From Candidatus Binatia bacterium (lineage in GTDB: Bacteria; Desulfobacterota; Binatia; DP-6), in assembly GCA_036009625.1 (NCBI GenBank), contig DASYLJ010000090.1, forward strand, positions 4,590 through 68,589: 64,000 nucleotides of DNA, read 5' to 3'. The position numbers and the translations under genes were made by a program. Shown here piece after piece: positions 1 to 64,000 of this stretch (its first letter is position 1; every line of letters begins with the position of its first letter). A model generated the notes under the pieces. The model had not been told where the DNA came from and ran no database searches. It saw nothing but the letters and a program-made list of their open reading frames with translations.

Positions 1-303
1 AATGAGCGGCATGGAGACCACCCGCTCGCCCGGCTTGGCGTTGCCGCCGGTGTCGGGACCGTAGTCGATGACCTCGGCGCAGAACTCGTGGCCCATCACG
101 ACGTCGCGCGACGGGTCGAGGCCGAAGGGCGCGTCGCTCTCGCGCGCCGCCTCGACCATCTTGTCGGCATGCACCAGCGCGTGCAGGTCGGAGCCGCAGA
201 TACCGCAGGCGAGCGTCTTCACCAGCACCTCGCCCGGGCCCGGCTCCGGATCGGGAAGCGTGTCGACGACGAGCGTCTTGTTCCGCATGACGGCAGCGCG
301 CAT
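1..303 (-). CDS. Zn-dependent alcohol dehydrogenase (MDR) family protein, N-terminal part; the 3' end lies beyond the window
   Basis: My reverse translation from the ATG at 303..301 gives MRAAVMRNKTLVVDTLPDPEPGPGEVLVKTLACGICGSDLHALVH...VVMGHEFCAEVIDYG. The GxCGSDLH and GHE motifs are present. It is missing from the ORF track because it runs off the window edge. Confidence 0.8.
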   Translation of the reverse strand, partial: MRAAVMRNKTLVVDTLPDPEPGPGEVLVKTLACGICGSDLHALVHADKMVEAARESDAPFGLDPSRDVVMGHEFCAEVIDYGPDTGGNAKPGERVVSMPLI

Positions 304-348
304 GGGGCTCCTTCTCCCGCACCTCGTGCCGTGGCACAAGTTGCCCCC

Positions 349-1212
349 ATGCAGGACGCGGTGGATCGGCTGGTCGAGCTTCTGGACCTCGAAGAGCTCG
401 AGGTGAACATCTTCCGTGGCCGCAGTCCACAGGAGAACCGCCAGCGCGTCTTCGGCGGCCAGGTCGCCGGCCAGGCCCTGGTCGCCGCGGGTCGCACCGT
501 CGAGCGCGGCATCGTGCACTCGCTGCACGCCTACTTCCTTCGTCCCGGCGATCCGGCGAAGCCGATCCTCTACGAGGTCGACCGCATCCGCGACGGCCGC
601 ACCTTCACCACCCGTCGCGTCGTCGCCATCCAGCACGGGCGCGCCATCTTCAACCTCGCGGCCTCGTTCCAGCCCGAAGAGAAGGGCCCCGAGCACCAGA
701 TGGCGATGCCGGACGTCGCCGATCCCGATTCGCTGCCGTCGAGCAGCGAGCGCCTCGAGAAGGTGAAGGACTCGCTGCCGAAGGAAGCGCTCGAGTGGCT
801 GACACGCGACCGCCCGATCGAGGTGCGCCCCGTCATGGGCGGCAACCCGTTCAAGCCGACGAAGCGTCCGCCGCGACAGATGGTGTGGATCCGCGCCAAC
901 GGCACGCTGCCCGATCCGTTCCTGCTGCACCAGTGCGTCGTCGTGTACGCCTCCGACCTGACGCTGCTCGATACCGCGACGCTGCCGCACGCGATCGCAT
1001 GGAACGACCCGAGCTACGTCATGGCGAGCCTCGACCACGCGATGTGGTTCCACCGCCCGTTCCGCGCCGACGAGTGGCTGCTCTACGTACAGGACAGCCC
1101 GAGCGCATCCGGCGCGCGCGGCTTCACCATGGGTCAGCTCTTCACGCGCAACGGCATCCTCGTCGCAAGCGTGGCGCAGGAAGGGCTCATCCGCCCCGTC
1201 GGCAAGCACTGA
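349..1212 (+). CDS. tesB: acyl-CoA thioesterase II
   Basis: Internal ATG at 349 of ORF 88..1212. MQDAVDRLVELLDLEELEVNIFRGRSP...RVFGGQVAGQAL...DGRTFTTRRV is typical TesB double hot-dog sequence. At 287 aa it matches TesB length. Confidence 0.85.
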   Translation: MQDAVDRLVELLDLEELEVNIFRGRSPQENRQRVFGGQVAGQALVAAGRTVERGIVHSLHAYFLRPGDPAKPILYEVDRIRDGRTFTTRRVVAIQHGRAIFNLAASFQPEEKGPEHQMAMPDVADPDSLPSSSERLEKVKDSLPKEALEWLTRDRPIEVRPVMGGNPFKPTKRPPRQMVWIRANGTLPDPFLLHQCVVVYASDLTLLDTATLPHAIAWNDPSYVMASLDHAMWFHRPFRADEWLLYVQDSPSASGARGFTMGQLFTRNGILVASVAQEGLIRPVGKH

Positions 1213-1386
1213 TCGGCGCATCCGTTCGCGCATCGCGCGACCCGCACTGGATACCGTCACGATTCCGACGCCCGGCATGCACCGTGCTTCGGCACGGACC
1301 ATGCGGGCCTCGGGTGACACCATTCATGACCGCGCCACGCACCACCGCGTCGGCGCGGTGGCGCACCGTCGTGCGGGTGACGCCGC

Positions 1387-2730
1387 ATGAGCACGCGATT
1401 CGAGCGCGACGCCGACATCCGGCGCGTCCTCGTGCAGCGCATTCGCGCCGGCCTGTGGCTCCTGCTGCTGGCGATCGCTCTCTTCGTCGCCGCCTATGTG
1501 CCCGACGGACACGTCGCGAGCCGCGCCATCCTAACCGTCAAGGCGGTGCAGCTCGCCACCATCCTGGCAGCGTTCGCCCTGCTGCGCGGTCGCGTCACCT
1601 GGAACAGCGCGGTCGCCGTCGCGCTCGTCGTCCTGACCGAGGTGTGTGCCACCACGGCCGTCTCCGGCGTGCTGACCGCCGAGGTCAGCTCGATCTTCCT
1701 GCTGTTCACGGTGCTCACCCTGGCGACGGCGACGCTGCTGCCGTGGGGCGTCGTACCGCAGATCGCGACGGTGCTCGCCGCTGGGCTCTCGCTCGTCGGC
1801 AACGTCGCCGGCGCACCGGCACCGCCGGGCGGACTCGCCTCCCCCACCGTCGCGGTGCTGCTCGCGTTCGCGACGTCGATCTACATTGCGCACGCGTTCG
1901 AGCAGCATCGTCGCGCACGGGCGCGTGCCGAGCGTGATCTGCGCGTCAGCGAGGCGCGCAAGGCCGCCATCATCGAGTCGGCCCTCGACGCCATCATCAC
2001 CGTCGACGCCGGCGGCCGCATCGTCGAGTACAACCCGGCCGCGGAGCGCATGTTCGGTCACCCGCGCGCGAACGTGCTCGGCCGCGCCCTCGTCGACGTG
2101 CTGACGCCGTCCGGGGACGGCGCCGACCAGCGCAACGAGCTGACGCATCACCTCACGGCCGGCGCCGGCGCCGCGCTCGGACGTCGCATCGAGACCACGG
2201 CGCGTCGCGCCGACGGCGGCACGCTCCCCGTCGAGCTGGCGCTCCTCGCGATCGAGCGCGACGACGGCGCGCTCCGCACCGGGTTCGTGCACGACCTCAC
2301 CGAGCGCAACCTGGCGGCCGAGGCGCGCACGGCGTCGACGCTGGCGCGCGTCGGACGCGAGATGCTGTCGTCGCTCGACAGCGCACTCCTATTCGAGCGC
2401 CTCGGTTTGCTCACCACGGAGCTCCTCGGCGGTACGCGCAGCGCGACACTCGTGCTCGACACCGCGGCGCGGTCGTACATCGGTGGCGGCATCGCTCCGG
2501 TACCCGCCGCCGAGCTGTCGGCCGTCGTGCAGCGCGCCGCGCGCGACGCGGTAGCGGTGCTCGATCCGGCGGTCGCGACGCGGCTGCTCGGACCCGCCGT
2601 CGGGCCGACGATCGCCATCGCCCTGCACGAGGACGGCGAGCTCGTCGCACTCCACCTCACCACGCGCGACATCGAGGCCGATCCCTTCACTCCGAGCAGG
2701 AGCACATCGCCCACGGCATCGCGCAGGTAG
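1387..2730 (+). CDS. sensor histidine kinase, N-terminal portion (membrane region, PAS, GAF), interrupted by a frameshift
   Basis: Several hydrophobic helices come first. These are followed by a PAS-like region (IIESALDAIITVDAGGRIVEYNPAAERMFG) and a GAF-like region. The ORF ends at the TAG at 2728-2730, inside what reads as the last GAF helix. Confidence 0.7.
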   Translation: MSTRFERDADIRRVLVQRIRAGLWLLLLAIALFVAAYVPDGHVASRAILTVKAVQLATILAAFALLRGRVTWNSAVAVALVVLTEVCATTAVSGVLTAEVSSIFLLFTVLTLATATLLPWGVVPQIATVLAAGLSLVGNVAGAPAPPGGLASPTVAVLLAFATSIYIAHAFEQHRRARARAERDLRVSEARKAAIIESALDAIITVDAGGRIVEYNPAAERMFGHPRANVLGRALVDVLTPSGDGADQRNELTHHLTAGAGAALGRRIETTARRADGGTLPVELALLAIERDDGALRTGFVHDLTERNLAAEARTASTLARVGREMLSSLDSALLFERLGLLTTELLGGTRSATLVLDTAARSYIGGGIAPVPAAELSAVVQRAARDAVAVLDPAVATRLLGPAVGPTIAIALHEDGELVALHLTTRDIEADPFTPSRSTSPTASRR

Positions 2731-2735
2731 CCTCG

Positions 2736-3488
2736 ATGGCGCTCACGAATGCGCGGCTGGTCGAAGAGATCCGTCGCGCCAGCCAGGTGAAGTCGGAGTT
2801 CCTCTCGACGATGTCGCACGAGCTGCGCACACCGCTCAACGCCGTGCTGGGCTACGCCGACATGGCGGGCGACCCCGACGCCTCGCTCGACGACCGCACC
2901 GGCTACCTGGCGCAGATCCGGCGCGCCGGCGCGCGACTCCTCGAGCTGGTCGAGCACACGCTCGAGATCGGCCGCATCGAGAGCGGGCACGGCGAGCCCG
3001 ATCTCGAGCGCGTCTGGCTACCGGATCTGTGGGCGACGCTGCGCCAGACCCACACCCGGCTCCACCTCGGCGGCCCCGTCGCCCTCGATTGGGCCGCGAC
3101 GGCGCCCGACGTCACGCTCCGCACCGACGCGCGCAAGCTGACGGTGGCCATCCGCCACCTGGTCGACAACGCGCTCAAGTTCACCGACGCCGGCCGCGTG
3201 CGCGTGACGGCCACGGCCGACGACGCGTCGGTGGCGGTCACGGTGCAGGACACCGGCGCCGGCATCCGCGCCGAGGACCACGCGCTGATCTTCGAGATGT
3301 TTCGTCAGGCCGACGGCTCGGAGACGCGTCGTCACGGCGGCACCGGCCTCGGGCTCTACCTGGTGCGCCGCTTCGTGCACCAGCTCGGCGGCACCGTCGA
3401 GCTCGACAGCGCGCCCGGGCGCGGCTCGTGCTTCACGCTCCGTCTGCCGCGCACGCACACGCTGCGACTCGCCCGCCGCGCGGCGTAG
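2736..3488 (+). CDS. sensor histidine kinase, C-terminal portion (HisKA + HATPase_c)
   Basis: H-box SEFLSTMSHELRTPLNAVLGY. ATPase N/G boxes are present (DNALKFT, DTGAGI, GGTGLGLYLV). The same frame stays open upstream to at least 2640 and reads SEQEHIAHGIAQVASMALTNARL from 2691. Confidence 0.75.
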   Translation: MALTNARLVEEIRRASQVKSEFLSTMSHELRTPLNAVLGYADMAGDPDASLDDRTGYLAQIRRAGARLLELVEHTLEIGRIESGHGEPDLERVWLPDLWATLRQTHTRLHLGGPVALDWAATAPDVTLRTDARKLTVAIRHLVDNALKFTDAGRVRVTATADDASVAVTVQDTGAGIRAEDHALIFEMFRQADGSETRRHGGTGLGLYLVRRFVHQLGGTVELDSAPGRGSCFTLRLPRTHTLRLARRAA

Positions 3489-3491
3489 CGA

Positions 3492-3938
3492 CTAGGCCGC
3501 CAGCGCCTTCGCCGCCGTGATGAACTTCGCGCACGCCTCGGCGCACGCCTTGCACGGCGGATGCTGCTCGTGCTTGCGGCACTGCGCCTCGCAGTCGATG
3601 CAGATCTGCTGGCACGCGGCGACGAACGCCTTCAGGTGCGGCGAGTCGTAGTGCGCCAGACGTCCGACGGCCGTGCACGCCGGCAGCATCTGCTGCACGC
3701 TGCTGGCGCATTCGGCGAGCGACGTGTCGCCGGCGCGGAAGCTGGCCATGCAGTGGGCGATGCAGGCCTCGCCGGCCTGCTCGCACGCAGCCGCGGCGTC
3801 GACGATCGCCTGCACGGCGGGCGACAGCGGCGACGCATGCGCAGCGTGATCGGCCGCGTAGGCCAGCCCGGGACCCGACGCCACCAGCATCGCGCCCATC
3901 CCCGTCAGCACGTCCCGTCGCTTGATCTCCACGTCCAT
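3492..3938 (-). CDS. Tat-exported four-helix-bundle cysteine-rich copper-binding protein (DUF326 / Csp-like)
   Basis: Twin-arginine signal (MDVEIKRRDVLTGMGAMLVASGPGLAYA). The mature part of about 115 aa has 12 Cys in helical CxxxC / CxxC spacing (ACEQAGEACIAHC, AACQQICIDCEAQC, PPCKACAEAC). Confidence 0.7.
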   Translation of the reverse strand: MDVEIKRRDVLTGMGAMLVASGPGLAYAADHAAHASPLSPAVQAIVDAAAACEQAGEACIAHCMASFRAGDTSLAECASSVQQMLPACTAVGRLAHYDSPHLKAFVAACQQICIDCEAQCRKHEQHPPCKACAEACAKFITAAKALAA

Positions 3939-3972
3939 GTGTCGAGCCCTCCTGCGCGGATGGCTAGCACGG

Positions 3973-4767
3973 TCAGATATGGAAGTGCGAGCGGATGAGC
4001 CGCAGCGCCACCGACTCCGGCAGCAGACGGCGCGCGAGCGGCACGAGCCACGACGCCGGTCCGACGGGATACCGCATGCGGGGCCGCCGGGCGGTGAGCG
4101 CAGTGAAGATCGTGCGCGCCACGATCTCCGGCCCGGGCGCTACCAGGAGCTCCTCGCGGATCACCGTCTCGCAACGCTGGATGCGCTCGCCGTACGCCGA
4201 CGATCCGGCATCGCCCCAGTCGGTGGCGTCGTTGAAGGCGGTCTTGATGTCGCCGGGCTCGATCAGCGCCACCTCGACGCCGGTCGTCGCCAGCTCGAGA
4301 CGCAGCCCCACCGCCAGCGCGTCGACAGCGGCCTTCGTCGCCGAGTAGTGCACCTGGAACGGGATGGTGGCGCGACCCGCGAGCGAGCCGACGATCACGA
4401 TCCGCCCCTGCCCGCGCGCCCGCATCGACGGCAGGACGGCGCGCACCGGCACCAGCGTTCCGAAGACGTTGGTCTCGAACTGCGCGCGGGCGCGATCGAG
4501 CCCGGTCTCCTCGACGCTGCCGAAGATGCCGATGCCGGCGTTGCAGACGAGCGCGTCGATGGCGCCGTCCTCGGCGACGATGGTGCGCACGCCGTCCGCC
4601 ACCGACGCCTCGTCGCGCACGTCCATCGCGAGCCAGCGCACCGGGCCCGGCGCCGGTGGCGGACGGCGGCTGGTACCCCAGACGCGGAATCCCTCGGCGG
4701 CGAGCAGCGTCGCGGTGGCGGCGCCGATGCCGGACGAGGCGCCGGTGACGAGGACGGTTCGCGACAT
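3973..4767 (-). CDS. SDR family oxidoreductase
   Basis: TGASSGIG cofactor motif, NAG motif and YSATK catalytic motif. Confidence 0.85.
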   Translation of the reverse strand: MSRTVLVTGASSGIGAATATLLAAEGFRVWGTSRRPPPAPGPVRWLAMDVRDEASVADGVRTIVAEDGAIDALVCNAGIGIFGSVEETGLDRARAQFETNVFGTLVPVRAVLPSMRARGQGRIVIVGSLAGRATIPFQVHYSATKAAVDALAVGLRLELATTGVEVALIEPGDIKTAFNDATDWGDAGSSAYGERIQRCETVIREELLVAPGPEIVARTIFTALTARRPRMRYPVGPASWLVPLARRLLPESVALRLIRSHFHI

Positions 4768-4830
4768 GCAGTCGTGTTAGCGCACCGTCGCCACTTGCGA
4801 CCACCGCGCGGCCTGGGCTACCTGGCCCCG

Positions 4831-5379
4831 ATGGCTCGCCTTCCCTACGTCGACCCCGCCACCGCGCCCGAAGCGGTCCGCAGCACGCTCGAGAAGCTGC
4901 CCGTGCAGCTCAACATCTTCCGCATGATGGCGCACGCGGAGACCGACTTCCGACCGCTCATCCAGCTCGGCACCGCCATCCTGTCGCAGCAGGCGTTGTC
5001 GCCGAAGCTGCGCGAGCTGGCGATCCTCCGCGTCGGCCAGCAGTCGCCGGCGGAATACGAGTGGGTACAGCACGTGCCGATCGCGCTGGCCACCGGCGCG
5101 ACGCAGGCGCAGGTCGACGCGCTGAAGGCGGGCTCGATCGACGGCCCCGCGTTCGACGAGGTCGAGCGCGCCGTGCTGGCGTTCGTCACCGACGTGCTGC
5201 GCAACGTGAAGGCGTCGGACGCCACGTTCGCCGAGGTGGGCCGCTTCCTCTCGCACCGCGAGATCGTCGAGCTGGTCGTGACGACGGGCTACTACATGCT
5301 GATCGCCAGACTGCTCGAAACCACCGCGGTCGACCTCGACCGTCCCATGGGCACCCGCATCGTCGATTCACTCACGTGA
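4831..5379 (+). CDS. carboxymuconolactone decarboxylase (AhpD-like) family protein
   Basis: Internal ATG at 4831 of the long ORF 3922..5379. MARLPYVDPATAPE...LRELAILRVGQQSPAEYEWVQH is typical CMD-domain sequence. The upstream part of that ORF is antisense to the SDR gene. Confidence 0.7.
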   Translation: MARLPYVDPATAPEAVRSTLEKLPVQLNIFRMMAHAETDFRPLIQLGTAILSQQALSPKLRELAILRVGQQSPAEYEWVQHVPIALATGATQAQVDALKAGSIDGPAFDEVERAVLAFVTDVLRNVKASDATFAEVGRFLSHREIVELVVTTGYYMLIARLLETTAVDLDRPMGTRIVDSLT

Positions 5380-6230
5380 ACGCCCGCTCCCGCTTCGTCA
5401 CCGTCAACCGCCTGCGCCACCACCTGCTCGAGTGGGGCGAGGGCCCGCGCACGGTCCTCCTGCTGCACGGCTTCCTCGAGCACGCCCACGCCTGGGACCT
5501 GGTCGCGCCACGCCTCGCCGCCGCCGGCCTGCACGTCTTCGCGCTGGATTGGCGCGGCCACGGCGATTCGGAATGGGTCGGCGCGGGCGGCTACTACCAC
5601 TTCTCCGACTACGTCTCCGATCTGGCCTTCCTGATCCGGCATCTCGGCGAGCGCGCGGCGATCGTCGGACACTCCATGGGCTCGACGGCGGCGATGCTCT
5701 ACGCCGGCACCGAGCCCGAGCGCGTCACCGCGCTGGCCCTCATCGACGGCCTCGGCCCACCCGACGCCAGCGCACCCGATCCCGTCCCCGTGCGCTACCA
5801 GACCTGGATCGAGCAGCTCGAGAAGAACGCCGAGCGCGATCCGAAGCCGATGACGCTGGAGGACGCCAAGTCGCGGCTGCGCGATCGCTTCCCGCGCTTC
5901 TCGCCGAACGTCGCGCGCCTCATGGCCGAGCACGGCACGCGTGCACGCAGCGGCTTCCGGGTGTGGAAGTTCGATCCGCTGCACCAGACCACCGCGCCGG
6001 TGCCGTTCGTGCGCGCGCAGGCACTGGCGTTCTGCCGTCGCATCACCTGCCCGACGCTCTACGTCGAGGGCGCCGAGAGCCTGCTGCGACTCGAGCCCGA
6101 CGACATCGCCGAGCGCCTCGCGACGCTGCGGGCGGAGCGGGTCAGCGTGCCCGGGTCGGGGCATCATCCACACCTGGAGCAGCCCGAGGCGCTGGTGGAT
6201 ATCCTCTCCACCTTCCTGGCCGATATCTGA
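5376..6230 (+). CDS. alpha/beta hydrolase
   Basis: The in-frame GTG at 5376 overlaps the preceding TGA (GTGA). Motifs: LLLHGF, nucleophile elbow GHSMGS, and a C-terminal GHHPHLEQP. Confidence 0.8.
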   Translation: MNARSRFVTVNRLRHHLLEWGEGPRTVLLLHGFLEHAHAWDLVAPRLAAAGLHVFALDWRGHGDSEWVGAGGYYHFSDYVSDLAFLIRHLGERAAIVGHSMGSTAAMLYAGTEPERVTALALIDGLGPPDASAPDPVPVRYQTWIEQLEKNAERDPKPMTLEDAKSRLRDRFPRFSPNVARLMAEHGTRARSGFRVWKFDPLHQTTAPVPFVRAQALAFCRRITCPTLYVEGAESLLRLEPDDIAERLATLRAERVSVPGSGHHPHLEQPEALVDILSTFLADI

Positions 6231-6246
6231 CGACGGAGGTCTCACC

Positions 6247-7866
<1,620 letters not shown>

Positions 7867-7870
7867 CGCG

Positions 7871-9361
7871 TCAGGGGAGCGCGAAGGTGCCGTCGGGCGA
7901 CACCGCGACGACGCTGCCGACGAACTCGCGCTCCATCATGTCCGCGAGCAGGGCATGGTCGTCGCTGCGCGCGACGGTGCGCTCGCCGGCGGGCGTGTCG
8001 CAGATGACGACGCCGTGGGAGAGCTGCCCCTTCTGGAACACCACGGTGTAGCCGGCGATCGTCGCCGGGCCGACGTAGTCGCCGTTCAGCGGTACCGGCA
8101 CGTCGCGCGCCGCGACCGTGGCCGTGACGTCCTCATAGGCGAAGCCATTCGGGTTCGGCTGGTTCGACAGCAGCACGCACGCCTGCTTGCCGAAGATGGC
8201 GCTCAGGTTCGAGACCAGGCCGAGCCGTCGCTCGTCGGGTGCGCCGGGACGCAGCACCTCGACCATGCGCGCGATGCCTTCGAGGCTGAAGGAGTTGAAT
8301 GGCCCACCCGCGAGCGCCATCCCGCCCGTCACCGTCTGCGGGCAGTCCGCCGGGATGCGTAGATCGAGGGCCCACGACCGCAGCGCCGCCGGGAAGCAGC
8401 TGTAGAGCTCGGCCGCCGTGAGGTCCTTCGGGGTGGCGCCCGCGAGCGCGAAGGCGCGCTCGCCCGCCATGGCCGAGCCGGGATGGCTCTCCATATGGCG
8501 TTGCTGTGCCAGCACGACGACGTGCCGTGACTCGACCGCCGCCACCGGGAACATCCACTGCGTGCGCGGCACGCCGAGCTGCTCCGCCTTGCGCGCCGAG
8601 CACACCAGGATCGCGACGGCGCGATTGATGTTCCACTGGCTGCAGTGACGCGTGGTGTACGGGAACGCCTGCATCGCATTCCCCGGCCCCGGATCGCGGA
8701 ACGCCGACGCGGGGAGAACGGTCTGCGACCACGCGTGCGGGTTCGCCGCCGCCACCTCGCTGAATCCCGCGTAGAGCCGGGCGAGCTCATCCCGATGCGC
8801 CGGGATCGACAGCCCCTCGCGGTGGCGCAGCGCCGACTCGATGACGGCGAAGAGCGCGATCGGCGACTGCAATCCGCGCTGGTTCTCGAGATCGGAGCAC
8901 GCCGGGTCGGCGGACACGTGACGCACGTCCGGCTGCTGGGACGCGTCCTGTTCGGTGTCGGGCACCGGCGTCTGCGTCAGGCTGCCGCGCAGCGCGCGGT
9001 ATTTGGCCTCGCCGCCGGTGACGAGACCGACCTCCTGCTCGCCGGCGGCGATCGCACGGCACAGGTCGTCGAGCGGCGTCATCTGCAGGACGCCGAGTCC
9101 CGCGACGGTGCGATGGGCCGTGGGACAGCCCAGAGCCTCTGCGATCAGGCGGCCGGGATCGGGATAGATCCAGATGCCCTGCGTGACGGCGATCGATTCG
9201 ATCTGCGCAAGCAGCGCACGCGAGCCGGCGTCGTCGGCCGCCGCCTGCGCCGCCTCGACCATCAGCTGGTAGGCCTCAGGGCACTGCGTGGGGTCGTCGG
9301 ATCGTTCCTGCCTGAAACCGACGCCGACGATGACCGGCGTGGTGGGTGCGATCGTCGTCAT
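7871..9361 (-). CDS. thiolase-like protein (SCP-x/Ltp type) with a C-terminal OB-fold-like extension
   Basis: ATG at 9361 (MTTIAPTTPVIVGVG). The fold reads as thiolase-like. I see no Cys at the expected nucleophile position (AGLGVLQMTPLDDLCRAI). The C-terminal ~70 aa (YVGPATIAGYTVVFQKGQLSHGVVICDTPAGERTVARS) resembles a DUF35 OB fold. Confidence 0.6.
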   Translation of the reverse strand: MTTIAPTTPVIVGVGFRQERSDDPTQCPEAYQLMVEAAQAAADDAGSRALLAQIESIAVTQGIWIYPDPGRLIAEALGCPTAHRTVAGLGVLQMTPLDDLCRAIAAGEQEVGLVTGGEAKYRALRGSLTQTPVPDTEQDASQQPDVRHVSADPACSDLENQRGLQSPIALFAVIESALRHREGLSIPAHRDELARLYAGFSEVAAANPHAWSQTVLPASAFRDPGPGNAMQAFPYTTRHCSQWNINRAVAILVCSARKAEQLGVPRTQWMFPVAAVESRHVVVLAQQRHMESHPGSAMAGERAFALAGATPKDLTAAELYSCFPAALRSWALDLRIPADCPQTVTGGMALAGGPFNSFSLEGIARMVEVLRPGAPDERRLGLVSNLSAIFGKQACVLLSNQPNPNGFAYEDVTATVAARDVPVPLNGDYVGPATIAGYTVVFQKGQLSHGVVICDTPAGERTVARSDDHALLADMMEREFVGSVVAVSPDGTFALP

Positions 9362-10155
9362 TCGCCCGTGTAGACCGGCTTCCGCTTCTCTTTGAACGCG
9401 GTCATGCCCTCGCCCGCGTCGCGGGTGCCGAAGACGGGGCTTCCCACTTCGAGCTCGCGCGCCAGGCCGTCGGCCTCGCTGACGCTCTCGTCCACCTCGC
9501 GCAGCATCTGCATGAGCGCGCGGATCGAGAGCGGGCCGTTGTCGCAGATGTCGGCGGCGATCTTCCTCGCCTCGGCGAGGGCCTGGCCCTTGGGCACCAG
9601 TCGGCCGACGAGCCCGAAGCGCAGCGCCTCCGCCGCCGTCACGTGACGACCGGTGAGCAGGATCTCCGCCGCGAGCGTGTAGGGGATCTGGCGACGCAGC
9701 CGCACCGACGAGCCGCCGAGCGGGAAGAGCCCGCGCCGCGCCTCGGTGACGCCGAACACGGCGTCCTCGGCCGCGACCCGGACATCGGTGCCCTGGAGGA
9801 TCTCGGTTCCACCCGCGACGGCATAGCCCTCGATCGCGGCGACGATCGGCTTCATCGGCCGGTTGTGGCGCAGCAGCGCCTGCCAGTGGATGTCGGGCAC
9901 CTCCGACATGAGCTGCATGAACTCGTCGTCGGTCTCGCCGGCGCCCATCGACTTGAGGTCGGCGCCGGCGCAGAAGACGTCGCCCTTGCCGGTGAGGATC
10001 GCGACGCGCAGCTCCGGATCGTCGTCGAGCATGCGCCAGGCGCGATACATGCCGGCCAGCATGCCGCTGCTGAGCGCGTTCTTCGCCTCGGGACGATTCA
10101 GGGTGACGACGAGGACGTGGCCCTCGCGTTCGAGCAGACAGTGATCGGTGTTCAT
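9358..10155 (-). CDS. enoyl-CoA hydratase/isomerase (crotonase) family protein
   Basis: LNRPEAKNAL, FCAGADLK and the GGTEIL-type oxyanion-hole region. Its stop overlaps the downstream start (ATGA at 9358-9361). Confidence 0.85.
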   Translation of the reverse strand: MNTDHCLLEREGHVLVVTLNRPEAKNALSSGMLAGMYRAWRMLDDDPELRVAILTGKGDVFCAGADLKSMGAGETDDEFMQLMSEVPDIHWQALLRHNRPMKPIVAAIEGYAVAGGTEILQGTDVRVAAEDAVFGVTEARRGLFPLGGSSVRLRRQIPYTLAAEILLTGRHVTAAEALRFGLVGRLVPKGQALAEARKIAADICDNGPLSIRALMQMLREVDESVSEADGLARELEVGSPVFGTRDAGEGMTAFKEKRKPVYTGE

Positions 10156-10559
10156 ACGAGCTCCAGATCGCTTTCGCTGACGACGCGACGGTAGTAGCAG
10201 CCGGCGCGCGTCGCACCGCTGGCGTCCTTCGTATGGCAGGCGCCGCCCTTCCGCGGCGTCACGCGATAGAGCAGCGAGTTCTGCTCGCAGTTGACGCGCA
10301 CCTCGACCAGGTCGAGGACGTCACCCGAGCCGTCGCCCTTGCGCCACAGCTCGTTGCGCGACGTCGACCACAGCACGGCGCGCTGCGTGCGCAGCGTCTC
10401 GCGCAACGCCTCGGCGTTGGCGTAGGCGACGTAGAGCACGTCGCCCGTGCCCGCGTGCTGGAGGACGACGGGCACCACGTGCTGGTCGCGCGCGGCGATC
10501 TTCTGCAGCTTGTCGAAGTCGAGCGTGAGGGCGGTGCCTTCTTCCAGGGCGGCGTTCAT
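10152..10559 (-). CDS. phosphoribosyl-AMP cyclohydrolase (HisI)-like protein, divergent
   Basis: HisI-like core: VPVVLQHAGTGDVLYVAYANAEAL...WSTSRNELWRKGDGSGDVLDLVEVRVNCEQNSLLYRV...ACHTK. The DCDxD segment reads NCEQN. It overlaps the crotonase start by ATGA. Confidence 0.55.
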   Translation of the reverse strand: MNAALEEGTALTLDFDKLQKIAARDQHVVPVVLQHAGTGDVLYVAYANAEALRETLRTQRAVLWSTSRNELWRKGDGSGDVLDLVEVRVNCEQNSLLYRVTPRKGGACHTKDASGATRAGCYYRRVVSESDLELV

Positions 10560-10629
10560 GGCGGCGCAGAGTGACGTCTACGCCGACGGGGAGTCAAGTG
10601 CGGCCACGGGAATGGGCCCCGACACGCGC

Positions 10630-11634
10630 TCAGTCGCCCAGCCGACGGTCCGACACGAGGTGCTCGCGCACGTACTCCGTCACCGCGTCCGCCAGCGGCG
10701 TCGCCGCCTGCGTCCATCCCGTCGCGCGCAGCCGGCCGACGTCGGCCTGGGTGTGGTACTGGTAGCCCGCGCGCAGCGACTCCGGCATGTCGACGAACTC
10801 GATCGCCGGCGGCCGCCCGAGCGCCGTGAAGATCGGCGTCACCAGATCGAGCCACGTCTGCGCCGTTCCCGAACCGACATTGAACAGCCCCGTCGCCGGT
10901 GACTCGGCGAGGTGCAGTGTCGCCGCGACGGCGTCCTTCACCCACACGAAGTCGCGTTGCTGCTCGCCGTCGCGATAGTCGGGGCGGTGGCTGCGGAAGA
11001 GACGCACCGAGCCGCCGGCGACGATCTGCTCGTACGCCTTCGCCACCACGCTGCGCATGTCGCCCTTGTGCGCCTCGTTCGGGCCGAAGACGTTGAAGTA
11101 CTTGCAACCGACGACCCGATCGAGCACGCCGTGGCGCAGCGCCCAGCGATCGAAGGCGTGCTTCGAGAAGCCGTAGGCATTGCGCGGACGCAGCGTCGCC
11201 AGATCGGCGGTGTCGGACATGCCGGCGCTGCCGTCGCCGTAGGTCGCGGCCGACGAGGCGTACACGAAGCCCGCGCCGCGGCCGAGCGCCCAGGTGGCCA
11301 GCGCCTTCGTGTAGTCGATGTTGTTGTGCACCAGCAGCGACGCGTCGCGCTCCGTCGTCGCCGAGATGGCACCGAGGTGGAACACCGTGCGCACGTCGTC
11401 GAAGTGCGCCGGCGTGGTGCGGAGCGCGTCGAGGAAATCGTCGGCCTCGACGTAGTCGCGGATGCTGAGCGGCACGAGGTTGCGCCACTTGTCCGACGTG
11501 CCGAGCACGTCGGTGACGAGCACGTCGTCGAGCCCGCGCTGGTTGAGCGCCCAGATCAGCGCGCTGCCGATGAAGCCGGCGCCGCCGGTGACGAGGATGC
11601 GGCCGGCATCCAAGCGGGTCTGTGGACGCGTCAT
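10630..11634 (-). CDS. hldD: ADP-glyceromanno-heptose 6-epimerase
   Basis: ATG at 11634. ILVTGGAGFIGSAL Rossmann motif, YGFSK catalytic motif and KYFNVFGPNEAHKGDMRSV, which is typical of HldD/RfaD. 334 aa. Confidence 0.8.
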   Translation of the reverse strand: MTRPQTRLDAGRILVTGGAGFIGSALIWALNQRGLDDVLVTDVLGTSDKWRNLVPLSIRDYVEADDFLDALRTTPAHFDDVRTVFHLGAISATTERDASLLVHNNIDYTKALATWALGRGAGFVYASSAATYGDGSAGMSDTADLATLRPRNAYGFSKHAFDRWALRHGVLDRVVGCKYFNVFGPNEAHKGDMRSVVAKAYEQIVAGGSVRLFRSHRPDYRDGEQQRDFVWVKDAVAATLHLAESPATGLFNVGSGTAQTWLDLVTPIFTALGRPPAIEFVDMPESLRAGYQYHTQADVGRLRATGWTQAATPLADAVTEYVREHLVSDRRLGD

Positions 11635-12152
11635 GCGGGCGGGTTCTGCCGCACCTGCTCGCGCGCGGCAAGCGACGGCGACATCCCCTCGCGCACCCGC
11701 GCCAGGACCAGCGCTGCCGGGACGCCGAGGCCGGACAGGTTCAGGTTGAGCTCGCCGAAGCCGAGGGCGCGGTTGCCTCCGGTCATCGCGCGTTGCAACG
11801 CCGGCAGACGGCGGGTGAATCGCGTCGGGTCGCGGAGCTCGAGTGCCACGAACGTCGTACCGGTGATCGCGCGGATCTCCGCACCGACGATGTCGCTCCA
11901 CGGGATGACGCCGACGCCGAGCGTGCGGTCGAAGACGCCGCGCTCGTCGATGACGATGCGCGGGCGCCGGTCGACGATCTGCCACAGGAAGGTCGCGGCG
12001 GCGACGCCGAACACGATCAGGTTCAACCAGCCGACGACCGGATGCCCCGCCGCGACGACGAGCGTCACACCGATGGCGACGAAGCCGAGGCTCACCGCGA
12101 GCAGCAGCAGGTAGCGCCAGGGCGAGCTGCGGACGACCAGGCGACCCGACAT
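11631..12152 (-). CDS. hypothetical membrane protein (two N-terminal TM helices plus a PH-like soluble part)
   Basis: ATG at 12152 (MSGRLVVRSSPWRYLLLLAVSLGFVAIGV...). ATGA overlap with hldD. No recognisable catalytic motif. Confidence 0.5.
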   Translation of the reverse strand: MSGRLVVRSSPWRYLLLLAVSLGFVAIGVTLVVAAGHPVVGWLNLIVFGVAAATFLWQIVDRRPRIVIDERGVFDRTLGVGVIPWSDIVGAEIRAITGTTFVALELRDPTRFTRRLPALQRAMTGGNRALGFGELNLNLSGLGVPAALVLARVREGMSPSLAAREQVRQNPPA

Positions 12153-12171
12153 CGACGCCACCCTGCCCCGG

Positions 12172-12882
12172 TCAATGCGCCGGTACCAGCCGTATCTCGA
12201 CGCGCCGGTTCCGCGCCCGACCCTCGGGGTCGGCATTCGACGCGACCGGTCGATGCTCGCCCATGCCGGTCGCGACGATGCGCGCGCGCAGCGCCGGATC
12301 GTCCGCGCCCAGCGCCTGCGCCACGCGCGCGGCACGTGCCAGCGACAGCTCGAGGTTCGACGGATAGCGCCCCGACTGGATCGGGCGATCGTCGGTGTGT
12401 CCTTCGACAGCGATCTGGAGGTCGGGCATGGCGTCCGCCAACCGTCGGACCTCGTCGAGGATGGGCGTCGCCCCGGCGAGCAGATCGGCGCTGCTCGACG
12501 GGAAGCCGATGGCTTCGCCCAACGAGAGCGTGACGTCGGTGCCGTTCGCCTTCACCGACACGTCGTCCGGGCGGACCGACGCCGCGGCCACGGCACGCAG
12601 TCGCGCGGCGACGGCATCGAGCCGAGGCGCGGGAGCCGGTGTCGGCGCTGGTGCGGCCGCAACGCGCGGCATGGCAGGCGCGGCGGGCCTGGCGACGACC
12701 GGTGCCGGCGGCGCGACCGGCTCCTTCTTCGGCCGCACGGCCGACCCGAGCGCGGAGCACACGATGACGAACGCGAACAGCTGCAGCACGAGATCGCTGA
12801 ACGTCACCAGCCAGCTGTAGTCGTCCTGTTCCGCAGCCGCAGTGGTGGGCGCGCCGAGCCGACGGCGGAGATCAGGCCGCAT
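12172..12882 (-). CDS. MotB/OmpA-family stator-like protein
   Basis: Single TM helix with the conserved Asp (WLVTFSDLVLQLFAFVIV), a Pro/Ala linker, and a C-terminal OmpA-like peptidoglycan-binding domain (VEGHTDDRP...NRRVEIRL). Confidence 0.75.
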   Translation of the reverse strand: MRPDLRRRLGAPTTAAAEQDDYSWLVTFSDLVLQLFAFVIVCSALGSAVRPKKEPVAPPAPVVARPAAPAMPRVAAAPAPTPAPAPRLDAVAARLRAVAAASVRPDDVSVKANGTDVTLSLGEAIGFPSSSADLLAGATPILDEVRRLADAMPDLQIAVEGHTDDRPIQSGRYPSNLELSLARAARVAQALGADDPALRARIVATGMGEHRPVASNADPEGRARNRRVEIRLVPAH

Positions 12883-13687
12883 GGTCGCGCACGAACGAGG
12901 TGCGAGCCGGCATGACGGGCGCCGGGGGCAGACCGAGATGCGCGCGCAGGACGCGATCGATCTGGCTCGGGTACTCGGCGCGCAGGACGAGCAGCGCGCC
13001 TTCGATCATCGCCTCGAGGCGCATCGTCTGGCGCGCGATGTACGTCTGCACACGGGTCGCGAGCGGCAGCATGACGACGTTCGACATCACCGCGCCGTAG
13101 AGCGTCGTCAGCACGGCGATGGCGAGCCCCGGCCCGATGCGGCCCACCTCGGCCGCGTCGAGGTTCCGCAGCAGGAGCGCCAATCCGATCAGCGTGCCGA
13201 TCAGCCCGAAGGCCGGGAAGAGGCGGCCGAGCGTCAGGAGCACCTGACGCGATGCCTCGATGGCATCGATACGGGTGCGCGCCTCGGCGCACAGCATGGC
13301 GACGCACTCGTCGCGGTCGTCGACCTCGAGGCCGAGCACCACGGCGCGGCGCAGAAACGGCTCGGGGACGCCGAGCGTCGCCCGCTCGAGGGCAGGCACG
13401 CCGTCCACGCGATGGGCACGCGCCAGCCGCTTCACCGACGTGATCAGCGGCTCGGGGTCATCCGCCGCCGTCAACGCCGCCTGCAGATCGGCCCAGGTGG
13501 CCTTGATGCGGTCACGTGGAAACGTCGCCGCCGCCACGGCCAGGGGCCCACCCAGCGTGATCGCCAGGGACGTGACGTCGAGGAAGCCGCTCAGACCAGC
13601 CGCCACGGCGACGATCAGGACGGCGACGAGGCCCGGGCCAATGGGACCCGACCGACGGAATGCGCGCACGAGCGCCAGGGGACGCAT
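12872..13687 (-). CDS. MotA/TolQ/ExbB proton-channel family protein
   Basis: ATG at 13687. Channel signature LGRLFPAFGLIGTLIGL...AIAVLTTLYGAVMSNVVMLP. Overlaps the MotB-like gene by 11 nt. Confidence 0.75.
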   Translation of the reverse strand: MRPLALVRAFRRSGPIGPGLVAVLIVAVAAGLSGFLDVTSLAITLGGPLAVAAATFPRDRIKATWADLQAALTAADDPEPLITSVKRLARAHRVDGVPALERATLGVPEPFLRRAVVLGLEVDDRDECVAMLCAEARTRIDAIEASRQVLLTLGRLFPAFGLIGTLIGLALLLRNLDAAEVGRIGPGLAIAVLTTLYGAVMSNVVMLPLATRVQTYIARQTMRLEAMIEGALLVLRAEYPSQIDRVLRAHLGLPPAPVMPARTSFVRDHAA

Positions 13688-13763
13688 GCCGACACCAGCA
13701 CGCGGGGTGCCAGACGGCGCGCCGCGTCCAGCATCGCGCTGCCGCCGGCGCGGCGGGCAGATA

Positions 13764-14378
13764 TCACCCCTCGGTGGGCAAACCCTGCCGCTCGCGATGC
13801 CAGGCGAGCGCGTCCTCGAGGCGGTCGTTGCCCCAGAACAGCTCGGCCCCCGAGACGAACGTCGGCGCGCCGAAGATGCCGAGCGCCATCGCCTGCTCGG
13901 TCTGGTGGCGAAGCGCATCCTTCACCTCGGGCGCCTGCACCCGCTCGAGCATCGCCACGGCGTCCTGCCCCACCCCGTCGAGCACGGTGGCCAGCACGTC
14001 GGGGCTCGCGATGTCGCGGTCCTCGGCGAAGTTGGCGCGATAGACGGCGCGCACGAACGCCGGTCCCCACGGCTCGGCGGCACCCACCAGTGCCACCCGC
14101 GCCGCCATGAGCCCATTGCGCGGGAAGCGCGACGGCCGCACCAGCGGCACGTCGAGACCGGTGCAGATGCGCTCCAGGTCGCGCCACATGTATCGACCCT
14201 TTGCCGGATAGATGTTGAACGGCGAGTCGTTCCAGCCCTGCTGCCCGAAGACCGGTCCGAGCAGGAAGGGCTTCCACACCAAGGGCACGCTGGCCGCAGC
14301 GGCGGCCTCCTCGATCCGCATCGCCGCGGGGTAGGAGTAGGTGCTGGCGAACTCGAACCAGAATTCGAGTGGACGCAT
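13764..14378 (-). CDS. 2-hydroxychromene-2-carboxylate isomerase (DsbA-like) family protein
   Basis: FWFEFASTYSYPA...GIFGAPTFVSGAELFWGNDRLEDAL is typical of HCCA isomerase / DsbA-family proteins. Confidence 0.75.
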   Translation of the reverse strand: MRPLEFWFEFASTYSYPAAMRIEEAAAAASVPLVWKPFLLGPVFGQQGWNDSPFNIYPAKGRYMWRDLERICTGLDVPLVRPSRFPRNGLMAARVALVGAAEPWGPAFVRAVYRANFAEDRDIASPDVLATVLDGVGQDAVAMLERVQAPEVKDALRHQTEQAMALGIFGAPTFVSGAELFWGNDRLEDALAWHRERQGLPTEG

Positions 14379-14387
14379 GGCCTGCGC

Positions 14388-14891
14388 TTACGGGACGGGC
14401 TCCGCCGTGGCAAGGGAGAGCAACACGTCGGCCACCGCCTCCTTGTGCTCGACGAGGACGCAGCGCACGGTCGCCTCGGCGCCGAGGAGCAGCTGCCCGA
14501 GCGTGGCGGCGTCGGCATCGAGGACACAGGCCAGCACCCGCGGCGCGTGCGACTTCAGCGTGCGCTCGACGGTGCGATAGAAGCGCTCCGCGCCGTCGTC
14601 GGCGCATACCAGCAGGCGCGAGACGCGGACGTCCTGCCCAGCGAGGAGGCCGCGGCGTTGCGCGTCGAGTGACGCAACGGCGTCCTCGAGCCCGCGTCGC
14701 ATCCGCCCCGTGCTGCGGGCGCGGACCAGCGCCGCGTCGAGCGCCGGCGTGCGCTCGAGCCACGGCACGACGATCTCGCCACGCGTCCAGAGCGGCAACG
14801 CATGCGCCGACAGCACGCGCCGCACCTCGTCGATGCGTACATCCGCCTCCACCTGCCGCGGCAGCGGCGGCAGGATCAGGCCCGCGTCCAC
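14388..14891 (-). CDS. hypothetical protein (C-terminal part weakly L7Ae/YlxQ-like)
   Basis: Reading frame of ORF 14388..15692. The most plausible start is the GTG at 14891, which overlaps the end of tag. Upstream of that, the frame is antisense-overlapped by tag and the GFA gene. Confidence 0.4.
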   Translation of the reverse strand: MDAGLILPPLPRQVEADVRIDEVRRVLSAHALPLWTRGEIVVPWLERTPALDAALVRARSTGRMRRGLEDAVASLDAQRRGLLAGQDVRVSRLLVCADDGAERFYRTVERTLKSHAPRVLACVLDADAATLGQLLLGAEATVRCVLVEHKEAVADVLLSLATAEPVP

Positions 14892-15409
14892 GGTGGCTTT
14901 CGGCGCAGGACGCGTGCGTACACCGGGCACGTCTCGGCGTGCGCCCCGGGCAGGTAGCCGGTACTCATCAGGAACTCCCCCGTGATCTCGCCGCCGGTGA
15001 AGCGGAACGTCTGTTTGAAGAGCCGCACCCACTCGGCCTTGGGGCGCGGATGGTGGGCGTCGAGCCAGGCGGCGAACGAGCCGTGCGTGTCGCGCAGCGC
15101 CAGCACGCGACGCGCGTTCTCGATGGCTGCATCGACCTTGAGCTGGTTGCGGATGATGCCGGTGTCGGCGAGCAGCCGGCGGCGTTCGCGGGCGCCGTAC
15201 GCGGCCACCCGTTCGAGCGCGAATCCGTCGTAGGCGGCGCGGAAGGCGTCGCGCTTCTTGAGAATGGTCAACCAGGACAGGCCGGCCTGGTTGATCTCGA
15301 GCACGAGGCGTTCGAAGAGCGCATCGTCGTCGCGCAGCGGAAAGCCGTACTCGCGGTCGTGGTAGGGGCCGTGGAACGGATGGCCGGGCGCGATCGCACA
15401 GTAGCTCAT
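14876..15409 (-). CDS. tag: DNA-3-methyladenine glycosylase I
   Basis: YHDREYGFP...ERLVLEINQAGLSWLTILKKRDAFR...TGGEITGEFLMSTGYLPGAH. Confidence 0.9.
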   Translation of the reverse strand: MSYCAIAPGHPFHGPYHDREYGFPLRDDDALFERLVLEINQAGLSWLTILKKRDAFRAAYDGFALERVAAYGARERRRLLADTGIIRNQLKVDAAIENARRVLALRDTHGSFAAWLDAHHPRPKAEWVRLFKQTFRFTGGEITGEFLMSTGYLPGAHAETCPVYARVLRRKPPWTRA

Positions 15410-15817
15410 TCAGGCGACGACCGGGGGCCGGGCGCCGGCGTGTCGCGGCAGGCCGTCGGCGAGACGCACCCACGGGACCTGCTGCTGGGTGAAGATGTGG
15501 TCCTCGGGCGCGAGCGCGGCGGGATCGTCGAGGCTGCAGGCGGTGACGTCGACGTCGGGCCGGTCGTGGCGGCGGTAGGTGAGCGGCGTCCCGCAGCGGC
15601 CGCAGAACGTGCGCTCGACGCCGGGCGACGACGCATGTCGCACGAGTGTGCCCTGCATGATGACCAGCGACGGCGCGGCCACGCTGAACCACGTCATGAA
15701 CGGCGCGGCACTGCTGCGCCGGCAGTCGACACAGTGGCAGTGGGTGACGTCGAACGGCCTGTCACCGGCGCGATAGCGCACGGCGCCGCAGCGACATCCT
15801 CCCTCCAGATCGGCCAT
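15410..15817 (-). CDS. GFA (glutathione-dependent formaldehyde-activating / CENP-V) family protein
   Basis: Zn-binding Cys pattern GGCRCGAVRY...HCHCVDCRR...FCGRCGTPL. Confidence 0.8.
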   Translation of the reverse strand: MADLEGGCRCGAVRYRAGDRPFDVTHCHCVDCRRSSAAPFMTWFSVAAPSLVIMQGTLVRHASSPGVERTFCGRCGTPLTYRRHDRPDVDVTACSLDDPAALAPEDHIFTQQQVPWVRLADGLPRHAGARPPVVA

Positions 15818-15892
15818 GCGTGGTTCTCGGCGCCCACCGTGCGCCAGTCAAGCGTTCGACACGTTCGCGGGCTTCGACTACGACGCCGCCCG

Positions 15893-16189
15893 ATGCACGA
15901 CGTGGACTCCGCCACCACGGCCCTGGGCTTCGCCGCGGCGACGCTGACGACGGTGGCATTCGCGCCGCAGCTGGTCCGAGTGCTGCGGACGCGGTCCGCC
16001 GAAGACCTGTCGTTGGCGATGCTCGGCATATTCAACCTCGGGGTGCTGCTCTGGCTGGTCTACGGCGTGCGCGTGTGGGCGATGCCCATCATCGCCGCCA
16101 ACGCCGTCACGCTCGCGCAGAGCGGCGCGCTCCTGGTGCTCAAGGTGCGCTACGACCGCGCCAATGCGCGCTCGATCCAGCGTCGATAG
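15893..16189 (+). CDS. SemiSWEET / PQ-loop family transporter
   Basis: ATG at 15893 inside the long ORF 14369..16189. 98 aa with three TM helices and a PQ motif (VAFAPQLVRVLRTRSAEDLS). Confidence 0.7.
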   Translation: MHDVDSATTALGFAAATLTTVAFAPQLVRVLRTRSAEDLSLAMLGIFNLGVLLWLVYGVRVWAMPIIAANAVTLAQSGALLVLKVRYDRANARSIQRR

Positions 16190-16767
16190 CTGCCGATCGG
16201 CAGCGCACCCGTCACCGGCACGTCGCCGCCGACCAGCATGGCCGCAGGGACGCCGCTCAGGCCGAGCGTCACGGCGGCGTTGTGCTCATCGACCACCTGC
16301 TGCAGGACCGCGGGGTCGCCGGCGCGGAGGAAGGCGTCGGGTGGGAGGCCGGCCTCGGCCCAGAGCGTCACCAGCGTCGCGGCGTGGGTGATGTCGCGGT
16401 TCTCGGCGAAGTACGCTTCGAGGAGGCGGCCATGCATGCGGTGGAACGCGTCTGGCCCGAGCGCCGCGGCGGCTTTGGCGACCAGGTGCGGCGGCACGCT
16501 GTGCGACGGCGGACCCGCGTCGCTCTCCCAGGGACGGAACACCGGCGCGTCCGATTCCTCCGCCGGCCGCAGCCAGGACTGCGTGTAGGCACGGAACTTC
16601 TCGAGCGTGCGCGACGGATCGGGATGCGGCCGCAGCAGGAACGTCCGCCATTCGAGCGTGACGGCATCGCCGAACTCGGCGACGACGCGCTCGAGTCGCT
16701 GCGTGGCGATGTAGCACCACGGGCAGAGGTAGTCCGACCACACGACGAGGCCGAGCGAGGCCGTCAT
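16150..16767 (-). CDS. DsbA family oxidoreductase
   Basis: ATG at 16767. Thioredoxin-fold CxxC motif (SDYLCPWCY). The 3' ends of this gene and the SemiSWEET gene overlap convergently by 40 nt. Confidence 0.75.
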   Translation of the reverse strand: MTASLGLVVWSDYLCPWCYIATQRLERVVAEFGDAVTLEWRTFLLRPHPDPSRTLEKFRAYTQSWLRPAEESDAPVFRPWESDAGPPSHSVPPHLVAKAAAALGPDAFHRMHGRLLEAYFAENRDITHAATLVTLWAEAGLPPDAFLRAGDPAVLQQVVDEHNAAVTLGLSGVPAAMLVGGDVPVTGALPIGSYRRWIERALARS

Positions 16768-17138
16768 CGGCCGCCCACCACGGGATGCTCCTCCGCGATC
16801 CAGAGCGGCGAGCGCGCGAGATCGATGAAGCGTCGCTCGTCCTCGAGCAGCGCCAGGCTCGCCGCCCGTCCGGCGTCGGAGGCCGTCGCGGCCGCGATCG
16901 CGTCGGCGCTGTCCCACCACAGCTCGGCGATGCCGTCGAACGCCTCCGGCCCTCCCCGGCTCGCCGCCAGGGCGGCGTTCATCGGATGGTCGAGGGTGTG
17001 GACCTGCACGTAGCGCCGTATCTGCAGCGTCTCGGCGACGCTCGCCACGAGCGGGCCGTGCGTCTCGCGCCAGTAGCGCTGAAACGCCTCACGCGTGAGA
17101 TGCGGCAGGCGACGGACGCAGAAGACCAGCTTCACCAT
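16764..17138 (-). CDS. EthD family reductase
   Basis: ATG at 17138 (MVKLVFCVRRLPHLTREAFQRYWRETHGPLV). ATGA overlap with the DsbA-family gene. Confidence 0.7.
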   Translation of the reverse strand: MVKLVFCVRRLPHLTREAFQRYWRETHGPLVASVAETLQIRRYVQVHTLDHPMNAALAASRGGPEAFDGIAELWWDSADAIAAATASDAGRAASLALLEDERRFIDLARSPLWIAEEHPVVGGR

Positions 17139-17152
17139 CAGGGCGTCTCCCC

Positions 17153-18472
17153 TCAGAGGGCCACGCCGAGCTGTACCGCGAGAACGAGGGCGTCGTCGAC
17201 CCGTCCGGTGGCGTTCGGATTGATGACGCCCTGCAGGTCGGGTTGGATGTAGAGCCACGGAAAGATGTCGACCCGATAGTTCAGCTCGAGGATGGCCTCG
17301 TAGGTCTGCCCCGGCTTGCCGTCGCTGCGCTGCATGCGACGGAGATCGCGGCTGCTGCGTCCGTAGACACCGAACAGCCCGAGGACGTCGTGCGGGCGGC
17401 CCGGAATCGGCCCTTCCCAGAGCACGCCATCGTCGAGGAACCACTGCTGCTGGTTGACGTCGGGGGGAGCCCACGCGAGGGCCACGAACGGCGTGATGCC
17501 GAGCCCATGCGCGCCCGTCGAGCGGAAGACGCGCTGATCGAGCGCGGTGTAGAGCCCCCACGACGCCGGCGCCTGGCGACCGCTGCGGAACTCGGTGTGC
17601 TGCTCGGTGTCGTACCAGCCGCCGAGCTTGTAGTGACCGCGCAGCCCGGGGGAAATCTCCGGCAGCCAGCCGATCTCGTTCATGCTGGCGACGCCGCTGT
17701 CCTCGTGGATCGTGAAGTCGACGCCGTGGAAGCGGTTGGCGCGGAACGGCGCGTACGTGTTGTAGGCGCCGGTCATCAGATAGAGCTCGTCGGTCGCCCA
17801 CCAGCGGCCGCGCGCGCCCCACGCTGTGTTGGGATAGCTCGACACCGAGACGTCGATGGGAATGCTGAGCGGGTTGCCGCACAGCCCGAGGTTCTGCGCG
17901 TAGCAGTAGAGCGGCGACGCGATGAAGTCGTCGAGCGCGTCGATACGCCCGGCCACCAGGTCGAGGCGCTCGTCGAGGAGCTGCGTCTCGAACGCCATGA
18001 CGACGAGGCGGGACGTCTGCGCGCCGAAGATCTCCTGCACCGCGAACTGGTTCGGGATGTCCTTCGAGAGGCTGTTGCCGGCACGATTCGACATCGACGC
18101 CACGAACCGCGTGTGCGGCAGCGACAGCAGCTTCTCCAGATCGACGAACATCGCCGCGTCGACGTTGTGCGTGTAGCGCGCGCGATGCTTGCGTCCGCCG
18201 ACGGGATTGCCGGCGGCCTCGAGCACGTACGCGGCACCGAACGCGACCCCGCGATCGGCGAGCCAGCTGCGCGCGCCGCCCCAGTCGCCGCTCAGCGTCG
18301 CCGCGCCCTCCACCTGGCGCGCGCCGAACTGGCGCCCGACCCCGAGCACGCCCCAACCGTCCCCCGTGTCGGACGAGGGCGGCGCCATCCACGTCGTCCC
18401 GGGTGGCGACTTCGCGGCGGCGGTCGAGAGCAGCGTGACGAGGAACAGGGCGGCGAGACAGCGTACGAGCAT
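17153..18472 (-). CDS. carbohydrate-selective porin (OprB family)
   Basis: Start at the ATG at 18472 (MLVRCLAALFLVTLLSTAAA signal peptide). OprB-like beta-barrel sequence ending in aromatic/hydrophobic strands (LELNYRVDIFPWLYIQPDLQGVINPN). Confidence 0.7.
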   Translation of the reverse strand: MLVRCLAALFLVTLLSTAAAKSPPGTTWMAPPSSDTGDGWGVLGVGRQFGARQVEGAATLSGDWGGARSWLADRGVAFGAAYVLEAAGNPVGGRKHRARYTHNVDAAMFVDLEKLLSLPHTRFVASMSNRAGNSLSKDIPNQFAVQEIFGAQTSRLVVMAFETQLLDERLDLVAGRIDALDDFIASPLYCYAQNLGLCGNPLSIPIDVSVSSYPNTAWGARGRWWATDELYLMTGAYNTYAPFRANRFHGVDFTIHEDSGVASMNEIGWLPEISPGLRGHYKLGGWYDTEQHTEFRSGRQAPASWGLYTALDQRVFRSTGAHGLGITPFVALAWAPPDVNQQQWFLDDGVLWEGPIPGRPHDVLGLFGVYGRSSRDLRRMQRSDGKPGQTYEAILELNYRVDIFPWLYIQPDLQGVINPNATGRVDDALVLAVQLGVAL

Positions 18473-18583
18473 ACGAGTCTCCGCGCGGGACGTCCGAGCG
18501 CCCGCAGCCACCCCTCGCGTTCCCCCCCGAGAGTCCGCCACCGCGGCGCGCATATCGCACGCCGCGGGCGCGGGTCCAAACGG

Positions 18584-19699
18584 TCAGGCGCCGGCGGCGA
18601 TGAGCTCGCCGAGTCGCGCGAGCTGGCGCGCGCCCGAGCCCATGGTGAGCTCGATCGCCTTCGACCAGAGGTAGTAGCGGTACAGCGGGTAGTCGGTGTC
18701 GACGCCGATGCCACCGTGCAGATGCTGCGCGGTGTACGCGATGCGATGCCCGGCGTCGGCGGCCCAGAACTTCGCCGACAGCACCTCGGCGTGCGCCGGC
18801 CGGCCCTCGTCCAGCAGCCACGCCGCCTGCCACAACGTCAGCCGGATGCCCTCGACGTCGATGAAGGCGTCGGCGGCACGCTGCTGCACCGCCTGGAAGC
18901 TGGCGATGGCGCGATCGAACTGCTTGCGCTCGATGGTGTACTGCGCGGTCATGCGCAGCGCACGATCGACGACGCCGAGCTCGAGCGCGCACAGTCCCAC
19001 CGTGGCGTGATCGACGAGCCATTCGACGATGGCCGTGCCCGCCATGGGATCGCCGAGCACGTCGTCGGCGATGGCGCCCGTCAGCGTCATGCGCGACAGC
19101 GGCTCCTTGTTGGTGGCGATCTGGCGCTCGAGGGTGACACCCTGCGCCTGCGGATCGATCAGGAAGACGCCGATCGTCCCGTCACCGGTGCGTGCCGGCA
19201 CGAGCACGCGCGCGGCGAGGTGGGCCGCGGGCACGCACTGCTTCACGCCCTCGAGACGCCAGCCGTCGCCGTCCCGCACGGCGCGTGTCTCCGGCGCTGC
19301 CGGATCCTCGGCCGGGAACTCGGTGAGCGCTGCGGTCAGGATGACGTCGCCCGAGACGACACCGGGCAGCCACTTCGCCTTCTGCTCCGCCGTACCGAAC
19401 GCGGCGATGGGTGCCGCGCCCAGCAGCGCCGTCGCCCACACCGGCACCGGTGCAACCGTGCCGCCCACCTGCTCGAGCACGAGGCAGAGCTCGACGAGCC
19501 CGAGGCCGACGCCGCCGTACTCCTCGGGCAGCGCCAGGCCGAGGAGGCTGGCCTTGGCGAGCGCGCCCCAGAGATCACGATCGAACCAGTCGGGTGTCTG
19601 CTCGATGGCCTTGAGACGATCCTGGGTGACGTGGTCCTGACAGATCTGCTTGGCGAGGTCCCGCAGGGCCTCCTGATCGGGGCTGAAGGCGAAATCCAT
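18584..19699 (-). CDS. acyl-CoA dehydrogenase family protein
   Basis: ATG at 19699 (MDFAFSPDQEALRDLAKQ). ACAD N-terminal, middle and C-terminal domains are recognisable (QHLHGGIGV). 371 aa. Confidence 0.85.
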   Translation of the reverse strand: MDFAFSPDQEALRDLAKQICQDHVTQDRLKAIEQTPDWFDRDLWGALAKASLLGLALPEEYGGVGLGLVELCLVLEQVGGTVAPVPVWATALLGAAPIAAFGTAEQKAKWLPGVVSGDVILTAALTEFPAEDPAAPETRAVRDGDGWRLEGVKQCVPAAHLAARVLVPARTGDGTIGVFLIDPQAQGVTLERQIATNKEPLSRMTLTGAIADDVLGDPMAGTAIVEWLVDHATVGLCALELGVVDRALRMTAQYTIERKQFDRAIASFQAVQQRAADAFIDVEGIRLTLWQAAWLLDEGRPAHAEVLSAKFWAADAGHRIAYTAQHLHGGIGVDTDYPLYRYYLWSKAIELTMGSGARQLARLGELIAAGA

Positions 19700-19719
19700 G
19701 ATGATCGATCTCCGTTGGC

Positions 19720-20892
19720 TCAGCGGGACTTCGGCATGCCGAGGCCGCCCATCGCGATGATGTCGCGCTGGATCTCGTTGGTGCCGGCGCCAAAGGTCAT
19801 GATGAGAATGGCGCGATACATGCGTTCGAGACGGCCCTGCAGCCGCGCCTCGGGCGATCCGGCCTTCACCGCACCGGCCTGCCCGAGAATCTCGAGCAAC
19901 AGGCGGTAGGCCTCGACGTAGAACTCGCTGCCGAACACCTTCACGGTGGACGACTCGGCGTAGTTCATCTCGCCGCGGCTCATGCTCCACGCCTGACGCC
20001 AGTTGAGGAGCTTCAGCACCTCGAGCTTGGCGTGCACGTGGGCCAGGTTGCGCTGCACCCAGTGCTGGTCGATGACGCGCTGTCCGTTCGGCAGCTTCGT
20101 CGCCGCCGCCCAGTCGCGCGTCTCCTGGTAGTAGCGATCCGTCGGGCCGTACGGGATCAGCGACACGCGCTCGTGGTTCAGCTGGCCCACGATGAGCCAC
20201 CAGCCGCCGTTCTCGGGGCCGATCAGGTGATCGGCGGGGACGCGCACGTCCTCGAAGAAGGTGGCGTTGGTGGTGACGTCGCCCATCGTCGGCAGCGGCG
20301 AGATCTTGTAGCCCGGTGACGACGTCGGGACCATGAAGATCGAGATGCCGTCGTGCTTCTTGGCGGTGGGATCGGTGCGTGCCGCGAGCCAGATGAAGTC
20401 GGCGTACTGCGCCTGGCTGGTGTAGAGCTTGGCGCCGTTGATGACCCACTGATCGCCGTCACGAACGGCGCGCGTGCGCAGCGACGCCAGGTCGGTGCCG
20501 GCACCCGCCTCGGTGTAACCGATTGCGAAGTGGACGTCGCCGTGGAGCGCTTTCGGCAGGAAGCGCTGCTTCTGCTCCTCGGTGCCGTACTGCATGAGCA
20601 TCGGGCTCACCGACATGATGGTGAGCGTCGGCAGCACGATGTTCGCGCGCCACGCCTCGTCGAAGAAGATGAACTGTTCGATCGGCGTGCGACCCTGGCC
20701 GCCGTATTCTTTGGGCCAGCCCACGCCGAGCCACCCGTCGGCGCCCATCTTCTTGAGCGCCTTCATGTACTCCGGCCCGCCGCCCTCGGTGACGGCGATC
20801 TCGGCCTCGTACGCGGGCGTCACGATGCCGCGAAAATATTCGCGAATCTGGTCGCGGAGCGCCTTGTGCTCCGGGAGGAGATCGATGTGCAT
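19720..20892 (-). CDS. acyl-CoA dehydrogenase family protein
   Basis: MHIDLLPEHKALRDQIREYF...GYTEAGAGTDLASL...FGAGTNEIQRDIIA. Lies directly upstream of the second ACAD gene. Confidence 0.85.
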   Translation of the reverse strand: MHIDLLPEHKALRDQIREYFRGIVTPAYEAEIAVTEGGGPEYMKALKKMGADGWLGVGWPKEYGGQGRTPIEQFIFFDEAWRANIVLPTLTIMSVSPMLMQYGTEEQKQRFLPKALHGDVHFAIGYTEAGAGTDLASLRTRAVRDGDQWVINGAKLYTSQAQYADFIWLAARTDPTAKKHDGISIFMVPTSSPGYKISPLPTMGDVTTNATFFEDVRVPADHLIGPENGGWWLIVGQLNHERVSLIPYGPTDRYYQETRDWAAATKLPNGQRVIDQHWVQRNLAHVHAKLEVLKLLNWRQAWSMSRGEMNYAESSTVKVFGSEFYVEAYRLLLEILGQAGAVKAGSPEARLQGRLERMYRAILIMTFGAGTNEIQRDIIAMGGLGMPKSR

Positions 20893-20958
20893 GCGGCGGA
20901 GTGATACGCGGTCGCGGGCGCGACAGTCAAACGACCGTTTGGGGGCGCCGGAGCGTGC

Positions 20959-22119
20959 TCAGAGCAGTCGTCTGGAGGCGAGATCGGCGCCTTCGCGCAG
21001 CGCTTTCAGCTTGGCCCACACCACTTCCTCGGCGACTTCGCCGAGGCCGGCGGCAGTGGCGAAGCCGCAGTCGGTGCCGGCGATCACACGACGCGGGTCG
21101 CCGATCGCCTGCGCGGCGCGCTCGAGGCGGTCGGCAACCACTTCGGGATGCTCGACGTAGTTCGTGGTGGTGTCGATCACGCCCGCGATCAGCAGCCAGC
21201 TCGCCGGCAGTGGGTGCTTCGCGATGGTGCGCCACTCGTGCTCGTGACGCGGGTTCGCCATCGACAGCACGACGCCGCCGACGCGCGCGTGCACGAGGTG
21301 CGGCAGCAGGATGTCGAGCGGCACGTCGCAGTCGTGCGGCCCCTCGTAGTTGCCCCAGCACACGTGCAGCCGGACGCGATCGGGCGGGATGCGCGCCAGC
21401 GCGCGGTTCATCGCACGGATCACGAGGTCGACGAAGGTGAGGAAGTCCTCGATGGGACGGTCGGCGAACAACGTGTGCCGTTCCATCGCCAGGTCGGGGC
21501 AGTCGATCTGCAGGATGAAACCCTGCGCGACGATGGCGGCGTACTCGTGCCGCAGCGCCTCGGCCAGCGCCACGACGTATTCCTCGAACGTCGGGTAGTG
21601 CGCGTTCTCCATCGCGCACGCGACGATGCCCGGCGACGGCGCGGTCATGAACGACTCGGAGAACGACCGCCCGACGTCGGCCAGCACGCGGCGGTAGACG
21701 TCGGCGTCGCGCTCGACGGCCGTCGGATCGGTATAGTGCACGGGGCCGGTCGCACGCGGCGCGCGCATCAGGCTCACCATGTCGCGCGCGAAGTCGGGCA
21801 GTCGCTGCGTCAGGAACGTCGGGTAGCGCACGATGTCGCGCATGATGGGACGGCTGCTCTCGCCGGCGAAGCCACTCATGCGGTGCTGCAGGTAGGTGAA
21901 GAAGCTCTCGCGCGGATGCTCGCCGTCGTTGCCGACGTCGATGCCGGCGTCGAGCTGGCTCTCGACGACGCGGCGCGTGGAGGCCGCGATGGCGGCGGCC
22001 AGCTCGGCGGCGTCGACCGGCTCGTTCCGGCTGCGGCGCACGAAGAGTGCATTCAGCTCCGGCGAGCGTGGCAGGCTGCCGGCGTGGGTGGTCAGGATGC
22101 GCGACGTGCTGGCGAGCAT
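20959..22119 (-). CDS. cobalamin-independent methionine synthase (MetE C-terminal domain)-like family protein
   Basis: THAGSLPRS...QIDCPDLA...HVCWGNYEG...TDCGF is the Zn-ligand pattern of the MetE-like / UROD-like family. Confidence 0.65.
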   Translation of the reverse strand: MLASTSRILTTHAGSLPRSPELNALFVRRSRNEPVDAAELAAAIAASTRRVVESQLDAGIDVGNDGEHPRESFFTYLQHRMSGFAGESSRPIMRDIVRYPTFLTQRLPDFARDMVSLMRAPRATGPVHYTDPTAVERDADVYRRVLADVGRSFSESFMTAPSPGIVACAMENAHYPTFEEYVVALAEALRHEYAAIVAQGFILQIDCPDLAMERHTLFADRPIEDFLTFVDLVIRAMNRALARIPPDRVRLHVCWGNYEGPHDCDVPLDILLPHLVHARVGGVVLSMANPRHEHEWRTIAKHPLPASWLLIAGVIDTTTNYVEHPEVVADRLERAAQAIGDPRRVIAGTDCGFATAAGLGEVAEEVVWAKLKALREGADLASRRLL

Positions 22120-22168
22120 GGGGGTGCTTTACGCCCGTCCGTTCCCCCTGACCAGTGCGTCCTCCAGG

Positions 22169-23854
22169 TCAGCGCGTGAGCAGCATGCAGCCGGCCACCG
22201 GTCCACCGCCGTTCGCGACCACGGCGACCTCGCAATCGGGTACCTGCCGCGCGCCGCACTCGCCACGCAGCTGACGGATGGCCTCGGCGAGGAATCCGAA
22301 CCCATGCAGACGCCCGCCCGAGAGCTGGCCACCCCACGTGTTCGACGGCAGGGCGCCACCCAGCTCGAGGCGACCGCCCTCGACGAACGGCCCGCTCTCG
22401 CCGCGGCCACAGAAGCCGAGCGCTTCGAGCCACGACAGCGTCAGGAAGCTGAAGCCGTCGTAGAGCTGCGCGGTGTCGACGTCGGCGGGCGTCAGGTCGG
22501 TGCGCGACCACAGCTGCGCGCCGGCGTCGCGCGACGACATGGACGTGAGATCCTCCCACTGGTCCCAGCTCGGACGCGAGCGCATCGCCGTGCCGACCGC
22601 GTTCACGTGCACCGCCGGCTTCGGCAGATCGCGCGCGACGTCACGATGCGACACGATGACCGCCGTCGAGCCGTCGCACGGGGCGTCGCAGTCGTAGAGG
22701 CTGAAGGGCCAGCTCACCATGCGCACCGCGAGGTAGTCGTCGAGCGTCATCGGCTCGCGATAGACCGCATCGGGATTCAGCGCCGCGTGCTTGCGCCCCG
22801 CCAACGCCACCGCCCCGAGGTGCTCGCGGCGCGTGCCGAACTCGTGCATGTGGCGCACGCAGTTCATCGCCAGCCAGTTCGCCGCCGACATCGCGCCGTA
22901 CGGGATGAGGTAGGCGCCGAACCCGCCGATCTCGCGCGACCCGGCGCCGATGCCACGCCGTCCGTGGCCAGCCGCGGCCGACGCCTCGCTCACGGTGCGA
23001 TAGACGAGGACGTGCCGCGCCAGCCCCGCCGCCACCGCGAGGGACGCCGCGATCACGGGCGCGATCTGCGCCGCCCCCTCCGGCCCCGCCTGATGCCAGC
23101 TCACCGACAGGCCGAGCGCGTCCTGCACGTCGACGATGCTCGGTCCCGAGAACCCTGGTGGTGCGCCGCCCATGAACCCTGGGTAGGAGGCGATGCCGTC
23201 GATGTCGTCGGGCGTGAGCCCGGCGTCGGCGATGGCGCGCAGCGCCGCCTCGGCGGTGAGGTCCATGTCGGTGCGGAAGAGCCTCCGGCCGATCTGCGAC
23301 TGCCCGACACCCGACAGGATCGCTCGTCGCTCCAGGCGTTCCTCGGGCAGGATGTGTCGCGGCGGCCGCGACAGCACGACGTCGGTGTCGGTGGCCTTGG
23401 GCGGGGTTGCCGGCGTCGTACGCAACGCGGCGGCGTCGCGCGGCGCCGGGTCGGGCTCGAACATCGGCAGCGAGATCTCGTCGTTGACCTTCTGGAAGAC
23501 GACGCGCACCGGCATGCCGATCTGCACCGCGTCGACGGCACAGCCGACGATGTTCGTCATGAGGCGCAGGTTCGGCTGCTCGACCAGCTCGACGATGGCG
23601 ATGACGTACGGCACTTCCAGCCCCGGCATCCAGCGCTGGTGGTTCACCGTGTACGTCGCCACGGTGGCGAGTCCCGACAGGTCCTCGGGTGCGACGTCGC
23701 GGCTGCGACAGCGCGAGCACACCGGTCGTGACGGATGGATGATCCAGCGACACGCGCGACAGCGCGTCATCGCGAGGCGTCCCTCGCGACACGCCGTCCA
23801 GTAGGCTTCGCTGTCGGGCTCGATGGCGGGGAGCGGGGCGAAGGGATGGTCCAT
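22169..23854 (-). CDS. fusion protein: N-terminal DUF35 (Zn-ribbon + OB fold) and C-terminal thiolase-like (SCP-x/Ltp type) domain
   Basis: ATG at 23854. Zn ribbon CRACRWIIHPSRPVCSRCRS. OB fold GLATVATYTVNHQ...VIAIVEL. After a Pro/Ala linker comes a thiolase-like domain (ILSGVGQSQIGRR...). I see no obvious nucleophile Cys. Confidence 0.65.
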   Translation of the reverse strand: MDHPFAPLPAIEPDSEAYWTACREGRLAMTRCRACRWIIHPSRPVCSRCRSRDVAPEDLSGLATVATYTVNHQRWMPGLEVPYVIAIVELVEQPNLRLMTNIVGCAVDAVQIGMPVRVVFQKVNDEISLPMFEPDPAPRDAAALRTTPATPPKATDTDVVLSRPPRHILPEERLERRAILSGVGQSQIGRRLFRTDMDLTAEAALRAIADAGLTPDDIDGIASYPGFMGGAPPGFSGPSIVDVQDALGLSVSWHQAGPEGAAQIAPVIAASLAVAAGLARHVLVYRTVSEASAAAGHGRRGIGAGSREIGGFGAYLIPYGAMSAANWLAMNCVRHMHEFGTRREHLGAVALAGRKHAALNPDAVYREPMTLDDYLAVRMVSWPFSLYDCDAPCDGSTAVIVSHRDVARDLPKPAVHVNAVGTAMRSRPSWDQWEDLTSMSSRDAGAQLWSRTDLTPADVDTAQLYDGFSFLTLSWLEALGFCGRGESGPFVEGGRLELGGALPSNTWGGQLSGGRLHGFGFLAEAIRQLRGECGARQVPDCEVAVVANGGGPVAGCMLLTR

Positions 23855-23899
23855 GGCGACGCGGTTATTCCGCGCCTGGCGCGCTCCGCGCAACCTCGC

Positions 23900-26143
23900 T
23901 CAGGATCGCCCCTCGGAGCGCGTCACCAGGCTGGCGACGACCACCGCGAGCTCGGCGGGCTCGACCGGCTTCGGCACGTGCATGTCGTAGCCCGCGGTGA
24001 GCGCCTGCATACGGTCCTCGACGCGCGCATAGGCGGTGAGCGCGACGGCCGGGATCTGCCCACCCGCAACGACCTCGCGCGCGCGGACGCGCTTGATGAG
24101 CTCGTAGCCGTCCTCCTCCGGCATGCCGATGTCGGAGACGATGATGTCCGGCGTGGCCTCGTCGAGCGCGGCGATCGCTTCGGCCACCGAGGCGCAGGTG
24201 TGGACGACGGCGCCGCAGTCCTCGAGCACCGCGGCGATCAGCCGTCGCGCATCGGCATCGTCGTCCACCGCGAGCACGCGGACCCCGTTCAGCGACGGCG
24301 GGCAGTCGAACGGCACCGCGCCGCTCACCACCGGATGCACCCGCTCGGGCGCCGTCAGGTCGGACGGCGCCGTCTTGCGAACGACCATGACCGGTAATTT
24401 CACCGTCACGATGGCACCGGCACGATCGGCACGATTGTGCGCCTCGACGGTGCCGCCGTGCAGCTCGACCAGGTGCCGCACGATGGCGAGCCCGAGCCCG
24501 AGGCCACCGTGCTTGCGGCTGATGGCCCCGTCCGCCTGCCGGAAGCGCTCGAACATGTGCGGCAGGAAGTCCTCGTCGATGCCCGGCCCGGTATCGCTGA
24601 CGGTGAGCTCGACGTGCGAGTTCACGCGCTCGAGCTGAATGCACACGGTCCCCTGCTTCGGGGTGAACTTGATGGCGTTCGAGAGCAGATTCCAGACGAT
24701 CTGCTGCAGGCGGACGGCGTCTCCGAGCACCACGCCGGCGCCGAAGTCGAGCACGACCTGGACGCGAATGTCCTTCGCCTCGGCGGCGGGACGCGAGGTG
24801 TCGACCGCCGCGCCGACCGTCGTCGTCAGGTCGACGGGCTGCGCGTCGAGCCGCAGCTTGCCCGAGATGATGCGCGACACGTCCAGCATGTCGTCGATCA
24901 GATGCCCCTGGAGCTTGGCGTTGCGGTCGATGGTCTCGACGGCGCGGCCGATGGCGGTGGGGTCGAGGCGGCCGGCACCGAGGAGCCGCGTCCACCCCAG
25001 GATGGCGTTCAGCGGCGTCCGCAGCTCGTGCGACAGCATGCCGAGGAACTCGTCCTTGGCCCGACTCGCGACTTCGAGGTCGTGCCGCGCCGCCTGCTCG
25101 CGCGCCAGCAGCCCTTCGCGTTCCTCGAGCGCCTGACGGGCGCGCTGATAGAGCCGCGCGTTGTCCATCGCGATGGCCGTCTGCGCAGCGAGCCCCTCGA
25201 CGATGCGCTCGTGGCGCTCCGTGAACATCCCCGGCGAGGCGTGGCCGAAGAACAGCCCGCCGATGACCTCGCCCGAGCGCGAGATCACCGAGGCCGCCAG
25301 GTAGCTGCACACCGGCAGATGCCCCGCCGGCATGCCGTGGAAGGGCGCGCTGTGGCCATAGCGCGCGTCCTTGCGCACGTCTGCGATGCGGATGGTGGCC
25401 TCGCCGCGGAACGTCGGACCGAAGAGCTGCGTCGCGCGTGGCATGGGCATGTGCGCGAACGCCTCGCGCGACACGCCCGAGAGCGAGAACAGCATGTACG
25501 ACCCGCCCTGGTCGTCGAGCACGTTGTAGAAGAACGAGCCGAACTCGGCGCCGGTGAGCTCGGTGGCGGCGTCGGTGACGGCCTGGACGAGCTTGTCCTG
25601 TGCGAGCTCGGCGGACAGCAGCTGGCCGATGCGGTTGATGGTCTCGACGACCTCGGTCTGCTCGCGCAGGCGTGCCTCGGTGCGCTGGCGCTCGATGCCG
25701 AGCGCGATGCCCTGCGCGGCAGCGACGAGCCCAGAGCGCGTCGCCGCACCGAGGGCCCGGCGCGGCACGAACGCCAGCACGCCCACGAGGACGTCACCCA
25801 CGGCCAGCGGGTACGCGCTCTCGCTGCCGGGGGCGCCGTGGTGCGGATGCCGCTCGGCGGCCACGCGTCCGACGATGCCCTCGCCGACGATCACACGGCG
25901 CGACCCGCCGACGTCCACGCCGGCACCGGCTCCGACGACCAGCGCACCACCGGCATCGTCGAGCAACCAGATGTGGGCCGCGGCGGCGTCGAGCCGCGCG
26001 ACGAGGACGTCGCAGCAGTCCCGCAGTGTCGGATCGAGCGGGCGACCCTGGACGAGGAGATCGCCGAGGTCGCCGATCAGCGCGCCGAGCCGATCACGTT
26101 CGGCGAGCGCGGCGGCGAGGTCGTGCGGGTCGTCGCCGGCCAT
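23900..26143 (-). CDS. hybrid sensor histidine kinase / response regulator with tandem GAF domains
   Basis: Two GAF-like regions, H-box FLGMLSHELRTPLNAILGW, ATPase boxes (SNAIKFT, DTGPGI, GGLGLGLAIV) and a C-terminal receiver domain (VLAVDDDADARRL...SDIGMPEEDGYELI...LTAYA...KP). Confidence 0.85.
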   Translation of the reverse strand: MAGDDPHDLAAALAERDRLGALIGDLGDLLVQGRPLDPTLRDCCDVLVARLDAAAAHIWLLDDAGGALVVGAGAGVDVGGSRRVIVGEGIVGRVAAERHPHHGAPGSESAYPLAVGDVLVGVLAFVPRRALGAATRSGLVAAAQGIALGIERQRTEARLREQTEVVETINRIGQLLSAELAQDKLVQAVTDAATELTGAEFGSFFYNVLDDQGGSYMLFSLSGVSREAFAHMPMPRATQLFGPTFRGEATIRIADVRKDARYGHSAPFHGMPAGHLPVCSYLAASVISRSGEVIGGLFFGHASPGMFTERHERIVEGLAAQTAIAMDNARLYQRARQALEEREGLLAREQAARHDLEVASRAKDEFLGMLSHELRTPLNAILGWTRLLGAGRLDPTAIGRAVETIDRNAKLQGHLIDDMLDVSRIISGKLRLDAQPVDLTTTVGAAVDTSRPAAEAKDIRVQVVLDFGAGVVLGDAVRLQQIVWNLLSNAIKFTPKQGTVCIQLERVNSHVELTVSDTGPGIDEDFLPHMFERFRQADGAISRKHGGLGLGLAIVRHLVELHGGTVEAHNRADRAGAIVTVKLPVMVVRKTAPSDLTAPERVHPVVSGAVPFDCPPSLNGVRVLAVDDDADARRLIAAVLEDCGAVVHTCASVAEAIAALDEATPDIIVSDIGMPEEDGYELIKRVRAREVVAGGQIPAVALTAYARVEDRMQALTAGYDMHVPKPVEPAELAVVVASLVTRSEGRS

Positions 26144-26192
26144 GCGTCGGCACCCTCGCCCGGGAATCGATCGCCGTCAATCTCCAATCGCA

Positions 26193-26465
26193 TCACTGCG
26201 ATCCGGCGTACTTCGTGATGTACGCCATCACCGCCTGCTCCTCGTCGGGCGAGAGCCATGGGATGCCGCGCTGATCGAACAACGCGTGCATACGCCCGAT
26301 CTGGAACTTCCACATTTCGATCGTCATCGAGCTCGGCGCGTATACGCGATGACAGCCGCCGCAGCGCTGGGCCAGGACGATCGCGCCCGGATTGCCGCGA
26401 TCAGGCAGATCGGCGCTGCATGCCGCGAGCGACATCGCAGCCAGCAGGACCAGCCAGCGTCTCAG
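26193..26465 (-). CDS. small monoheme c-type cytochrome-like lipoprotein
   Basis: CGGCH haem-binding motif. The ORF track starts it at the ATG at 26435 (MSLAACS). The same frame upstream reads VVLRRWLVLLAAMSLAACS, a complete lipoprotein signal with lipobox. That implies a non-ATG start, probably the CTG at 26465..26463, which overlaps the queD TGA. Confidence 0.5.
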   Translation of the reverse strand: MRRWLVLLAAMSLAACSADLPDRGNPGAIVLAQRCGGCHRVYAPSSMTIEMWKFQIGRMHALFDQRGIPWLSPDEEQAVMAYITKYAGSQ

Positions 26466-26959
26466 AACGACTCCCGGCAGTACGCCGCCTGGCCGGGCGC
26501 CTCGGCCACCCCGACCTCGACCGCCACCAGCGTGCGTTCCCCCGCGACGCCGCGCAGTGCGGTGCGCAGGCGTCCGAGCAGATACGACGCGAGCTCCTCG
26601 GCCGAGCTGTGGACGATGGGGAGCACCGCGCAGTCGCCCGCCGGGAACGCGAAACGATCGCCCTCGGCCGTGATCATGGTGACGACCCCGTCCTGCGTGG
26701 CGACGGTCAGGCAGTCACTCGCCTGTGGCACGATGGTACGCTCGTCGAGCTCGTCGCAGAGCTGCTTGGCGAGCCGCTTCACCACGCCGAAGTCGAGCAC
26801 GTAGCCATCGGGGCCGAGGTCGGCCTCGACCCGTACCGACACCTGGTAGTTGTGACCGTGGAGCGGCTCGCGAAAGCCGGGATAGGCGATGAAGTGCGCC
26901 GCCGAGAACTTGAGGTACTCCTTCGCGACGACGACGCTGTAGCGCTGCGGACCGGGCAT
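26462..26959 (-). CDS. queD: 6-carboxytetrahydropterin synthase / 6-pyruvoyl-tetrahydropterin synthase family protein
   Basis: FSAAHF...PLHGHNY Zn-binding His motif, DFG and SSAEELA, all typical of the PTPS/QueD family. Confidence 0.8.
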   Translation of the reverse strand: MPGPQRYSVVVAKEYLKFSAAHFIAYPGFREPLHGHNYQVSVRVEADLGPDGYVLDFGVVKRLAKQLCDELDERTIVPQASDCLTVATQDGVVTMITAEGDRFAFPAGDCAVLPIVHSSAEELASYLLGRLRTALRGVAGERTLVAVEVGVAEAPGQAAYCRESF

Positions 26960-26967
26960 CGCCCCGC

Positions 26968-26996
26968 CTTAGACCGGCCGCCGTGCGGGCTGTCAA
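26968..26996 (-). promoter_or_regulatory. possible sigma70-type promoter for queD (TTGACA-17 nt-TCTAAG), implying a near-leaderless transcript
   Basis: The minus strand reads TTGACA (26996..26991), a 17-nt spacer, then TCTAAG (26973..26968). The queD ATG lies 9 nt downstream. The -10 element is weak. Confidence 0.25.
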
Positions 26997-27072
26997 TGCT
27001 CGGCGCGGGTCGGGATCACCCCCGACACGACGATGGACACCCGACCTGGTTCGCTGCGCCCGGCGGATTCGA

Positions 27073-27081
27073 ATCACTACG
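27073..27081 (+). repeat. 9-bp direct repeat ATCACTACG, left copy, flanking the low-GC segment
   Basis: Identical 9-mer at 27073-27081 and 28001-28009. It is AT-rich relative to the host sequence. Confidence 0.4.
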
Positions 27082-27203
27082 TGGAGTAACGCCCGCTTCC
27101 CGGGGACACTCAACTCAGCCGGCACAACAGAAACCAAGACTACCGTCCAGCGAACCGCTTCCCTTGACTGCCCAAGTCGGCTCACGGTAGCACGCAGGCA
27201 CCG

Positions 27204-27992
27204 ATGCACTTGCCCAACGGCTCCCTTCCCTCGCGCGCACCGACCTCGCCACAACTGATCCCCTCGATTGAGGACGGCCGTTTCCAACCGAGCTTCACGA
27301 GGTTCATCGAGACAGTGCTGACGGTGCTCGCCCTCGCAGTCGTTCCTGCCTGTGGCACCGCACCGTTGGCCCCAGGTCTTGGACCGATTGGCGTTGTGCC
27401 TTTCTCCACCGATCCGAGCGCACTGGCGATCAGTCGCTACGAGGGCGACACGGCACAGCTCGGGTCTCTGCTCGCCACCCAAGCGGTCACGTTCTTGAAG
27501 CGGAGGGATCGCGATGCCCAAGTCGCGCCGCAGGATAGCCCAATCGATAGCGGCACTATCGTTTCCGGGCGAATCACGAGACTGGACGGCGGAAATCGAG
27601 CTCTACGCGCCCTTGTCGGCTTCGGAGCGGGCGGTTCGACTTGCGCGGCTGATGGCACCGTCAGTCGCGCCGACGGAACTCGAATTGGGACATTCGCCCT
27701 CGAGAGGAAGCGCAAAGGTACCGGATTCTTCTGGGTTCGGTTCGGAGAGAGTGCGGAGCTTCAGCTCCAGAAATGTGTTGAAAGCCTGGGAAACGGCATC
27801 GGCCAACTCGTCGACCAAGGGAAGTGGACACCTGCGCCGGCAGCAGTTTCACCGACGCTCAGTCAGCCTGCACCGCCATCACAACGAACTACCCAGGACA
27901 GGCTGGTGGAGCTGGATGAGCTGAAGTCACGTGGTCTGATCACCGACCGTGAGTATGAGGAGAAGCGCAAGCGAATCCTCGAGGAGTTCTGA
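27204..27992 (+). CDS. lipoprotein with a C-terminal SHOCT domain (central part DUF4410-like)
   Basis: Lipobox LALAVVPAC. C-terminal RLVELDELKSRGLITDREYEEKRKRILEEF is a SHOCT-type helix pair. GC content and third-position GC are clearly lower than in neighbouring genes. The start is uncertain: the ATG at 27204 puts 50 aa before the lipobox Cys, and the in-frame GTG at 27315 is an alternative. Confidence 0.6.
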   Translation: MHLPNGSLPSRAPTSPQLIPSIEDGRFQPSFTRFIETVLTVLALAVVPACGTAPLAPGLGPIGVVPFSTDPSALAISRYEGDTAQLGSLLATQAVTFLKRRDRDAQVAPQDSPIDSGTIVSGRITRLDGGNRALRALVGFGAGGSTCAADGTVSRADGTRIGTFALERKRKGTGFFWVRFGESAELQLQKCVESLGNGIGQLVDQGKWTPAPAAVSPTLSQPAPPSQRTTQDRLVELDELKSRGLITDREYEEKRKRILEEF

Positions 27993-28000
27993 AGCTCTCC

Positions 28001-28009
28001 ATCACTACG
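28001..28009 (+). repeat. 9-bp direct repeat ATCACTACG, right copy
   Basis: Lies 8 nt after the TGA of the SHOCT lipoprotein gene. Identical to 27073-27081. Confidence 0.4.
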
Positions 28010-28052
28010 CTCGACAAGCCGTTCCTCACGTCCGCCGAAGCCGCGCGACTAG

Positions 28053-28901
28053 TCACCCAAACAGCGCCCGCAGCACGAGGCGCGCGAAGTCGCCGCGTCT
28101 GAGCGTCGGGCGCTGCGCGAAGACGTCGCCGTCCACGGCGTCGATGCGGTCGAGGATCGCCATGCCGCCGCGGGCGAAGAGGCGCACCTCACGACGCAGG
28201 CGTCCCGTCACCATGGACGCGAGCGGCAGGCCGCGTTCGAAGAGTGCCCGCGCGCGCGCCACCTCGAAGCGCAGCAGCTCGCGGAAACCGGGCGTCACCC
28301 GGCGCGACGCCAGCGCGTCGCGGCTGCCGGCGAAGCGATCGAGATCGTCCTGCGGCAGGTAGACGCGGCCACGGTCGAGATCGCCGGCGACGTCCTGCCA
28401 GCAGTTCGTCAGCTGCAGCGCAGTGCAGATGTCGTCGGAGCGCGCCTGGCGCTCGGTGTCGTGGTGACCGAAGAGGCCGAGGACGATGCGCCCCACCGGA
28501 TTCGCCGAGCAGCGGCAGTAGTCGTAGAGCGCATCGATCGTGGCCATGCCGGCGGTCTCACCGGCAGCGTCGCGACGGAACGCCGTGATCAGATCGCGAA
28601 ACGGCTGCACCGGCAGACGGTGCGCCGTGAGGGTGTGGCTCAGCGCCACGAAGATGGGATCGTCGACCGACGTCGGATCGCCGGCACACGCGAGCAGCTT
28701 CGCCTCGAACTCGTCGAGCCGGTCGAGACGACCGACGTCGCTGCCCTCGTCGGCGAGGTCGTCGCCGGCGCGCGCAAAGGCATAGACGGCGGCGAGGTCG
28801 CGCCGCAGGTGCCGCGGCAGCAGCCACGAGCCGATGGGGAAGTTCTCGTAGTGCGCACGCGCGATGCGCGCGCACTCGGCGTACGCCTGCTCGATCTCCA
28901 C
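28053..28901 (-). CDS. hpnC: squalene/phytoene synthase family protein, HpnC type (hydroxysqualene synthase-like)
   Basis: The GTG at 28901 lies 2 nt after the upstream TGA. AHYENFPIGSWLLP is an HpnC-type N-terminal motif. Both Asp-rich motifs are present (DDLAD, DVAGD). 282 aa. Confidence 0.75.
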   Translation of the reverse strand: MEIEQAYAECARIARAHYENFPIGSWLLPRHLRRDLAAVYAFARAGDDLADEGSDVGRLDRLDEFEAKLLACAGDPTSVDDPIFVALSHTLTAHRLPVQPFRDLITAFRRDAAGETAGMATIDALYDYCRCSANPVGRIVLGLFGHHDTERQARSDDICTALQLTNCWQDVAGDLDRGRVYLPQDDLDRFAGSRDALASRRVTPGFRELLRFEVARARALFERGLPLASMVTGRLRREVRLFARGGMAILDRIDAVDGDVFAQRPTLRRGDFARLVLRALFG

Positions 28902-28903
28902 GC

Positions 28904-29968
28904 TCAGGCCACCCGTCGATGGGTGCCGTCGGCGCCGCACACGAAGTCGCCGGCGAAGCCCTCGGGCGGCGCCGTGCGCCGGCAGAGCGCGTCGTACTCG
29001 GCCGGCGTCACCGCGACGCGCGGCCCCGACGCCACGCCCGCCTCGCTCCCGGCTCGACCCGACACCAGCGCCGTGAACAGCTCGGCGCTCCCACCGCCCG
29101 CGGCGAAGCACCCCACGCGACGACCGGAGAGGATGCGGCCCTCGGCCTCGAGCAGTGCGGCCAATGCCAGGCCGAGTGACGCCGCGCCGGTGTCACCGGC
29201 ATGGCACGCGACGGCGAGCGCCGGATCGACCTGCTCGACGGTGGCCGCCGCGAGCGCTTCGGCGAGGCGCGCTTCGACGTCGGACCAACGCCGCTCGTTC
29301 GCCCGCCAGTCGCGCTCGATCACCCGGCGATGTGCATCGCGCGCGGCGTCCGGGCTCGAGGCGGCATAGACGACGCGGGCCAGGCGGTCCGTCAGCGCTT
29401 CCGTTCCCTCGGGCTCGGGACGCTCCCGCGACCGCCACGCGAGGAACGCACCCTCGAGCGCCGCGGCGTCGGCTGCGCCGGTCCAGGCCACGGCATCGTC
29501 GGCGAAGACGACGGCACGCGGCTCGGTGCCGACGAGCATCGCGACCGCGCCCGCACCCATCGGGCGCGAGCCGTCGACGCGGACGTCGGCAGCGACCACC
29601 AGCGCGCGCCGTGCGCGCATGCCGCCGGCGCGTACCCAGTCGGCCGCCGTCGACAGCGCCGCCGTGCCGGCACACCACGGATGGCGCACGTCGAGCAGGC
29701 GGCAGCGGGCGCCGAGGCCCGTGAGCTCGTGCACGACGGGGCTCACGGGTGCGGCGGCGTTGGTGGCCACCAGCAGCAGGCCGACGTCACCCGGATCGGT
29801 GTCGTCCGCACGCAGCAACCGCGCCGCGGCGGTCGCGGCCATGGTGATGGTGTTCTCGCCCGGCACCGCGAGCGCGACCTCGATGGTGCCACCAGCGGAC
29901 GCCGGGTCGGCGAGCGGCAGGCGATGCGCGGGAACGTAGGCGTGCAGGCGTTCGACGCCAACGCTCAT
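28904..29968 (-). CDS. HMG-CoA synthase-like (thiolase-fold) protein, divergent
   Basis: The ATG at 29968 forms an ATGA overlap with the cyclase stop. It aligns by eye to bacterial MvaS over ALVVAADV....GAGAVAMLVGTEPR and over the Cys region (HPWCAGTAAL). It is shorter (354 aa), and other catalytic positions appear substituted. Confidence 0.55.
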   Translation of the reverse strand: MSVGVERLHAYVPAHRLPLADPASAGGTIEVALAVPGENTITMAATAAARLLRADDTDPGDVGLLLVATNAAAPVSPVVHELTGLGARCRLLDVRHPWCAGTAALSTAADWVRAGGMRARRALVVAADVRVDGSRPMGAGAVAMLVGTEPRAVVFADDAVAWTGAADAAALEGAFLAWRSRERPEPEGTEALTDRLARVVYAASSPDAARDAHRRVIERDWRANERRWSDVEARLAEALAAATVEQVDPALAVACHAGDTGAASLGLALAALLEAEGRILSGRRVGCFAAGGGSAELFTALVSGRAGSEAGVASGPRVAVTPAEYDALCRRTAPPEGFAGDFVCGADGTHRRVA

Positions 29969-31890
29969 GCCATCGTCGTCCGCGCGCGATACTGCCCGAG
30001 GGCCCGCAGCGGGAAGTGCAGCGGATACAGGTGGTAGCGCAGGTAGCTGCGGCGGGGGACACCGGTGCCGGTGTAGGCACGCTCGTTCCACCCGCCGTCG
30101 TCACGCTGCGTGCCGACGAGATGCGCGATGCCGCGCCGCACCGCCTCGCTCTCCGCACCGTCGACTGCCATCAAGGCGAGCAGCGCCCAGGCCGTCTGCG
30201 TCGGCGTGCTGTCGCCTCGACCGATCTGCTCGGCGTCGTCGTACGACGCCGGCGACTCGCCCCAGCCGCCGTCCGCGTTCTGGTGCGCGCAGAGCCACTC
30301 GACGGCGGAGCGTATCCACGGCGACTGCAGATCGGCGTCGGCGTTGGCGAGGCCGGTGAGCGCCAGGCTCGTGCCGTAGAGCGCGTTGACACCCCACCGT
30401 CCGCGCCAGCTGCCGTCGGGCTGCTGCTCGCGACGCAGGAACTCGACCGCGCGGCGCACGCGACCGAACTCGGGCCCGAAGCCGGTGGCGCCCATCAGCC
30501 CGAGCACGCGACCCGTCGAATCGGGGTTCGGTGGATCGGTGAGCCCTTCGAGATCGGGGAACGGCACCGCGTCGAGGAAGCGCGCCGGTCCGTGGTTGTC
30601 GAACGCCGCCCAGCCGCCGTCACGGTGCTGCATGCCGAGGGTCCAGTTGCTGCCGTGCGCGAGCGCACGACGACCCGCCGCCGTCGCCGCCTGCGGCAGT
30701 CGGCCCAGCGCCAGCAGCGTCTCGGCCGAGACGTCGATGTTGGGATACGAATCGTTCGCGAGCTCGACCGCCCAGCCACCGGGATCCAGCTGCGGATTGC
30801 GCACCGACCAGTCGCCGGGACGGAAGATCTGCCGCGACACGAGCCAGTCGCCCGCGCGCACCAGCGCCGGGGTGGCGGGATCGACACCAGCATCAAGCAG
30901 CGCCTGTACCGCCAGCGCCGTGTCCCAGTTGGGCGACGTGCACGGCTGGTGCAGCAGCTCGTCACCCTGCTGCAGCAGCAGATCGTCGATGCCTTGGAGG
31001 CCGCGCACCATGACGGGATGGTCGAGCGCGAAGCCCACGGCGTGCAGGGCGAGCACCGAGTGCACCATCGCCGGCTGGATGCCGCCCCACTGTCCGGTGG
31101 CGTCCTGACGACGCAGGATCCACTCGATGGCGCGTGCCACCGCGCGCCGGCGGAGCGGCTTCCACGGCACGCGCCCGAGCAGCCCGAGCGCACGATCGAG
31201 GCCGAGGAACGCGTTGCGCCAGGTGAGGACGCGACGCGAGCGCGCGAACGACAGGGCGTCGGCGGTGGGCTCGCGTACCCAGAGCTCGGGGACGCCGGCG
31301 CCGAACGGCACGCGCGCCGCCGGGCGATGCACGCCCAACAGCGCGAACGGCACCAACACCGAGCGCGCCCAGCTCGAGAACGCGTAGATGCCGAGCGGCG
31401 ACCATGGCGGCAGCAGCACGACCTCGATCGGCATCGCCGGCACGCCCTGCCACGGGAACTGTCCGAAGCACGCGAGCCAGAAGCGCGCGTAGAGCCCCGC
31501 ACGCGCGAGCCCGCCCTGCGCCAGGATGAAGTCGCGCCCGCGCAGCATGGCGGGATGATCACCGGCCAACCCGGTGAGCTTCAGCGCGAAGTAGACCTCG
31601 ATGCTGGTGGACAGGTGGCCAGGGAGGCCCGTGGCCAGCGACCAGCCACCGTCCTCCTGCTGCAGGCGCAGCAGACGATCGACGAGGCGCGCTTCCAGCT
31701 CGGGGCGCTTTCGTCCGAGCAGGCGGTTCAGGAATATCCACTCGGCCTCGAGGTTGCCCGCAGCTTCGACCGGCGCCTGCCAGTAGCCGCTCGACTGCTG
31801 TTCCGTGAGCAGACGCTCGGTGGCGCGCGCGACCGCACCGGCCACCGCGTCCACGACCCCCACCCCTGCCGTCGGTTGCTGCAACGTCAC
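29965..31890 (-). CDS. squalene-hopene cyclase family (class II triterpene cyclase) protein with a non-canonical active-site motif
   Basis: GTG start at 31890 forms a GTGA overlap with the mvk stop. It can be aligned by eye along its full length to Alicyclobacillus SHC (QW repeats, GGIQP, GRWGVN.LYGT, TPTQTAWALLAL). The DxDD motif position reads NIDVSAE. Confidence 0.8.
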   Translation of the reverse strand: MTLQQPTAGVGVVDAVAGAVARATERLLTEQQSSGYWQAPVEAAGNLEAEWIFLNRLLGRKRPELEARLVDRLLRLQQEDGGWSLATGLPGHLSTSIEVYFALKLTGLAGDHPAMLRGRDFILAQGGLARAGLYARFWLACFGQFPWQGVPAMPIEVVLLPPWSPLGIYAFSSWARSVLVPFALLGVHRPAARVPFGAGVPELWVREPTADALSFARSRRVLTWRNAFLGLDRALGLLGRVPWKPLRRRAVARAIEWILRRQDATGQWGGIQPAMVHSVLALHAVGFALDHPVMVRGLQGIDDLLLQQGDELLHQPCTSPNWDTALAVQALLDAGVDPATPALVRAGDWLVSRQIFRPGDWSVRNPQLDPGGWAVELANDSYPNIDVSAETLLALGRLPQAATAAGRRALAHGSNWTLGMQHRDGGWAAFDNHGPARFLDAVPFPDLEGLTDPPNPDSTGRVLGLMGATGFGPEFGRVRRAVEFLRREQQPDGSWRGRWGVNALYGTSLALTGLANADADLQSPWIRSAVEWLCAHQNADGGWGESPASYDDAEQIGRGDSTPTQTAWALLALMAVDGAESEAVRRGIAHLVGTQRDDGGWNERAYTGTGVPRRSYLRYHLYPLHFPLRALGQYRARTTMA

Positions 31891-32806
31891 GACCTCTCCT
31901 CCGTGCCACTTCCGACCCTGACGATCAACGTCTCCACGCCGCCGCGCCGCAGCATGGCGGCGACGGTCTCCGGGTCGTCGGCGAGGGCGATGACCGCGCC
32001 GCCGGCCCCGCCGCCGGTGAGCTTCGCCCCGAGCGCACCGGCGCTGCGCGCGGCGGCAACGAGCGCGTCGGTCGACGGCGACGACACGCCGAGCGCGGCG
32101 AGCAGCGTCTGGTTGTCGTCGAAGGCGCGCCCGAGCGCCGCGAGATCACCCACAGCGGCCGCGGCGGCGCCACGCTCGACCACGGCCGTGACGTCGTCGA
32201 AGAGCGCCTCGTGGCGCGCACGATCGTGCTCCCAGCGCTCGCGCAGACCACCCACCGCGGCGCCGGTGCTGCGCGCCTGCGAACCGAACGCCACCACCAA
32301 CGGCAGCGCACGCGCGGTGCGCAGCGGCGTCACCACGGGCGGGTCACCGCGCACGAACCGGAAGCAGGTGCCGAGCGCCGCCGCCGCCGGATCGATACCC
32401 GACGGCGTGCCGTGGAAGATGGCCTCGAGCCGCCGCCCGACGGCGAGCTCCTCGGCGGTGTCGAGCGTGCGCCCCGCGGCGGCGGAGAGTGCGCGCAACG
32501 TCGCCACCGCGAGCGCTGCCGAGCTCCCGAGCCCGCGTCCCGCCGGCAGCTCCGAGCGCACCCGCACGACGACACGCGATGGGTCGAGGCCGACGATCGC
32601 CGCCGCCTCGGCGACGAGTCGCGCCGGCCGCGCATCGTCCGGCGGGAGGGGATGATCGCTCACGAGGGCCGGGCCGGCACCGTCCTCGACGACGGCCTCG
32701 AGCCCGATCGGCAGACCGGCGGCGATGGCCGGTCGGCCGTAGACGACGACGTGCTCTCCGAGGAGGATGATCTTCCCGCCGGCGTGACCGCGCGCGGGAC
32801 GACGCA

Positions 32807-32807
<1 letters not shown>
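31887..32807 (-). CDS. mvk: mevalonate kinase
   Basis: The ATG at 32807 overlaps the HMGR TGA by 1 nt. GKIILLGEHVVVYG and the GHMP ATP motif PAGRGLGSSAA are present. Confidence 0.8.
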
Positions 32808-34079
<1,272 letters not shown>

Positions 34080-34087
<8 letters not shown>

Positions 34088-35153
34088 GCGCCTCCTCCAA
34101 GAATGACCCGGGCGTGATCCAATCGCGCAGCCGGCGCCCCAGCACAAGGGGAGCGCGTGACAAAGCCTGTACGTCGCGCGAGCCGGTGAGTACCATCGCC
34201 GTCCGCAGCTCGTCCACGAGCTGCTCGACGTAGCGGCTGGCGCCGTCGACGCCCCCGGCCTTCAGGGCCCGGAAGACGGGGAGTGCGACACCGGCCACCC
34301 GGGCCCCGAGGGCCAGCGCCTTGGCGACGTCGAGCCCGCTGCGGATGCCGCCGCTGGCCATGCAGTCGAACCCGAGGCCGCGGAGGCCGAGGAGCGCCGC
34401 CGCGGTCGGAATCCCCCACTCGGCGAAGGTGTCGCCGAGCGCGCGTTGCGCCTCGTCGGCCCGCAACGCCTCGACCCGCACCCAGGACGTGCCGCCCGCA
34501 CCCGAGACGTCGACGGTGTGCACGCCGGCGGCGCGCAGCCGCTCGCCGACCGCGCGCGACACGCCGCAGCCGGTCTCCTTCGCCACCACCGGCACCGGCA
34601 GCTCGCGCACGAGGCGGCGGAAGGTGTCGAGGCCGCCACGGAAGTCGCGGTCGCCGCCGGGCTGCACCAACTCCTGGGCGGCATTCATGTGGACGCAGAG
34701 GGCATCGGCACCGACGGCCCGCACCAGCGCCACGATGTCGGCCGACGGCATCGACGCGGCCTGCACGACGCCGAGGTTGGCGAGCACGAGCGTGGTGGGC
34801 GCGTGGGTGCGCACCTCGAACGTGTAGCCGAGGCCGGGCTCGCGGTGCATCGCGCGCTGCGAGCCGAGGCCGAACGCGATGCCGTGCGCCTCGGCCACCT
34901 GCGCCAGCGACTGGTTGATGTCGGCGGCCTCGTCGGTGCCACCCGTCATGCCGGTGATGACGAGCGGCGCGCGCAGGCGCTTCCCGAGCAGCGTCGTCGC
35001 GACGTCGACCTCGTCCACCGCCAGCTCGGGGAGGGCGTCATGCACCAGCTCGACCTCTTCGAGCAGCGTGGTCTTGCCGGTGTACTCGACGGGGCCGGTC
35101 GCACAGTGGTCGAGGTGGGAGCGCTTGCGCTCGCTGATGGTGCCCTCAGCCAA
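34080..35153 (-). CDS. fni: type 2 isopentenyl-diphosphate delta-isomerase (FMN-dependent)
   Basis: RKRSHLD...PLVITGMTGG...ETGCG...SGAGGTSW...ASGGIRSGLDVAKALALGA. Confidence 0.85.
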
Positions 35154-36096
35154 CGGTCACACCCTCGTCGGCGATCACCACGTCGAGCGGCACGATGCCG
35201 ACCTCTTCCCAGGCGGCGCGGACCGCGGCGGCCTGCGTCGTCGACGTCGCCAGCGCGATGCCGCAGTCGCCCGCACCCGCACCCGACGGCTTCGCCGCCG
35301 CACCGACGCGATTCGCCGCGCGTACGAGCGTCGACAGCGCGGGCGTGACGATGGGCAGGTCGAGCTCGGTGCCGAATCGCGCCAGCAACGCCGCCGAACG
35401 ATCGACGGCATCGAGCAGCGTCGCGGCGTCGCCGCGCGCCACCGCCTCGGCCGCACGCACCGCGACCGCGAACAGCTCGGCGAACGACGCCGGCGCCGTG
35501 ACGGTCGCGAAGCGCGTCAGCAACGGCGTCGTGTGCGCGGACGTGCCCGTCCAGCCGGCGAGCAGGTGGAGCCCGACGGGCAGCGTGCGGCGCTCGACCG
35601 CGAGCGCCGGCTCGGCGCGACGCGCCTCGACGACGCCGCCGTACACCGCGGCCGCGATGTCGGCACCGCTGCCCTGCCCGGCCTGGAAGAGCGCATTCGC
35701 CGCCAACGCCGCGTCGAGGATGGCGCGCGCCGCCGCCGCTGGCTGCAGGGCCGCGGTCGCCGCCACGAGCGTGGCGGCGCTCCGACCGAGCCCGAGCTTG
35801 CGATCGCCGACGAGAAAGGAACGCGAGTCGACGACGACGTGCAGCGGCGTACGGATGCCGAGCGTGCGCGCGACGGCGAGCACGGTGCCGGCGTCGCCGA
35901 GCGGCAGCGGCGCATCGACGTCGAGCCGCGTGGTCCGTCCTTCGGCGAGCGACTCGACGACCACGCCGCGATCGCCGGCGTCCACGGTCACCACGGCGTG
36001 CCGATCGACGGCGGCGACCAGCGCCGGCGCGCCACGCAGCACCGCCCACTCGCCGGTGATGAAGAGCTTGCCGGGCGCGTGCGCGGTGACGCTCAC
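35146..36096 (-). CDS. phosphomevalonate kinase (GHMP, ERG8 type)
   Basis: The GTG at 36096 forms a GTGA overlap with the decarboxylase stop. APGKLFITGEWAVLRG and GHMP motif KLGLGRSAA. Confidence 0.7.
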   Translation of the reverse strand: MSVTAHAPGKLFITGEWAVLRGAPALVAAVDRHAVVTVDAGDRGVVVESLAEGRTTRLDVDAPLPLGDAGTVLAVARTLGIRTPLHVVVDSRSFLVGDRKLGLGRSAATLVAATAALQPAAAARAILDAALAANALFQAGQGSGADIAAAVYGGVVEARRAEPALAVERRTLPVGLHLLAGWTGTSAHTTPLLTRFATVTAPASFAELFAVAVRAAEAVARGDAATLLDAVDRSAALLARFGTELDLPIVTPALSTLVRAANRVGAAAKPSGAGAGDCGIALATSTTQAAAVRAAWEEVGIVPLDVVIADEGVTVG

Positions 36097-37130
36097 GCCA
36101 CCACCTCGGCGCCGATCCCGGGCGCACAGGTGATGACCCGCACGACGCCCGGCACGGCACCGAGCGCCTCCGCGACGCGGGGCGCATCGTTGGCCGTGCA
36201 CAGCGCCTTCACCTGCGGACCGGCGTCGATGGTGATCCAAGCGGGGACGCCATCGGCGCGCAGCGCCCACACGCGATGGATGCAGTCGACGGTGGCACCG
36301 CGCCAGTAGAGCAGCGGCGGTCGCGCGGCGAGCCCGATGGCGTGCATCTTGAGCGCGCTGTGCTCGGCGAGCTGACCGAGCGCCTCGAGGTCACGGGCGC
36401 GGATGGCGGCGCGCGCCTCGGCGAGATCGGCCTCGGCGCCCGCCACCCATGCAGGATAGAGCGGTGACGCGGCCGCGCGCGCCATGCCGTCGCGCGACGA
36501 CACGCTCTTCGGCGCCGTGGTGGTGACGGCGACCACCACGCGCACGTCGCTCCACGCGGTGGCATCGAGCAGTGGCTCGGCAATGGAATCGGCGCCGTCG
36601 GCGCGCTCGCCGCGATGCCACTCGACGAAGCCGCCGAAGATGCTGCGCGCCGCGGAGCCGGAGCCGCGTCGTGCCAGCGCCGACAGTGCCGGCGGATCGA
36701 GATGGAGACCCGCCGCCTGCGAGCCCGCCACCGCCAGCGCCGCGAACGCCGCCGCCGACGACGCCAGGCCGACGCCGCGCGGGACGTGGCTGCGCGTCAC
36801 CACCGACACCGGCTCGCGCCGTCCGGACTCCTGGCGCAGTAGATCGACGAAGCGCGCCAGCCGGGTCCGCTCCTCGCCGGCGGCCGGGGCCTCGTCGATC
36901 TCGAAGCGGTCCTCGTCGGTGGCGGCGAAGGCCACGCGGGCATCGATGGAGAGGCCGTCGAGGGTGATCGAGATGCTGCCGGTGGCGGGAAGGTTCAGCT
37001 CGGGATCGCGTTTGCCCCAGTACTTGACCAGGGCGACGTTCACGTTGCTGCGGGCAGTGGCCTCGGACCTGGTCATCGCGACGGCGCCGGTTCTAACCTT
37101 TTCGGTCGGCCGACGCACGGCCCCCATCAT
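36093..37130 (-). CDS. mvaD: diphosphomevalonate decarboxylase
   Basis: NVALVKYWGKRD...GLASSAAAFAAL. The start is either the ATG at 37130 (ATGA overlap with the upstream gene) or the ATG at 37076 (MTRSEATARSNVNVALVKYWGK). Confidence 0.8.
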   Translation of the reverse strand: MMGAVRRPTEKVRTGAVAMTRSEATARSNVNVALVKYWGKRDPELNLPATGSISITLDGLSIDARVAFAATDEDRFEIDEAPAAGEERTRLARFVDLLRQESGRREPVSVVTRSHVPRGVGLASSAAAFAALAVAGSQAAGLHLDPPALSALARRGSGSAARSIFGGFVEWHRGERADGADSIAEPLLDATAWSDVRVVVAVTTTAPKSVSSRDGMARAAASPLYPAWVAGAEADLAEARAAIRARDLEALGQLAEHSALKMHAIGLAARPPLLYWRGATVDCIHRVWALRADGVPAWITIDAGPQVKALCTANDAPRVAEALGAVPGVVRVITCAPGIGAEVVA

Positions 37131-37669
37131 CGACGTTCGGTCGCGACCTGGGCGGCGCCGAGGGCAGCGAAGAGGCTGCTCTCACGCTGATAGAAGCCCT
37201 GCGTGTGCGGCGAATCGCGCAGCCGCAGGTAGGTGTAGTCGAGGTGGTGGCAGAGCTCGTGCAGGAGGGTGCGGAGGAAGGTGCGGTACGCCACCACCTG
37301 CCCCTTCTTCGCCGTCAGCATCCAGAGGGTGATCTGGTCGAGGCCGCCGCGATTCCCAGGAACGTACAGCCCGTGCAGCTCGCTGCGGGAATCGTGGGGC
37401 CGGCGTTCCTGCACGATCACGCGCAGCTTCGACACCCCCAAGCCGATGCAGACACCGTCGGCGATGCGCTGGGACACCGCCTGGACGTCGGCGGCGCGTG
37501 CCGATGCCAACGCATCGGCGAGGCACGCGACGGCGGCCTGCAGCGCCGGATGCGGATGCAACGGCAGGGCAGAATACTGATCGCTCTTCGCCGCCACCTT
37601 GAGCGTCGCTGGGGACCAGCGCCGATAGTAGGTGGGACGTGGCCGCGGCTGCGACGGAACGGCGGGCAT
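37127..37669 (-). CDS. putative HExxH zinc metallopeptidase (SprT / YgjP-like)
   Basis: LLHELCHHLDY motif near the C-terminus. The likely start is the ATG at 37669, although the ORF is open to 37816. Its stop overlaps the mvaD start. Confidence 0.45.
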   Translation of the reverse strand: MPAVPSQPRPRPTYYRRWSPATLKVAAKSDQYSALPLHPHPALQAAVACLADALASARAADVQAVSQRIADGVCIGLGVSKLRVIVQERRPHDSRSELHGLYVPGNRGGLDQITLWMLTAKKGQVVAYRTFLRTLLHELCHHLDYTYLRLRDSPHTQGFYQRESSLFAALGAAQVATERR

Positions 37670-37746
37670 GCGCGCGCGCACCCTAGCGCACGGCTCCGAC
37701 GCGGCCAACTGGACGACCCCTCGTCGAGACGATAATTCCCCTGCCC

Positions 37747-38511
37747 GTGCAGGCCCGCCTCGGTGCGCTCGTCGGTGCGCTGACGCGATCGCTGGCCGCG
37801 GCCAGCCCGGCGCCACGCGGGCTGCCCGGCTACGGGCTCGAGCATGCGAGCGGCACCGCGCGCGAGCTGCTCGGCCGCCTCAGCGCACACGGCATCTTCC
37901 GCAAGTACGAGCTCGTGCTCGATCTCGGCAGCGACCTCGGTGCCACCGGGCGCTGGTTGGCGACGCGGCTCGGCTGCACCGTCGTCGCCACCGCGGACGA
38001 CGCCGGCGCCGCGCGCGAGGGACGGGGCCTCACCCGCCGCGCCGGCCTGACGGCGCAGGTGTTCCACGTCCCCGCATCGCCGACGGCCCTCCCCGTCCGC
38101 GACGCGCGCTTCACGCACGTATGGGCAGTCGAGTCCTTGCCACGCCTTCCCGATACGGCGCTCGCCGACGCCTTCCGCGCGCTGCGTCCGGGCGGCCACC
38201 TGGCGCTGCAGGATCTGGTCGGCACCAGCGCCGATGTCCCCGTCGTTCCCGGCTGGCGATTCACCACACGCGCCGCCCGCATCGCCGACATCGAGGCCGT
38301 GGGCTTCGTCGAGGTCGCCGCGGACGACGTCACGCATGCGTCGGTCGAGCGCTCCGCCCCCGTCCTGGCGGCACGGCAGCAGCTGCTTCATCGGCTCCGC
38401 GCGGCCGGCGACTCCGCGCTGTCGCGCGAGGCCGACGTCCGCGACGCGCTGTCTGCTGCCCTGGCCGACGGTCGTCTCGGCGTGGTGCAGCTCGTCGCAC
38501 GCCGCCCCTGA
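37747..38511 (+). CDS. class I SAM-dependent methyltransferase
   Basis: GTG start. Motif I-like VLDLGSDLGATG and post-I/II regions (ALRPGGHLAL). Divergent from the mevalonate operon. Confidence 0.6.
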   Translation: MQARLGALVGALTRSLAAASPAPRGLPGYGLEHASGTARELLGRLSAHGIFRKYELVLDLGSDLGATGRWLATRLGCTVVATADDAGAAREGRGLTRRAGLTAQVFHVPASPTALPVRDARFTHVWAVESLPRLPDTALADAFRALRPGGHLALQDLVGTSADVPVVPGWRFTTRAARIADIEAVGFVEVAADDVTHASVERSAPVLAARQQLLHRLRAAGDSALSREADVRDALSAALADGRLGVVQLVARRP

Positions 38512-38568
38512 CCTCAAGAAATCGCCGCATCGTGCCGACCCTGTGGGGTGGATGCGTATGGGGGGGTC

Positions 38569-39270
38569 ATGGGGTTGACGCGACGGGAGCTGGGATCGCT
38601 GCTGGGGATGGCCGCCATCGCGGGGCTCGTGGAGCCGCGACGGGCAGCGGCGGACGAGGTGCTCGACGGCGTCTGTCAGGAGCGCGGCGTGGAGGCGGCG
38701 GAGCTGTGGGGCAATCTCGTCTCGGGCAACCGGCGCTTCGTCGCCGGCACGCCGGCCGAGCACGCCCTGGTCGATGTGCGCGAGCAGCTCGCCGCGGGCC
38801 AGCGGCCACGCGTCGTCGTCCTCGGCTGCTCCGACAGCCGCGTCGGTCCGGAGACCGTCTTCGACAGCGGCCTCGGCGAGCTCTTCGTGGTGCGGTCCGC
38901 CGGCAACGTCGTCGACCCCGTCGGCCTCGGCAGCATCGAGTACGCCATCAAGCATCATCACCCGAAGCTGCTGGTCGTGCTCGGCCATCAGGACTGCGGC
39001 ATGGTCGAGGCCGCGCTCGACGACGAGCCCATGTCGTCGCCCAGCCTGCAGGCCCTCATGCGGCGCATCGCGCCCAGCGTCGAGATGCTGCGCGACGACC
39101 CGGCGAGCGACGAGCGCCTGCAGCGCGCCGTCGAGGCCAACGTGCGTCAGAGCGCGCGCGACCTGGTGACGTACAGCAGCATCGTCGGTGACGCCGTCTC
39201 GTCGGGCAAGGTGGCGCTGGTGCAGACGTGCTACCGCCTCGCCAGCGGCGAAGTCGTCCGCATGGCCTGA
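38569..39270 (+). CDS. beta-class carbonic anhydrase with a Tat-type signal
   Basis: MGLTRRELGSLLGMAAIAG, followed by the Zn ligands CSDSR and GHQDCG. Confidence 0.8.
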   Translation: MGLTRRELGSLLGMAAIAGLVEPRRAAADEVLDGVCQERGVEAAELWGNLVSGNRRFVAGTPAEHALVDVREQLAAGQRPRVVVLGCSDSRVGPETVFDSGLGELFVVRSAGNVVDPVGLGSIEYAIKHHHPKLLVVLGHQDCGMVEAALDDEPMSSPSLQALMRRIAPSVEMLRDDPASDERLQRAVEANVRQSARDLVTYSSIVGDAVSSGKVALVQTCYRLASGEVVRMA

Positions 39271-39491
39271 CCTCGCGTCCGACCTCTTCCGACGTCGCTA
39301 TCCGGGCGTGGCGCTCAGGCGGGTCCTCGTCGACCACGGCGTCTGCACGACCGACGAGCTGAGCGGCCCTCGGCCGTGTTCGCTGACTGGATATCTCCGC
39401 ACCGCGTCAATCGCCCTAGCTTGACGGCAGCCAAATCGACAAGCTACACGGCAAGCGGCAAACGGACTGTATTCCAACCGCGGAGGTGACC

Positions 39492-40253
39492 ATGCGTCCA
39501 TCGACAGCGAGTCTGGCCGGCGTCGTCCTACTCTGCACCGCCACCCTGGCTCTCGCGGGGGAACCGGTGCTCGCCAACTTCCGCTTCTACGGCTTCGTCC
39601 CCGTCGATCGGGACGCGTCCCGCGTGCAGATCGCCATCGCGAAGCAAGCCACCACGTTGGCCGTCGCGCTCACCGCCTGCCGCCGCAACGGCGTGCGCGG
39701 GGTGCTGAAGGCCGATGCCGTCGACGTCGAAGCCTGCATGGCCACGGCGTACGGCCGCTTCACCGAGCACACGGCCGACCTCGACGCCGTGGCATGCATC
39801 ACGCCCGCACTCCAGAACGAGTTGGGGACCTTCTTCAAGGACTACGCCGTCTCGTTCGATCCCATCCTGTGGTGTGACGGCAGCGAGCCCCTGCCCGACG
39901 GATTCAGCGGCGGCTTCGTTCCGACCGCGAACGTCTACCGCACCGAAAGCGCCGTTTCGCGGAAGCTGATGGACTACGGTCGCGACATCTCGTCGTGCGT
40001 CCAGCGCGCCATGGCGCGTCTGGTCGCCGGCCGTGCGCCCGAGCTCGAGGCCTGCCTGGCGACGGCGCGTGCCGACGCCGACGCTTCCATGCTGCGTGGC
40101 CAGCTGTCCCGGCGCATCGCGGGACTCGAGCCCGACGATTGCCTGAAGGGCGCGAACGACGTCGCCGCCGCGCTCGATGCGATCGCGAATCTCGCCCCCA
40201 ACCTGAGTGAAGCCGTGTTCTGCGAGACCCCAGAGAGCCCCCCCCCGAACTAG
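39492..40253 (+). CDS. secreted cysteine-rich hypothetical protein
   Basis: The ATG at 39492 is preceded by GGAGG at 5-nt spacing. Signal peptide MRPSTASLAGVVLLCTATLALAG. About 9 further Cys. No recognised domain. Confidence 0.6.
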   Translation: MRPSTASLAGVVLLCTATLALAGEPVLANFRFYGFVPVDRDASRVQIAIAKQATTLAVALTACRRNGVRGVLKADAVDVEACMATAYGRFTEHTADLDAVACITPALQNELGTFFKDYAVSFDPILWCDGSEPLPDGFSGGFVPTANVYRTESAVSRKLMDYGRDISSCVQRAMARLVAGRAPELEACLATARADADASMLRGQLSRRIAGLEPDDCLKGANDVAAALDAIANLAPNLSEAVFCETPESPPPN

Positions 40254-41023
40254 GCGACCTTCCGCACCTTCCAGACCTCTTCGCACGGCCACTGCCGTGC
40301 CCAGGCGAGGGGCATGAACGGGTAGCGCGTCGTCGAGCCCTCGGGCGGCTGGACGTCGATCAGATCCTCGATCGTGAAGCCGTGGCGACGCAGCAGACGG
40401 ATCCAGTCGCCGTGCCCGAGGTGGAACTCGACGCTGGGATCGTTCGACCACTCCAGGCGGTGGAGTCCGAACGCGGGACGCACCAGCCGATCCCCGGCGA
40501 CGCTGCCCTCGCCGTCGGGAATGCAGAGCGCCGACAGCCAGCCGTTGGTCAGGAAGACGAGACGACCGCCCGGCCGCAGCAGCCGCGCCGCCTCCGGAAT
40601 CCATTTGTACGGATCGGCCCACAGACACGCGCCGTACTCGGAGATGGCGAGGTCGAAGCTGGCGTCCGGATACGGCACCGTCTCCGCGTTGCCGTGCAGG
40701 AGCGGGAACGTGATGCCGTGCTCGGCCTGCAGCCGGCGCGCCGTCGCGAGCTGCGCCTCCGAGTTGTCGATGCCGACGGGACGCGCGCCACGCCGCGCGA
40801 GCCACGACGACACGTAGGCCGTGCCGCACCCGAGCTCGATCGCATCGCAGCCGTCCACGTCGTCGAGGAGCCCGAGCGCAGCTTCGGGCACACCGTAGAT
40901 GCCCCAGTGCGGAACGTTCTCGCTCCAGTTGCGCTCCGCCGCCGGCACGTACTCCGCGGCCCACACGTCCCATATCTCGCGGTTGCTGCGGACGTAGTCC
41001 GGCAGATCGTCGTCGGTCGCCAT
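40250..41023 (-). CDS. class I SAM-dependent methyltransferase
   Basis: Motif I AIELGCGTAY and LLRPGGRLVF. Confidence 0.75.
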   Translation of the reverse strand: MATDDDLPDYVRSNREIWDVWAAEYVPAAERNWSENVPHWGIYGVPEAALGLLDDVDGCDAIELGCGTAYVSSWLARRGARPVGIDNSEAQLATARRLQAEHGITFPLLHGNAETVPYPDASFDLAISEYGACLWADPYKWIPEAARLLRPGGRLVFLTNGWLSALCIPDGEGSVAGDRLVRPAFGLHRLEWSNDPSVEFHLGHGDWIRLLRRHGFTIEDLIDVQPPEGSTTRYPFMPLAWARQWPCEEVWKVRKVA

Positions 41024-41053
41024 GCCGCACCGTCGGCGATCACCGCGACGAGG

Positions 41054-42448
41054 TCAACCGCCGGGACGATCGTCGTGCCACGTGGTGCGCTGCTGGAACG
41101 CCTGCCCGGCGCCGAGGAGATCGGGCTCGGCGAAGGCGCGGCCGATCAGTTGGAGCCCGATCGGCAACCCGTCACGTGCGCGACCCGCGGGCAGCGACAG
41201 CGCCGGCAGCCCGGTCAGGTTGAACGGGCCGGTGAAGCGCGCCAGCACCTCCTGCACGCCGCGCTCGACGCCGCCCACCGCCAGCACCTGCGCCCAGGTG
41301 TCGGGCGCGGTGACCGCAGTCGTCGGCGTCGCCAGCAGATCGACCGGCAGCGCATGGATCGCCCGATGGAGCCGGGTGCGGTAGCGCTGCGCGGCCACGT
41401 AGTGCCGCGCCTGCACCACCTTGGCGAGCTCGAGGAAGATGCGGCAGTCGAGGCCGATCGCGTCGCGACGTTCCCCGACCACGGCGCCGAGCGCCGCCTC
41501 GGCTTCGGCAAAGACGACCGCACCGAGCGCAGCGTTGGCGTGCTCGAGCTCCGGCAGCGCGACGTCGCGCACGAGCGCGCCCGCGTCGCGCAGGACGTCG
41601 AGGCTCGCCGCGAATGCGCGCGCCACCTCGTCGTCGATTGCCCCGTCGACGAACGCACGCGGGACACCGACGATCCGCCCCGCGAGCCCACGATCGAGGC
41701 CGGCAACATAGTCGGGCACGGCGAGATTCGCACTGGTGCTGTCGAGCGGATCGGGCCCGGCCAGCACGCCGAGTACGAGCGCCACGTCCGCGACGCGGCG
41801 CGCGAGCGGGCCGACGTGGTCGAGGCTCCACGCCAGCGGCGTGACGTCGGCGCGGCTGACGCGGCCGTACGTCGGCTTGAGCCCGGTGAGCCCGCAGAAG
41901 CTGGCGGGGATGCGGATCGACCCGCCCGTGTCGCTGCCGAGCGCCACCGGCACCATGCCCGCCGCCACCGCCACCGCCGAGCCGCTGCTCGAGCCACCCG
42001 GCATGCGGTCGGGGTGCCACGGATTCACCGGCGTCCCGAGCGCGGGGTTCACGCCGGTGGGACCGAACGCCAGCTCGTGCATCTGCGTCGTCCCTACGAC
42101 GACGGCGCCGGCGGCGCGCAGGCGCGCGACGACGGACGCATCGGCGCGCGCCGGCGGATCGTCGCGAAATGCGAGGCTGCCGTTGCCGCGCACGACATCG
42201 CGCACCGCGAAGAGGTCCTTGACGGCGACGGGTACGCCCGCGAGCGGACCAGTCGCGCTGCCGGCGTCGACGGCGCGCGCGTCGCGCAACGCGGCGTCGG
42301 CACAGACGGTGACGAAGGCGTGCAGACGATCGTCGAGAGCGCGGATGCGTTCGAGGTGGGCCTCGACGACGCTGACGGCGGTCCGCTCGCGCGTGCGCAC
42401 CGCACGCGCGAGCGCCGCGACGGATTCCCCTGCGACGTCGGTACGCAT
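41054..42448 (-). CDS. amidase (amidase-signature family, GatA/AtzE-like)
   Basis: AS signature [36 protein letters not shown]. Confidence 0.85.
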
Positions 42449-42636
42449 CAGTCGGCGTCGCGCACGAGCATACGTGCCGGATCGAAGGGCTCGACGTCGC
42501 CGAGATCGAGCGCGGCGAGCGCGTCGAGCGCCGTCACCATGGGGCCGGCGAGGACGGCGATCATCGGTACCACCGCGTCCGGCAACTGCACTCCGGCGGC
42601 CAGAAGGCGCTGGCGGAAGCCGTCGAGGTCGTCCAT
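42448..42636 (-). CDS. small GatC/AtzG-like (DUF4089-like) protein, putative amidase partner
   Basis: 62 aa. Its TGA shares 1 nt with the amidase ATG. The acidic C-terminus ([12 protein letters not shown]) resembles AtzG/GatC-type small subunits. Confidence 0.4.
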
Positions 42637-42687
42637 CGAGCGCTGCTTAGCGCCGCTGCGGGTCGTGGCGCAATGGGATCCGTGTCG

Positions 42688-43806
42688 TCACGGCTTGCCG
42701 CCCATCGGGTAGCTGCCACTGCTGCTGCGGCCGGTGCTGGTGCCGGTACGCCCGTCGACCGCGTGCGTGCCGCTCCCGCCGCCCTCGTGACTCCCCTGGC
42801 CGTCGCCCGACGCCGGTCGCTCGGCGCGCGCCGGACGATCGCCGCCGCGGTTGCCTCCGCCGCCGCCGTCACCACGCGGGGCCATCGGCCGCACGTCACC
42901 GTGCCACGCACCCGATCCGTTCGACTGCACGCCCGGACGCTGCGCCGGCGCATTCGGCACCGCGCGGGTCACCGTTCCGGGCTCGTGACGTCGCTCGTGC
43001 ACGGGTGGCGGCAGCGGCGGCTCCGGCTGGCGCACCGCCGGACGATCGCCCGACGACGGCGCCGGTCGTCGCGTGATGGAGACGTCGTCGTCGTCGCGAT
43101 CGGAGCGACGATGATCGTCCTGGTCGGGACCCGGCCGACGACGATCGCTGCCGCGGCGATCCATCGACTCCAGCTCACGCCGATGCCATGGCGCCAGCGT
43201 CTCCGCGGGTCGGTCGCCGTACTGGCGTACCGGATGACGGGTGACGCGCTCGATGCGCTGGCGATCGACGCGGTCGACGCGATGCTCGGACCAGGAATCG
43301 CGCACGTGCCCTGGAAGACGTCCGTGCGGGACGTATGCCGAGCGCAGGCGCGGATTGCAGAACTGATCGTCGCGCACGAAGAAGTAGTCGTCGAAGCCGG
43401 CGCGCCAGCCGAACGGCCCGAGCGGCGCCCAACCGACATAGCCGTCGTCGTAGACCCAATCGACCCATGCGGGTCCCCACACCCTGCCGGGCACCCATAC
43501 CCAGCCGTAGCTCGGTGCCAGCGCCCAGCGGCCATAGTGGAAGGTCCACGCCCACGGCTCGTACGACACCCACGTCCAGCCGTACGCCGTCCACACCCAC
43601 TGGCCGTCGGAATAGGGCGCCCATCCGTAGGCGACGCTCGGACGCCACACCCGGCCGTAGGTCGGGATGTCGTCCCAGGTGCCATGCGGGGCGAGCGACG
43701 CCTCGTAGCCGTCGGGGTCGGGTCCGTCGTCGTACGGATAGTCCTGTGCGACGGCGGCGCCGGCGAGGACGGTGACGACGATCAGCGATGCGAGCCAGGT
43801 GCGCAT
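42688..43806 (-). CDS. secreted Trp/Tyr-rich repeat protein (DUF6600-like) with a long charged, disordered C-terminal tail
   Basis: Signal peptide MRTWLASLIVVTVLAGAAVA from the ATG at 43806. Repeated YGW-x-W-x-P units (YGRVWRP, YGWAPY, YGWTWVSYEPW, YGWVWVPGRVWGPAWVDW). Arg/Asp/Gly-rich tail. Confidence 0.6.
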   Translation of the reverse strand: MRTWLASLIVVTVLAGAAVAQDYPYDDGPDPDGYEASLAPHGTWDDIPTYGRVWRPSVAYGWAPYSDGQWVWTAYGWTWVSYEPWAWTFHYGRWALAPSYGWVWVPGRVWGPAWVDWVYDDGYVGWAPLGPFGWRAGFDDYFFVRDDQFCNPRLRSAYVPHGRLPGHVRDSWSEHRVDRVDRQRIERVTRHPVRQYGDRPAETLAPWHRRELESMDRRGSDRRRPGPDQDDHRRSDRDDDDVSITRRPAPSSGDRPAVRQPEPPLPPPVHERRHEPGTVTRAVPNAPAQRPGVQSNGSGAWHGDVRPMAPRGDGGGGGNRGGDRPARAERPASGDGQGSHEGGGSGTHAVDGRTGTSTGRSSSGSYPMGGKP

Positions 43807-43845
43807 GAGGATCGGCAACACGGCCAGTGGCCGTATGTTCCGATC

Positions 43846-45849
43846 CTACTCGAAGTCGAACTCTTCGACGACCTGCAATCCTCGCAAGATCGTGGGAGGG
43901 AATCCTTCGACGAAGCGCGACGGCTTGCCGAGCACCATGCCCGTTGCGCGGTCGTAGATGTCGATCGGATACGTCAGGTAGAGGTGCTCCTTCGCGCGCG
44001 TGACGGCGACGTAGAGCAGGCGACGCTCCTCCTCCACTTCCTCCTGATCGTGGAGGTTGTGGTACGACGGGAAGCGGCCGTCGACGAGGCCGATGACGAA
44101 CACCACGCGCCACTCGAGGCCCTTCGCCGAGTGGATGGTGGAGAGCGTCAGCATGCCTTCGTCGACCTCGGCGGCGAGCACGTCGCCGACGCTGTCGGTG
44201 GGCGGCTCGAGCGCCATGTCGGTGAGCAGGCTGCTCAACGTGCGGTAGCGCGCGGCGATGGTGAGGAAGTGCTCGAGGTCTTTCTCGCGCTTCGGGTAGT
44301 CCTCGGGATGCAGATGCCGCAGCATCGGCGCGTAGAAGCCGACGACGCGCGCTACCTGCTCCTCGGGCGATATCTCCTCGGGGGCGATCTCGCGCAGCAG
44401 CTCGGCGAGACGTCCGAGCTCCTTCGAGTACGCGCCGCGCTTCGGATAGTCCGCCAGCAACGCGGCTGCCTGCGCGATGTCGGCGGCCGCCGCACCGACG
44501 TGACGGAACACGTCGTCGGCGGTCTTCGGTCCGAGCCCGTCGAGCAGCAGCAGCATGCGGTGCCAGGACACGGCGTCGCGTGGGTTCGCCACCACGCGGA
44601 GGTGGGCGAGGACGTCCTTCACGTGCGCGGTCTCGATGAACTTGAAGCCGCCGCGCTTGACGAACGGGATGTCGTGGCGCTGCAGCTCGAGCTCGAGGTC
44701 GAACGAGTGGTAGCTCGAGCGGAAGAGCACCGCCATCTCATCGAGCGACACGCCCTCCTCACGCAGCTCGAGGATGCGCTGCGAGACGAAGCGCGACTGG
44801 TTGCGCTCGTCGGCGGCGCGCACCAGCAGCGGAATGCGACTGCCCGGGTTGCGCGCGCGCAGCACCTTGGTGTGCTTCTCGGGGGCGCGGTCGATGATGC
44901 CGTTGGCGAGCTGCAGGATGGGCGCAGTGGAGCGGTAGTTCTCCTCGAGCTTGATGAGCTGCGTGCCGGGGAAGAGCTCGGTGAACTCCATGATGTTGCG
45001 GAAGTCGGCGCCGCGGAACGAGTAGATGCTCTGGCTGTCGTCGCCGACCGCCATCACGTTGTCGTGCGTGACGGCGAGCCCGCGCACGATCTCCGCCTGC
45101 AGGCGGTTCGTGTCCTGATACTCGTCCACCATGATGTAGCGATACGTCCGCGACAGCTGCTCGGCCGCCTCGGGGACGTCGCGCACGAGGTCGCGCAACA
45201 GCACCAGCAGGTCGTCGTAGTCGACCAGGCTGCGCTCGCGCTTGTACTTCGTGTACTGCTCGCCGAGCCGCACCAGCTCGTCGAGATGGTCGGCGAGGTG
45301 CCCGTAGTCGTCCTCGATGAGGTCGGCGACGCTGGTGCTGCGGTTCACCGCCATGCTGAGGATCTCGAGGATGGCGTTCTTACGCGGGAAGCGTCGATCT
45401 TTGCGGTCGAGGCCGGCGCGGCTGCGCAGCAGGTTCACCAGGTCTTCGGAGTCGCTGCGGTCGAGGATGGTGAAGCCGGGCTCGAGACCGACGTGACGTC
45501 CCTGCCGGCGCAGCACCGCGTTGGCGAAGGAGTGGAACGTGCCGCCGGAGACGCGGTCGCAGTTGCCGCCGACCAGCGTCGAGGCGCGACCGAGCATTTC
45601 CTCCGACGCCTTGCGGGTGAACGTCAGCAGCAGGATCTGGCCCGGCGGGACGCCGCTCTCGACGAGGCGTGCGACGCGATAAACCAGCGTGCGCGTCTTG
45701 CCGCTGCCGGCGCCGGCGATGACGAGCACGGGGCCGGCGAGCGTCGTCGCGGCGGCATGCTGCGCCTCGTTCAGCTCACCAGCGTAGTCGATGCGATAGC
45801 GCTGCGACGGCTGGGCATCGGGGCGCGAGCGGAGGGTGTAGGTATCCAT
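43846..45849 (-). CDS. ATP-dependent DNA helicase, UvrD/PcrA/Rep family
   Basis: Walker A AGAGSGKTRTLV, plus DEYQDTN, TIHSAKGLEW and YVAVTRAK. Confidence 0.9.
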   Translation of the reverse strand: MDTYTLRSRPDAQPSQRYRIDYAGELNEAQHAAATTLAGPVLVIAGAGSGKTRTLVYRVARLVESGVPPGQILLLTFTRKASEEMLGRASTLVGGNCDRVSGGTFHSFANAVLRRQGRHVGLEPGFTILDRSDSEDLVNLLRSRAGLDRKDRRFPRKNAILEILSMAVNRSTSVADLIEDDYGHLADHLDELVRLGEQYTKYKRERSLVDYDDLLVLLRDLVRDVPEAAEQLSRTYRYIMVDEYQDTNRLQAEIVRGLAVTHDNVMAVGDDSQSIYSFRGADFRNIMEFTELFPGTQLIKLEENYRSTAPILQLANGIIDRAPEKHTKVLRARNPGSRIPLLVRAADERNQSRFVSQRILELREEGVSLDEMAVLFRSSYHSFDLELELQRHDIPFVKRGGFKFIETAHVKDVLAHLRVVANPRDAVSWHRMLLLLDGLGPKTADDVFRHVGAAAADIAQAAALLADYPKRGAYSKELGRLAELLREIAPEEISPEEQVARVVGFYAPMLRHLHPEDYPKREKDLEHFLTIAARYRTLSSLLTDMALEPPTDSVGDVLAAEVDEGMLTLSTIHSAKGLEWRVVFVIGLVDGRFPSYHNLHDQEEVEEERRLLYVAVTRAKEHLYLTYPIDIYDRATGMVLGKPSRFVEGFPPTILRGLQVVEEFDFE

Positions 45850-45936
45850 TCCGGTCGAAGGGACGGTTCTACAGCGATCACCGGATGCCGTCGAGCGAGG
45901 CGTTCCGCGCGCGCGTTTTCGTGTATAGGAGGCCGT

Positions 45937-46155
45937 GTGCGACCCGAGCTCGACCTGCGCGGCGTGCAGTGCCCGCTCTCGTGGGCGAAGGCGCGCGTCT
46001 GGCTCGAGACGCGCTCACGCGGCGAGGAAGTGGCGCTGCGACTCGACGATCCGCGCGGCGCGCGCGATCTTCCGCGCGCCGCGGAGGCGTCGGGCCATCA
46101 CGTCGTCGACGTCACGCCGATCGACGGTGGATGGATCGTCCGGTTGGAGGTTTGA
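45937..46155 (+). CDS. TusA/SirA-like sulfur-carrier protein
   Basis: Hidden at the 3' end of the spurious 1160-aa ORF 42673..46155. The GTG at 45937 follows AGGAGG (45927-45932). VRPELDLRGVQCPLSWAKARVWLE carries the TusA Cys-Pro motif. 72 aa. Confidence 0.65.
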   Translation: MRPELDLRGVQCPLSWAKARVWLETRSRGEEVALRLDDPRGARDLPRAAEASGHHVVDVTPIDGGWIVRLEV

Positions 46156-46189
46156 CATGCGCACGCGCTCTGGGGTTTCGTAATTTCCC

Positions 46190-47077
46190 ATGCCTGCACG
46201 CTCTATCGGCTCCGCCACCGTGAGCTTCGGACTGGTGTCCATTCCTGTACGACTCTACGTCGCGACCCACTCCGAGCAGCCATCCTTCAACCAGATCCAC
46301 CAGGAATGCGGGTCGCGCATCAAGCAGCAGATCTTCTGCCCGCGCTGTGATCGCGTCGTCGAGCGTCGCGAGCTGGTGAAGGGACGCGAGGTCGGCAAGG
46401 AACAGTACGTGCTCTTCACCGACGACGAGCTGAAGGCGCTCGAAGTCGCCGCCAGCCAGTCGATCGACATCCACGAGTTCGTGCCGCTCGCCGCCGTCGA
46501 CCCGGTGTACTTCGAGAACACGCACTACCTCGGTCCCGACAAGGGCGGCGACAAGGCGTACCAGCTGCTCGCGGAAGCCATGCGCGAAACCGCCATGGTG
46601 GCGCTCGCGCAGCACGTCACGCGCGGCAAGGAGCACCTCGTGCTCATCCGTCCGCTGCGCGACGGGCTGGCGCTGCACACGCTCTACTACGCCGACGAGG
46701 TGCGCGCCTTCGACGAGGTCGACCGTGGCGCCACCGTCACCGTCAAGCCCGGCGAGGCGCAGCTGGCGCGCAAGCTCATCGAGCAGCTCACGACGGACGG
46801 CTTCAATCCCGAGCAGTACCGCGACCACTATCGCGACCGGCTGCAGCAGGTGATCGATCAGAAGCTCGCCGGCGACGTCGTAGTCGCACCCGACGTTCCC
46901 GCTCCGCGCGGGCAGGTCATCGACCTGATGGAAGCGTTGAAGCAGAGCCTCGCCCGCGAGGGCGGTCGTCGTACCGCATCCGAGCCCGCCGCCGAAGCGG
47001 CGGACGTTCCGAAGCGTCGCGCGGCCGGTGGTGGCGGCGACGGCGCGCGTCCTCGCGGCGGCGGCAAGAAGAAATAG
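46190..47077 (+). CDS. ku: Ku protein (non-homologous end joining)
   Basis: SFGLVSIPVRLY...YFENTHYLGPDKGGDKAYQLL..., with a basic C-terminal tail (GGGKKK). Confidence 0.9.
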   Translation: MPARSIGSATVSFGLVSIPVRLYVATHSEQPSFNQIHQECGSRIKQQIFCPRCDRVVERRELVKGREVGKEQYVLFTDDELKALEVAASQSIDIHEFVPLAAVDPVYFENTHYLGPDKGGDKAYQLLAEAMRETAMVALAQHVTRGKEHLVLIRPLRDGLALHTLYYADEVRAFDEVDRGATVTVKPGEAQLARKLIEQLTTDGFNPEQYRDHYRDRLQQVIDQKLAGDVVVAPDVPAPRGQVIDLMEALKQSLAREGGRRTASEPAAEAADVPKRRAAGGGGDGARPRGGGKKK

Positions 47078-47940
47078 TGGCGGCACCACACGTGAGCGGG
47101 GTGGCCGAGGCCCACTTCGATACCGCGCAGGCGGCGCGGATCGTGGGCCTCCCGCTCGGTCGGCTCCGCCAGTGCGTGCGCGCCGGCCTGGTCGCCCCCG
47201 AGCGCGACGGCCGCGGTCGACTCCGTTTCGACTTCCTCGATCTCGTGCTGCTGCGCACGACGCGCGCCCTCCTCGAGCAGCACGTCCCGCTCACCAAGAT
47301 CGGCCGCGTCCTGCGCTCGCTGCGCCGGCAGATCGGCGATCGGCCCCTCACCCGCCTGAGCGTCTTCAAAGAGGGCGCGCGCGTGGTGGCGTACGACGGC
47401 AGCAACCGCTGGCAGCCCGAGTCGGGGCAGCTGCTCTTCAACTTCGACGCCGACCGCGTCGCGCGCAAGCACGCCAGCGTCGCCAAGCTGCCCGAGCCGC
47501 AGAAGACGCGCCTCCCCGCGCTCACCTCCGAGCAGTGGTGCGACCTCGCCATGGACATCGAGGACAGCTCGCCGCTCGAGGCGCGCGCCGCGTACCACCA
47601 CGCCCTCGACCTCGACCCGACCAACGTCGTCGCGCGCATCAACCTCGGGCGCCTGCTGCACGGCGACGGCAATCTCGTCGGCGCCGAGTCGCACTTCCGC
47701 GACGCCGTCCGCTACGATCCGGATTACGGGCTCGCCTGGTACAACCTCGGCGTCGTGCTCGAGGACGCACATCGCCCCGACGAGGCGCTGCCGTGCTACG
47801 AGGAGGGGGTGCGCACCGACCCCACACTGGCCGACGCCCATTGGAACCTGAGCCTGCTCTACGAGAAGGCCGGGCGTCACCAGGACGCCATCCGTCACCT
47901 CGCCGTCTACCGGCGGCTGTCGACGGACCCCGCGCGCTGA
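47077..47940 (+). CDS. MerR-family HTH protein fused to TPR repeats
   Basis: The GTG at 47077 shares 1 nt with the Ku TAG. N-terminal MerR-like HTH (FDTAQAARIVGLPLGRLRQCVRAGLV...FDFLDLVLLRT). C-terminal TPR units (AYHHALDLDP, AESHFRDAVRYDPDYGLAWYNLG, CYEEGVRTDP). Confidence 0.65.
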   Translation: MAAPHVSGVAEAHFDTAQAARIVGLPLGRLRQCVRAGLVAPERDGRGRLRFDFLDLVLLRTTRALLEQHVPLTKIGRVLRSLRRQIGDRPLTRLSVFKEGARVVAYDGSNRWQPESGQLLFNFDADRVARKHASVAKLPEPQKTRLPALTSEQWCDLAMDIEDSSPLEARAAYHHALDLDPTNVVARINLGRLLHGDGNLVGAESHFRDAVRYDPDYGLAWYNLGVVLEDAHRPDEALPCYEEGVRTDPTLADAHWNLSLLYEKAGRHQDAIRHLAVYRRLSTDPAR

Positions 47941-48659
47941 TGGCGCGCGCGACCACCGGGCCGCGGTTCCTCGTCGGCACCTCGGGCTACAGCTATGCCC
48001 CCTGGCGCGGGAAGTTCTACCCGAAGGACATCGCCAGCGACGAGATGCTCAAGTTCTACTCGAGCGTCTTCGGTACGGTCGAGATCAACCACAGCTTCTA
48101 CCGCATGCCGACGCCGCCGCTGCTGACGACCTGGCGCCGGCAGACGCCATTGCGGTTCCGGTTCGCGCTGAAGGCCCCGCAGCGCATCACGCATCACCTC
48201 CGCCTGAAAGACGCGGCCGAACCGGCGCGGGAGTTCATCCGGCGCGCCGACACGCTCGGCGAGAAGCTCGGACCGCTCCTCTTCCAGCTGCCGCCGCACC
48301 TGCGCGCCGATTGCGAGCGCCTGGAGGAATTCCTCCGCGTGCTGCCCCAGGGTTCGGAGCCGGTCTTCGAGTTCCGGCATGCGAGCTGGTTCACGGAAGA
48401 GGTGTACGGCGTCCTGGCAGCGCATCGCGCGGCGCTGTGCATCGCCGACACGGAGAGCCTCACGACGCCCCTCGTCGCCACCGCGCCGTTCGGCTACGTG
48501 CGGCTACGGCGCGACGACTACTCGCCCGCCGAGCTCGCCGACTGGGCCGGGAAGCTGAAAGAGATCACGCGCTGGAAGCGTGTCTACGTCTTTCTGAAGC
48601 ACGACGAGGCCGGACGCGCCCCCGAGCTCGCGAGCGCATTCATCGGCGCGCTCGGCTAG
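47940..48659 (+). CDS. DUF72 (YecE-like) domain protein
   Basis: The ATG at 47940 shares 1 nt with the preceding TGA. LVGTSGYSYAPWRGKFYP...FGTVEINHSFYR...LFQLPP...FEFRHASW are DUF72 hallmarks. Confidence 0.8.
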   Translation: MARATTGPRFLVGTSGYSYAPWRGKFYPKDIASDEMLKFYSSVFGTVEINHSFYRMPTPPLLTTWRRQTPLRFRFALKAPQRITHHLRLKDAAEPAREFIRRADTLGEKLGPLLFQLPPHLRADCERLEEFLRVLPQGSEPVFEFRHASWFTEEVYGVLAAHRAALCIADTESLTTPLVATAPFGYVRLRRDDYSPAELADWAGKLKEITRWKRVYVFLKHDEAGRAPELASAFIGALG

Positions 48660-49363
48660 TCGCGCGCGAGCACGTCCATCGTCGCCCGCGCCGAGGCCTG
48701 GTGAAAGGCCATCGCCTCGGAAGGGTAGCGATGCGCGCGGCCGTACACGCAGTCGACGCGTGCGTGGCACTGGCCGGCGCACTCGTCGACCGGCTGCAGT
48801 CGGTAGGCCATGCAGCGCGGAACGTCCCAGCCCGTCGTGCCGACGGCCCCGGCCGGACATGCGGAGATGCACGGGCGCTCGACGCACGCCGGGCAGGGAT
48901 CGAAGGCGGGCACGGGACTCGGGTCGAGCGTCTCGGGCAGCAGCACCGCCGCGCGCAGTGCCATCCAGGGCCCGTACTCCGGATGCACCAGCATCCCGAG
49001 CAGGCTGCGCCGTCCGAGCCCCGCGCATTCGGCCAGGTGGACGAAAGAGACCGGCGTGCCGGGATGATCGAACGGATAGACCACGCGCGCACCAGCGGGC
49101 AGCGGATCGAGCGCCTGCGTCACGACGGTGCGCGTGAAGGCATCGAGCGGATCGGGCCCCATCATCTCGGCGCGCTGGAACGCGTCCCAGAAGGCGCGGC
49201 CACCGTTGCCGATGACGATGGCGCTCCGCATTCCGGGCGCAATGTGGGCAAGCCGATGCGGCGCCGGGACGGTCGCATCGTAGGTGGCTGCCGATGCCAC
49301 GCCGAGCAGGTCGAGGCCCATCGGCACGAGCCGCGCGCGCAGTCCGTCGAGGGGGGCGCTCAT
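48656..49363 (-). CDS. 4Fe-4S cluster-binding protein, QueG/reductive-dehalogenase-related (short form)
   Basis: CPACVERPCISACP ferredoxin-type motif plus further Cys (RCMAYR...ECAGQCHARVDC). The N-terminus resembles the QueG DUF1730 region. Confidence 0.45.
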   Translation of the reverse strand: MSAPLDGLRARLVPMGLDLLGVASAATYDATVPAPHRLAHIAPGMRSAIVIGNGGRAFWDAFQRAEMMGPDPLDAFTRTVVTQALDPLPAGARVVYPFDHPGTPVSFVHLAECAGLGRRSLLGMLVHPEYGPWMALRAAVLLPETLDPSPVPAFDPCPACVERPCISACPAGAVGTTGWDVPRCMAYRLQPVDECAGQCHARVDCVYGRAHRYPSEAMAFHQASARATMDVLARD

Positions 49364-49436
49364 CTTGACAACATCCGCGAACCTAGCCTACCTAAGCCGG
49401 TCAGCCCCCACCACCACAACGAGGAGGAGTTTGTTC

Positions 49437-49760
49437 ATGACCCCCAAGGATATTTTCGAAGCGATGCCCGCGCAGCTCGACGCCAATGCAGCCAAGGGCG
49501 TGAATGCCACCATCCAGTTCAACCTGAGCGGTGACAATGGCGGTCAGTGGTACGTGACCATCAAGGACGGCAAGGCCGAGGTGAGCCAGGGCACCGCGCC
49601 TTCCGCCAACATGACCATGTCGATGGCCGCCCAGGACTACGTCGACATGACCACCGGCAAGCTGAACGGCCAGATGGCGTTCATGAGCGGCAAGCTCAAG
49701 ATCTCGGGCGACATGGGTCTCGCAATGAAGATGCAGACCCTCTTCAAGCGCCCGGCCTGA
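49437..49760 (+). CDS. SCP2 sterol-binding domain protein
   Basis: The ATG at 49437 follows GAGGAGGA. ATIQFNLSGDNGGQWYVTIKDGKAEV...TGKLNGQMAFMSGKLKISGDMGLAMKM is typical SCP2 sequence. Confidence 0.8.
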   Translation: MTPKDIFEAMPAQLDANAAKGVNATIQFNLSGDNGGQWYVTIKDGKAEVSQGTAPSANMTMSMAAQDYVDMTTGKLNGQMAFMSGKLKISGDMGLAMKMQTLFKRPA

Positions 49761-49784
49761 AGCAGCCCTCGCTGTAGTGCGACG

Positions 49785-49814
49785 AGCCGGATGGACCTCA
49801 CGGTCCATCCGGCT
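49785..49814. terminator. perfect 13-bp stem / 4-nt loop hairpin between convergent genes
   Basis: AGCCGGATGGACC-TCAC-GGTCCATCCGGCT, followed on the plus strand by ACTAATTTGTG. Lies 25 nt after the SCP2 stop codon. Confidence 0.6.
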
Positions 49815-49825
49815 ACTAATTTGTG

Positions 49826-49850
49826 CGGCCCAAGACCGTGTCTTGGGCCG
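49826..49850. terminator. second hairpin (10-bp stem, 5-nt loop) between convergent genes
   Basis: CGGCCCAAGA-CCGTG-TCTTGGGCCG. It could serve the minus-strand argA-like operon or work with the first hairpin as a bidirectional terminator. Confidence 0.45.
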
Positions 49851-49948
49851 GGGCGAGAGTGAGGCGGGCGTTTCCGCGCGACCATGGTGCCGCGGCCGGC
49901 GAAGCCGGCGCGGCATGAGTGGCACGCAGGCTGGGAACGCCGAACGCT

Positions 49949-50233
49949 TCAGCGCGGCGGGAGACGCCGGAGGATCTCGGCCAGGGCGATCAGGGTCGAG
50001 CCGGTCGTGAGGCCGACGAAGAGGCCGGCGACGGCGGCCACCAGCAGGGCCCAGTGTCGTCCGGCGGCGGCCCAGTATTCGGCCTGGAAGATGGCGTGAT
50101 TGGGGTGACGCTCGTAGGCGGCGACGATCTCGTAGTAGTTCGCGTCGCCGACGAACTGGACGCTGCACACGATGGCCGCGACGACGCCGAGCAGGAGCAC
50201 GACGACGCCGAGGACGCGCAGCCAGGTGATCAC
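49949..50233 (-). CDS. small membrane protein (two or three TM helices)
   Basis: The GTG at 50233 forms a GTGA overlap with the upstream stop. VITWLRVLGVVVLLLGVVAAIV...HWALLVAAVAGLFVGLTTGSTLIALA. Confidence 0.5.
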   Translation of the reverse strand: MITWLRVLGVVVLLLGVVAAIVCSVQFVGDANYYEIVAAYERHPNHAIFQAEYWAAAGRHWALLVAAVAGLFVGLTTGSTLIALAEILRRLPPR

Positions 50234-51474
50234 GAGGCACGCTCCGCGACCGCGCCGGCAGCGAGGCGGTGCCGGTAGCTGACGACACGCTGGCGGCGGC
50301 GGGTGTCGTAGCCCTTCCACTTCGCGGCGGGGACCTCGTCGGATTCGACGCGAGCGAAGCCCATGCGCTCGAAGAACTGCTGCGCGCGCTCGTCGAGCGT
50401 GACGGCGAAGACATAGTCGAGCCCGATCGACTCGGCCTCGGCGAGGATGCGCTCGACCAGGCGCTCGCCGATGCCTTCTCCCTTGAATCTGGTGATGGTG
50501 TAGAGGCCGACGATCTCGCCCGCCCGGTCCCCCGCATAAGGCGCCGTGAGCAGGCCCGCCACGCCGGCCAGATGCCGGCCGCAGACGGTGACGCCGTAGC
50601 CCGCCGCCAGCACGCTCGTGACCTCGTCGGGGGTGCGCATCTTGAGGAGGCCAGCGCGCTCGCCGCGCTCGAGCAGACGCTCCGCCTGCGCGAAGTCGTC
50701 GATGCCGAGCGGCCCGACGCGCGTGTAGTCACCCTCGGTGAAGAGCGTGCCCGAGCCGACGTAGGTGAAGAGCTCCTCGGCGATGCCGTCGGGCGAGCAC
50801 ACGTTCACCTGCTCGACGCCGCTGTCGAGCGCCTCGCGCACGGCGACGAGCAGACCGCGCCGATCGCCGATCCCCGTCCACTCGGCCTGTCCCTCGCGCA
50901 GCACGGTCTCGAGCACGTTCTCGTCGACGAACGACAGGCGCCCACCCGGCGCCTCGAGACCACCGCGCGGGTCGACGAGCACGACCTTCGGGATGCGCAG
51001 CGAGGCCGCCAGCTCCATCGGGTGGCGCGGGAACGCCGCCGGTCCACTGATGCCGAGAATGCACAGGCGTCCCTGCCGCAGCCGCCCCCACAGCGCGCCG
51101 CGCAGCTGGTGATCGCCGCCCGGCATGGCGAGGTCGGACACCTTCACACGCACGATCGGCGACGTCGGACGCCGCGCCTTCTTCTTCTTTCGGTGCCGCA
51201 CCACCTTGCCACGGGACTTGGCCGGGGGCCGGCCGAGCGCTGCGAGGAGGCGACGTTCCGACCCCGGGACCACCGACGGCCACCACAGCAGGACGCGGGT
51301 GTCGTTGCGCGCCAGCGTGGCCACGGTGGCACCGAGGGAGCGCAGCGACGAGCGCGCCGTCACGGCCGCGGGGGACACGGCGATCAGCACGCTCCGACCG
51401 CGAAACTCCTCGAGGTAGAATTCCTTCTCCCCGAATGGCTCGCTGCCCGTAGGCCTGCGCGGCGGCTTCGGCAT
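50230..51474 (-). CDS. N-acetylglutamate synthase-like protein (degenerate amino-acid-kinase domain + GNAT)
   Basis: ATG at 51474. C-terminal GNAT domain (GEIVGLYTITRFKGEGIGERLV). The central part resembles the C-terminal half of an AAK domain (GVEQVNVCSPDGIAEELFTYVGSGTLF). The N-terminal half lacks the usual kinase Gly motifs and carries a RHRKKKKARR insert. Confidence 0.6.
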   Translation of the reverse strand: MPKPPRRPTGSEPFGEKEFYLEEFRGRSVLIAVSPAAVTARSSLRSLGATVATLARNDTRVLLWWPSVVPGSERRLLAALGRPPAKSRGKVVRHRKKKKARRPTSPIVRVKVSDLAMPGGDHQLRGALWGRLRQGRLCILGISGPAAFPRHPMELAASLRIPKVVLVDPRGGLEAPGGRLSFVDENVLETVLREGQAEWTGIGDRRGLLVAVREALDSGVEQVNVCSPDGIAEELFTYVGSGTLFTEGDYTRVGPLGIDDFAQAERLLERGERAGLLKMRTPDEVTSVLAAGYGVTVCGRHLAGVAGLLTAPYAGDRAGEIVGLYTITRFKGEGIGERLVERILAEAESIGLDYVFAVTLDERAQQFFERMGFARVESDEVPAAKWKGYDTRRRQRVVSYRHRLAAGAVAERAS

Positions 51475-51551
51475 TCCGAGCGCCCAATAGCACACGCCGT
51501 CCCACCGGCAAGCGTTTGCCGCAACCAGACCGCCGCGGTAGCACGACGACC

Positions 51552-53198
51552 GTGCAACGCATCGTCCTGCTGCTCGTGCTCGCGTTGGTCGCGCCCGCAG
51601 CGGCGCGTCCTCGTGCGGGCGCCGTCGCCACCGAATCACAGCTCGCGGCCGACGCCGGTGCCGAGGTACTGCGCGCCGGCGGCAGCGCCGCCGACGCCGC
51701 GCTGGCCGCATCGGTCGCGATCTGCGTCGTGCACGCCCAGTCGTGCGGCATCGGTGGTGGTGGCTTCGCGCTCGTCCGCCTCGCCGACGGCAGCACCACG
51801 GCCCTCGACTACCGCGAGGTCGCGCCGGCGCGCGCCACCCCCGATCGCTTCGTCACCGACGGCAAGCCCGACCAGTCGAAGCTGCGCAAGGGTGGGCTCG
51901 CCATCGGCGTGCCGGGCGAGCCCGCGGGCTGGGTGGCACTGCACGAGCGCTTCGGTCGCGTTCCGCTCGCCACCGTGCTCGGGCCCGCCATCCGTCTCGC
52001 ACGCGACGGCTTCGCGCTCGACGACGCGCCCACACTGGCCAAGCAGATCGAGCGCAGCGCCGACATGCTGCGCGCCGACCCCGCGCTGCGCGCGACGTTC
52101 CTCGGTCCCGATGGCGCCCTCCCCGGCCCCGGCTTCCGAATCGTGCAGCGTGATCTCGCCGCGACGATCGACGCGGTCGTGACGAGCGGCGCGAAGTCCT
52201 TCTACGAGGGCCCGACGGCGACGGCCATCGCAGCCGCCGTACACGCGAACGGTGGCGTGCTCGACGCTGGCGACCTCGCCCGCTATCGCGTCATCTGGCG
52301 CACGCCGCTGCGTGGCAGCTATCGCGGGCGCGAGGTCGTCACCATGCCGCCGCCCGGCTCGGGCGGCATCGTGCTCGAGGCGCTCGGCATCCTCGCCCAC
52401 GACGACCCCAAAGCGCTCGGCGCCGAGACCGCGACGTGGCTGCACCTGCTCGCGGGCGCCATGGCGCACAGCTTCGCCGATCGCGCGCGCTGGTACGGCG
52501 ACCCGGCCTTCACCGACGTCCCGGTGGCGCGGCTCCTCGCCCCAGAACGGCTGGCCGAGATCCGCGACCGCCTGCGTGCCACGGAACGCATCCAGCCGCA
52601 GGCCGACGAGGCGCGCGACGGCGGCACGGCGCACATCTCGGTGGTCGACACCGAGGGCAACGCCGTCTCGCTGACGACGACCATCAACACCAGCTTCGGC
52701 GCCGGCATCGTCGTGCCCGGCACCGGCATCATCCTCAACAACGAGATGGACGACTTCGCCGTCGCGCCCGGCATCCCGAACGTCTACGGGCTGATCGGCT
52801 CGGCGGCGAATGCGGTCGGACCGGGGAAGCGGCCGCAGTCGAGCATGTCGCCGACGATCGTGCTGCGCGATCGCAAGCCCGAGCTCGTCGTCGGTGGCTC
52901 GGGTGGTCCCTTCATCATCTCGGCGACGTTGCAGGTGGTGCTCGGCGTCACCGCATTCGACCGTTCGCTCAAACACGCGGTCGCCGCGCCGCGCATCCAC
53001 GATCAGGCGGTGCCGCCGGTGCTGCTGGTCGAGCCGGAGATTCCGGAGGCCGTGCGACAAGTGCTGACGCAGCAGGGCAACACGGTGAAGGAGTTCCGCG
53101 CCATCGGCGCGTCGGCCGCCGCGGGCCTCGGGCGCGACGGGAAGCCGGCCGGCGCGGGCGATCCGCGCAAGGACGGCGGCGCGGCGATCGTCGAGTAG
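51552..53198 (+). CDS. ggt: gamma-glutamyltransferase
   Basis: Autoprocessing-site region GGTAHISVVDTEGNAVSLTTTIN, plus NNEMDDF and GGSGGP. The start is either the GTG at 51552 (signal-like VQRIVLLLVLALVAPAAA) or the TTG at 51516. Confidence 0.85.
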   Translation: MQRIVLLLVLALVAPAAARPRAGAVATESQLAADAGAEVLRAGGSAADAALAASVAICVVHAQSCGIGGGGFALVRLADGSTTALDYREVAPARATPDRFVTDGKPDQSKLRKGGLAIGVPGEPAGWVALHERFGRVPLATVLGPAIRLARDGFALDDAPTLAKQIERSADMLRADPALRATFLGPDGALPGPGFRIVQRDLAATIDAVVTSGAKSFYEGPTATAIAAAVHANGGVLDAGDLARYRVIWRTPLRGSYRGREVVTMPPPGSGGIVLEALGILAHDDPKALGAETATWLHLLAGAMAHSFADRARWYGDPAFTDVPVARLLAPERLAEIRDRLRATERIQPQADEARDGGTAHISVVDTEGNAVSLTTTINTSFGAGIVVPGTGIILNNEMDDFAVAPGIPNVYGLIGSAANAVGPGKRPQSSMSPTIVLRDRKPELVVGGSGGPFIISATLQVVLGVTAFDRSLKHAVAAPRIHDQAVPPVLLVEPEIPEAVRQVLTQQGNTVKEFRAIGASAAAGLGRDGKPAGAGDPRKDGGAAIVE

Positions 53199-53244
53199 GC
53201 GTTCGGGGGGGTGCGTCGATTGGGGCGCGTGGTAGAGCCGGCAC

Positions 53245-54327
53245 ATGGCGACCACCGCGCCGATCGTCCGTACCGGACCGCCCAAAGAGCACCTGACGCG
53301 CGACGAGTTTTCGCGCCGCTTTCGCGCCCGCTTCCAGGACCCCGCCTTCGAAGTGGCAGACGGCGACATCGCGCGCCTCGAGTCGATCGCCTGGGATGCG
53401 TATGAGGACGGCCGGAAAGCACCGCGCACACGTCGCGCCGGATCGGAGTTTGCCGACCCCACCTATGAGCTGTCGGTCGACTGGCTCGCCACGCGCGAAC
53501 GGCTCCAGGCCGCAGCGGCACGACACGACGAGGTCGCCACACCGACGCGCGTCCTGATCGTGTCCGGCTCGTCGCGGAACGACGCCACGTGTCCGGGCGA
53601 GATATCGAAGACGTCGCGTCTGGTCGAGGTCGCACGCGAGACGTTCGTCGCCGAGGCCGTCGAGGTCGACGTCCTCGACCTGAGCCTGCTCACCTCCGAA
53701 TACGGACGCACGATCCATCCGTGCAAAGCCTGCGTGTCGACCGCGATGCCGCTCTGTCACTGGCCGTGCTCGTGTTACCCGAACCACGCGCTCGGCCAGA
53801 CGAACGACTGGATGGCGGAGATTTACGATCGCTGGGTTCTCGCGCACGGTGTGGTGATCGTCACGCCCGTGTACTGGTACGGGGCACCGAGCGGGCTGAA
53901 GCTCATGATCGACCGTCTGGTGTGTGCAGACGGCGGCAACCCCGACCCCACGAGCACCGGTGGCAAGAATCCCGCGTTGGCGAAGTCGCTCGAGGTCGCC
54001 GGATGGCCGTATCCCAAGCACCTCGCCGGTCGCGCCTACGGGGTCGTCGTGCACGGCGACGTCGCGGGGATCGAGTCGCTGCGTCGCGGGCTGAGCGACT
54101 GGCTCGATTGGATGGGCTGCACGCCGGGCGGCGCGTCGGCGACGCTCGACCGCTACATCGGCTACTACGAGCCGTACGCGACCAGCCACGATGCGCTCGA
54201 TCGCGACGTCGACCTCCAGGAGGAGGTGCGTAACGTCGCACGGACGGTGACGCGGACGATGCGCGGCCTCCGCAGTGGCGAGCTGGTCGTCGCCGATCGC
54301 GGACTGGAGGCGCCCCGACCGAAGTGA
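53245..54327 (+). CDS. flavodoxin-fold NAD(P)H-dependent FMN reductase / iron-sulfur flavoprotein-like protein
   Basis: VLIVSGSSRND flavodoxin-like start and Cys cluster HPCKACVSTAMPLCHWPCSC. It has an N-terminal extension of about 100 aa. Confidence 0.6.
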   Translation: MATTAPIVRTGPPKEHLTRDEFSRRFRARFQDPAFEVADGDIARLESIAWDAYEDGRKAPRTRRAGSEFADPTYELSVDWLATRERLQAAAARHDEVATPTRVLIVSGSSRNDATCPGEISKTSRLVEVARETFVAEAVEVDVLDLSLLTSEYGRTIHPCKACVSTAMPLCHWPCSCYPNHALGQTNDWMAEIYDRWVLAHGVVIVTPVYWYGAPSGLKLMIDRLVCADGGNPDPTSTGGKNPALAKSLEVAGWPYPKHLAGRAYGVVVHGDVAGIESLRRGLSDWLDWMGCTPGGASATLDRYIGYYEPYATSHDALDRDVDLQEEVRNVARTVTRTMRGLRSGELVVADRGLEAPRPK

Positions 54328-54367
54328 TCGGCGAGCGTCCCGTGGCATCGGCCACGTCGATCAGTCG

Positions 54368-56461
54368 TCAGTCGGATGCGCCGACGAACGTCCCCGCCGC
54401 GTTCTTTCGCACGCCGCTCGCGGAGAACGTCGCCTCCCAGCACGCGCCGTCCGTCGCGCCGAGCTGGACGCGCAACGGCAGCGGGAGTGGCGGCGGCGGT
54501 GGCGGTGGCATCATGGGATTCATGGCGAAGATCCGCTCCCCCTTGCCGGTGACCCGCATCGACGACTTACCGGCCGTCCCGGCGGTGAGGACCATACCGG
54601 TGAGGCCGTAGTAGCTGGGCTGCGCGCTCTTGAACGTCAGGCGGTTGCCGCTGCGCTTCCAGCACGGAGGCTTCGAGCAGTTCGTATCGCCCGCCGCGGC
54701 GATGCTCCCAACGAGGAGGGCCGGCTCGGGCCCCGATTCGTCGAACACGCAGAGCGCGTCGTGCCCGTCGACCGGCGATGTATTGATGGGATCGCCGAGC
54801 TCGGCGATCGTCGTGGCCTCACCGCGAGTCCATTTCCACGTCAGCCGATCGGCGCTCGACGCCAACACATCCTTCACCTTGAGCAACGACCGTCCGGGCT
54901 GCGTCGTCTGCTTGCATCCGGTCCTCGGTGCCGCGACGTGCGCGCCCGTTTCCGGAACGCATCGGCGGCACGGCCACGGATCGAGAGGATATCCCTCGCA
55001 GACGCCGGCGACGCAGTGATCGAAGGTCGTACAGAGACTGGCGTCGTCGCAGGTCGTGAAGAGGTCCGAGAAGGGCGTATGCTCGCACGTCGCGCCATTG
55101 CAGACGTCCTGCGTGCACGGATTGCCGTCGGACGCGCATGGCGTGGAGCTGAAGGCGAATCGACAGTTCGTCCTGCAGCAGGGGGTCCCGGTCTCGTCGC
55201 ACTGTTCACCGGGGTCGACGGTGCCGTTGCCGCAGACCCCGACGCCGTGGAAGCGGTCGAGCGTACCCGAGCCACGGATCGCAACCGGCCCGACGGGAGA
55301 CGAGGACACTGTCTCGACGAAAATGCCGGCCGTCACGATCCGCACGTCGGGCTGTATGCGGACCGCCCCGATCCCCCGCCCGTTGCCGTTGAAGGTACCA
55401 GGTGTAGGAAACGTGACGTCCCGCACGCCGGCGGTGCTGTAGCGTTGGAAGAGGGCCCGGAACGGTTGTGACACGCTGCCGACCGCGATGATGTTTCCGT
55501 CGGGATCGAGATCGAGGTCGGCGATGGACCCCGCACCCGACGCCGCGAGCCCGCCGGAGCCGAAGGTGGCATCGAGCGTGCCATCCTCCAGCACGCGCGC
55601 GAGCAGCAGCCCTGCCGGCGTTCCGACCGATCCACCCACCAGCAATCGACCGTCCGGCTGCTGCCGGAGCGCGCTGGCGCTCACGACACCGGTGAGTGCG
55701 ATCGTCGCCGATCCGCCCGTTCCGAACGTCGGGTCGGGGGTGCCATCGGTCAGGAGACGAAGCAGTCGCAGATCGTTTCCGGAGTGACCAGCGACGACGA
55801 GCGCCCCGTCCGGCTGCCGCACGATCTCCCGTACGGCGTGGCCCGCGTTCACGATGCCACCCGTGCCAAACGCCGGATCGGTGGTGCCGTTACCGAGAAA
55901 ACGCGCGATGACGTTGCCGGCCACGATCACCAGCGCGCCGTCGGGTTGTAAGACCATCGAGCGCGCATCGCCGGCGATCATCGTGGTCACGATGCCGCCC
56001 GAGCCGAACGTCGGGTCGAGGCTCCCATCGTCGTCGTAGCGGAGCAGTACGGCCGTTTGGGTTACGGTGTTGGGACCGGTGCCGCCGGATGCGACGATCC
56101 GCCCGTCGGGCTGGCGCACGATGGCGCCGACGCTGTCCACTACGCCGATCGAGGTGCGCACGATCCCGTTCGTACCGAACGACGGATCGAAGGCACCGCT
56201 CGACGTGACCCGCACGAGGAGGACGTCCCCATCGCCGAGACCGACGAAGCCCCCGGCCAGGACCTCGCCGCCCGGCTGCAGCACGAGCGATCCCAACGAG
56301 ATTGCCTGATCCGGCGGCACGGGAACCATGAGGACCGACGCGAACGATCCGTCGGGCCCGCCCGCCCCGCGTGCGGTCACGCTCGCGAGCGCAACGATCA
56401 GCGACGACATGGCGAAGACGAACCCGCCGCGCTTTGCACTCGAAACACGTCCAAGTCGCAT
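54368..56461 (-). CDS. secreted delta-60-repeat beta-propeller protein with Myxococcus-type cysteine-rich repeats
   Basis: Probable start at the ATG at 56461. There are at least 8 repeats of about 55-60 aa with the D(P/A)xFGxxG(I/S)V pattern. These are followed by CGNGTVDPGEQCDETG...CTQDVCNGATCEH...CTTFDHCVAGVCEG. A C-terminal domain ends with a poly-Pro stretch (PPPPPPPLPLPL). Confidence 0.75.
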   Translation of the reverse strand: MRLGRVSSAKRGGFVFAMSSLIVALASVTARGAGGPDGSFASVLMVPVPPDQAISLGSLVLQPGGEVLAGGFVGLGDGDVLLVRVTSSGAFDPSFGTNGIVRTSIGVVDSVGAIVRQPDGRIVASGGTGPNTVTQTAVLLRYDDDGSLDPTFGSGGIVTTMIAGDARSMVLQPDGALVIVAGNVIARFLGNGTTDPAFGTGGIVNAGHAVREIVRQPDGALVVAGHSGNDLRLLRLLTDGTPDPTFGTGGSATIALTGVVSASALRQQPDGRLLVGGSVGTPAGLLLARVLEDGTLDATFGSGGLAASGAGSIADLDLDPDGNIIAVGSVSQPFRALFQRYSTAGVRDVTFPTPGTFNGNGRGIGAVRIQPDVRIVTAGIFVETVSSSPVGPVAIRGSGTLDRFHGVGVCGNGTVDPGEQCDETGTPCCRTNCRFAFSSTPCASDGNPCTQDVCNGATCEHTPFSDLFTTCDDASLCTTFDHCVAGVCEGYPLDPWPCRRCVPETGAHVAAPRTGCKQTTQPGRSLLKVKDVLASSADRLTWKWTRGEATTIAELGDPINTSPVDGHDALCVFDESGPEPALLVGSIAAAGDTNCSKPPCWKRSGNRLTFKSAQPSYYGLTGMVLTAGTAGKSSMRVTGKGERIFAMNPMMPPPPPPPLPLPLRVQLGATDGACWEATFSASGVRKNAAGTFVGASD

Positions 56462-56548
56462 GGATCGGCCCCCCCGGGCTTTCGCCTGCAACGTCGCAAG
56501 CTCGGCGACCGTACCGTCCATCTTTCGAGACGGTCAAGTCAAAACTGC

Positions 56549-56959
56549 CTAACCAGCGTCGGCGATCGCGTCGTAGCCGCGCGCGGAAAACTGCAGTAGG
56601 CAGAAGCCGTTCCCGAACGGATCAGCCAGATACCCGATGCGTCCCCACGCATGCGCTTCGACCTCACGTTCGCGCACCGCACCCGCCTCGACCGCACGCG
56701 CGAGCGCCGCGTCGAGATCCTCGACGGCGACGTCGAGATGCACTGGCGTCCAATGCCGCCCATACCGGCGTCCACCAACCCCAGCCCCCGGCACGCTGCC
56801 AGCCGTCTTCTCCAGCAGATAGATGGGCGACGACCCACCAACCAGCTCGACGACGCTAGCTCCAAGCCGCCGCCCAACGGTGAGCCCGAGCGCACGCGTA
56901 TAGAACGTCACGGACGCCTCGATATCCGGAACGTCGATGTTGACGAGCAACGAAACCAT
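56549..56959 (-). CDS. VOC (glyoxalase/bleomycin-resistance) family protein
   Basis: ATG at 56959. MVSLLVNIDVPDIEASVTFYTRALGL...HLDVAVEDLDAAL...YLADPFGNGFCL. Confidence 0.75.
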   Translation of the reverse strand: MVSLLVNIDVPDIEASVTFYTRALGLTVGRRLGASVVELVGGSSPIYLLEKTAGSVPGAGVGGRRYGRHWTPVHLDVAVEDLDAALARAVEAGAVREREVEAHAWGRIGYLADPFGNGFCLLQFSARGYDAIADAG

Positions 56960-57068
56960 ACCCGCCGCTCTATCAGGCTCGCGCTTCGGGCGTACCCCCC
57001 ATGCCGCGCCGGCTTCGCCGGCCGCGGCACGAAGGTGGAGCGGTCCACCGCGGCCACACTCTCGCCCC

Positions 57069-57091
57069 CGACCCGAGCAAGGCTCGGGTCG
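57069..57091 (-). terminator. hairpin immediately downstream of purA (10-bp stem, 3-nt loop, no U-tract)
   Basis: CGACCCGAGC-AAG-GCTCGGGTCG, 5 nt beyond the purA stop. Confidence 0.35.
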
Positions 57092-57095
57092 GCGC

Positions 57096-58385
57096 CTAAA
57101 ACACGTCGCCGAGACGGATCGTCTGCTCGCGCCCCGCACCCACCGACACCAGCGTGATCGGCGCCTCGACCAGCGCCGAGAGCCGGTCGATGTACTTGCG
57201 TGCGGTCGTCGGCAGCTCGTCGAGCGAGCGCGCGGTGCCGAGGTCTTCCTTCCAGCCTGCCATCTCCTCGTAGATCGGCTTGGCGCGCGTCCAGCCCTGC
57301 CGCGTCGTGGGCGGCAGGTCGCGGCGCTTGCCGTCGATCTCGTAGGCGACGCAGATGCGGAGCGGGTCGATCCCGGTGAGCACGTCGAGCTTCGTGAGCG
57401 CGATGGCGTCGAGCCCCGAGAGGGCCACCGAGTGGCGCACGACGACCGCGTCGAACCAGCCACAGCGGCGCGGACGACCGGTGGTGGCACCGTACTCGTC
57501 CCCGTCGGCGCGTAGGCGCTCGCCGAGCGCATCGGTGAGCTCGGTCGGGAACGGTCCGCCGCCGACACGGGTGGTGTACGCCTTTGCGATGCCGATGACG
57601 CGCCCGATCATGCGCGGCGGAATGCCGGCGCCGGCAGACGCGGCGCCGGGCACCGCGTTCGACGACGTCACGTACGGATACGTGCCGTGGTCGACGTCGA
57701 GCATCACGGCCTGTGCGCCTTCGAGCAGGACGCGCACACCGCGCGCGACGGCGGCGCGCACCTCGATGCCAGTATCGCCGACGAACGGAGCCAGCCGCGT
57801 CCGATAGCCGGCGTACTCGGCGAGGATGTCGTCGAACGACAGCGCCGACTCGCCGAGCATGGCCTGGAGGTAGCCGTTCTTCTCGCGCAGCGCGGTCTCG
57901 AGCAGCTCGCGGAAGCCGGCCTCGTCGAACAGCTCGCCGACGCGGATGCCGGTGCGCGCCATCTTGTCTTCGTATGCCGGTCCGATGCCGCGACCGGTGG
58001 TGCCGATGGCCCCCGAGCCGCGCAGGCGCTCGCGCGCGTGGTCGATGGCACGGTGCCACGGCATGATGAGGTGCGCCTGCTCGCTGATGCGCAGCCAGCG
58101 ATCCTCGGCCAGGAACCCACGCGCGCGGAGCGCGTCGATCTCCGACACCAGTACCTTGGGGTCGATGACCATGCCCGCGGCCAGCACGCACACCTTGCCC
58201 GGATGCAGTACGCCCGACGGGACCAGGTTCAGCACGGTCTTCTCGCCGTTCACGACCAGCGTGTGACCGGCGTTGTTGCCGCCGTGGAAGCGGACGATCA
58301 TGTCGGCGCGAGCGGCGAGCAGGTCGACGACCTTGCCCTTGCCCTCGTCGCCCCACTGCGTGCCGATGATGGCGGTGGTGGACAT
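57096..58385 (-). CDS. purA: adenylosuccinate synthase
   Basis: GTQWGDEGKGKVVD P-loop, GNNAGHT, GTTGRGIGPAYEDK and TTGRPRRCGW. Confidence 0.95.
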   Translation of the reverse strand: MSTTAIIGTQWGDEGKGKVVDLLAARADMIVRFHGGNNAGHTLVVNGEKTVLNLVPSGVLHPGKVCVLAAGMVIDPKVLVSEIDALRARGFLAEDRWLRISEQAHLIMPWHRAIDHARERLRGSGAIGTTGRGIGPAYEDKMARTGIRVGELFDEAGFRELLETALREKNGYLQAMLGESALSFDDILAEYAGYRTRLAPFVGDTGIEVRAAVARGVRVLLEGAQAVMLDVDHGTYPYVTSSNAVPGAASAGAGIPPRMIGRVIGIAKAYTTRVGGGPFPTELTDALGERLRADGDEYGATTGRPRRCGWFDAVVVRHSVALSGLDAIALTKLDVLTGIDPLRICVAYEIDGKRRDLPPTTRQGWTRAKPIYEEMAGWKEDLGTARSLDELPTTARKYIDRLSALVEAPITLVSVGAGREQTIRLGDVF

Positions 58386-58392
58386 CGTCGCC

Positions 58393-59994
58393 TCAGAGCC
58401 TCAACAGCTCGGCCGCGACGATCTGCGGCAGCGTGCGCACCTGATCGAGCACGGCGGCCGGGACGGATTCGTCGACGTGGAAGAGCGAGAGCGCCATGCC
58501 GCCGACCTTTTCGCGACCGAGCTCGAGACCGGCGATGTTGATGCCGTTCTCACCGAGCAGCGTGCCGACCCGGCCGACGACGCCGGGAACGTCGCGGTTG
58601 TGCAGCATGAGGATGTGCCCGTCGGGCACCGCCTCCATGCGGAAGTCGTCGATGCGGGTGAGGCGCACGGTGCCGGCGCCGAAGACGGCCCCCTGCACGA
58701 CGGTGGTGCCCTCGGGCCGCTTCACCTCGACGCGGATCGCGTTGGCGTAGTCGCTGCCCTGGGAGGCGGTGGCCGTCACCAGGCGAATGCCGCGGTCGCG
58801 GGCGATGGTGGGCGCGTTCACGTAGTTCACCGAGTAGTTGAGGTCGAGATCGATCACCTGGTCGAGCAGGCCGCGCAGCACGGCCGTGCCGAGCGCCTTC
58901 ACCTCGCGCTCCGCCACCTCGCCGATGGCCTGCACGGTGATCTCGTCCGGCTTACCCGCCTTGAGCTGTGCCGCGAGCGAGCCGAGCTTCTCGGCGAGCA
59001 GGAGGTAGGGCCGCAGCACCTGCAGCACCTCGGGTGACAGCGACGGCGCATTCACCGCGCTGTTGATCGTGCCCTTGGCGAGGAACTCGCCGACCTGCTG
59101 CGCGATGGCGACGGCGACGTTCACCTGCGCCTCGGCGGTGGACGCGCCGAGATGCGGCGTGCAGATGACGCGGTCGAGCTTGAGCAGCGGATGATCCGCC
59201 GGCGGCGGCTCCTTCTCGAAGACGTCGAGCGCCGCGCCGGCGATCTGGCCGGACTCGATGCCCTCCGCCAGCGCCGCCTCGTCGACGATGCCGCCGCGCG
59301 CGCAGTTGATGATGCGCACGCCCTTCTTCATGCGCGCGATCGACTCGCGTCCCACGAGCCCGCGCGTCTCCGCGGTGAGCGGCGTGTGGAGCGTGATGAA
59401 GTCGGCGCGCGGAAAGAGCTGGTCGAGCGTCACCAGCTCGACGCGCATGCGCGCCGCCGCCTCGGGCGTGACGAAGGGATCGTACGCGATCACCTTCATG
59501 CGCAGCCCGAGCGCGCGCTCGGCGACGATGGTGCCGATGTTGCCGAGGCCGACGATGCCGAGCGTCTTGTTGCAGACCTCGGTGCCCACCCACTTCTCGC
59601 GCGGCCACTTGCCGGCGCGCACGTCGGCGACCGCCTGCGGAATGTTGCGCGCCAGCGACAGCAGCATGGCGATGGCGTGCTCGGCGGTGGTGACATTGTT
59701 GCCGCCGGGCGTGTTCATGACGACGATGCCGCGCTTGGTGGCGGCCTCGACGTCGATGTTGTCGACGCCGATGCCGGCGCGCCCGATCACGCGCAGCTTC
59801 TTCGCGTGCGCGATCACCTCGGCGGTGACCTTCGTGCTGCTGCGCACGACGAGACCTTCGAACTCGGGAATGATCTCGAGCAGCTCGGCCGGCTTCAGGC
59901 CGGGGCGCGCCACGAGATCGAGGTCGGGCTGCTCTTCGAGTCGCGCGAGCCCTTCGGGCCCGAGCGAATCGCTCAGGAGAACCTTGTACGCCAT
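58393..59994 (-). CDS. serA: D-3-phosphoglycerate dehydrogenase (long form with ASB and ACT domains)
   Basis: ATG at 59994 (MAYKVLLSDSL). NAD motif GIVGLGNIGTIVA. C-terminal ACT domain (HILMLHNRDVPGVVGRVGTLLGENGINI). 533 aa. Confidence 0.9.
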   Translation of the reverse strand: MAYKVLLSDSLGPEGLARLEEQPDLDLVARPGLKPAELLEIIPEFEGLVVRSSTKVTAEVIAHAKKLRVIGRAGIGVDNIDVEAATKRGIVVMNTPGGNNVTTAEHAIAMLLSLARNIPQAVADVRAGKWPREKWVGTEVCNKTLGIVGLGNIGTIVAERALGLRMKVIAYDPFVTPEAAARMRVELVTLDQLFPRADFITLHTPLTAETRGLVGRESIARMKKGVRIINCARGGIVDEAALAEGIESGQIAGAALDVFEKEPPPADHPLLKLDRVICTPHLGASTAEAQVNVAVAIAQQVGEFLAKGTINSAVNAPSLSPEVLQVLRPYLLLAEKLGSLAAQLKAGKPDEITVQAIGEVAEREVKALGTAVLRGLLDQVIDLDLNYSVNYVNAPTIARDRGIRLVTATASQGSDYANAIRVEVKRPEGTTVVQGAVFGAGTVRLTRIDDFRMEAVPDGHILMLHNRDVPGVVGRVGTLLGENGINIAGLELGREKVGGMALSLFHVDESVPAAVLDQVRTLPQIVAAELLRL

Positions 59995-60001
59995 CTGTTC
60001 C

Positions 60002-61153
60002 TCAGCGAGCCGGGAGGCCTTCGGCGATGACCTGCTGGGCGGCGCCGACGCCACGGCCGAGCTGGATCGGCACGCCGAACTGGTGGAGCGCGAGCTCGAG
60101 CGCCGCGAGCCCGGTGACGACGTCGAAGGCACCGATGTATCCCAGGTGCGAGAGCCGGATGATCTTGCCCTTCAACTGGTCCTGCCCGCCCGCGAACGTG
60201 ACGTGCATGCGATCGCGCAGATACTTGAAGACGGCGCTGCCGTCGGTGCCCGGCGGCAGCATGACGGCGGTGGCGGCAGGGCTCGGTGCGGTGGGCGCGA
60301 GCAGCCCGAGGCCCATGGCCTTGGCGCCTTCGCGCGTCGCCCGCGCGAGCCGCTCGTGCCGTGCGTGGACGTTCGCGAAACCCTCGGCGCGCATCATGTC
60401 GAGCGCGACCTTGAGACCCTGGATGAGCGAAATGGCCGGCGTCCAGGCGGTGGTCTTCTCCGCGACGCCCTTCCGCTCCTTCTTCAGGTCGAAGTAGAAG
60501 CGCGGCAGCTTCGCGGTGGCCGTGGCCGCCCAGGCGCGCTCGGAGAGCGCGATCATGGCGAGCCCGGGCGGCAGCATGAGCGCCTTCTGCGAGCCGGTGA
60601 CCAGGACGTCGATGCCGAGCGCGTCCATCGGCAGATCGATGACGCCGACGGCGGTGATGCCGTCGACCACGAGGAGCGTGTCGCGCGACTTCGTGAGCGC
60701 CGCGATCTCGGCCACCGGGTGCAACACGCAGGTCGACGTCTCGCTTGCCTGCATGTAGAGGGCGCGCGCCTTCGGGTGGGCGTCGAGCGCCGCGGCGACC
60801 TGCTCGGGCCGCACCGCCGTGCCCCACTCGACGGTGATCTCGTGCGGAACCACGCCGTAGGCCTGCGCGATCTTCGTCCAGCGCTCGCCGAACTTGCCCC
60901 CGTTGACGACGATGACCTCGTCACCGGGAGAGCACAGGTTGGTGATCGCGCTCTCCATCGCTCCGGTGCCCGAGGCGGCGAGCACCAGCACGTCCTGCGT
61001 CGTGCCGAAGAGCTCTTTCAGCCCCTGCTGCACGTCGTCGAGGACGGCCGAGAACTGCGGGGTGCGGTGATGAATGACCGGCAGCGACATGGCTGCCAGC
61101 ACTTCAGGAGGTACGGGAGTAGGGCCTGGGGCTAAAAGGTAGGATTTGATCAT
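60002..61153 (-). CDS. class V aminotransferase (serine-glyoxylate / phosphoserine aminotransferase-like)
   Basis: LAPGPTPVPPEVL...SGTGAMES...TGSQKALMLPPGL, where the Lys is in SQK. Its position next to serA suggests a role as phosphoserine aminotransferase. Confidence 0.8.
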   Translation of the reverse strand: MIKSYLLAPGPTPVPPEVLAAMSLPVIHHRTPQFSAVLDDVQQGLKELFGTTQDVLVLAASGTGAMESAITNLCSPGDEVIVVNGGKFGERWTKIAQAYGVVPHEITVEWGTAVRPEQVAAALDAHPKARALYMQASETSTCVLHPVAEIAALTKSRDTLLVVDGITAVGVIDLPMDALGIDVLVTGSQKALMLPPGLAMIALSERAWAATATAKLPRFYFDLKKERKGVAEKTTAWTPAISLIQGLKVALDMMRAEGFANVHARHERLARATREGAKAMGLGLLAPTAPSPAATAVMLPPGTDGSAVFKYLRDRMHVTFAGGQDQLKGKIIRLSHLGYIGAFDVVTGLAALELALHQFGVPIQLGRGVGAAQQVIAEGLPAR

Positions 61154-61366
61154 GCACCTGGACCTGGCAGTGATTTGTTATTGCCAGAGGGGCCCAGGCG
61201 TTCGGCCCGCTGGTCGTTCGGCACTCCCTCGTGGTCGATTCCACGTAACGCCAGTCGTGCGAAGGGTTCAGGGTTTAGCCGCCGCGTCCGCGCTCTGTCA
61301 AGGCATCCGCGCGGGTCGTCCGTCTGCGTTGACTCGTTCTCGACGATCCAGTACCCGCGACCGGTG

Positions 61367-63097
61367 ATGATGCTGTGCCGTGCGCGCGGATGGCTGGTCG
61401 TGTTGGCTCTCACCGTGGCGGCGCCGGCCGTGGCCGAGGGCCCCGCGCCCGCTCCACCCTCGCCATTCCGCTTCAGCGTCCTCTCCGAGCAGTGGCAGAC
61501 GCAGCTCGCGCGCGATCCGGCGCTCGACGTCCCGTCGGCCATCACGCGCGACCACGAGGTGCAGCGGGTCACACTGAAGGAGACGATCGCGATCGCGCTC
61601 GAGAACAATCCGGGGATCGCCGCGCGACGCCTCGAGCCGACGCGTGTCCAGCAGGACGTCCTCGAGGCGCAGGGCCAGTACGATCCGGTGGCGGCGGCCG
61701 ACCTGCTCTACTCGAAGGTCGTCACGCCGAACCCGAACGCACTGTCCGGCGTCAACACGTCGGACATCTCCACCACCAGCGGCAACGTCTACCTGCGCAA
61801 GCTCCTGCGGACGGGCGCCCGGCTCGACGTCGACTTCCTGAACGAGCGCCTCGACAACAACGCACAGTTCATCGAGCTCCGCCCGCAGTACACGCCGCAG
61901 CTCGGCTTATCCCTCGTGCAGCCGCTGCTGCGCGACTTCGGGTGGGATTTCTCCTACCTCGTCGTGCGGGTGGCCGAGCGCACCGCGGACGCCGCCTACT
62001 ACCAGTACGAAGCCGATCTCACCGACTTCGTGGTGCAGGTCATCATCGCGTACTGGGCCGTGGTGGGCCGACGTGAGGCCGTCGAGGTTCGACGGGAGGC
62101 CATGGTGCTCGCCGAGCGCACGGTGTCGGAGAATCAGGCTCGCGTCGACGTGGGCCTCCTGCCGCCGGTCTCCGTGCTCGAAGCGCAGGCCGACGCCAAG
62201 AGCCGCGAGGAACAGCTGCTGGTCGCGCAGAACGATCTGACGATCGCGCGCCAGCGCCTCGCACAGCTCGCCTTCTTCCGCCCGCAGGGGTCCTTCGTGC
62301 CGCGCTCGCTCGAGCCCGTCGAAGACGCCGACCGCGAGGACGTGCAACCGGAGGTCGATGACTCGCTGGCGTTGGCCCTCGTCGACCGGCCCGAGATCGC
62401 GGCATCGGCGAAGGGCGTCGAGGTGCGGCAGCTGAACGAGCGAATCACGGGCAATCAGCTGCTCCCGCGGGTGGACCTCGTGGGTGGCTATGGGCTTAAC
62501 GGCCTCAGTGGGCGCACGGAGTCGTTCATCAGCGAGCGCAACCTCGGCGGCTGCACGTTCATCAGCCAGGACGTGTGGCAGTGTCCGAACTCGCGCTTTG
62601 GCGGCCCGAAGAGCGAGGCGTATCACCGGCTCTACTCCGGTGACTTCGAGAGCTACAACTTCGGCATCCAGGTGGAGGTGCCGATCGACAACGCCACCGC
62701 GCGCGCACGCAACACGCGCAGCAAGATCGAGCTCAACCAGGCCGAGCTGAACCATCGCCAGCTCCTCTCCGACGTCACACTCGAGGTCCGGCAGACGGTC
62801 TCCGACGTCCTCACCAGCCGCCAGCGCATCGACACCTCGCGCGTCGCGCGCGAGCTCGCGGATCAGAATCTGCGCAACCAGGAGAAGCGGCACGAGGTGG
62901 GCATGGCCACCACGAAGGATCTGCTCGACTTCCAGACGCGGCTCACCGAGGCGCGCGCCGCCGAGGTGCAGTCGCAGATCGACCACGCCATCTCGCTGGC
63001 GCGGTGGCGACGGGCCGAGGGACAGTTGCTCGATCACTTCCAGATCGTGATCGACCGCCCCGGCGTCACGGCGACGCCCTGGTTCGCCTGGTTCTGA
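61367..63097 (+). CDS. TolC-family outer membrane efflux protein
   Basis: ATG at 61367 (MMLCRARGWLVVLALTVAAPAVA signal). Two OEP repeats (LKETIAIALENNPGI..., LALALVDRPEIAA...). Confidence 0.8.
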   Translation: MMLCRARGWLVVLALTVAAPAVAEGPAPAPPSPFRFSVLSEQWQTQLARDPALDVPSAITRDHEVQRVTLKETIAIALENNPGIAARRLEPTRVQQDVLEAQGQYDPVAAADLLYSKVVTPNPNALSGVNTSDISTTSGNVYLRKLLRTGARLDVDFLNERLDNNAQFIELRPQYTPQLGLSLVQPLLRDFGWDFSYLVVRVAERTADAAYYQYEADLTDFVVQVIIAYWAVVGRREAVEVRREAMVLAERTVSENQARVDVGLLPPVSVLEAQADAKSREEQLLVAQNDLTIARQRLAQLAFFRPQGSFVPRSLEPVEDADREDVQPEVDDSLALALVDRPEIAASAKGVEVRQLNERITGNQLLPRVDLVGGYGLNGLSGRTESFISERNLGGCTFISQDVWQCPNSRFGGPKSEAYHRLYSGDFESYNFGIQVEVPIDNATARARNTRSKIELNQAELNHRQLLSDVTLEVRQTVSDVLTSRQRIDTSRVARELADQNLRNQEKRHEVGMATTKDLLDFQTRLTEARAAEVQSQIDHAISLARWRRAEGQLLDHFQIVIDRPGVTATPWFAWF

Positions 63098-63098
63098 G

Positions 63099-63518
63099 TC
63101 AGCCCGGCCAGCGCGCCGCCACCAGCTGCACGCGCTCGCCGCAGGCGAGCCGCAGATGCTCGACCTGGAACCCGAGCGCCGCCAGCTCGCGTGCCGCGGG
63201 GTAGCGCGCCCGAGCCGCGCCGAGGCCACACGCACGGAGCAGGACCGCGCCGAGGGCCCGCAGGGCCAGCCCGCGCGGCTGGTTGTGATCGACGAGCACG
63301 AGCGGCGTCCCTGCCGGAAGCCGGCGACGCACCCCATCGAGGAGCGACTGGCGGGCGGATGGATCGGCCGGGGTACCGAGAAAGCTCACCACCACGGGAC
63401 CGGCAGCGGCCAACACCGGCGAACCCGCGACATGCGCCGCACCCGGCCCGAGGACGTCGAGCGTCCCCTCGGCACCCAACAACTCGCGACAGCGCGCGGC
63501 GAGGACGGCGGCGCTCAC
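63099..63518 (-). CDS. hypothetical protein (truncated methyltransferase-like)
   Basis: The GTG at 63518 forms a GTGA overlap with the folE stop. 139 aa. There is only a weak motif-I-like [10 protein letters not shown]. Confidence 0.35.
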
Positions 63519-64000
63519 CGCCGCTGGATCAGGTTGATGAACTCCTCGCGCGTCTTCTGCTGGTTCTGGAACGCCCCCAACATCGCGCTGGTCGTGACGC
63601 TGGAATTCTGCTTCTCGACGCCGCGCATGCGCATGCACAGATGCTCGGCCTCGAGCACCACGCCCACGCCGTGCGGCGTGAGTTCCTGCTCGATGGTAGC
63701 CGCGATCTGCGTCGTCATGCGCTCCTGCACCTGGAGGCGGCGCGCGAACACCTCGACGAGACGGGCGAGCTTGCTGATGCCGACGATGCGCCCGTTCGGG
63801 ATGTAGGCGACGTGTGCCTTGCCGTAGAACGGCAGGATATGATGCTCGCACATCGAGAAGAAGTCGATGTCCTTCATCACGATCATCTCCGAGTATTCCT
63901 CGGTGAAGAGCGCCTCGTTGATGACGCTGTGCGGATCCTGCGCGTAGCCTCGCGTCAGGAACGTCAGCGCCCGTGCGACGCGATCCGGGGTGCGTGCGAG
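63515..64000 (-). CDS. folE: GTP cyclohydrolase I (5' end beyond the window)
   Basis: The frame stays open to the window edge: [23 protein letters not shown]...[36 protein letters not shown]...HLCMRMRGV. Confidence 0.9.

Follow-up and report, generated by a model that had tools for sequence, protein, structure and literature searches.

A mevalonate–triterpene operon of Candidatus Binatia and a derived lineage with a remodelled SHC-family cyclase

What does an operon make that joins a set of mevalonate genes to a triterpene cyclase, an HMGS-like gene and only one of the three genes of the HpnC-HpnD-HpnE route to squalene? The question is raised by positions 28053-37669 of the window, the 64-kb stretch of DNA from an uncultured Candidatus Binatia bacterium analysed here, where nine co-directional ORFs lie on the minus strand. 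We consider it probable that the locus is a derived, remodelled form of a Binatia mevalonate–triterpene super-operon, in which functioning mevalonate genes would stand beside a neofunctionalised module of cyclase and HpnC.

Gene content and order of the operon

Profile searches on the nine proteins, as proposed in the preliminary description, assigned the families and confirmed its nine minus-strand genes; the cyclase and HpnC score above their cutoffs, the HMGS-like protein below. The first gene, p180 (37127..37669; minus strand, like all features below), encodes a 180-aa HExxH (HELCHH) protein with sub-threshold Pfam matches only (WLM, 21.9 bits against a cutoff of 26; SprT-like, 16 bits) and with neither an NCBIfam match nor a meaningful PDB match. 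Where a Binatia operon has enough sequence upstream, p180 is nearly always its first gene (59-82% identity; dN/dS 0.12-0.22). The mevalonate genes follow: the diphosphomevalonate decarboxylase mvaD (36093..37130; TIGR01240, 257.9 bits, cutoff 171), a GHMP kinase that is probably the phosphomevalonate kinase pmk (35146..36096), the type-2 isopentenyl-diphosphate isomerase fni with a TTG start (34080..35153; TIGR02151, 366.5 bits, cutoff 281), the class II HMG-CoA reductase hmgR (32807..34087; TIGR00532, 394 bits, cutoff 260) and the mevalonate kinase mvk (31887..32807; TIGR00549, 202.8 bits, cutoff 163). All five functions are thus present, four above curated cutoffs and the pmk candidate below, its best family being TIGR01220 (138.8 bits, cutoff 165.7); it occupies the identical position in every Binatia operon. 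Between hmgR and its orthologue in locus L008, identity is 99.8% and dN/dS 0.004. The triterpene part consists of the cyclase (29965..31890), the HMGS-like gene (28904..29968) and, last, hpnC (28053..28901).

Sequence reading reproduced exactly all eight junctions given in the preliminary description. Four-nucleotide overlaps join p180 to mvaD (ATGA), mvaD to pmk (GTGA), mvk to the cyclase (GTGA) and the cyclase to the HMGS-like gene (ATGA); pmk and fni, and likewise fni and hmgR, overlap by 8 nt, hmgR and mvk by 1 nt (TGATG), and a 2-nt gap separates the HMGS-like gene from hpnC. Two starts are less certain: in public annotation the cyclase of one copy begins 12 codons later, and one relative has a later call for mvaD, for which 37076 is a possible alternative start. 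The operon is bounded upstream by a divergent methyltransferase gene and downstream by a convergent DUF4410/SHOCT gene. The arrangement is not due to chance, the identical order being found in more than 50 independent loci. The view that the mevalonate and triterpene genes form one tightly coupled unit is supported.

The linkage had been seen as unusual, but it is not peculiar to this locus: it is standard across Candidatus Binatia (more than 50 loci). Most Binatia loci, dozens in number, carry an 11-gene operon, p180-mvaD-pmk-fni-hmgR-mvk-shc-hmgS-hpnC-hpnD-hpnE, with a methyltransferase gene and p180 as conserved upstream flank and PTPS and DHC downstream in the loci from metagenome-assembled genomes; one distant lineage adds hpnH and hpnG. 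The order is therefore common, but our literature search found no paper that describes or characterises the 11-gene operon. This ancestral and still common form links the supply of IPP/DMAPP directly to the making of squalene and its cyclisation to hopene. Clustered and translationally coupled mvk, pmk, mvaD, type-2 idi and HMG-CoA reductase genes also make up the mevalonate operons of Gram-positive cocci, Streptomyces terpenoid clusters and Myxococcus; the window differs from these in its embedded triterpene cyclase and synthase genes, its dead HMGS and the HExxH protein in first place.

With the canonical Binatia operon (e.g. loci L005, L010, L011, L013 and L015) the window shares the flanks, the gene order (p180 through hpnC) and the close spacing of the genes, and the proteins are orthologous (42-82% identity). 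Unlike it, the window has neither hpnD nor hpnE, a dead hmgS, and a cyclase with NIDVSA for DVDDSA and the replacements F365V, F601V and F605S in place of a DxDD enzyme, which makes it a variant of the common order. Sequence comparison places the window in a derived, monophyletic lineage in which four changes go together: the hpnD/hpnE deletion and the altered acid motif, cavity residues and HMGS. A single ancestral remodelling probably removed hpnD and hpnE, destroyed the catalytic residues of hmgS and reshaped the active site of the cyclase.

The missing hpnD and hpnE and the degenerate HMGS

HpnC acts on presqualene diphosphate (PSPP), the product of HpnD, and HpnE is the hydroxysqualene reductase; the partner genes of hpnC are usually encoded adjacently. 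This three-step route from HpnC, HpnD and HpnE to squalene was reportedly set out by Pan et al. in 2015. The last gene of the window's operon encodes a squalene/phytoene-synthase family enzyme of the hydroxysqualene synthase type (TIGR03464, 312.6 bits, cutoff 250.45), on which the HpnD model reaches only 159.8 bits (cutoff 278.6). The protein is about 70% identical to HpnC of canonical operons, with the Asp-rich motifs DDLAD and QDVAGD both kept and aligned, and the alignment revealed no obvious change that could account for a new activity. Pfam scans and tblastn found no hpnD, hpnE, polyprenyl synthase, P450, hpnH or hpnG in the 64-kb window, from which hpnP and hpnN are absent as well. This bears out the earlier statement that hpnC alone of hpnCDE is present, and agrees with its finding of no FPP synthase and no hpnH, hpnG or hpnP; the missing FPP synthase is uninformative, because canonical Binatia operons lack one too. 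Set against the bacterial HpnCDE and SHC pathway, the squalene route of which is discussed in PMC7306690, the window thus has an HpnC orthologue and an SHC-family cyclase in one operon, both above cutoff, but no HpnD or HpnE, only one of the three DxDD aspartates and none of hpnH, hpnG, hpnP and hpnN.

When only loci whose sequence extends 4.5 kb or more past the cyclase are counted, hpnD and hpnE are present in all 22 with a canonical DxDD cyclase and in none of the 7 variant loci, an association that probably reflects a single ancestral event and not independent replicates. The tail that had been called incomplete by the HpnCDE model does lack both genes, but its state is derived: deletion in place, between conserved flanks, removed hpnD and hpnE, which canonical relatives carry. 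But what about the rest of the genome? None of the best 120 HpnD clusters falls on the contigs with variant cyclases (1.94, 1.25, 0.89 and 0.22 Mb; about 4.3 Mb in all), and the best 120 cyclase clusters give no second cyclase there. Beyond these contigs, genomes of the variant lineage could still encode hpnD, hpnE, sqs, another shc and a working hmgS. Either PSPP would come from an unseen source or the role of HpnC would have changed. The apparent absence of HpnD counts against the simplest form of the earlier idea that the pathway starts from hydroxysqualene.

The HMGS-like protein reaches 69 bits on TIGR01835 (cutoff 360), compared with 344.5 bits for a canonical Binatia HMGS, itself slightly under the cutoff, and its two Pfam domains, PF01154 and PF08540, are barely at threshold (27.1 vs 25 and 25.5 vs 25.1). 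Alignment shows the Glu-Cys-His triad of HMG-CoA synthase to be broken: ATETG has become ATN through a 4-aa deletion that takes the catalytic Glu, HACYAGT has become HPWCAGT with a Trp in the Cys column and the Cys one position later, and in YAASS, from YHTPF, Ala replaces the catalytic His. In addition, GNTYT reads GDTGA (Asn to Asp), and a substrate loop of about 22 aa is deleted, for about 26 residues lost in all; the closest solved HMGS structure is that of the Myxococcus xanthus enzyme (PDB 5HWO-5HWR). The HMGS-like gene is the fastest-evolving of the operon, at 62% identity where its neighbours show 79-92%, and has the highest dN/dS (0.25-0.40; bootstrap CI 0.17-0.52); it is intact and under purifying selection. 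We regard it as derived from the hmgS of this operon and as catalytically dead. Other variant loci, and some canonical ones, have no such gene at all. The description of the gene as atypical therefore stands, but a role as a key pathway enzyme is not obvious, since sister lineages have dropped it; the protein would be a structural partner at most, dispensable in other lineages. With the operon copy dead, an active HMG-CoA synthase may be encoded elsewhere. As to an acetoacetyl-CoA thiolase, a DUF35-thiolase fusion, below every NCBIfam cutoff, lies about 4 kb downstream of hpnC.

The cyclase

In the SHC of A. acidocaldarius, the general-acid motif DxDD(T/S)A comprises D374, D376 and D377, and the cavity aromatics F365, F601, F605, W169, W312, W489, Y609 and Y612 stabilise carbocations. 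In published SHC mutagenesis, substitution of D376 or D377 abolishes squalene cyclisation, and small residues for Phe at 365, 601 and 605 lead to truncated products. The cyclase of the window scores 663 bits on TIGR01507, the model for squalene-hopene cyclase (EC 5.4.99.17; cutoff 431), about 120 below a canonical Binatia SHC (782 bits), and carries NIDVSA in place of DVDDTA, part of a lineage-wide change from DVDD(S/T)A to N(I/V)DVSA. Aligned to the A. acidocaldarius enzyme, it shows D374N, D377V, F365V, F601V and F605S, so that the DxDD motif is reduced to its central Asp, D376, and three Phe of the aromatic cavity give way to small residues; W169, W312, W489, Y495, Y609, Y612 and D447 are kept.

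In the tree, the 25 variant cyclases are monophyletic and branch from within the Binatia SHCs, and the altered acid motif extends across all 25. They are set apart from canonical cyclases by 36 clade-defining substitutions, eight of which are fixed to one new residue in every variant; some 30 altered positions lie beyond F365, F601 and F605, several of them fixed in this way. D377V occurs in 23 of the 25, and residue 601 is Val or Ile in all. D376 is kept in 21 and lost in the remaining four, among whose motifs are NVGVSA, DVRVSA and NVEVSA, so not every member of the clade can use D376 for acid catalysis. The preliminary description had called the cyclase atypical, and these changes support it.

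Oxidosqualene cyclases have one catalytic Asp, set in a VxDCTAE motif, and a single Asp suffices for substrates more basic than an alkene. The window cyclase resembles them in its one Asp at the acid position and in the series xxD-x-(S/T)-A followed by E, which recalls DCTAE, but an activating Cys behind the Asp is missing, and no gene for a squalene epoxidase lies nearby. We rejected an identity as an oxidosqualene cyclase, since the score on TIGR03463 is far under the cutoff (274.5 vs 851 bits) and the protein falls inside the Binatia SHCs in the tree.

Possible products and competing explanations

The loss of the acid motif, together with that of two squalene-making genes, suggests that the operon probably makes a cyclic lipid other than ordinary hopene, and the earlier reading of a non-hopanoid or modified product is the better one. 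The six upstream genes would still turn HMG-CoA, supplied by a synthase or route encoded elsewhere, into IPP/DMAPP. The cyclase and HpnC would be working enzymes off the squalene-to-hopene route, yielding a different isoprenoid lipid, probably less fully cyclised or oxygenated, from a precursor easier to protonate than the bare double bond of squalene, such as an oxygenated C30 compound. The product of the cyclase, its substrate and even its catalysis are here deduced from sequence.

Sister lineages offer a further hint. In L016 and L017, which lack hmgS, a P450 has been gained directly after hpnC, overlapping it by 4 nt and matching CYP124 with E = 1e-143; the gene is under purifying selection, with a bootstrap interval well below 1. 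CYP124 is an omega-hydroxylase of methyl-branched lipids, and the likeness to CYP124, CYP125 and CYP142, which act on methyl-branched lipids and steroid side chains, concerns this sister-lineage gene, not one in the window. It suggests that the putative product of the module is an isoprenoid whose methyl-branched end is free, and that these lineages would oxidise it further. As the P450 is not part of the window's own lineage, it bears on the clade and not directly on the window locus.

Could the locus still be an ordinary hopanoid operon, in which squalene is converted to hopene or diplopterol while hpnD, hpnE and a functional hmgS now sit at other places in the genome? The cyclase is above the trusted cutoff of TIGR01507, D376, D447 and the cavity Trp and Tyr residues listed above (Y495 among them) are kept, and HpnC looks normal. 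Such an operon is nevertheless improbable in view of the lost D374 and D377 and the replaced Phe residues, changes of the kind that abolish cyclisation or truncate its products, and of the 36 coordinated substitutions; moreover, the variant cyclase is tied perfectly to hpnD/hpnE loss among informative loci, and neither HpnD nor a second SHC is found among the top matches on the 4.3 Mb of variant contigs. Conversely, the cyclase might have given up catalysis to become an isoprenoid-binding, sensing or structural membrane protein, with the tail serving regulation or transport. The clade members without D376 would fit, and the neighbouring HMGS, clearly a pseudoenzyme, shows that a protein of this operon can be retained after losing catalysis. 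This possibility seems unlikely to us, as D376 persists in most variants along with D447 and most cavity Trp and Tyr residues, and as the constant partner of the cyclase is an HpnC that seems intact, joined at other loci by a P450 of the lipid-hydroxylating kind, a pattern that fits a biosynthetic module.

A remodelled biosynthetic module also has to be weighed against plain decay, in which hopanoid synthesis was lost and the cyclase, HMGS-like gene and hpnC are relics carried along by essential mevalonate genes. The losses do appear stepwise across lineages, from hpnD and hpnE, through an hmgS first dead and then deleted, to L018, where both hpnC and D376 are gone, and the rapid evolution and high dN/dS of the HMGS-like gene agree with such a course. 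We find decay quite improbable, however. The ORFs of the cyclase (about 640 aa) and hpnC (about 282 aa) are intact in 25 clusters that have diverged to as little as about 53% identity, and both genes are under purifying selection, with dN/dS values equal to those of the mevalonate genes (cyclase 0.09-0.23; hpnC 0.11-0.25, or 0.11-0.13 in one set of estimates; bootstrap intervals well below 1 for both). The cyclase substitutions are fixed to new invariant residues and not scattered, translational coupling is retained, and the sister lineages acquired a new coupled partner in the P450. Finally, in L006 and L067, the trio of cyclase, HMGS-like gene and hpnC is found apart from any mevalonate genes.

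The mevalonate-triterpene operon of Binatia

The operon finding is real and more structured than a first reading of the sequence had made visible. Between positions 28053 and 37669 of the window, whose G+C content is about 71%, lie nine minus-strand ORFs that we identified with NCBIfam and Pfam models. The first (37127-37669) encodes p180, a 180-residue HExxH protein with only sub-threshold WLM/SprT-like matches. It is followed by diphosphomevalonate decarboxylase, a GHMP kinase whose best family is phosphomevalonate kinase (score below cutoff), type-2 IPP isomerase, class II HMG-CoA reductase and mevalonate kinase. The remaining three genes, referred to as the tail, encode a squalene-hopene cyclase (SHC) family protein (663 bits, cutoff 431), a very weak HMG-CoA synthase (HMGS) homologue (69 bits, cutoff 360) and HpnC (313 bits, cutoff 250). 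Direct reading reproduced the nine co-directional ORFs of the preliminary description and all eight of its junctions exactly: in order, ATGA, GTGA, two 8-nt overlaps, TGATG, GTGA, ATGA and a 2-nt gap. The cyclase comprises 641 residues in this reading, with public gene calls placing its start 12 codons later, for which reason a look-up of the exact sequence gave no match. A Streptomyces-type mevalonate cluster, suspected from the G+C content, was ruled out by the class II reductase and the matches to Binatia.

Upstream, the operon is bordered by a divergent methyltransferase gene, and downstream by a convergent DUF4410/SHOCT gene (27204-27992, plus strand), which separates hpnC from a PTPS gene. 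In L003, a related Binatia locus, the DUF4410/SHOCT gene is missing and PTPS follows hpnC after 11 nt on the same strand, so the 3' end of the transcription unit differs among close relatives. A scan for sigma-70 promoters and intrinsic terminators over 27-39 kb gave no match and is uninformative at such a G+C content. The 64-kb window holds no hpnD, hpnE, polyprenyl synthase, hopanoid tailoring gene or P450: none was recovered when the genes outside the operon were scanned against Pfam, nor when HpnD, HpnE, HpnH, HpnG and P450 served as tblastn queries. A separate cluster of a UvrD-family helicase, a Ku protein and a MerR-TPR protein (43846-47940) belongs to DNA repair and regulation and is unrelated to the operon.

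The HMGS-like protein served to trace the locus and its relatives, which a scan of species-representative genomes assigned to metagenome-assembled genomes of uncultured Candidatus Binatia. Mapping the collected loci by tblastn revealed that the normal Binatia operon has 11 genes, p180-mvaD-pmk-fni-hmgR-mvk-shc-hmgS-hpnC-hpnD-hpnE, a compact and portable design for triterpenoid production that links the mevalonate pathway, which would supply IPP and DMAPP, directly to squalene and hopene synthesis. This single-operon arrangement is a class-wide trait found at more than 50 loci, and the operon core extends to L019 (GCA_046327925.1) from a distant Binatia lineage. The linkage of mevalonate and hopanoid genes, originally singled out as unusual, is therefore common and not peculiar to the window, but we found no published characterization of it. 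The literature on Binatota/Binatia isoprenoids, HpnCDE and the SHC DXDD motif yielded no description of the operon or of SHC clades lacking DxDD, the arrangement goes unmentioned in reviews of how triterpene cyclase and hopanoid genes evolved, and the main Binatota genomics paper (PMC8262859) contains no mention of mevalonate, squalene, hopanoid or terpene. In L019, HpnC and HpnD are fused into one 598-residue protein (13329-15125), after which this mevalonate operon continues with HpnE, HpnH and an HpnG-like gene. The p180 gene is the conserved first gene in almost every Binatia mevalonate operon whose upstream sequence reaches far enough, and its orthologues are under purifying selection (dN/dS 0.12-0.22); the protein could be assigned to no family and has no relative in the PDB. 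In L019 its position is taken by an unrelated 141-residue gene.

The window and two related loci, L008 and L003, keep the canonical flanks, with the methyltransferase and p180 genes upstream and PTPS and DHC downstream, and lack hpnD and hpnE. The operon of the window is a derived form of the conserved Binatia operon, in which the mevalonate genes are intact and the three tail genes have been remodelled and remain under selection. It represents a distinct, monophyletic and selectively maintained variant of an operon type common in Binatia.

A clade of cyclases with an altered acid motif

Canonical Binatia SHCs carry the motif DVDD(S/T)A, whereas alignment to the Alicyclobacillus acidocaldarius enzyme, whose numbering we use, places NIDVSA at this site of the window cyclase: of the three Asp residues only D376 remains, D374 and D377 having been lost. 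In addition, F365 and F601 are replaced by V and F605 by S. H451R does not belong to this anomaly, as it is present in all Binatia SHCs, including the canonical ones. Among the best 120 cyclase relatives together with L006, a more distant locus, the variant motif state is shared by at least 25 sequence clusters, which come from metagenomes of soil and sediment. These 25 variant cyclases form one clade nested in the Binatia SHCs in a neighbour-joining tree and are separated from 92 canonical cyclases by 36 positions. Eight residues are new and invariant in all 25 (N39A, M42L, V174L, F293L, A435P, A439G, H604R and M619R), a pattern consistent with a change to a new state under constraint and not with decay.

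In published mutagenesis of SHC, substitution of D376 or D377 abolishes squalene cyclization, and small residues at positions 365, 601 and 605 lead to truncated ring systems. By analogy with this mutagenesis, the window cyclase probably no longer performs the standard conversion of squalene to hopene. Oxidosqualene cyclases protonate their epoxide with a lone Asp; the window cyclase likewise retains a lone Asp, making an oxygenated or otherwise more basic substrate plausible for the variant enzymes.

The change in the cyclase coincides with a change in gene content. In the loci whose motif is readable and whose sequence extends 4.5 kb or more downstream of the cyclase, hpnD and hpnE are present in 22 of 22 canonical loci, compared with either gene in none of seven variant loci; given the monophyly of the variant clade, this probably goes back to a single remodelling in an ancestor, as opposed to seven separate events. 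HpnC itself is unremarkable, being about 70% identical to canonical Binatia HpnCs with both Asp-rich motifs kept. The only changes found in a search for features that could permit function without HpnD, T to P in YENF(T/P) and F to C in TN(F/C)WQD, the latter not universal, provide no explanation.

The composition of the tail varies within the clade. The window lineage has the cyclase, a dead HMGS and hpnC, while in four other variant loci (L016, L017, L022 and L062) HMGS is gone and the order is cyclase, hpnC, P450 and nitroreductase. In L018, where D376 is replaced by G, hpnC is gone as well, leaving cyclase, P450 and nitroreductase. In L017 the P450 gene and hpnC share a 4-nt overlap; the P450 matches Mycobacterium tuberculosis CYP124, an omega-hydroxylase of methyl-branched lipids (E = 1e-143), which suggests that the product in these sister lineages has a free methyl-branched isoprenoid end. 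The CYP124-like P450 and a BluB/nitroreductase-family gene directly follow hpnC at 12816-14720 in L016 and 12786-15755 in L017. A trio of cyclase (RVDATA or RIDVTA), dead HMGS and hpnC is found with no mevalonate genes nearby in L006/L065 (948-7775) and L067; cyclases of this type form the most diverged branch of the clade. The L006 trio is flanked by genes for an AurF/R2-like di-iron oxidase, a TetR regulator, a zinc alcohol dehydrogenase and a glyoxalase, and a 401-residue PNP_UDP_1 (nucleosidase-like) gene adjoins the variant cyclase in L016, L018, L063 and L074.

Selective constraint was estimated by the Nei-Gojobori method in two sets of loci: the window with L008 and L003, and the pair of L016 and L017. 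With dN/dS values of 0.09-0.23 and 0.11-0.25, respectively, the cyclase and hpnC are under the same constraint as the mevalonate genes (0.004-0.25), and the P450 of the L016-L017 pair has a value of 0.21. The HMGS-like gene is the most relaxed, yet clearly not neutral (0.25-0.40; bootstrap 95% limits 0.17-0.52).

The HMGS-like protein and the supply of HMG-CoA

The HMGS-like protein descends from the operon's own hmgS. Its catalytic Glu was lost with a four-residue deletion, W occupies the Cys column, the catalytic His is replaced by Ala, and a loop of about 22 residues is deleted. Identity to the L003 orthologue is 62% for this protein and 79-92% for its neighbours. The alternative of a short archaeal-type HMGS accompanied by a nearby DUF35-thiolase was rejected for an active enzyme, since none of the Glu, His and Cys positions is retained. 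We infer that HMG-CoA for the mevalonate genes of the window is supplied from elsewhere. In four otherwise canonical loci (L043, L044, L049 and L069; DVDDSA cyclase and hpnC-hpnD-hpnE), hmgS is absent between the cyclase and hpnC, indicating that Binatia are able to obtain HMG-CoA without the operon copy and that this copy is dispensable even with the hopanoid genes intact.

About 4 kb downstream of hpnC, a 574-residue protein (22169-23893, minus strand) fuses a DUF35-type module (zf-ChsH2 and OB_ChsH2_C) to an SCP-x-type thiolase. It scores below every NCBIfam cutoff, is 89-95% identical in L008 and L003, and did not turn up within 10 kb of any canonical operon. The fusion is reminiscent of the archaeal thiolase/HMGS/DUF35 arrangement and may supply acetoacetyl-CoA. 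Two acyl-CoA dehydrogenases, a Meth_synt_2-like protein and an enoyl-CoA hydratase are encoded nearby (18904-22119 and 9358-10155, both minus strand); should they act in the breakdown of branched-chain acyl-CoAs, they might be relevant to how HMG-CoA is otherwise obtained.

Competing explanations and the reliability of SHC genes as markers

What, then, does the remodelled operon do? An ordinary operon whose missing genes were merely relocated is made less likely by the active-site changes of the cyclase and by their association with the loss of hpnD and hpnE. A decaying relic is also disfavoured, because the ORFs have stayed intact over the long term with low dN/dS, new residues have become fixed, the coupling of the genes is retained and a coupled P450 was gained. 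That the cyclase-like protein has become non-catalytic would agree with the additional loss of D376 in four of the 25 clade members; we consider this quite improbable.

A doubtful but more specific proposal is that, in a whole Binatia sub-lineage, the only SHC and HpnC were converted to a pathway that is independent of squalene and yields cyclic or partly cyclic C30 isoprenoids of a new class. The single-Asp cyclase would ionize or protonate an oxygenated precursor derived from presqualene diphosphate (PSPP), such as hydroxysqualene, in place of a bare alkene, the dead HMGS would act as a non-catalytic partner, and in the sister lineages the CYP124-like enzyme would hydroxylate the free tail. 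PSPP, the substrate of HpnC, is made by HpnD, and neither HpnD nor a second SHC was found on about 4.3 Mb of variant-lineage contigs among the best 120 clusters each (one longest contig per cluster), a weak negative. This is the main gap of the interpretation: the hydroxysqualene idea calls for PSPP from an unseen source or for a new function gained by HpnC, neither of which is hinted at by the sequence. If true, the squalene-independent route would mean new cyclase chemistry and might yield a new lipid biomarker of a soil phylum that is abundant and uncultured.

Hopanoids, and hopanes as their fossil form, serve widely as biomarkers, and it is routine to conclude from an SHC gene that an organism makes hopanoids. 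The proteins of the variant clade pass the curated SHC model yet lack the acid motif and the genes for squalene supply, which implies that genome-based hopanoid predictions would be wrong for this lineage and warns against SHC genes as evidence of hopanoid synthesis. The clade also offers a natural experiment on substrate and product change in class II triterpene cyclases and a testable case of neofunctionalization. Outside the main variant clade, DxDD including its central Asp was lost independently in a few further SHC homologues: L059, L064 (DVPTSA), L077 (GIEESA) and P0163 (SVPGSA).

Follow-up and report, generated by a model that had tools for sequence, protein, structure and literature searches.

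Cyclase motif and active-site residues

What becomes of a squalene-hopene cyclase (SHC; EC 5.4.99.17) when most of the motif that serves as its proton donor has been replaced and the gene is kept? The question is raised by an SHC-family gene in a 64,000-nucleotide stretch of DNA from an uncultured Candidatus Binatia bacterium (hereafter, the window), the relevant features of which are collected in Table 1. The proton-donor motif of SHC is DxDD(TA), comprising D374, D376, and D377. Translation of nucleotides 30508..30741 of the window (minus strand) gives NIDVSAETLLAL...DSTGR, and the codons AAC ATC GAC GTC TCG GCC GAG at 30741..30721 encode N-I-D-V-S-A-E, with GAC at 30735..30733 specifying the retained central Asp386. 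HMMER alignment to the SHC of Alicyclobacillus acidocaldarius (AaSHC; 1gsz) covered residues 15-636 against 10-626 (E=7.7e-151), pairing N384/I385/D386/V387/S388/A389/E390 with D374/V375/D376/D377/T378/A379/V380 and R461 with H451; MAFFT with 120 homologs gave the identical column assignment. A previous by-eye reading of the sequence (the first-pass annotation) had described an N-I-D-V motif with only the central Asp kept, and translation and both alignments bear this out: the motif region is ungapped in each, and no canonical DxDD lies a few residues away.

Three Phe of the cavity are also gone from the window protein (F365 to V375, F601 to V611, and F605 to S615 in the alignment); in SHC, these aromatics stabilize later carbocations. 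Both DxDD and the three Phe are kept in 93/93 canonical relatives. The same motif state recurs in independent assemblies (NVDVSAE in an NCBI metagenome-assembled genome and a Logan SRA assembly, NVDVSAA in a JGI contig) and holds for a clade of 23 clusters whose codons for D386 (GAC/GAT), V387 (GTC/GTG), and A389 differ synonymously; it is therefore not an assembly error.

Table 1. Positions in the window of the variant cyclase, its altered sites, and neighboring genes
Feature	Position	Strand	Remarks
MVD	36096-37076	-	Upstream, same operon
PMK-like	35149-36096	-	Upstream, same operon
Type-2 IDI	34083-35153	-	Upstream, same operon
HMG-CoA reductase	32810-34087	-	Upstream, same operon
Mevalonate kinase	31887-32807	-	Directly upstream of cyclase, same operon
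Variant SHC-family cyclase CDS	29965..31890	-	641 aa, GTG start, stop included; TIGR01507, 663 bits
V375 codon, aligned with AaSHC F365 (cavity aromatic)	30766..30768	-	From alignment; A, V, F, L, or G in the clade
N384-I-D386-V387-S-A-E390, replacing DxDD(TAV)	30721..30741	-	From translation and alignments
R461 codon CGC, aligned with AaSHC H451	30508..30510	-	From alignment; lineage trait of all Binatia SHCs
V611...S615, aligned with AaSHC F601 and F605	30046..30060	-	From alignment
Degenerate HMG-CoA synthase paralog (HMGS')	28904..29968	-	354 aa; catalytic Glu and His lost, two deletions
HpnC	28053..28901	-	Well conserved; 73% identical to canonical-locus HpnC

Family membership

The window protein scores 663 bits on TIGR01507 (hopene_cyclase equivalog; cutoff, 431), matches both SQHop_cyclase_N and SQHop_cyclase_C in Pfam, has five Q-x-GGW repeats, and is 42% identical to AaSHC; identity to the canonical Binatia SHC at the syntenic position is 62%. 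It resembles AaSHC and canonical Binatia SHCs such as P0029 and P0023 in its two-domain fold, its QW repeats, and its length, and the SHC residues D376, D313, D447, W169, W312, W489, Y495, Y609, Y612, Q262, E45, and E93 are all retained. An AF2 model (pTM, 0.81) has the overall fold intact (Foldseek TM of 0.86 to 3SQC); its pLDDT falls below 50 for residues 355-382, immediately ahead of the motif, and it is uninformative on the cavity top and acid site. The earlier judgment that the gene is not decayed agrees with the full-length open reading frame (ORF), the five QW-type repeats, a dN/dS of 0.10-0.22, and the predicted fold. The Rfam scan found nothing near the cyclase gene.

Two further points of the first-pass annotation fared differently. 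It had set the motif between the signatures of SHC and of oxidosqualene cyclases (OSCs), while noting that the OSC helper Cys is missing. The latter is correct, as Val follows Asp386 (I-D-V-S-A-E), and the OSC signature VxDCTAE with its Cys partner is absent. The former does not hold: within the clade the trailing Glu occurs in 2/23 clusters, its place being taken elsewhere by L, A, V, or Q, the protein scores 274 bits on the OSC model TIGR03463 (cutoff, 851), and the tree nests it inside the Binatia SHCs. The tetrahymanol-synthase model TIGR04277 (squalene-tetrahymanol cyclase) is likewise below threshold (165 bits; cutoff, 500). The change of H451 to Arg had been read as loss of the partner of D376, but Arg stands there in 93/93 canonical, DxDD-bearing Binatia SHCs; like E376 at the Q366 position and F430 at the Y420 position, R461 characterizes the canonical Binatia SHCs as a whole, and none of the three belongs to the motif loss. 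That substrate or initiation chemistry has changed in the variant is a reasonable hypothesis.

Operon context and paralogy

The cyclase gene overlaps both of its neighbors, with its start on the mevalonate kinase stop (GTGA) and its stop on the HMGS-like start (ATGA). The mevalonate block (31887..37076, minus strand) has the same gene order as in canonical Binatia loci (L085 and L086), where the operon reads MVD-PMK-IDI2-HMGR-MK-SHC-HMGS-HpnC-HpnD-HpnE, and the variant occupies the ancestral SHC slot. In four related variant-carrying genomes a canonical SHC is present as well, as part of a full hopanoid cluster (HMGR-SHC-HMGS-HpnD-HpnE-HpnH); in the window's sublineage this second cluster, separate from the mevalonate operon, reads thiolase-HMGR-SHC(DxDD)-HMGS-HpnD-HpnE-HpnH. 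In these related genomes the variant is a divergent SHC paralog that coexists with canonical SHC. The hopanoid side-chain pathway gene hpnH was not found within the 64-kb window, and in the closest genomes (L171, L172, and L170) HpnH adjoins the other, canonical SHC.

Downstream, HMGS' lacks its catalytic Glu and His, and derived lineages of the clade have deleted it altogether, so loss of function did occur in this block. At the expected hpnD/hpnE site there is a 1.1-kb gap formed by a lower-GC insert with an unrelated plus-strand ORF, and tblastn of the window and the variant loci found no hpnD or hpnE remnants. HpnC, which converts presqualene diphosphate to hydroxysqualene, is the sole copy in the two loci examined per genome. 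The canonical cluster has no HpnC precisely in those cases where one stands beside the variant, and when the variant locus has none, HpnC lies in the canonical cluster (L208); because it alternates between the two loci, HpnC is a single shared copy of a shared pathway gene. We accordingly rejected the argument that HpnC is a dedicated partner of the variant and hydroxysqualene its dedicated substrate. PNP_UDP_1 genes near derived variants were considered as HpnG and also rejected (26-32 bits on the HpnG model; cutoff, 187).

No P450 or epoxidase was found within the 64-kb window, and the window lineage has no P450 beside the cyclase. In a derived subclade, all seven loci examined (7/7) have the arrangement cyclase-(HpnC)-P450-nitroreductase, the genes overlapping or lying ≤30 bp apart. 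This P450 matches CYP124 (E=1.4e-146), a methyl-branched-lipid omega-hydroxylase; its homologs at ≤75% identity in other genomes adjoin neither a cyclase nor a nitroreductase. The linkage could be inherited synteny.

The variant clade and selection

The variants form a monophyletic clade of 23 clusters (100/100 bootstraps) inside the Binatia SHCs. A profile search for further members returned the same 23 full-length clusters only, with variants at ≥1167 bits and canonical proteins at ≤1024. All ORFs in the clade are full length, about 641-652 aa, at identities down to about 59%. D386 is kept in 19/23 clusters, replaced by Glu in 1/23, and lost in 3/23, the last being one subclade (P0056, P0072, and P0079) with R or G at this position. 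In P0079, which has no acid there, the ORF is intact and the P450 neighbor is present; the gene can thus persist without the acid. At the D374 position the clade has sampled N, S, R, and G.

As a baseline for conservation we used the 233 columns that are ≥95% conserved in 95 canonical Binatia SHCs. The variant clade keeps 155 of these, while 16 are now conserved for a different residue (L36V, N39A, M42L, V174L, D377V, I432V, 435P, E446A, F601V, and others) and 34 have turned variable (W312, F365, D374, V380, Y495, G600, F605, Y609, Y612, and others). The F601 position is V/I in 22/23 clusters and the F605 position S/A/T/V in 23/23. The changes extend to the channel gate (V174L and position 435 to Pro) and to residues of the cavity bottom. 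This pattern suggests that the residue changes are targeted rather than random.

The cyclase has a dN/dS of 0.095 (window versus L001) and 0.19-0.22 (versus L006), compared with 0.16-0.17 for mevalonate kinase and 0.11-0.13 for HpnC, and its dN is 1.0-1.7 times that of the canonical paralog for the same genome pairs. The variant cyclase is under purifying selection comparable to that on neighboring genes. Its branches in the tree are longer than those of the canonical copies.

Comparison with known cyclases

Relative to SHC, the variant has NxDV for DxDD, F365V, F601V, and F605S in the cavity, V174L and Pro at 435 in the gate, and L36V, N39A, and M42L in the bottom helix, and it is a second copy alongside canonical SHC. 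With the OSCs (VxDCTAE; TIGR03463) the window protein shares one catalytic Asp preceding x-[ST]-A-E, and it may share a preference for a more easily protonated substrate; the OSCs differ in the Cys after the Asp. Class II cyclization with fewer than three Asp is known from MstE, with DxD, and pleuromutilin cyclase, with DxDM. These belong to other subfamilies with other substrates (meroterpenoid and GGPP) and keep the first Asp, and to our knowledge neither is a squalene-type triterpene cyclase.

The nearest engineered counterpart is AaSHC D377C, which converts squalene to monocyclic 3-deoxyachilleol with strongly reduced activity, as does BmeTC D373C (PMC6127371). It has the same position neutralized (D377V in the variant), leaving the central Asp as sole acid. 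The triple mutant D377C/V380E/V381A, according to the statement in PMC9634032 citing Dang & Prestwich 2000, makes mono- and pentacyclic products from 2,3-oxidosqualene; the window protein, like this oxidosqualene-only enzyme, has V380E and a changed residue 381 (T). Unlike these mutants, it is a natural protein under selection with an additional D374N and three cavity Phe lost, and E390 is not conserved in its clade. SHC-clade enzymes active only on oxidosqualene keep DxD[D] (PMC12414744). The phylogeny of that study, the most recent large one of these cyclases, discarded sequences without an aligned DxD, so the variant clade lies outside it and such clades go systematically unseen. Our literature searches found no described DxDD-less SHC clade and no relevant work on Binatia hopanoids. 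Absent from the first-pass annotation were the paralogy, the clade, the cavity-Phe and gate changes of the window protein, and the published engineered mutants, in which the effect of changes at the same positions is already on view.

Interpretation

Since the motif is mostly lost and the gene is kept by selection, the protein is probably a repurposed enzyme or a non-catalytic relative and not an ordinary hopene cyclase. We tentatively favor, at somewhat less than an even chance, a repurposed, weak-acid, short-cascade triterpene cyclase. The native SHC of the mevalonate operon would have diverged while a second, complete hopanoid cluster covered hopanoids. Class II cyclization would continue with Asp386 as the general acid, probably of weakened acidity because the Asp pair that boosts it is gone, and the cation cascade would halt early because the aromatics that stabilize later carbocations are gone. 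A weak acid and a short cascade would give, in place of hopene, a triterpenoid of one or two rings that keeps a long isoprenoid tail, made from squalene or, more readily, from oxygen-activated squalene (epoxide or allylic alcohol). In derived members the operonic CYP124-like P450 and the nitroreductase-family flavoprotein may oxidize the tail or pre-activate the substrate, and the window lineage is best read as an earlier stage than these P450-bearing members. Counting in favor of this reading are the purifying selection, the apparently targeted residue changes, the monophyly of a clade that mostly keeps D386, the intact predicted fold, the engineered precedents at the same residues, and the P450 partner in the derived subclade. 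Against it, Asp386 is not universal in the clade; half of the cavity positions are variable, which would also fit relaxed constraint on a dead active site; the co-duplicated HMGS' did lose its function; the window has neither an epoxidase nor a P450; the P450 linkage could be inherited synteny; and D374N atop a slow D377C-type loss should make protonation of a plain alkene harder still.

The main rival is a pseudoenzyme that no longer cyclizes and owes its retention to some non-catalytic task: it might bind squalene, hydroxysqualene, or hopanoids, anchor or regulate the mevalonate or HpnC enzymes at the membrane, or act as a partner of the active SHC. Of the three Asp in DxDD two are gone, ORFs stay intact where the central Asp is lost or has become Glu, former cavity residues (W312, Y495, Y609, Y612, and F365) vary within the clade, the co-duplicated HMGS' is catalytically dead, and hopanoid synthesis in these genomes is already provided for by a canonical SHC with HpnH; a dN/dS of 0.1-0.2 means that some function is kept, of whatever kind. 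A dead active site sits less easily with the retention of Asp386 in 19/23 clusters, its codon varying synonymously, against four different residues at the neighboring D374 position, with V174L, 435P, D377V, and F601V/I having been fixed in new states and not randomized, or with the tight operonic linkage of a lipid-oxidizing P450 in the derived subclade. The window protein itself has lost the helper Asp and kept D386, acid loss being confined to the P0056/P0072/P0079 subclade, and the literature searched held no catalytically dead SHC homolog. We consider a pseudoenzyme unlikely, though well within reason.

Slow decay of a redundant duplicate, with the native SHC dispensable once the second hopanoid cluster had arrived, is improbable and already disfavored by the selection data. 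It would explain why HpnD and HpnE are gone without remnants, why HMGS' is degenerate and deleted in derived lineages, and why the variant branches are longer; DxDD has also been lost independently in other Binatia SHCs (P0084, DVPTSAA; P0098, SVPGSAM). But all 23 clusters are full length despite their divergence, dN/dS is well below 1 and near that of the canonical paralog, and two-thirds of the canonical-invariant columns (155/233) are retained, whereas HMGS' shows what true decay looks like, with deletions, gene loss, and a higher dN/dS (0.25-0.40). Least probable is that the enzyme is an ordinary hopene cyclase whose motif, though unusual, still works: the protein passes the NCBIfam hopene_cyclase equivalog cutoff and sits in the ancestral SHC slot beside HpnC, but D374, D377, F365, F601, and F605, kept in 93/93 canonical relatives, are all replaced, the engineered D377C change alone already halts at one ring, and it is the canonical SHC that adjoins HpnH in related genomes.

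Returning to the repurposed cyclase, a wider claim can be framed from the sequences: that the clade is a natural family of active, DxDD-less triterpene cyclases that either start from a single Asp on oxygen-activated squalene or stop after one to two rings on squalene. We regard this as possible but doubtful. Candidates for the activated substrate are HpnC-derived hydroxysqualene and a product of the adjacent CYP124-like P450, either a terminal epoxide or an allylic alcohol.

Implications

Annotation pipelines will label the variant "squalene--hopene cyclase," as it passes the equivalog cutoff, and gene surveys of hopanoid producers would count it wrongly. The locus records the fate of a native SHC-HMGS pair that was set free by a second hopanoid cassette, with decay of one gene and retention of the other. 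If inactive, the variant is perhaps the first SHC-family pseudoenzyme on record to be maintained by selection; we found no earlier report. If active, it would show natural retuning of acid and cascade length in a triterpene cyclase, could offer a natural equivalent of D377C, the slow engineered monocyclase with which ambrein is produced, and would add new bacterial triterpenoid skeletons relevant to lipid biomarkers. Should the whole clade prove to be such a family, Binatia would contain a hitherto unknown class of mono- or bicyclic triterpenoid lipids and a candidate natural 3-deoxyachilleol/achilleol-type synthase and, where the P450 is present, a P450-dependent, epoxidase-independent entry to class II cyclization.

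A Binatia clade of SHC-family proteins without DxDD

HMMER aligned residues 15-636 of the window cyclase with residues 10-626 of A. acidocaldarius SHC (AaSHC) (E=7.7e-151), gap-free in the motif region, pairing N384 with D374, D386 with D376, V387 with D377, S388 with T378, E390 with V380, and R461 with H451. A MAFFT alignment with 120 homologs gave the same motif columns; both alignments confirm what the first-pass annotation had read by eye, namely, N-I-D-V in place of DxDD, with the central Asp alone left. Cavity Phe residues are also replaced in the MAFFT alignment (F365 by V375, F601 by V611, and F605 by S615). Its score lies above the cutoff of the NCBIfam hopene-cyclase equivalog model (663 bits; cutoff, 431) and below those of the OSC (274 bits; cutoff, 851) and tetrahymanol synthase (165 bits; cutoff, 500) models. 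Its predicted fold is intact (pTM, 0.81; TM, 0.86 to 3SQC), with the segment directly before the motif poorly modelled.

Features of the window, with positions in nucleotides
Feature	Position	Strand	Detail
Cyclase ORF	29965..31890	minus	641 aa, from translation
NIDVSAE codons	30741..30721	minus	AAC ATC GAC GTC TCG GCC GAG
R461 codon	30510..30508	minus	CGC
NIDVSAE...DSTGR	30508..30741	minus	translation
HMGS-like paralog (HMGS')	28904-29968	minus	adjoins cyclase
PTPS-to-HpnC gap	26968-28053		1.1 kb; GC 60-64% vs ~72%; hpnD-hpnE site in canonical genomes
ORF inside low-GC gap	27204-27992	plus	opposite strand; DUF4410 + SHOCT domains
ZMP/ZTP riboswitch RF01750	61185-61268	minus	58 bits; gathering score 39
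Conserved block	19720-23899	minus	downstream of GAF hybrid histidine kinase; DUF35-type (zf-ChsH2 + OB)/thiolase-like fusion, 389-aa protein with faint Meth_synt_2 match, acyl-CoA dehydrogenase

Among the best 120 database matches, clustered at 90% identity, ~93 carry the canonical DVDDSAV or DTDDTAV, and 23 carry x-[VIT]-D-V-S-A-x, most commonly NVDVSAL. These 23 variant clusters were monophyletic in 100/100 NJ bootstraps and fall inside the Candidatus Binatia SHCs; a profile built from them recovered no additional full-length members and split the families cleanly (variants, at least 1167 bits; canonical, at most 1024 bits). The trailing Glu, earlier likened to the OSC "TAE" signature, is not typical of the clade, occurring in just 2 of the 23 clusters. 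Nor does R461 go with the motif change: every canonical, DxDD-bearing Binatia SHC (e.g., locus L085, 10001-11962) has Arg in place of H451, Glu in place of Q366, and Phe in place of Y420, and these residues are thus unrelated to motif loss. D376:H451 is the textbook pair of SHC, which in this lineage becomes D:R.

Two Binatia homologs on long branches outside the clade also lack DxDD: P0084 (DVPTSAA), its immediate sister, and P0098 (SVPGSAM), inside the canonical clade. Their sequences suggest that DxDD loss recurs in the phylum.

Selection and residue conservation

Cyclase dN/dS (NG86) was 0.095 for the window versus L001, a 94% relative, and 0.19-0.22 versus the locus L006; neighboring genes gave 0.16-0.17 (MK), 0.11-0.13 (HpnC), 0.15-0.19 (IDI2), and 0.25-0.40 (HMGS-like). 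Four genomes encode variant and canonical SHC together, and in these the variant's dN is 1.0-1.7x that of its canonical paralog. Of 233 columns with at least 95% conservation among 95 canonical sequences, the variant clade keeps 155, has a new conserved residue in 16 (L36V, N39A, M42L, V174L, D377V, I432V, 435P, E446A, 493A, F601V, and others), and is variable in 34 (W312, F365, D374, V380, V381, the 451 position, Y495, G600, F605, Y609, Y612, and others). In AaSHC structures, the switched and variable positions correspond to the acid site, channel constriction (F166/V174/F434/C435), cavity wall, and cavity bottom. D386 is present in 19/23 clusters, with synonymous GAC/GAT variation; the exceptions are R or G in one subclade and E in one member.

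Genomic context of the variant

The minus-strand window operon runs MVD-PMK-IDI2-HMGR-MK-cyclase-HMGS-like-HpnC, then a 1.1-kb insert and PTPS, with GTGA (MK/cyclase) and ATGA (cyclase/HMGS-like) overlaps. Canonical loci L085 and L086 read UvrD-DUF6600-amidase-methyltransferase...MVD-PMK-IDI2-HMGR-MK-SHC(DVDDSAV)-HMGS-HpnC-HpnD-HpnE...PTPS, and their wider synteny is that of the window, placing the variant in the ancestral SHC slot. At the window locus, HpnD and HpnE are absent and left no remnants; in L001 the PTPS-HpnC gap is just 47 bp. In L087 (74-5290), the mevalonate operon beside the variant of the P0079 genome, the HMGR call is 190 aa and the PMK call is missing, reflecting either true decay or frameshift errors of long-read assembly.

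HMGS' scores 69 bits against TIGR01835, versus 347 for the canonical neighbor. Its catalytic Glu is gone (where TET stood there is N, with 4 residues deleted), Ala has taken the place of the catalytic His, the Cys is kept, and a second deletion removes ~22 residues; it is catalytically dead. Early-branching members (among them the window lineage and L244) retain cyclase-HMGS'-HpnC, and derived lineages have deleted the HMGS' gene. In 7/7 derived-subclade loci examined, cyclase-(HpnC)-P450-nitroreductase-family genes are tightly successive. At E=1.4e-146, this P450 matches Mycobacterium tuberculosis CYP124, which omega-hydroxylates methyl-branched lipids; its homologs at ≤75% identity in other genomes have neither cyclase nor nitroreductase beside them, and the 64-kb window holds no P450.

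Elsewhere in the window, a minus-strand operon directly downstream of the riboswitch encodes class-V aminotransferase, phosphoglycerate dehydrogenase, and adenylosuccinate synthetase. The conserved block could be an archaeal-style thiolase partner of the mevalonate pathway or a lipid/steroid side-chain degradation module.

A second hopanoid cluster

The canonical SHC lies ~110 kb from the variant on the same 1.94-Mb contig for P0005 (L097/L170), on a separate contig in a MAG with a 94% ortholog of the window protein (L171), ~75 kb off on the same contig in a MAG with an 84% ortholog (L172), and on the P0079 contig (L208). These coexisting SHCs have DTDD/DVDD and a complete set of cavity aromatics, in the order thiolase-EVE-HMGR-SHC-HMGS-HpnD-HpnE-HpnH (HpnH, radical SAM + DUF3463). 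In L170, L171, L172, and L208, the cluster's own HMGR, thiolase, and EVE-domain gene are upstream of SHC and HpnH is downstream; these genomes therefore have two HMGR copies. Where HpnC adjoins the variant, the canonical cluster lacks it; the L208 cluster has HpnC, and its genome's variant locus does not. This complementarity points to a single shared copy and rules out HpnC as the variant's dedicated partner.

The canonical paralogs fall in an SHC subclade other than the variant's source subclade (83/100 bootstraps). This placement is compatible with the arrival of a second hopanoid cassette that left the native SHC-HMGS pair redundant. From these relatives, we infer a second cluster in the window's own genome, beyond the 64 kb.

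Possible function of the variant

Engineered mutants are direct precedents for the window protein's changes. AaSHC D377C converts squalene to monocyclic 3-deoxyachilleol with strongly decreased activity, and BmeTC D373C behaves likewise (PMC6127371); PMC9634032, citing Dang & Prestwich 2000, gives mono- and pentacyclic products from oxidosqualene for AaSHC D377C/V380E/V381A. Unlike these mutants, the window protein joins D377V with D374N and loss of later-ring-supporting Phe. No published description of the variant clade was found in the literature searched. The latest large cyclase phylogeny dropped sequences without an aligned DxD, and the SHC-clade enzymes in it that act on oxidosqualene alone retain DxD[D], whereas the variant clade lacks it (PMC12414744).

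An ordinary hopene cyclase is very improbable given the residue data, and the selection data make a decaying relic improbable, if somewhat less so. The main rival, a pseudoenzyme, is supported by the Asp lost in one subclade, the variable cavity, and the dead HMGS' alongside; we consider it rather unlikely. Our best reading, held tentatively, is that the variant is a repurposed candidate class II cyclase. In such a cyclase, D386 would act as a weakened acid on squalene or an oxygen-activated derivative and cyclization would end early; in derived lineages, the CYP124-like P450 may act on the substrate or the uncyclized tail.
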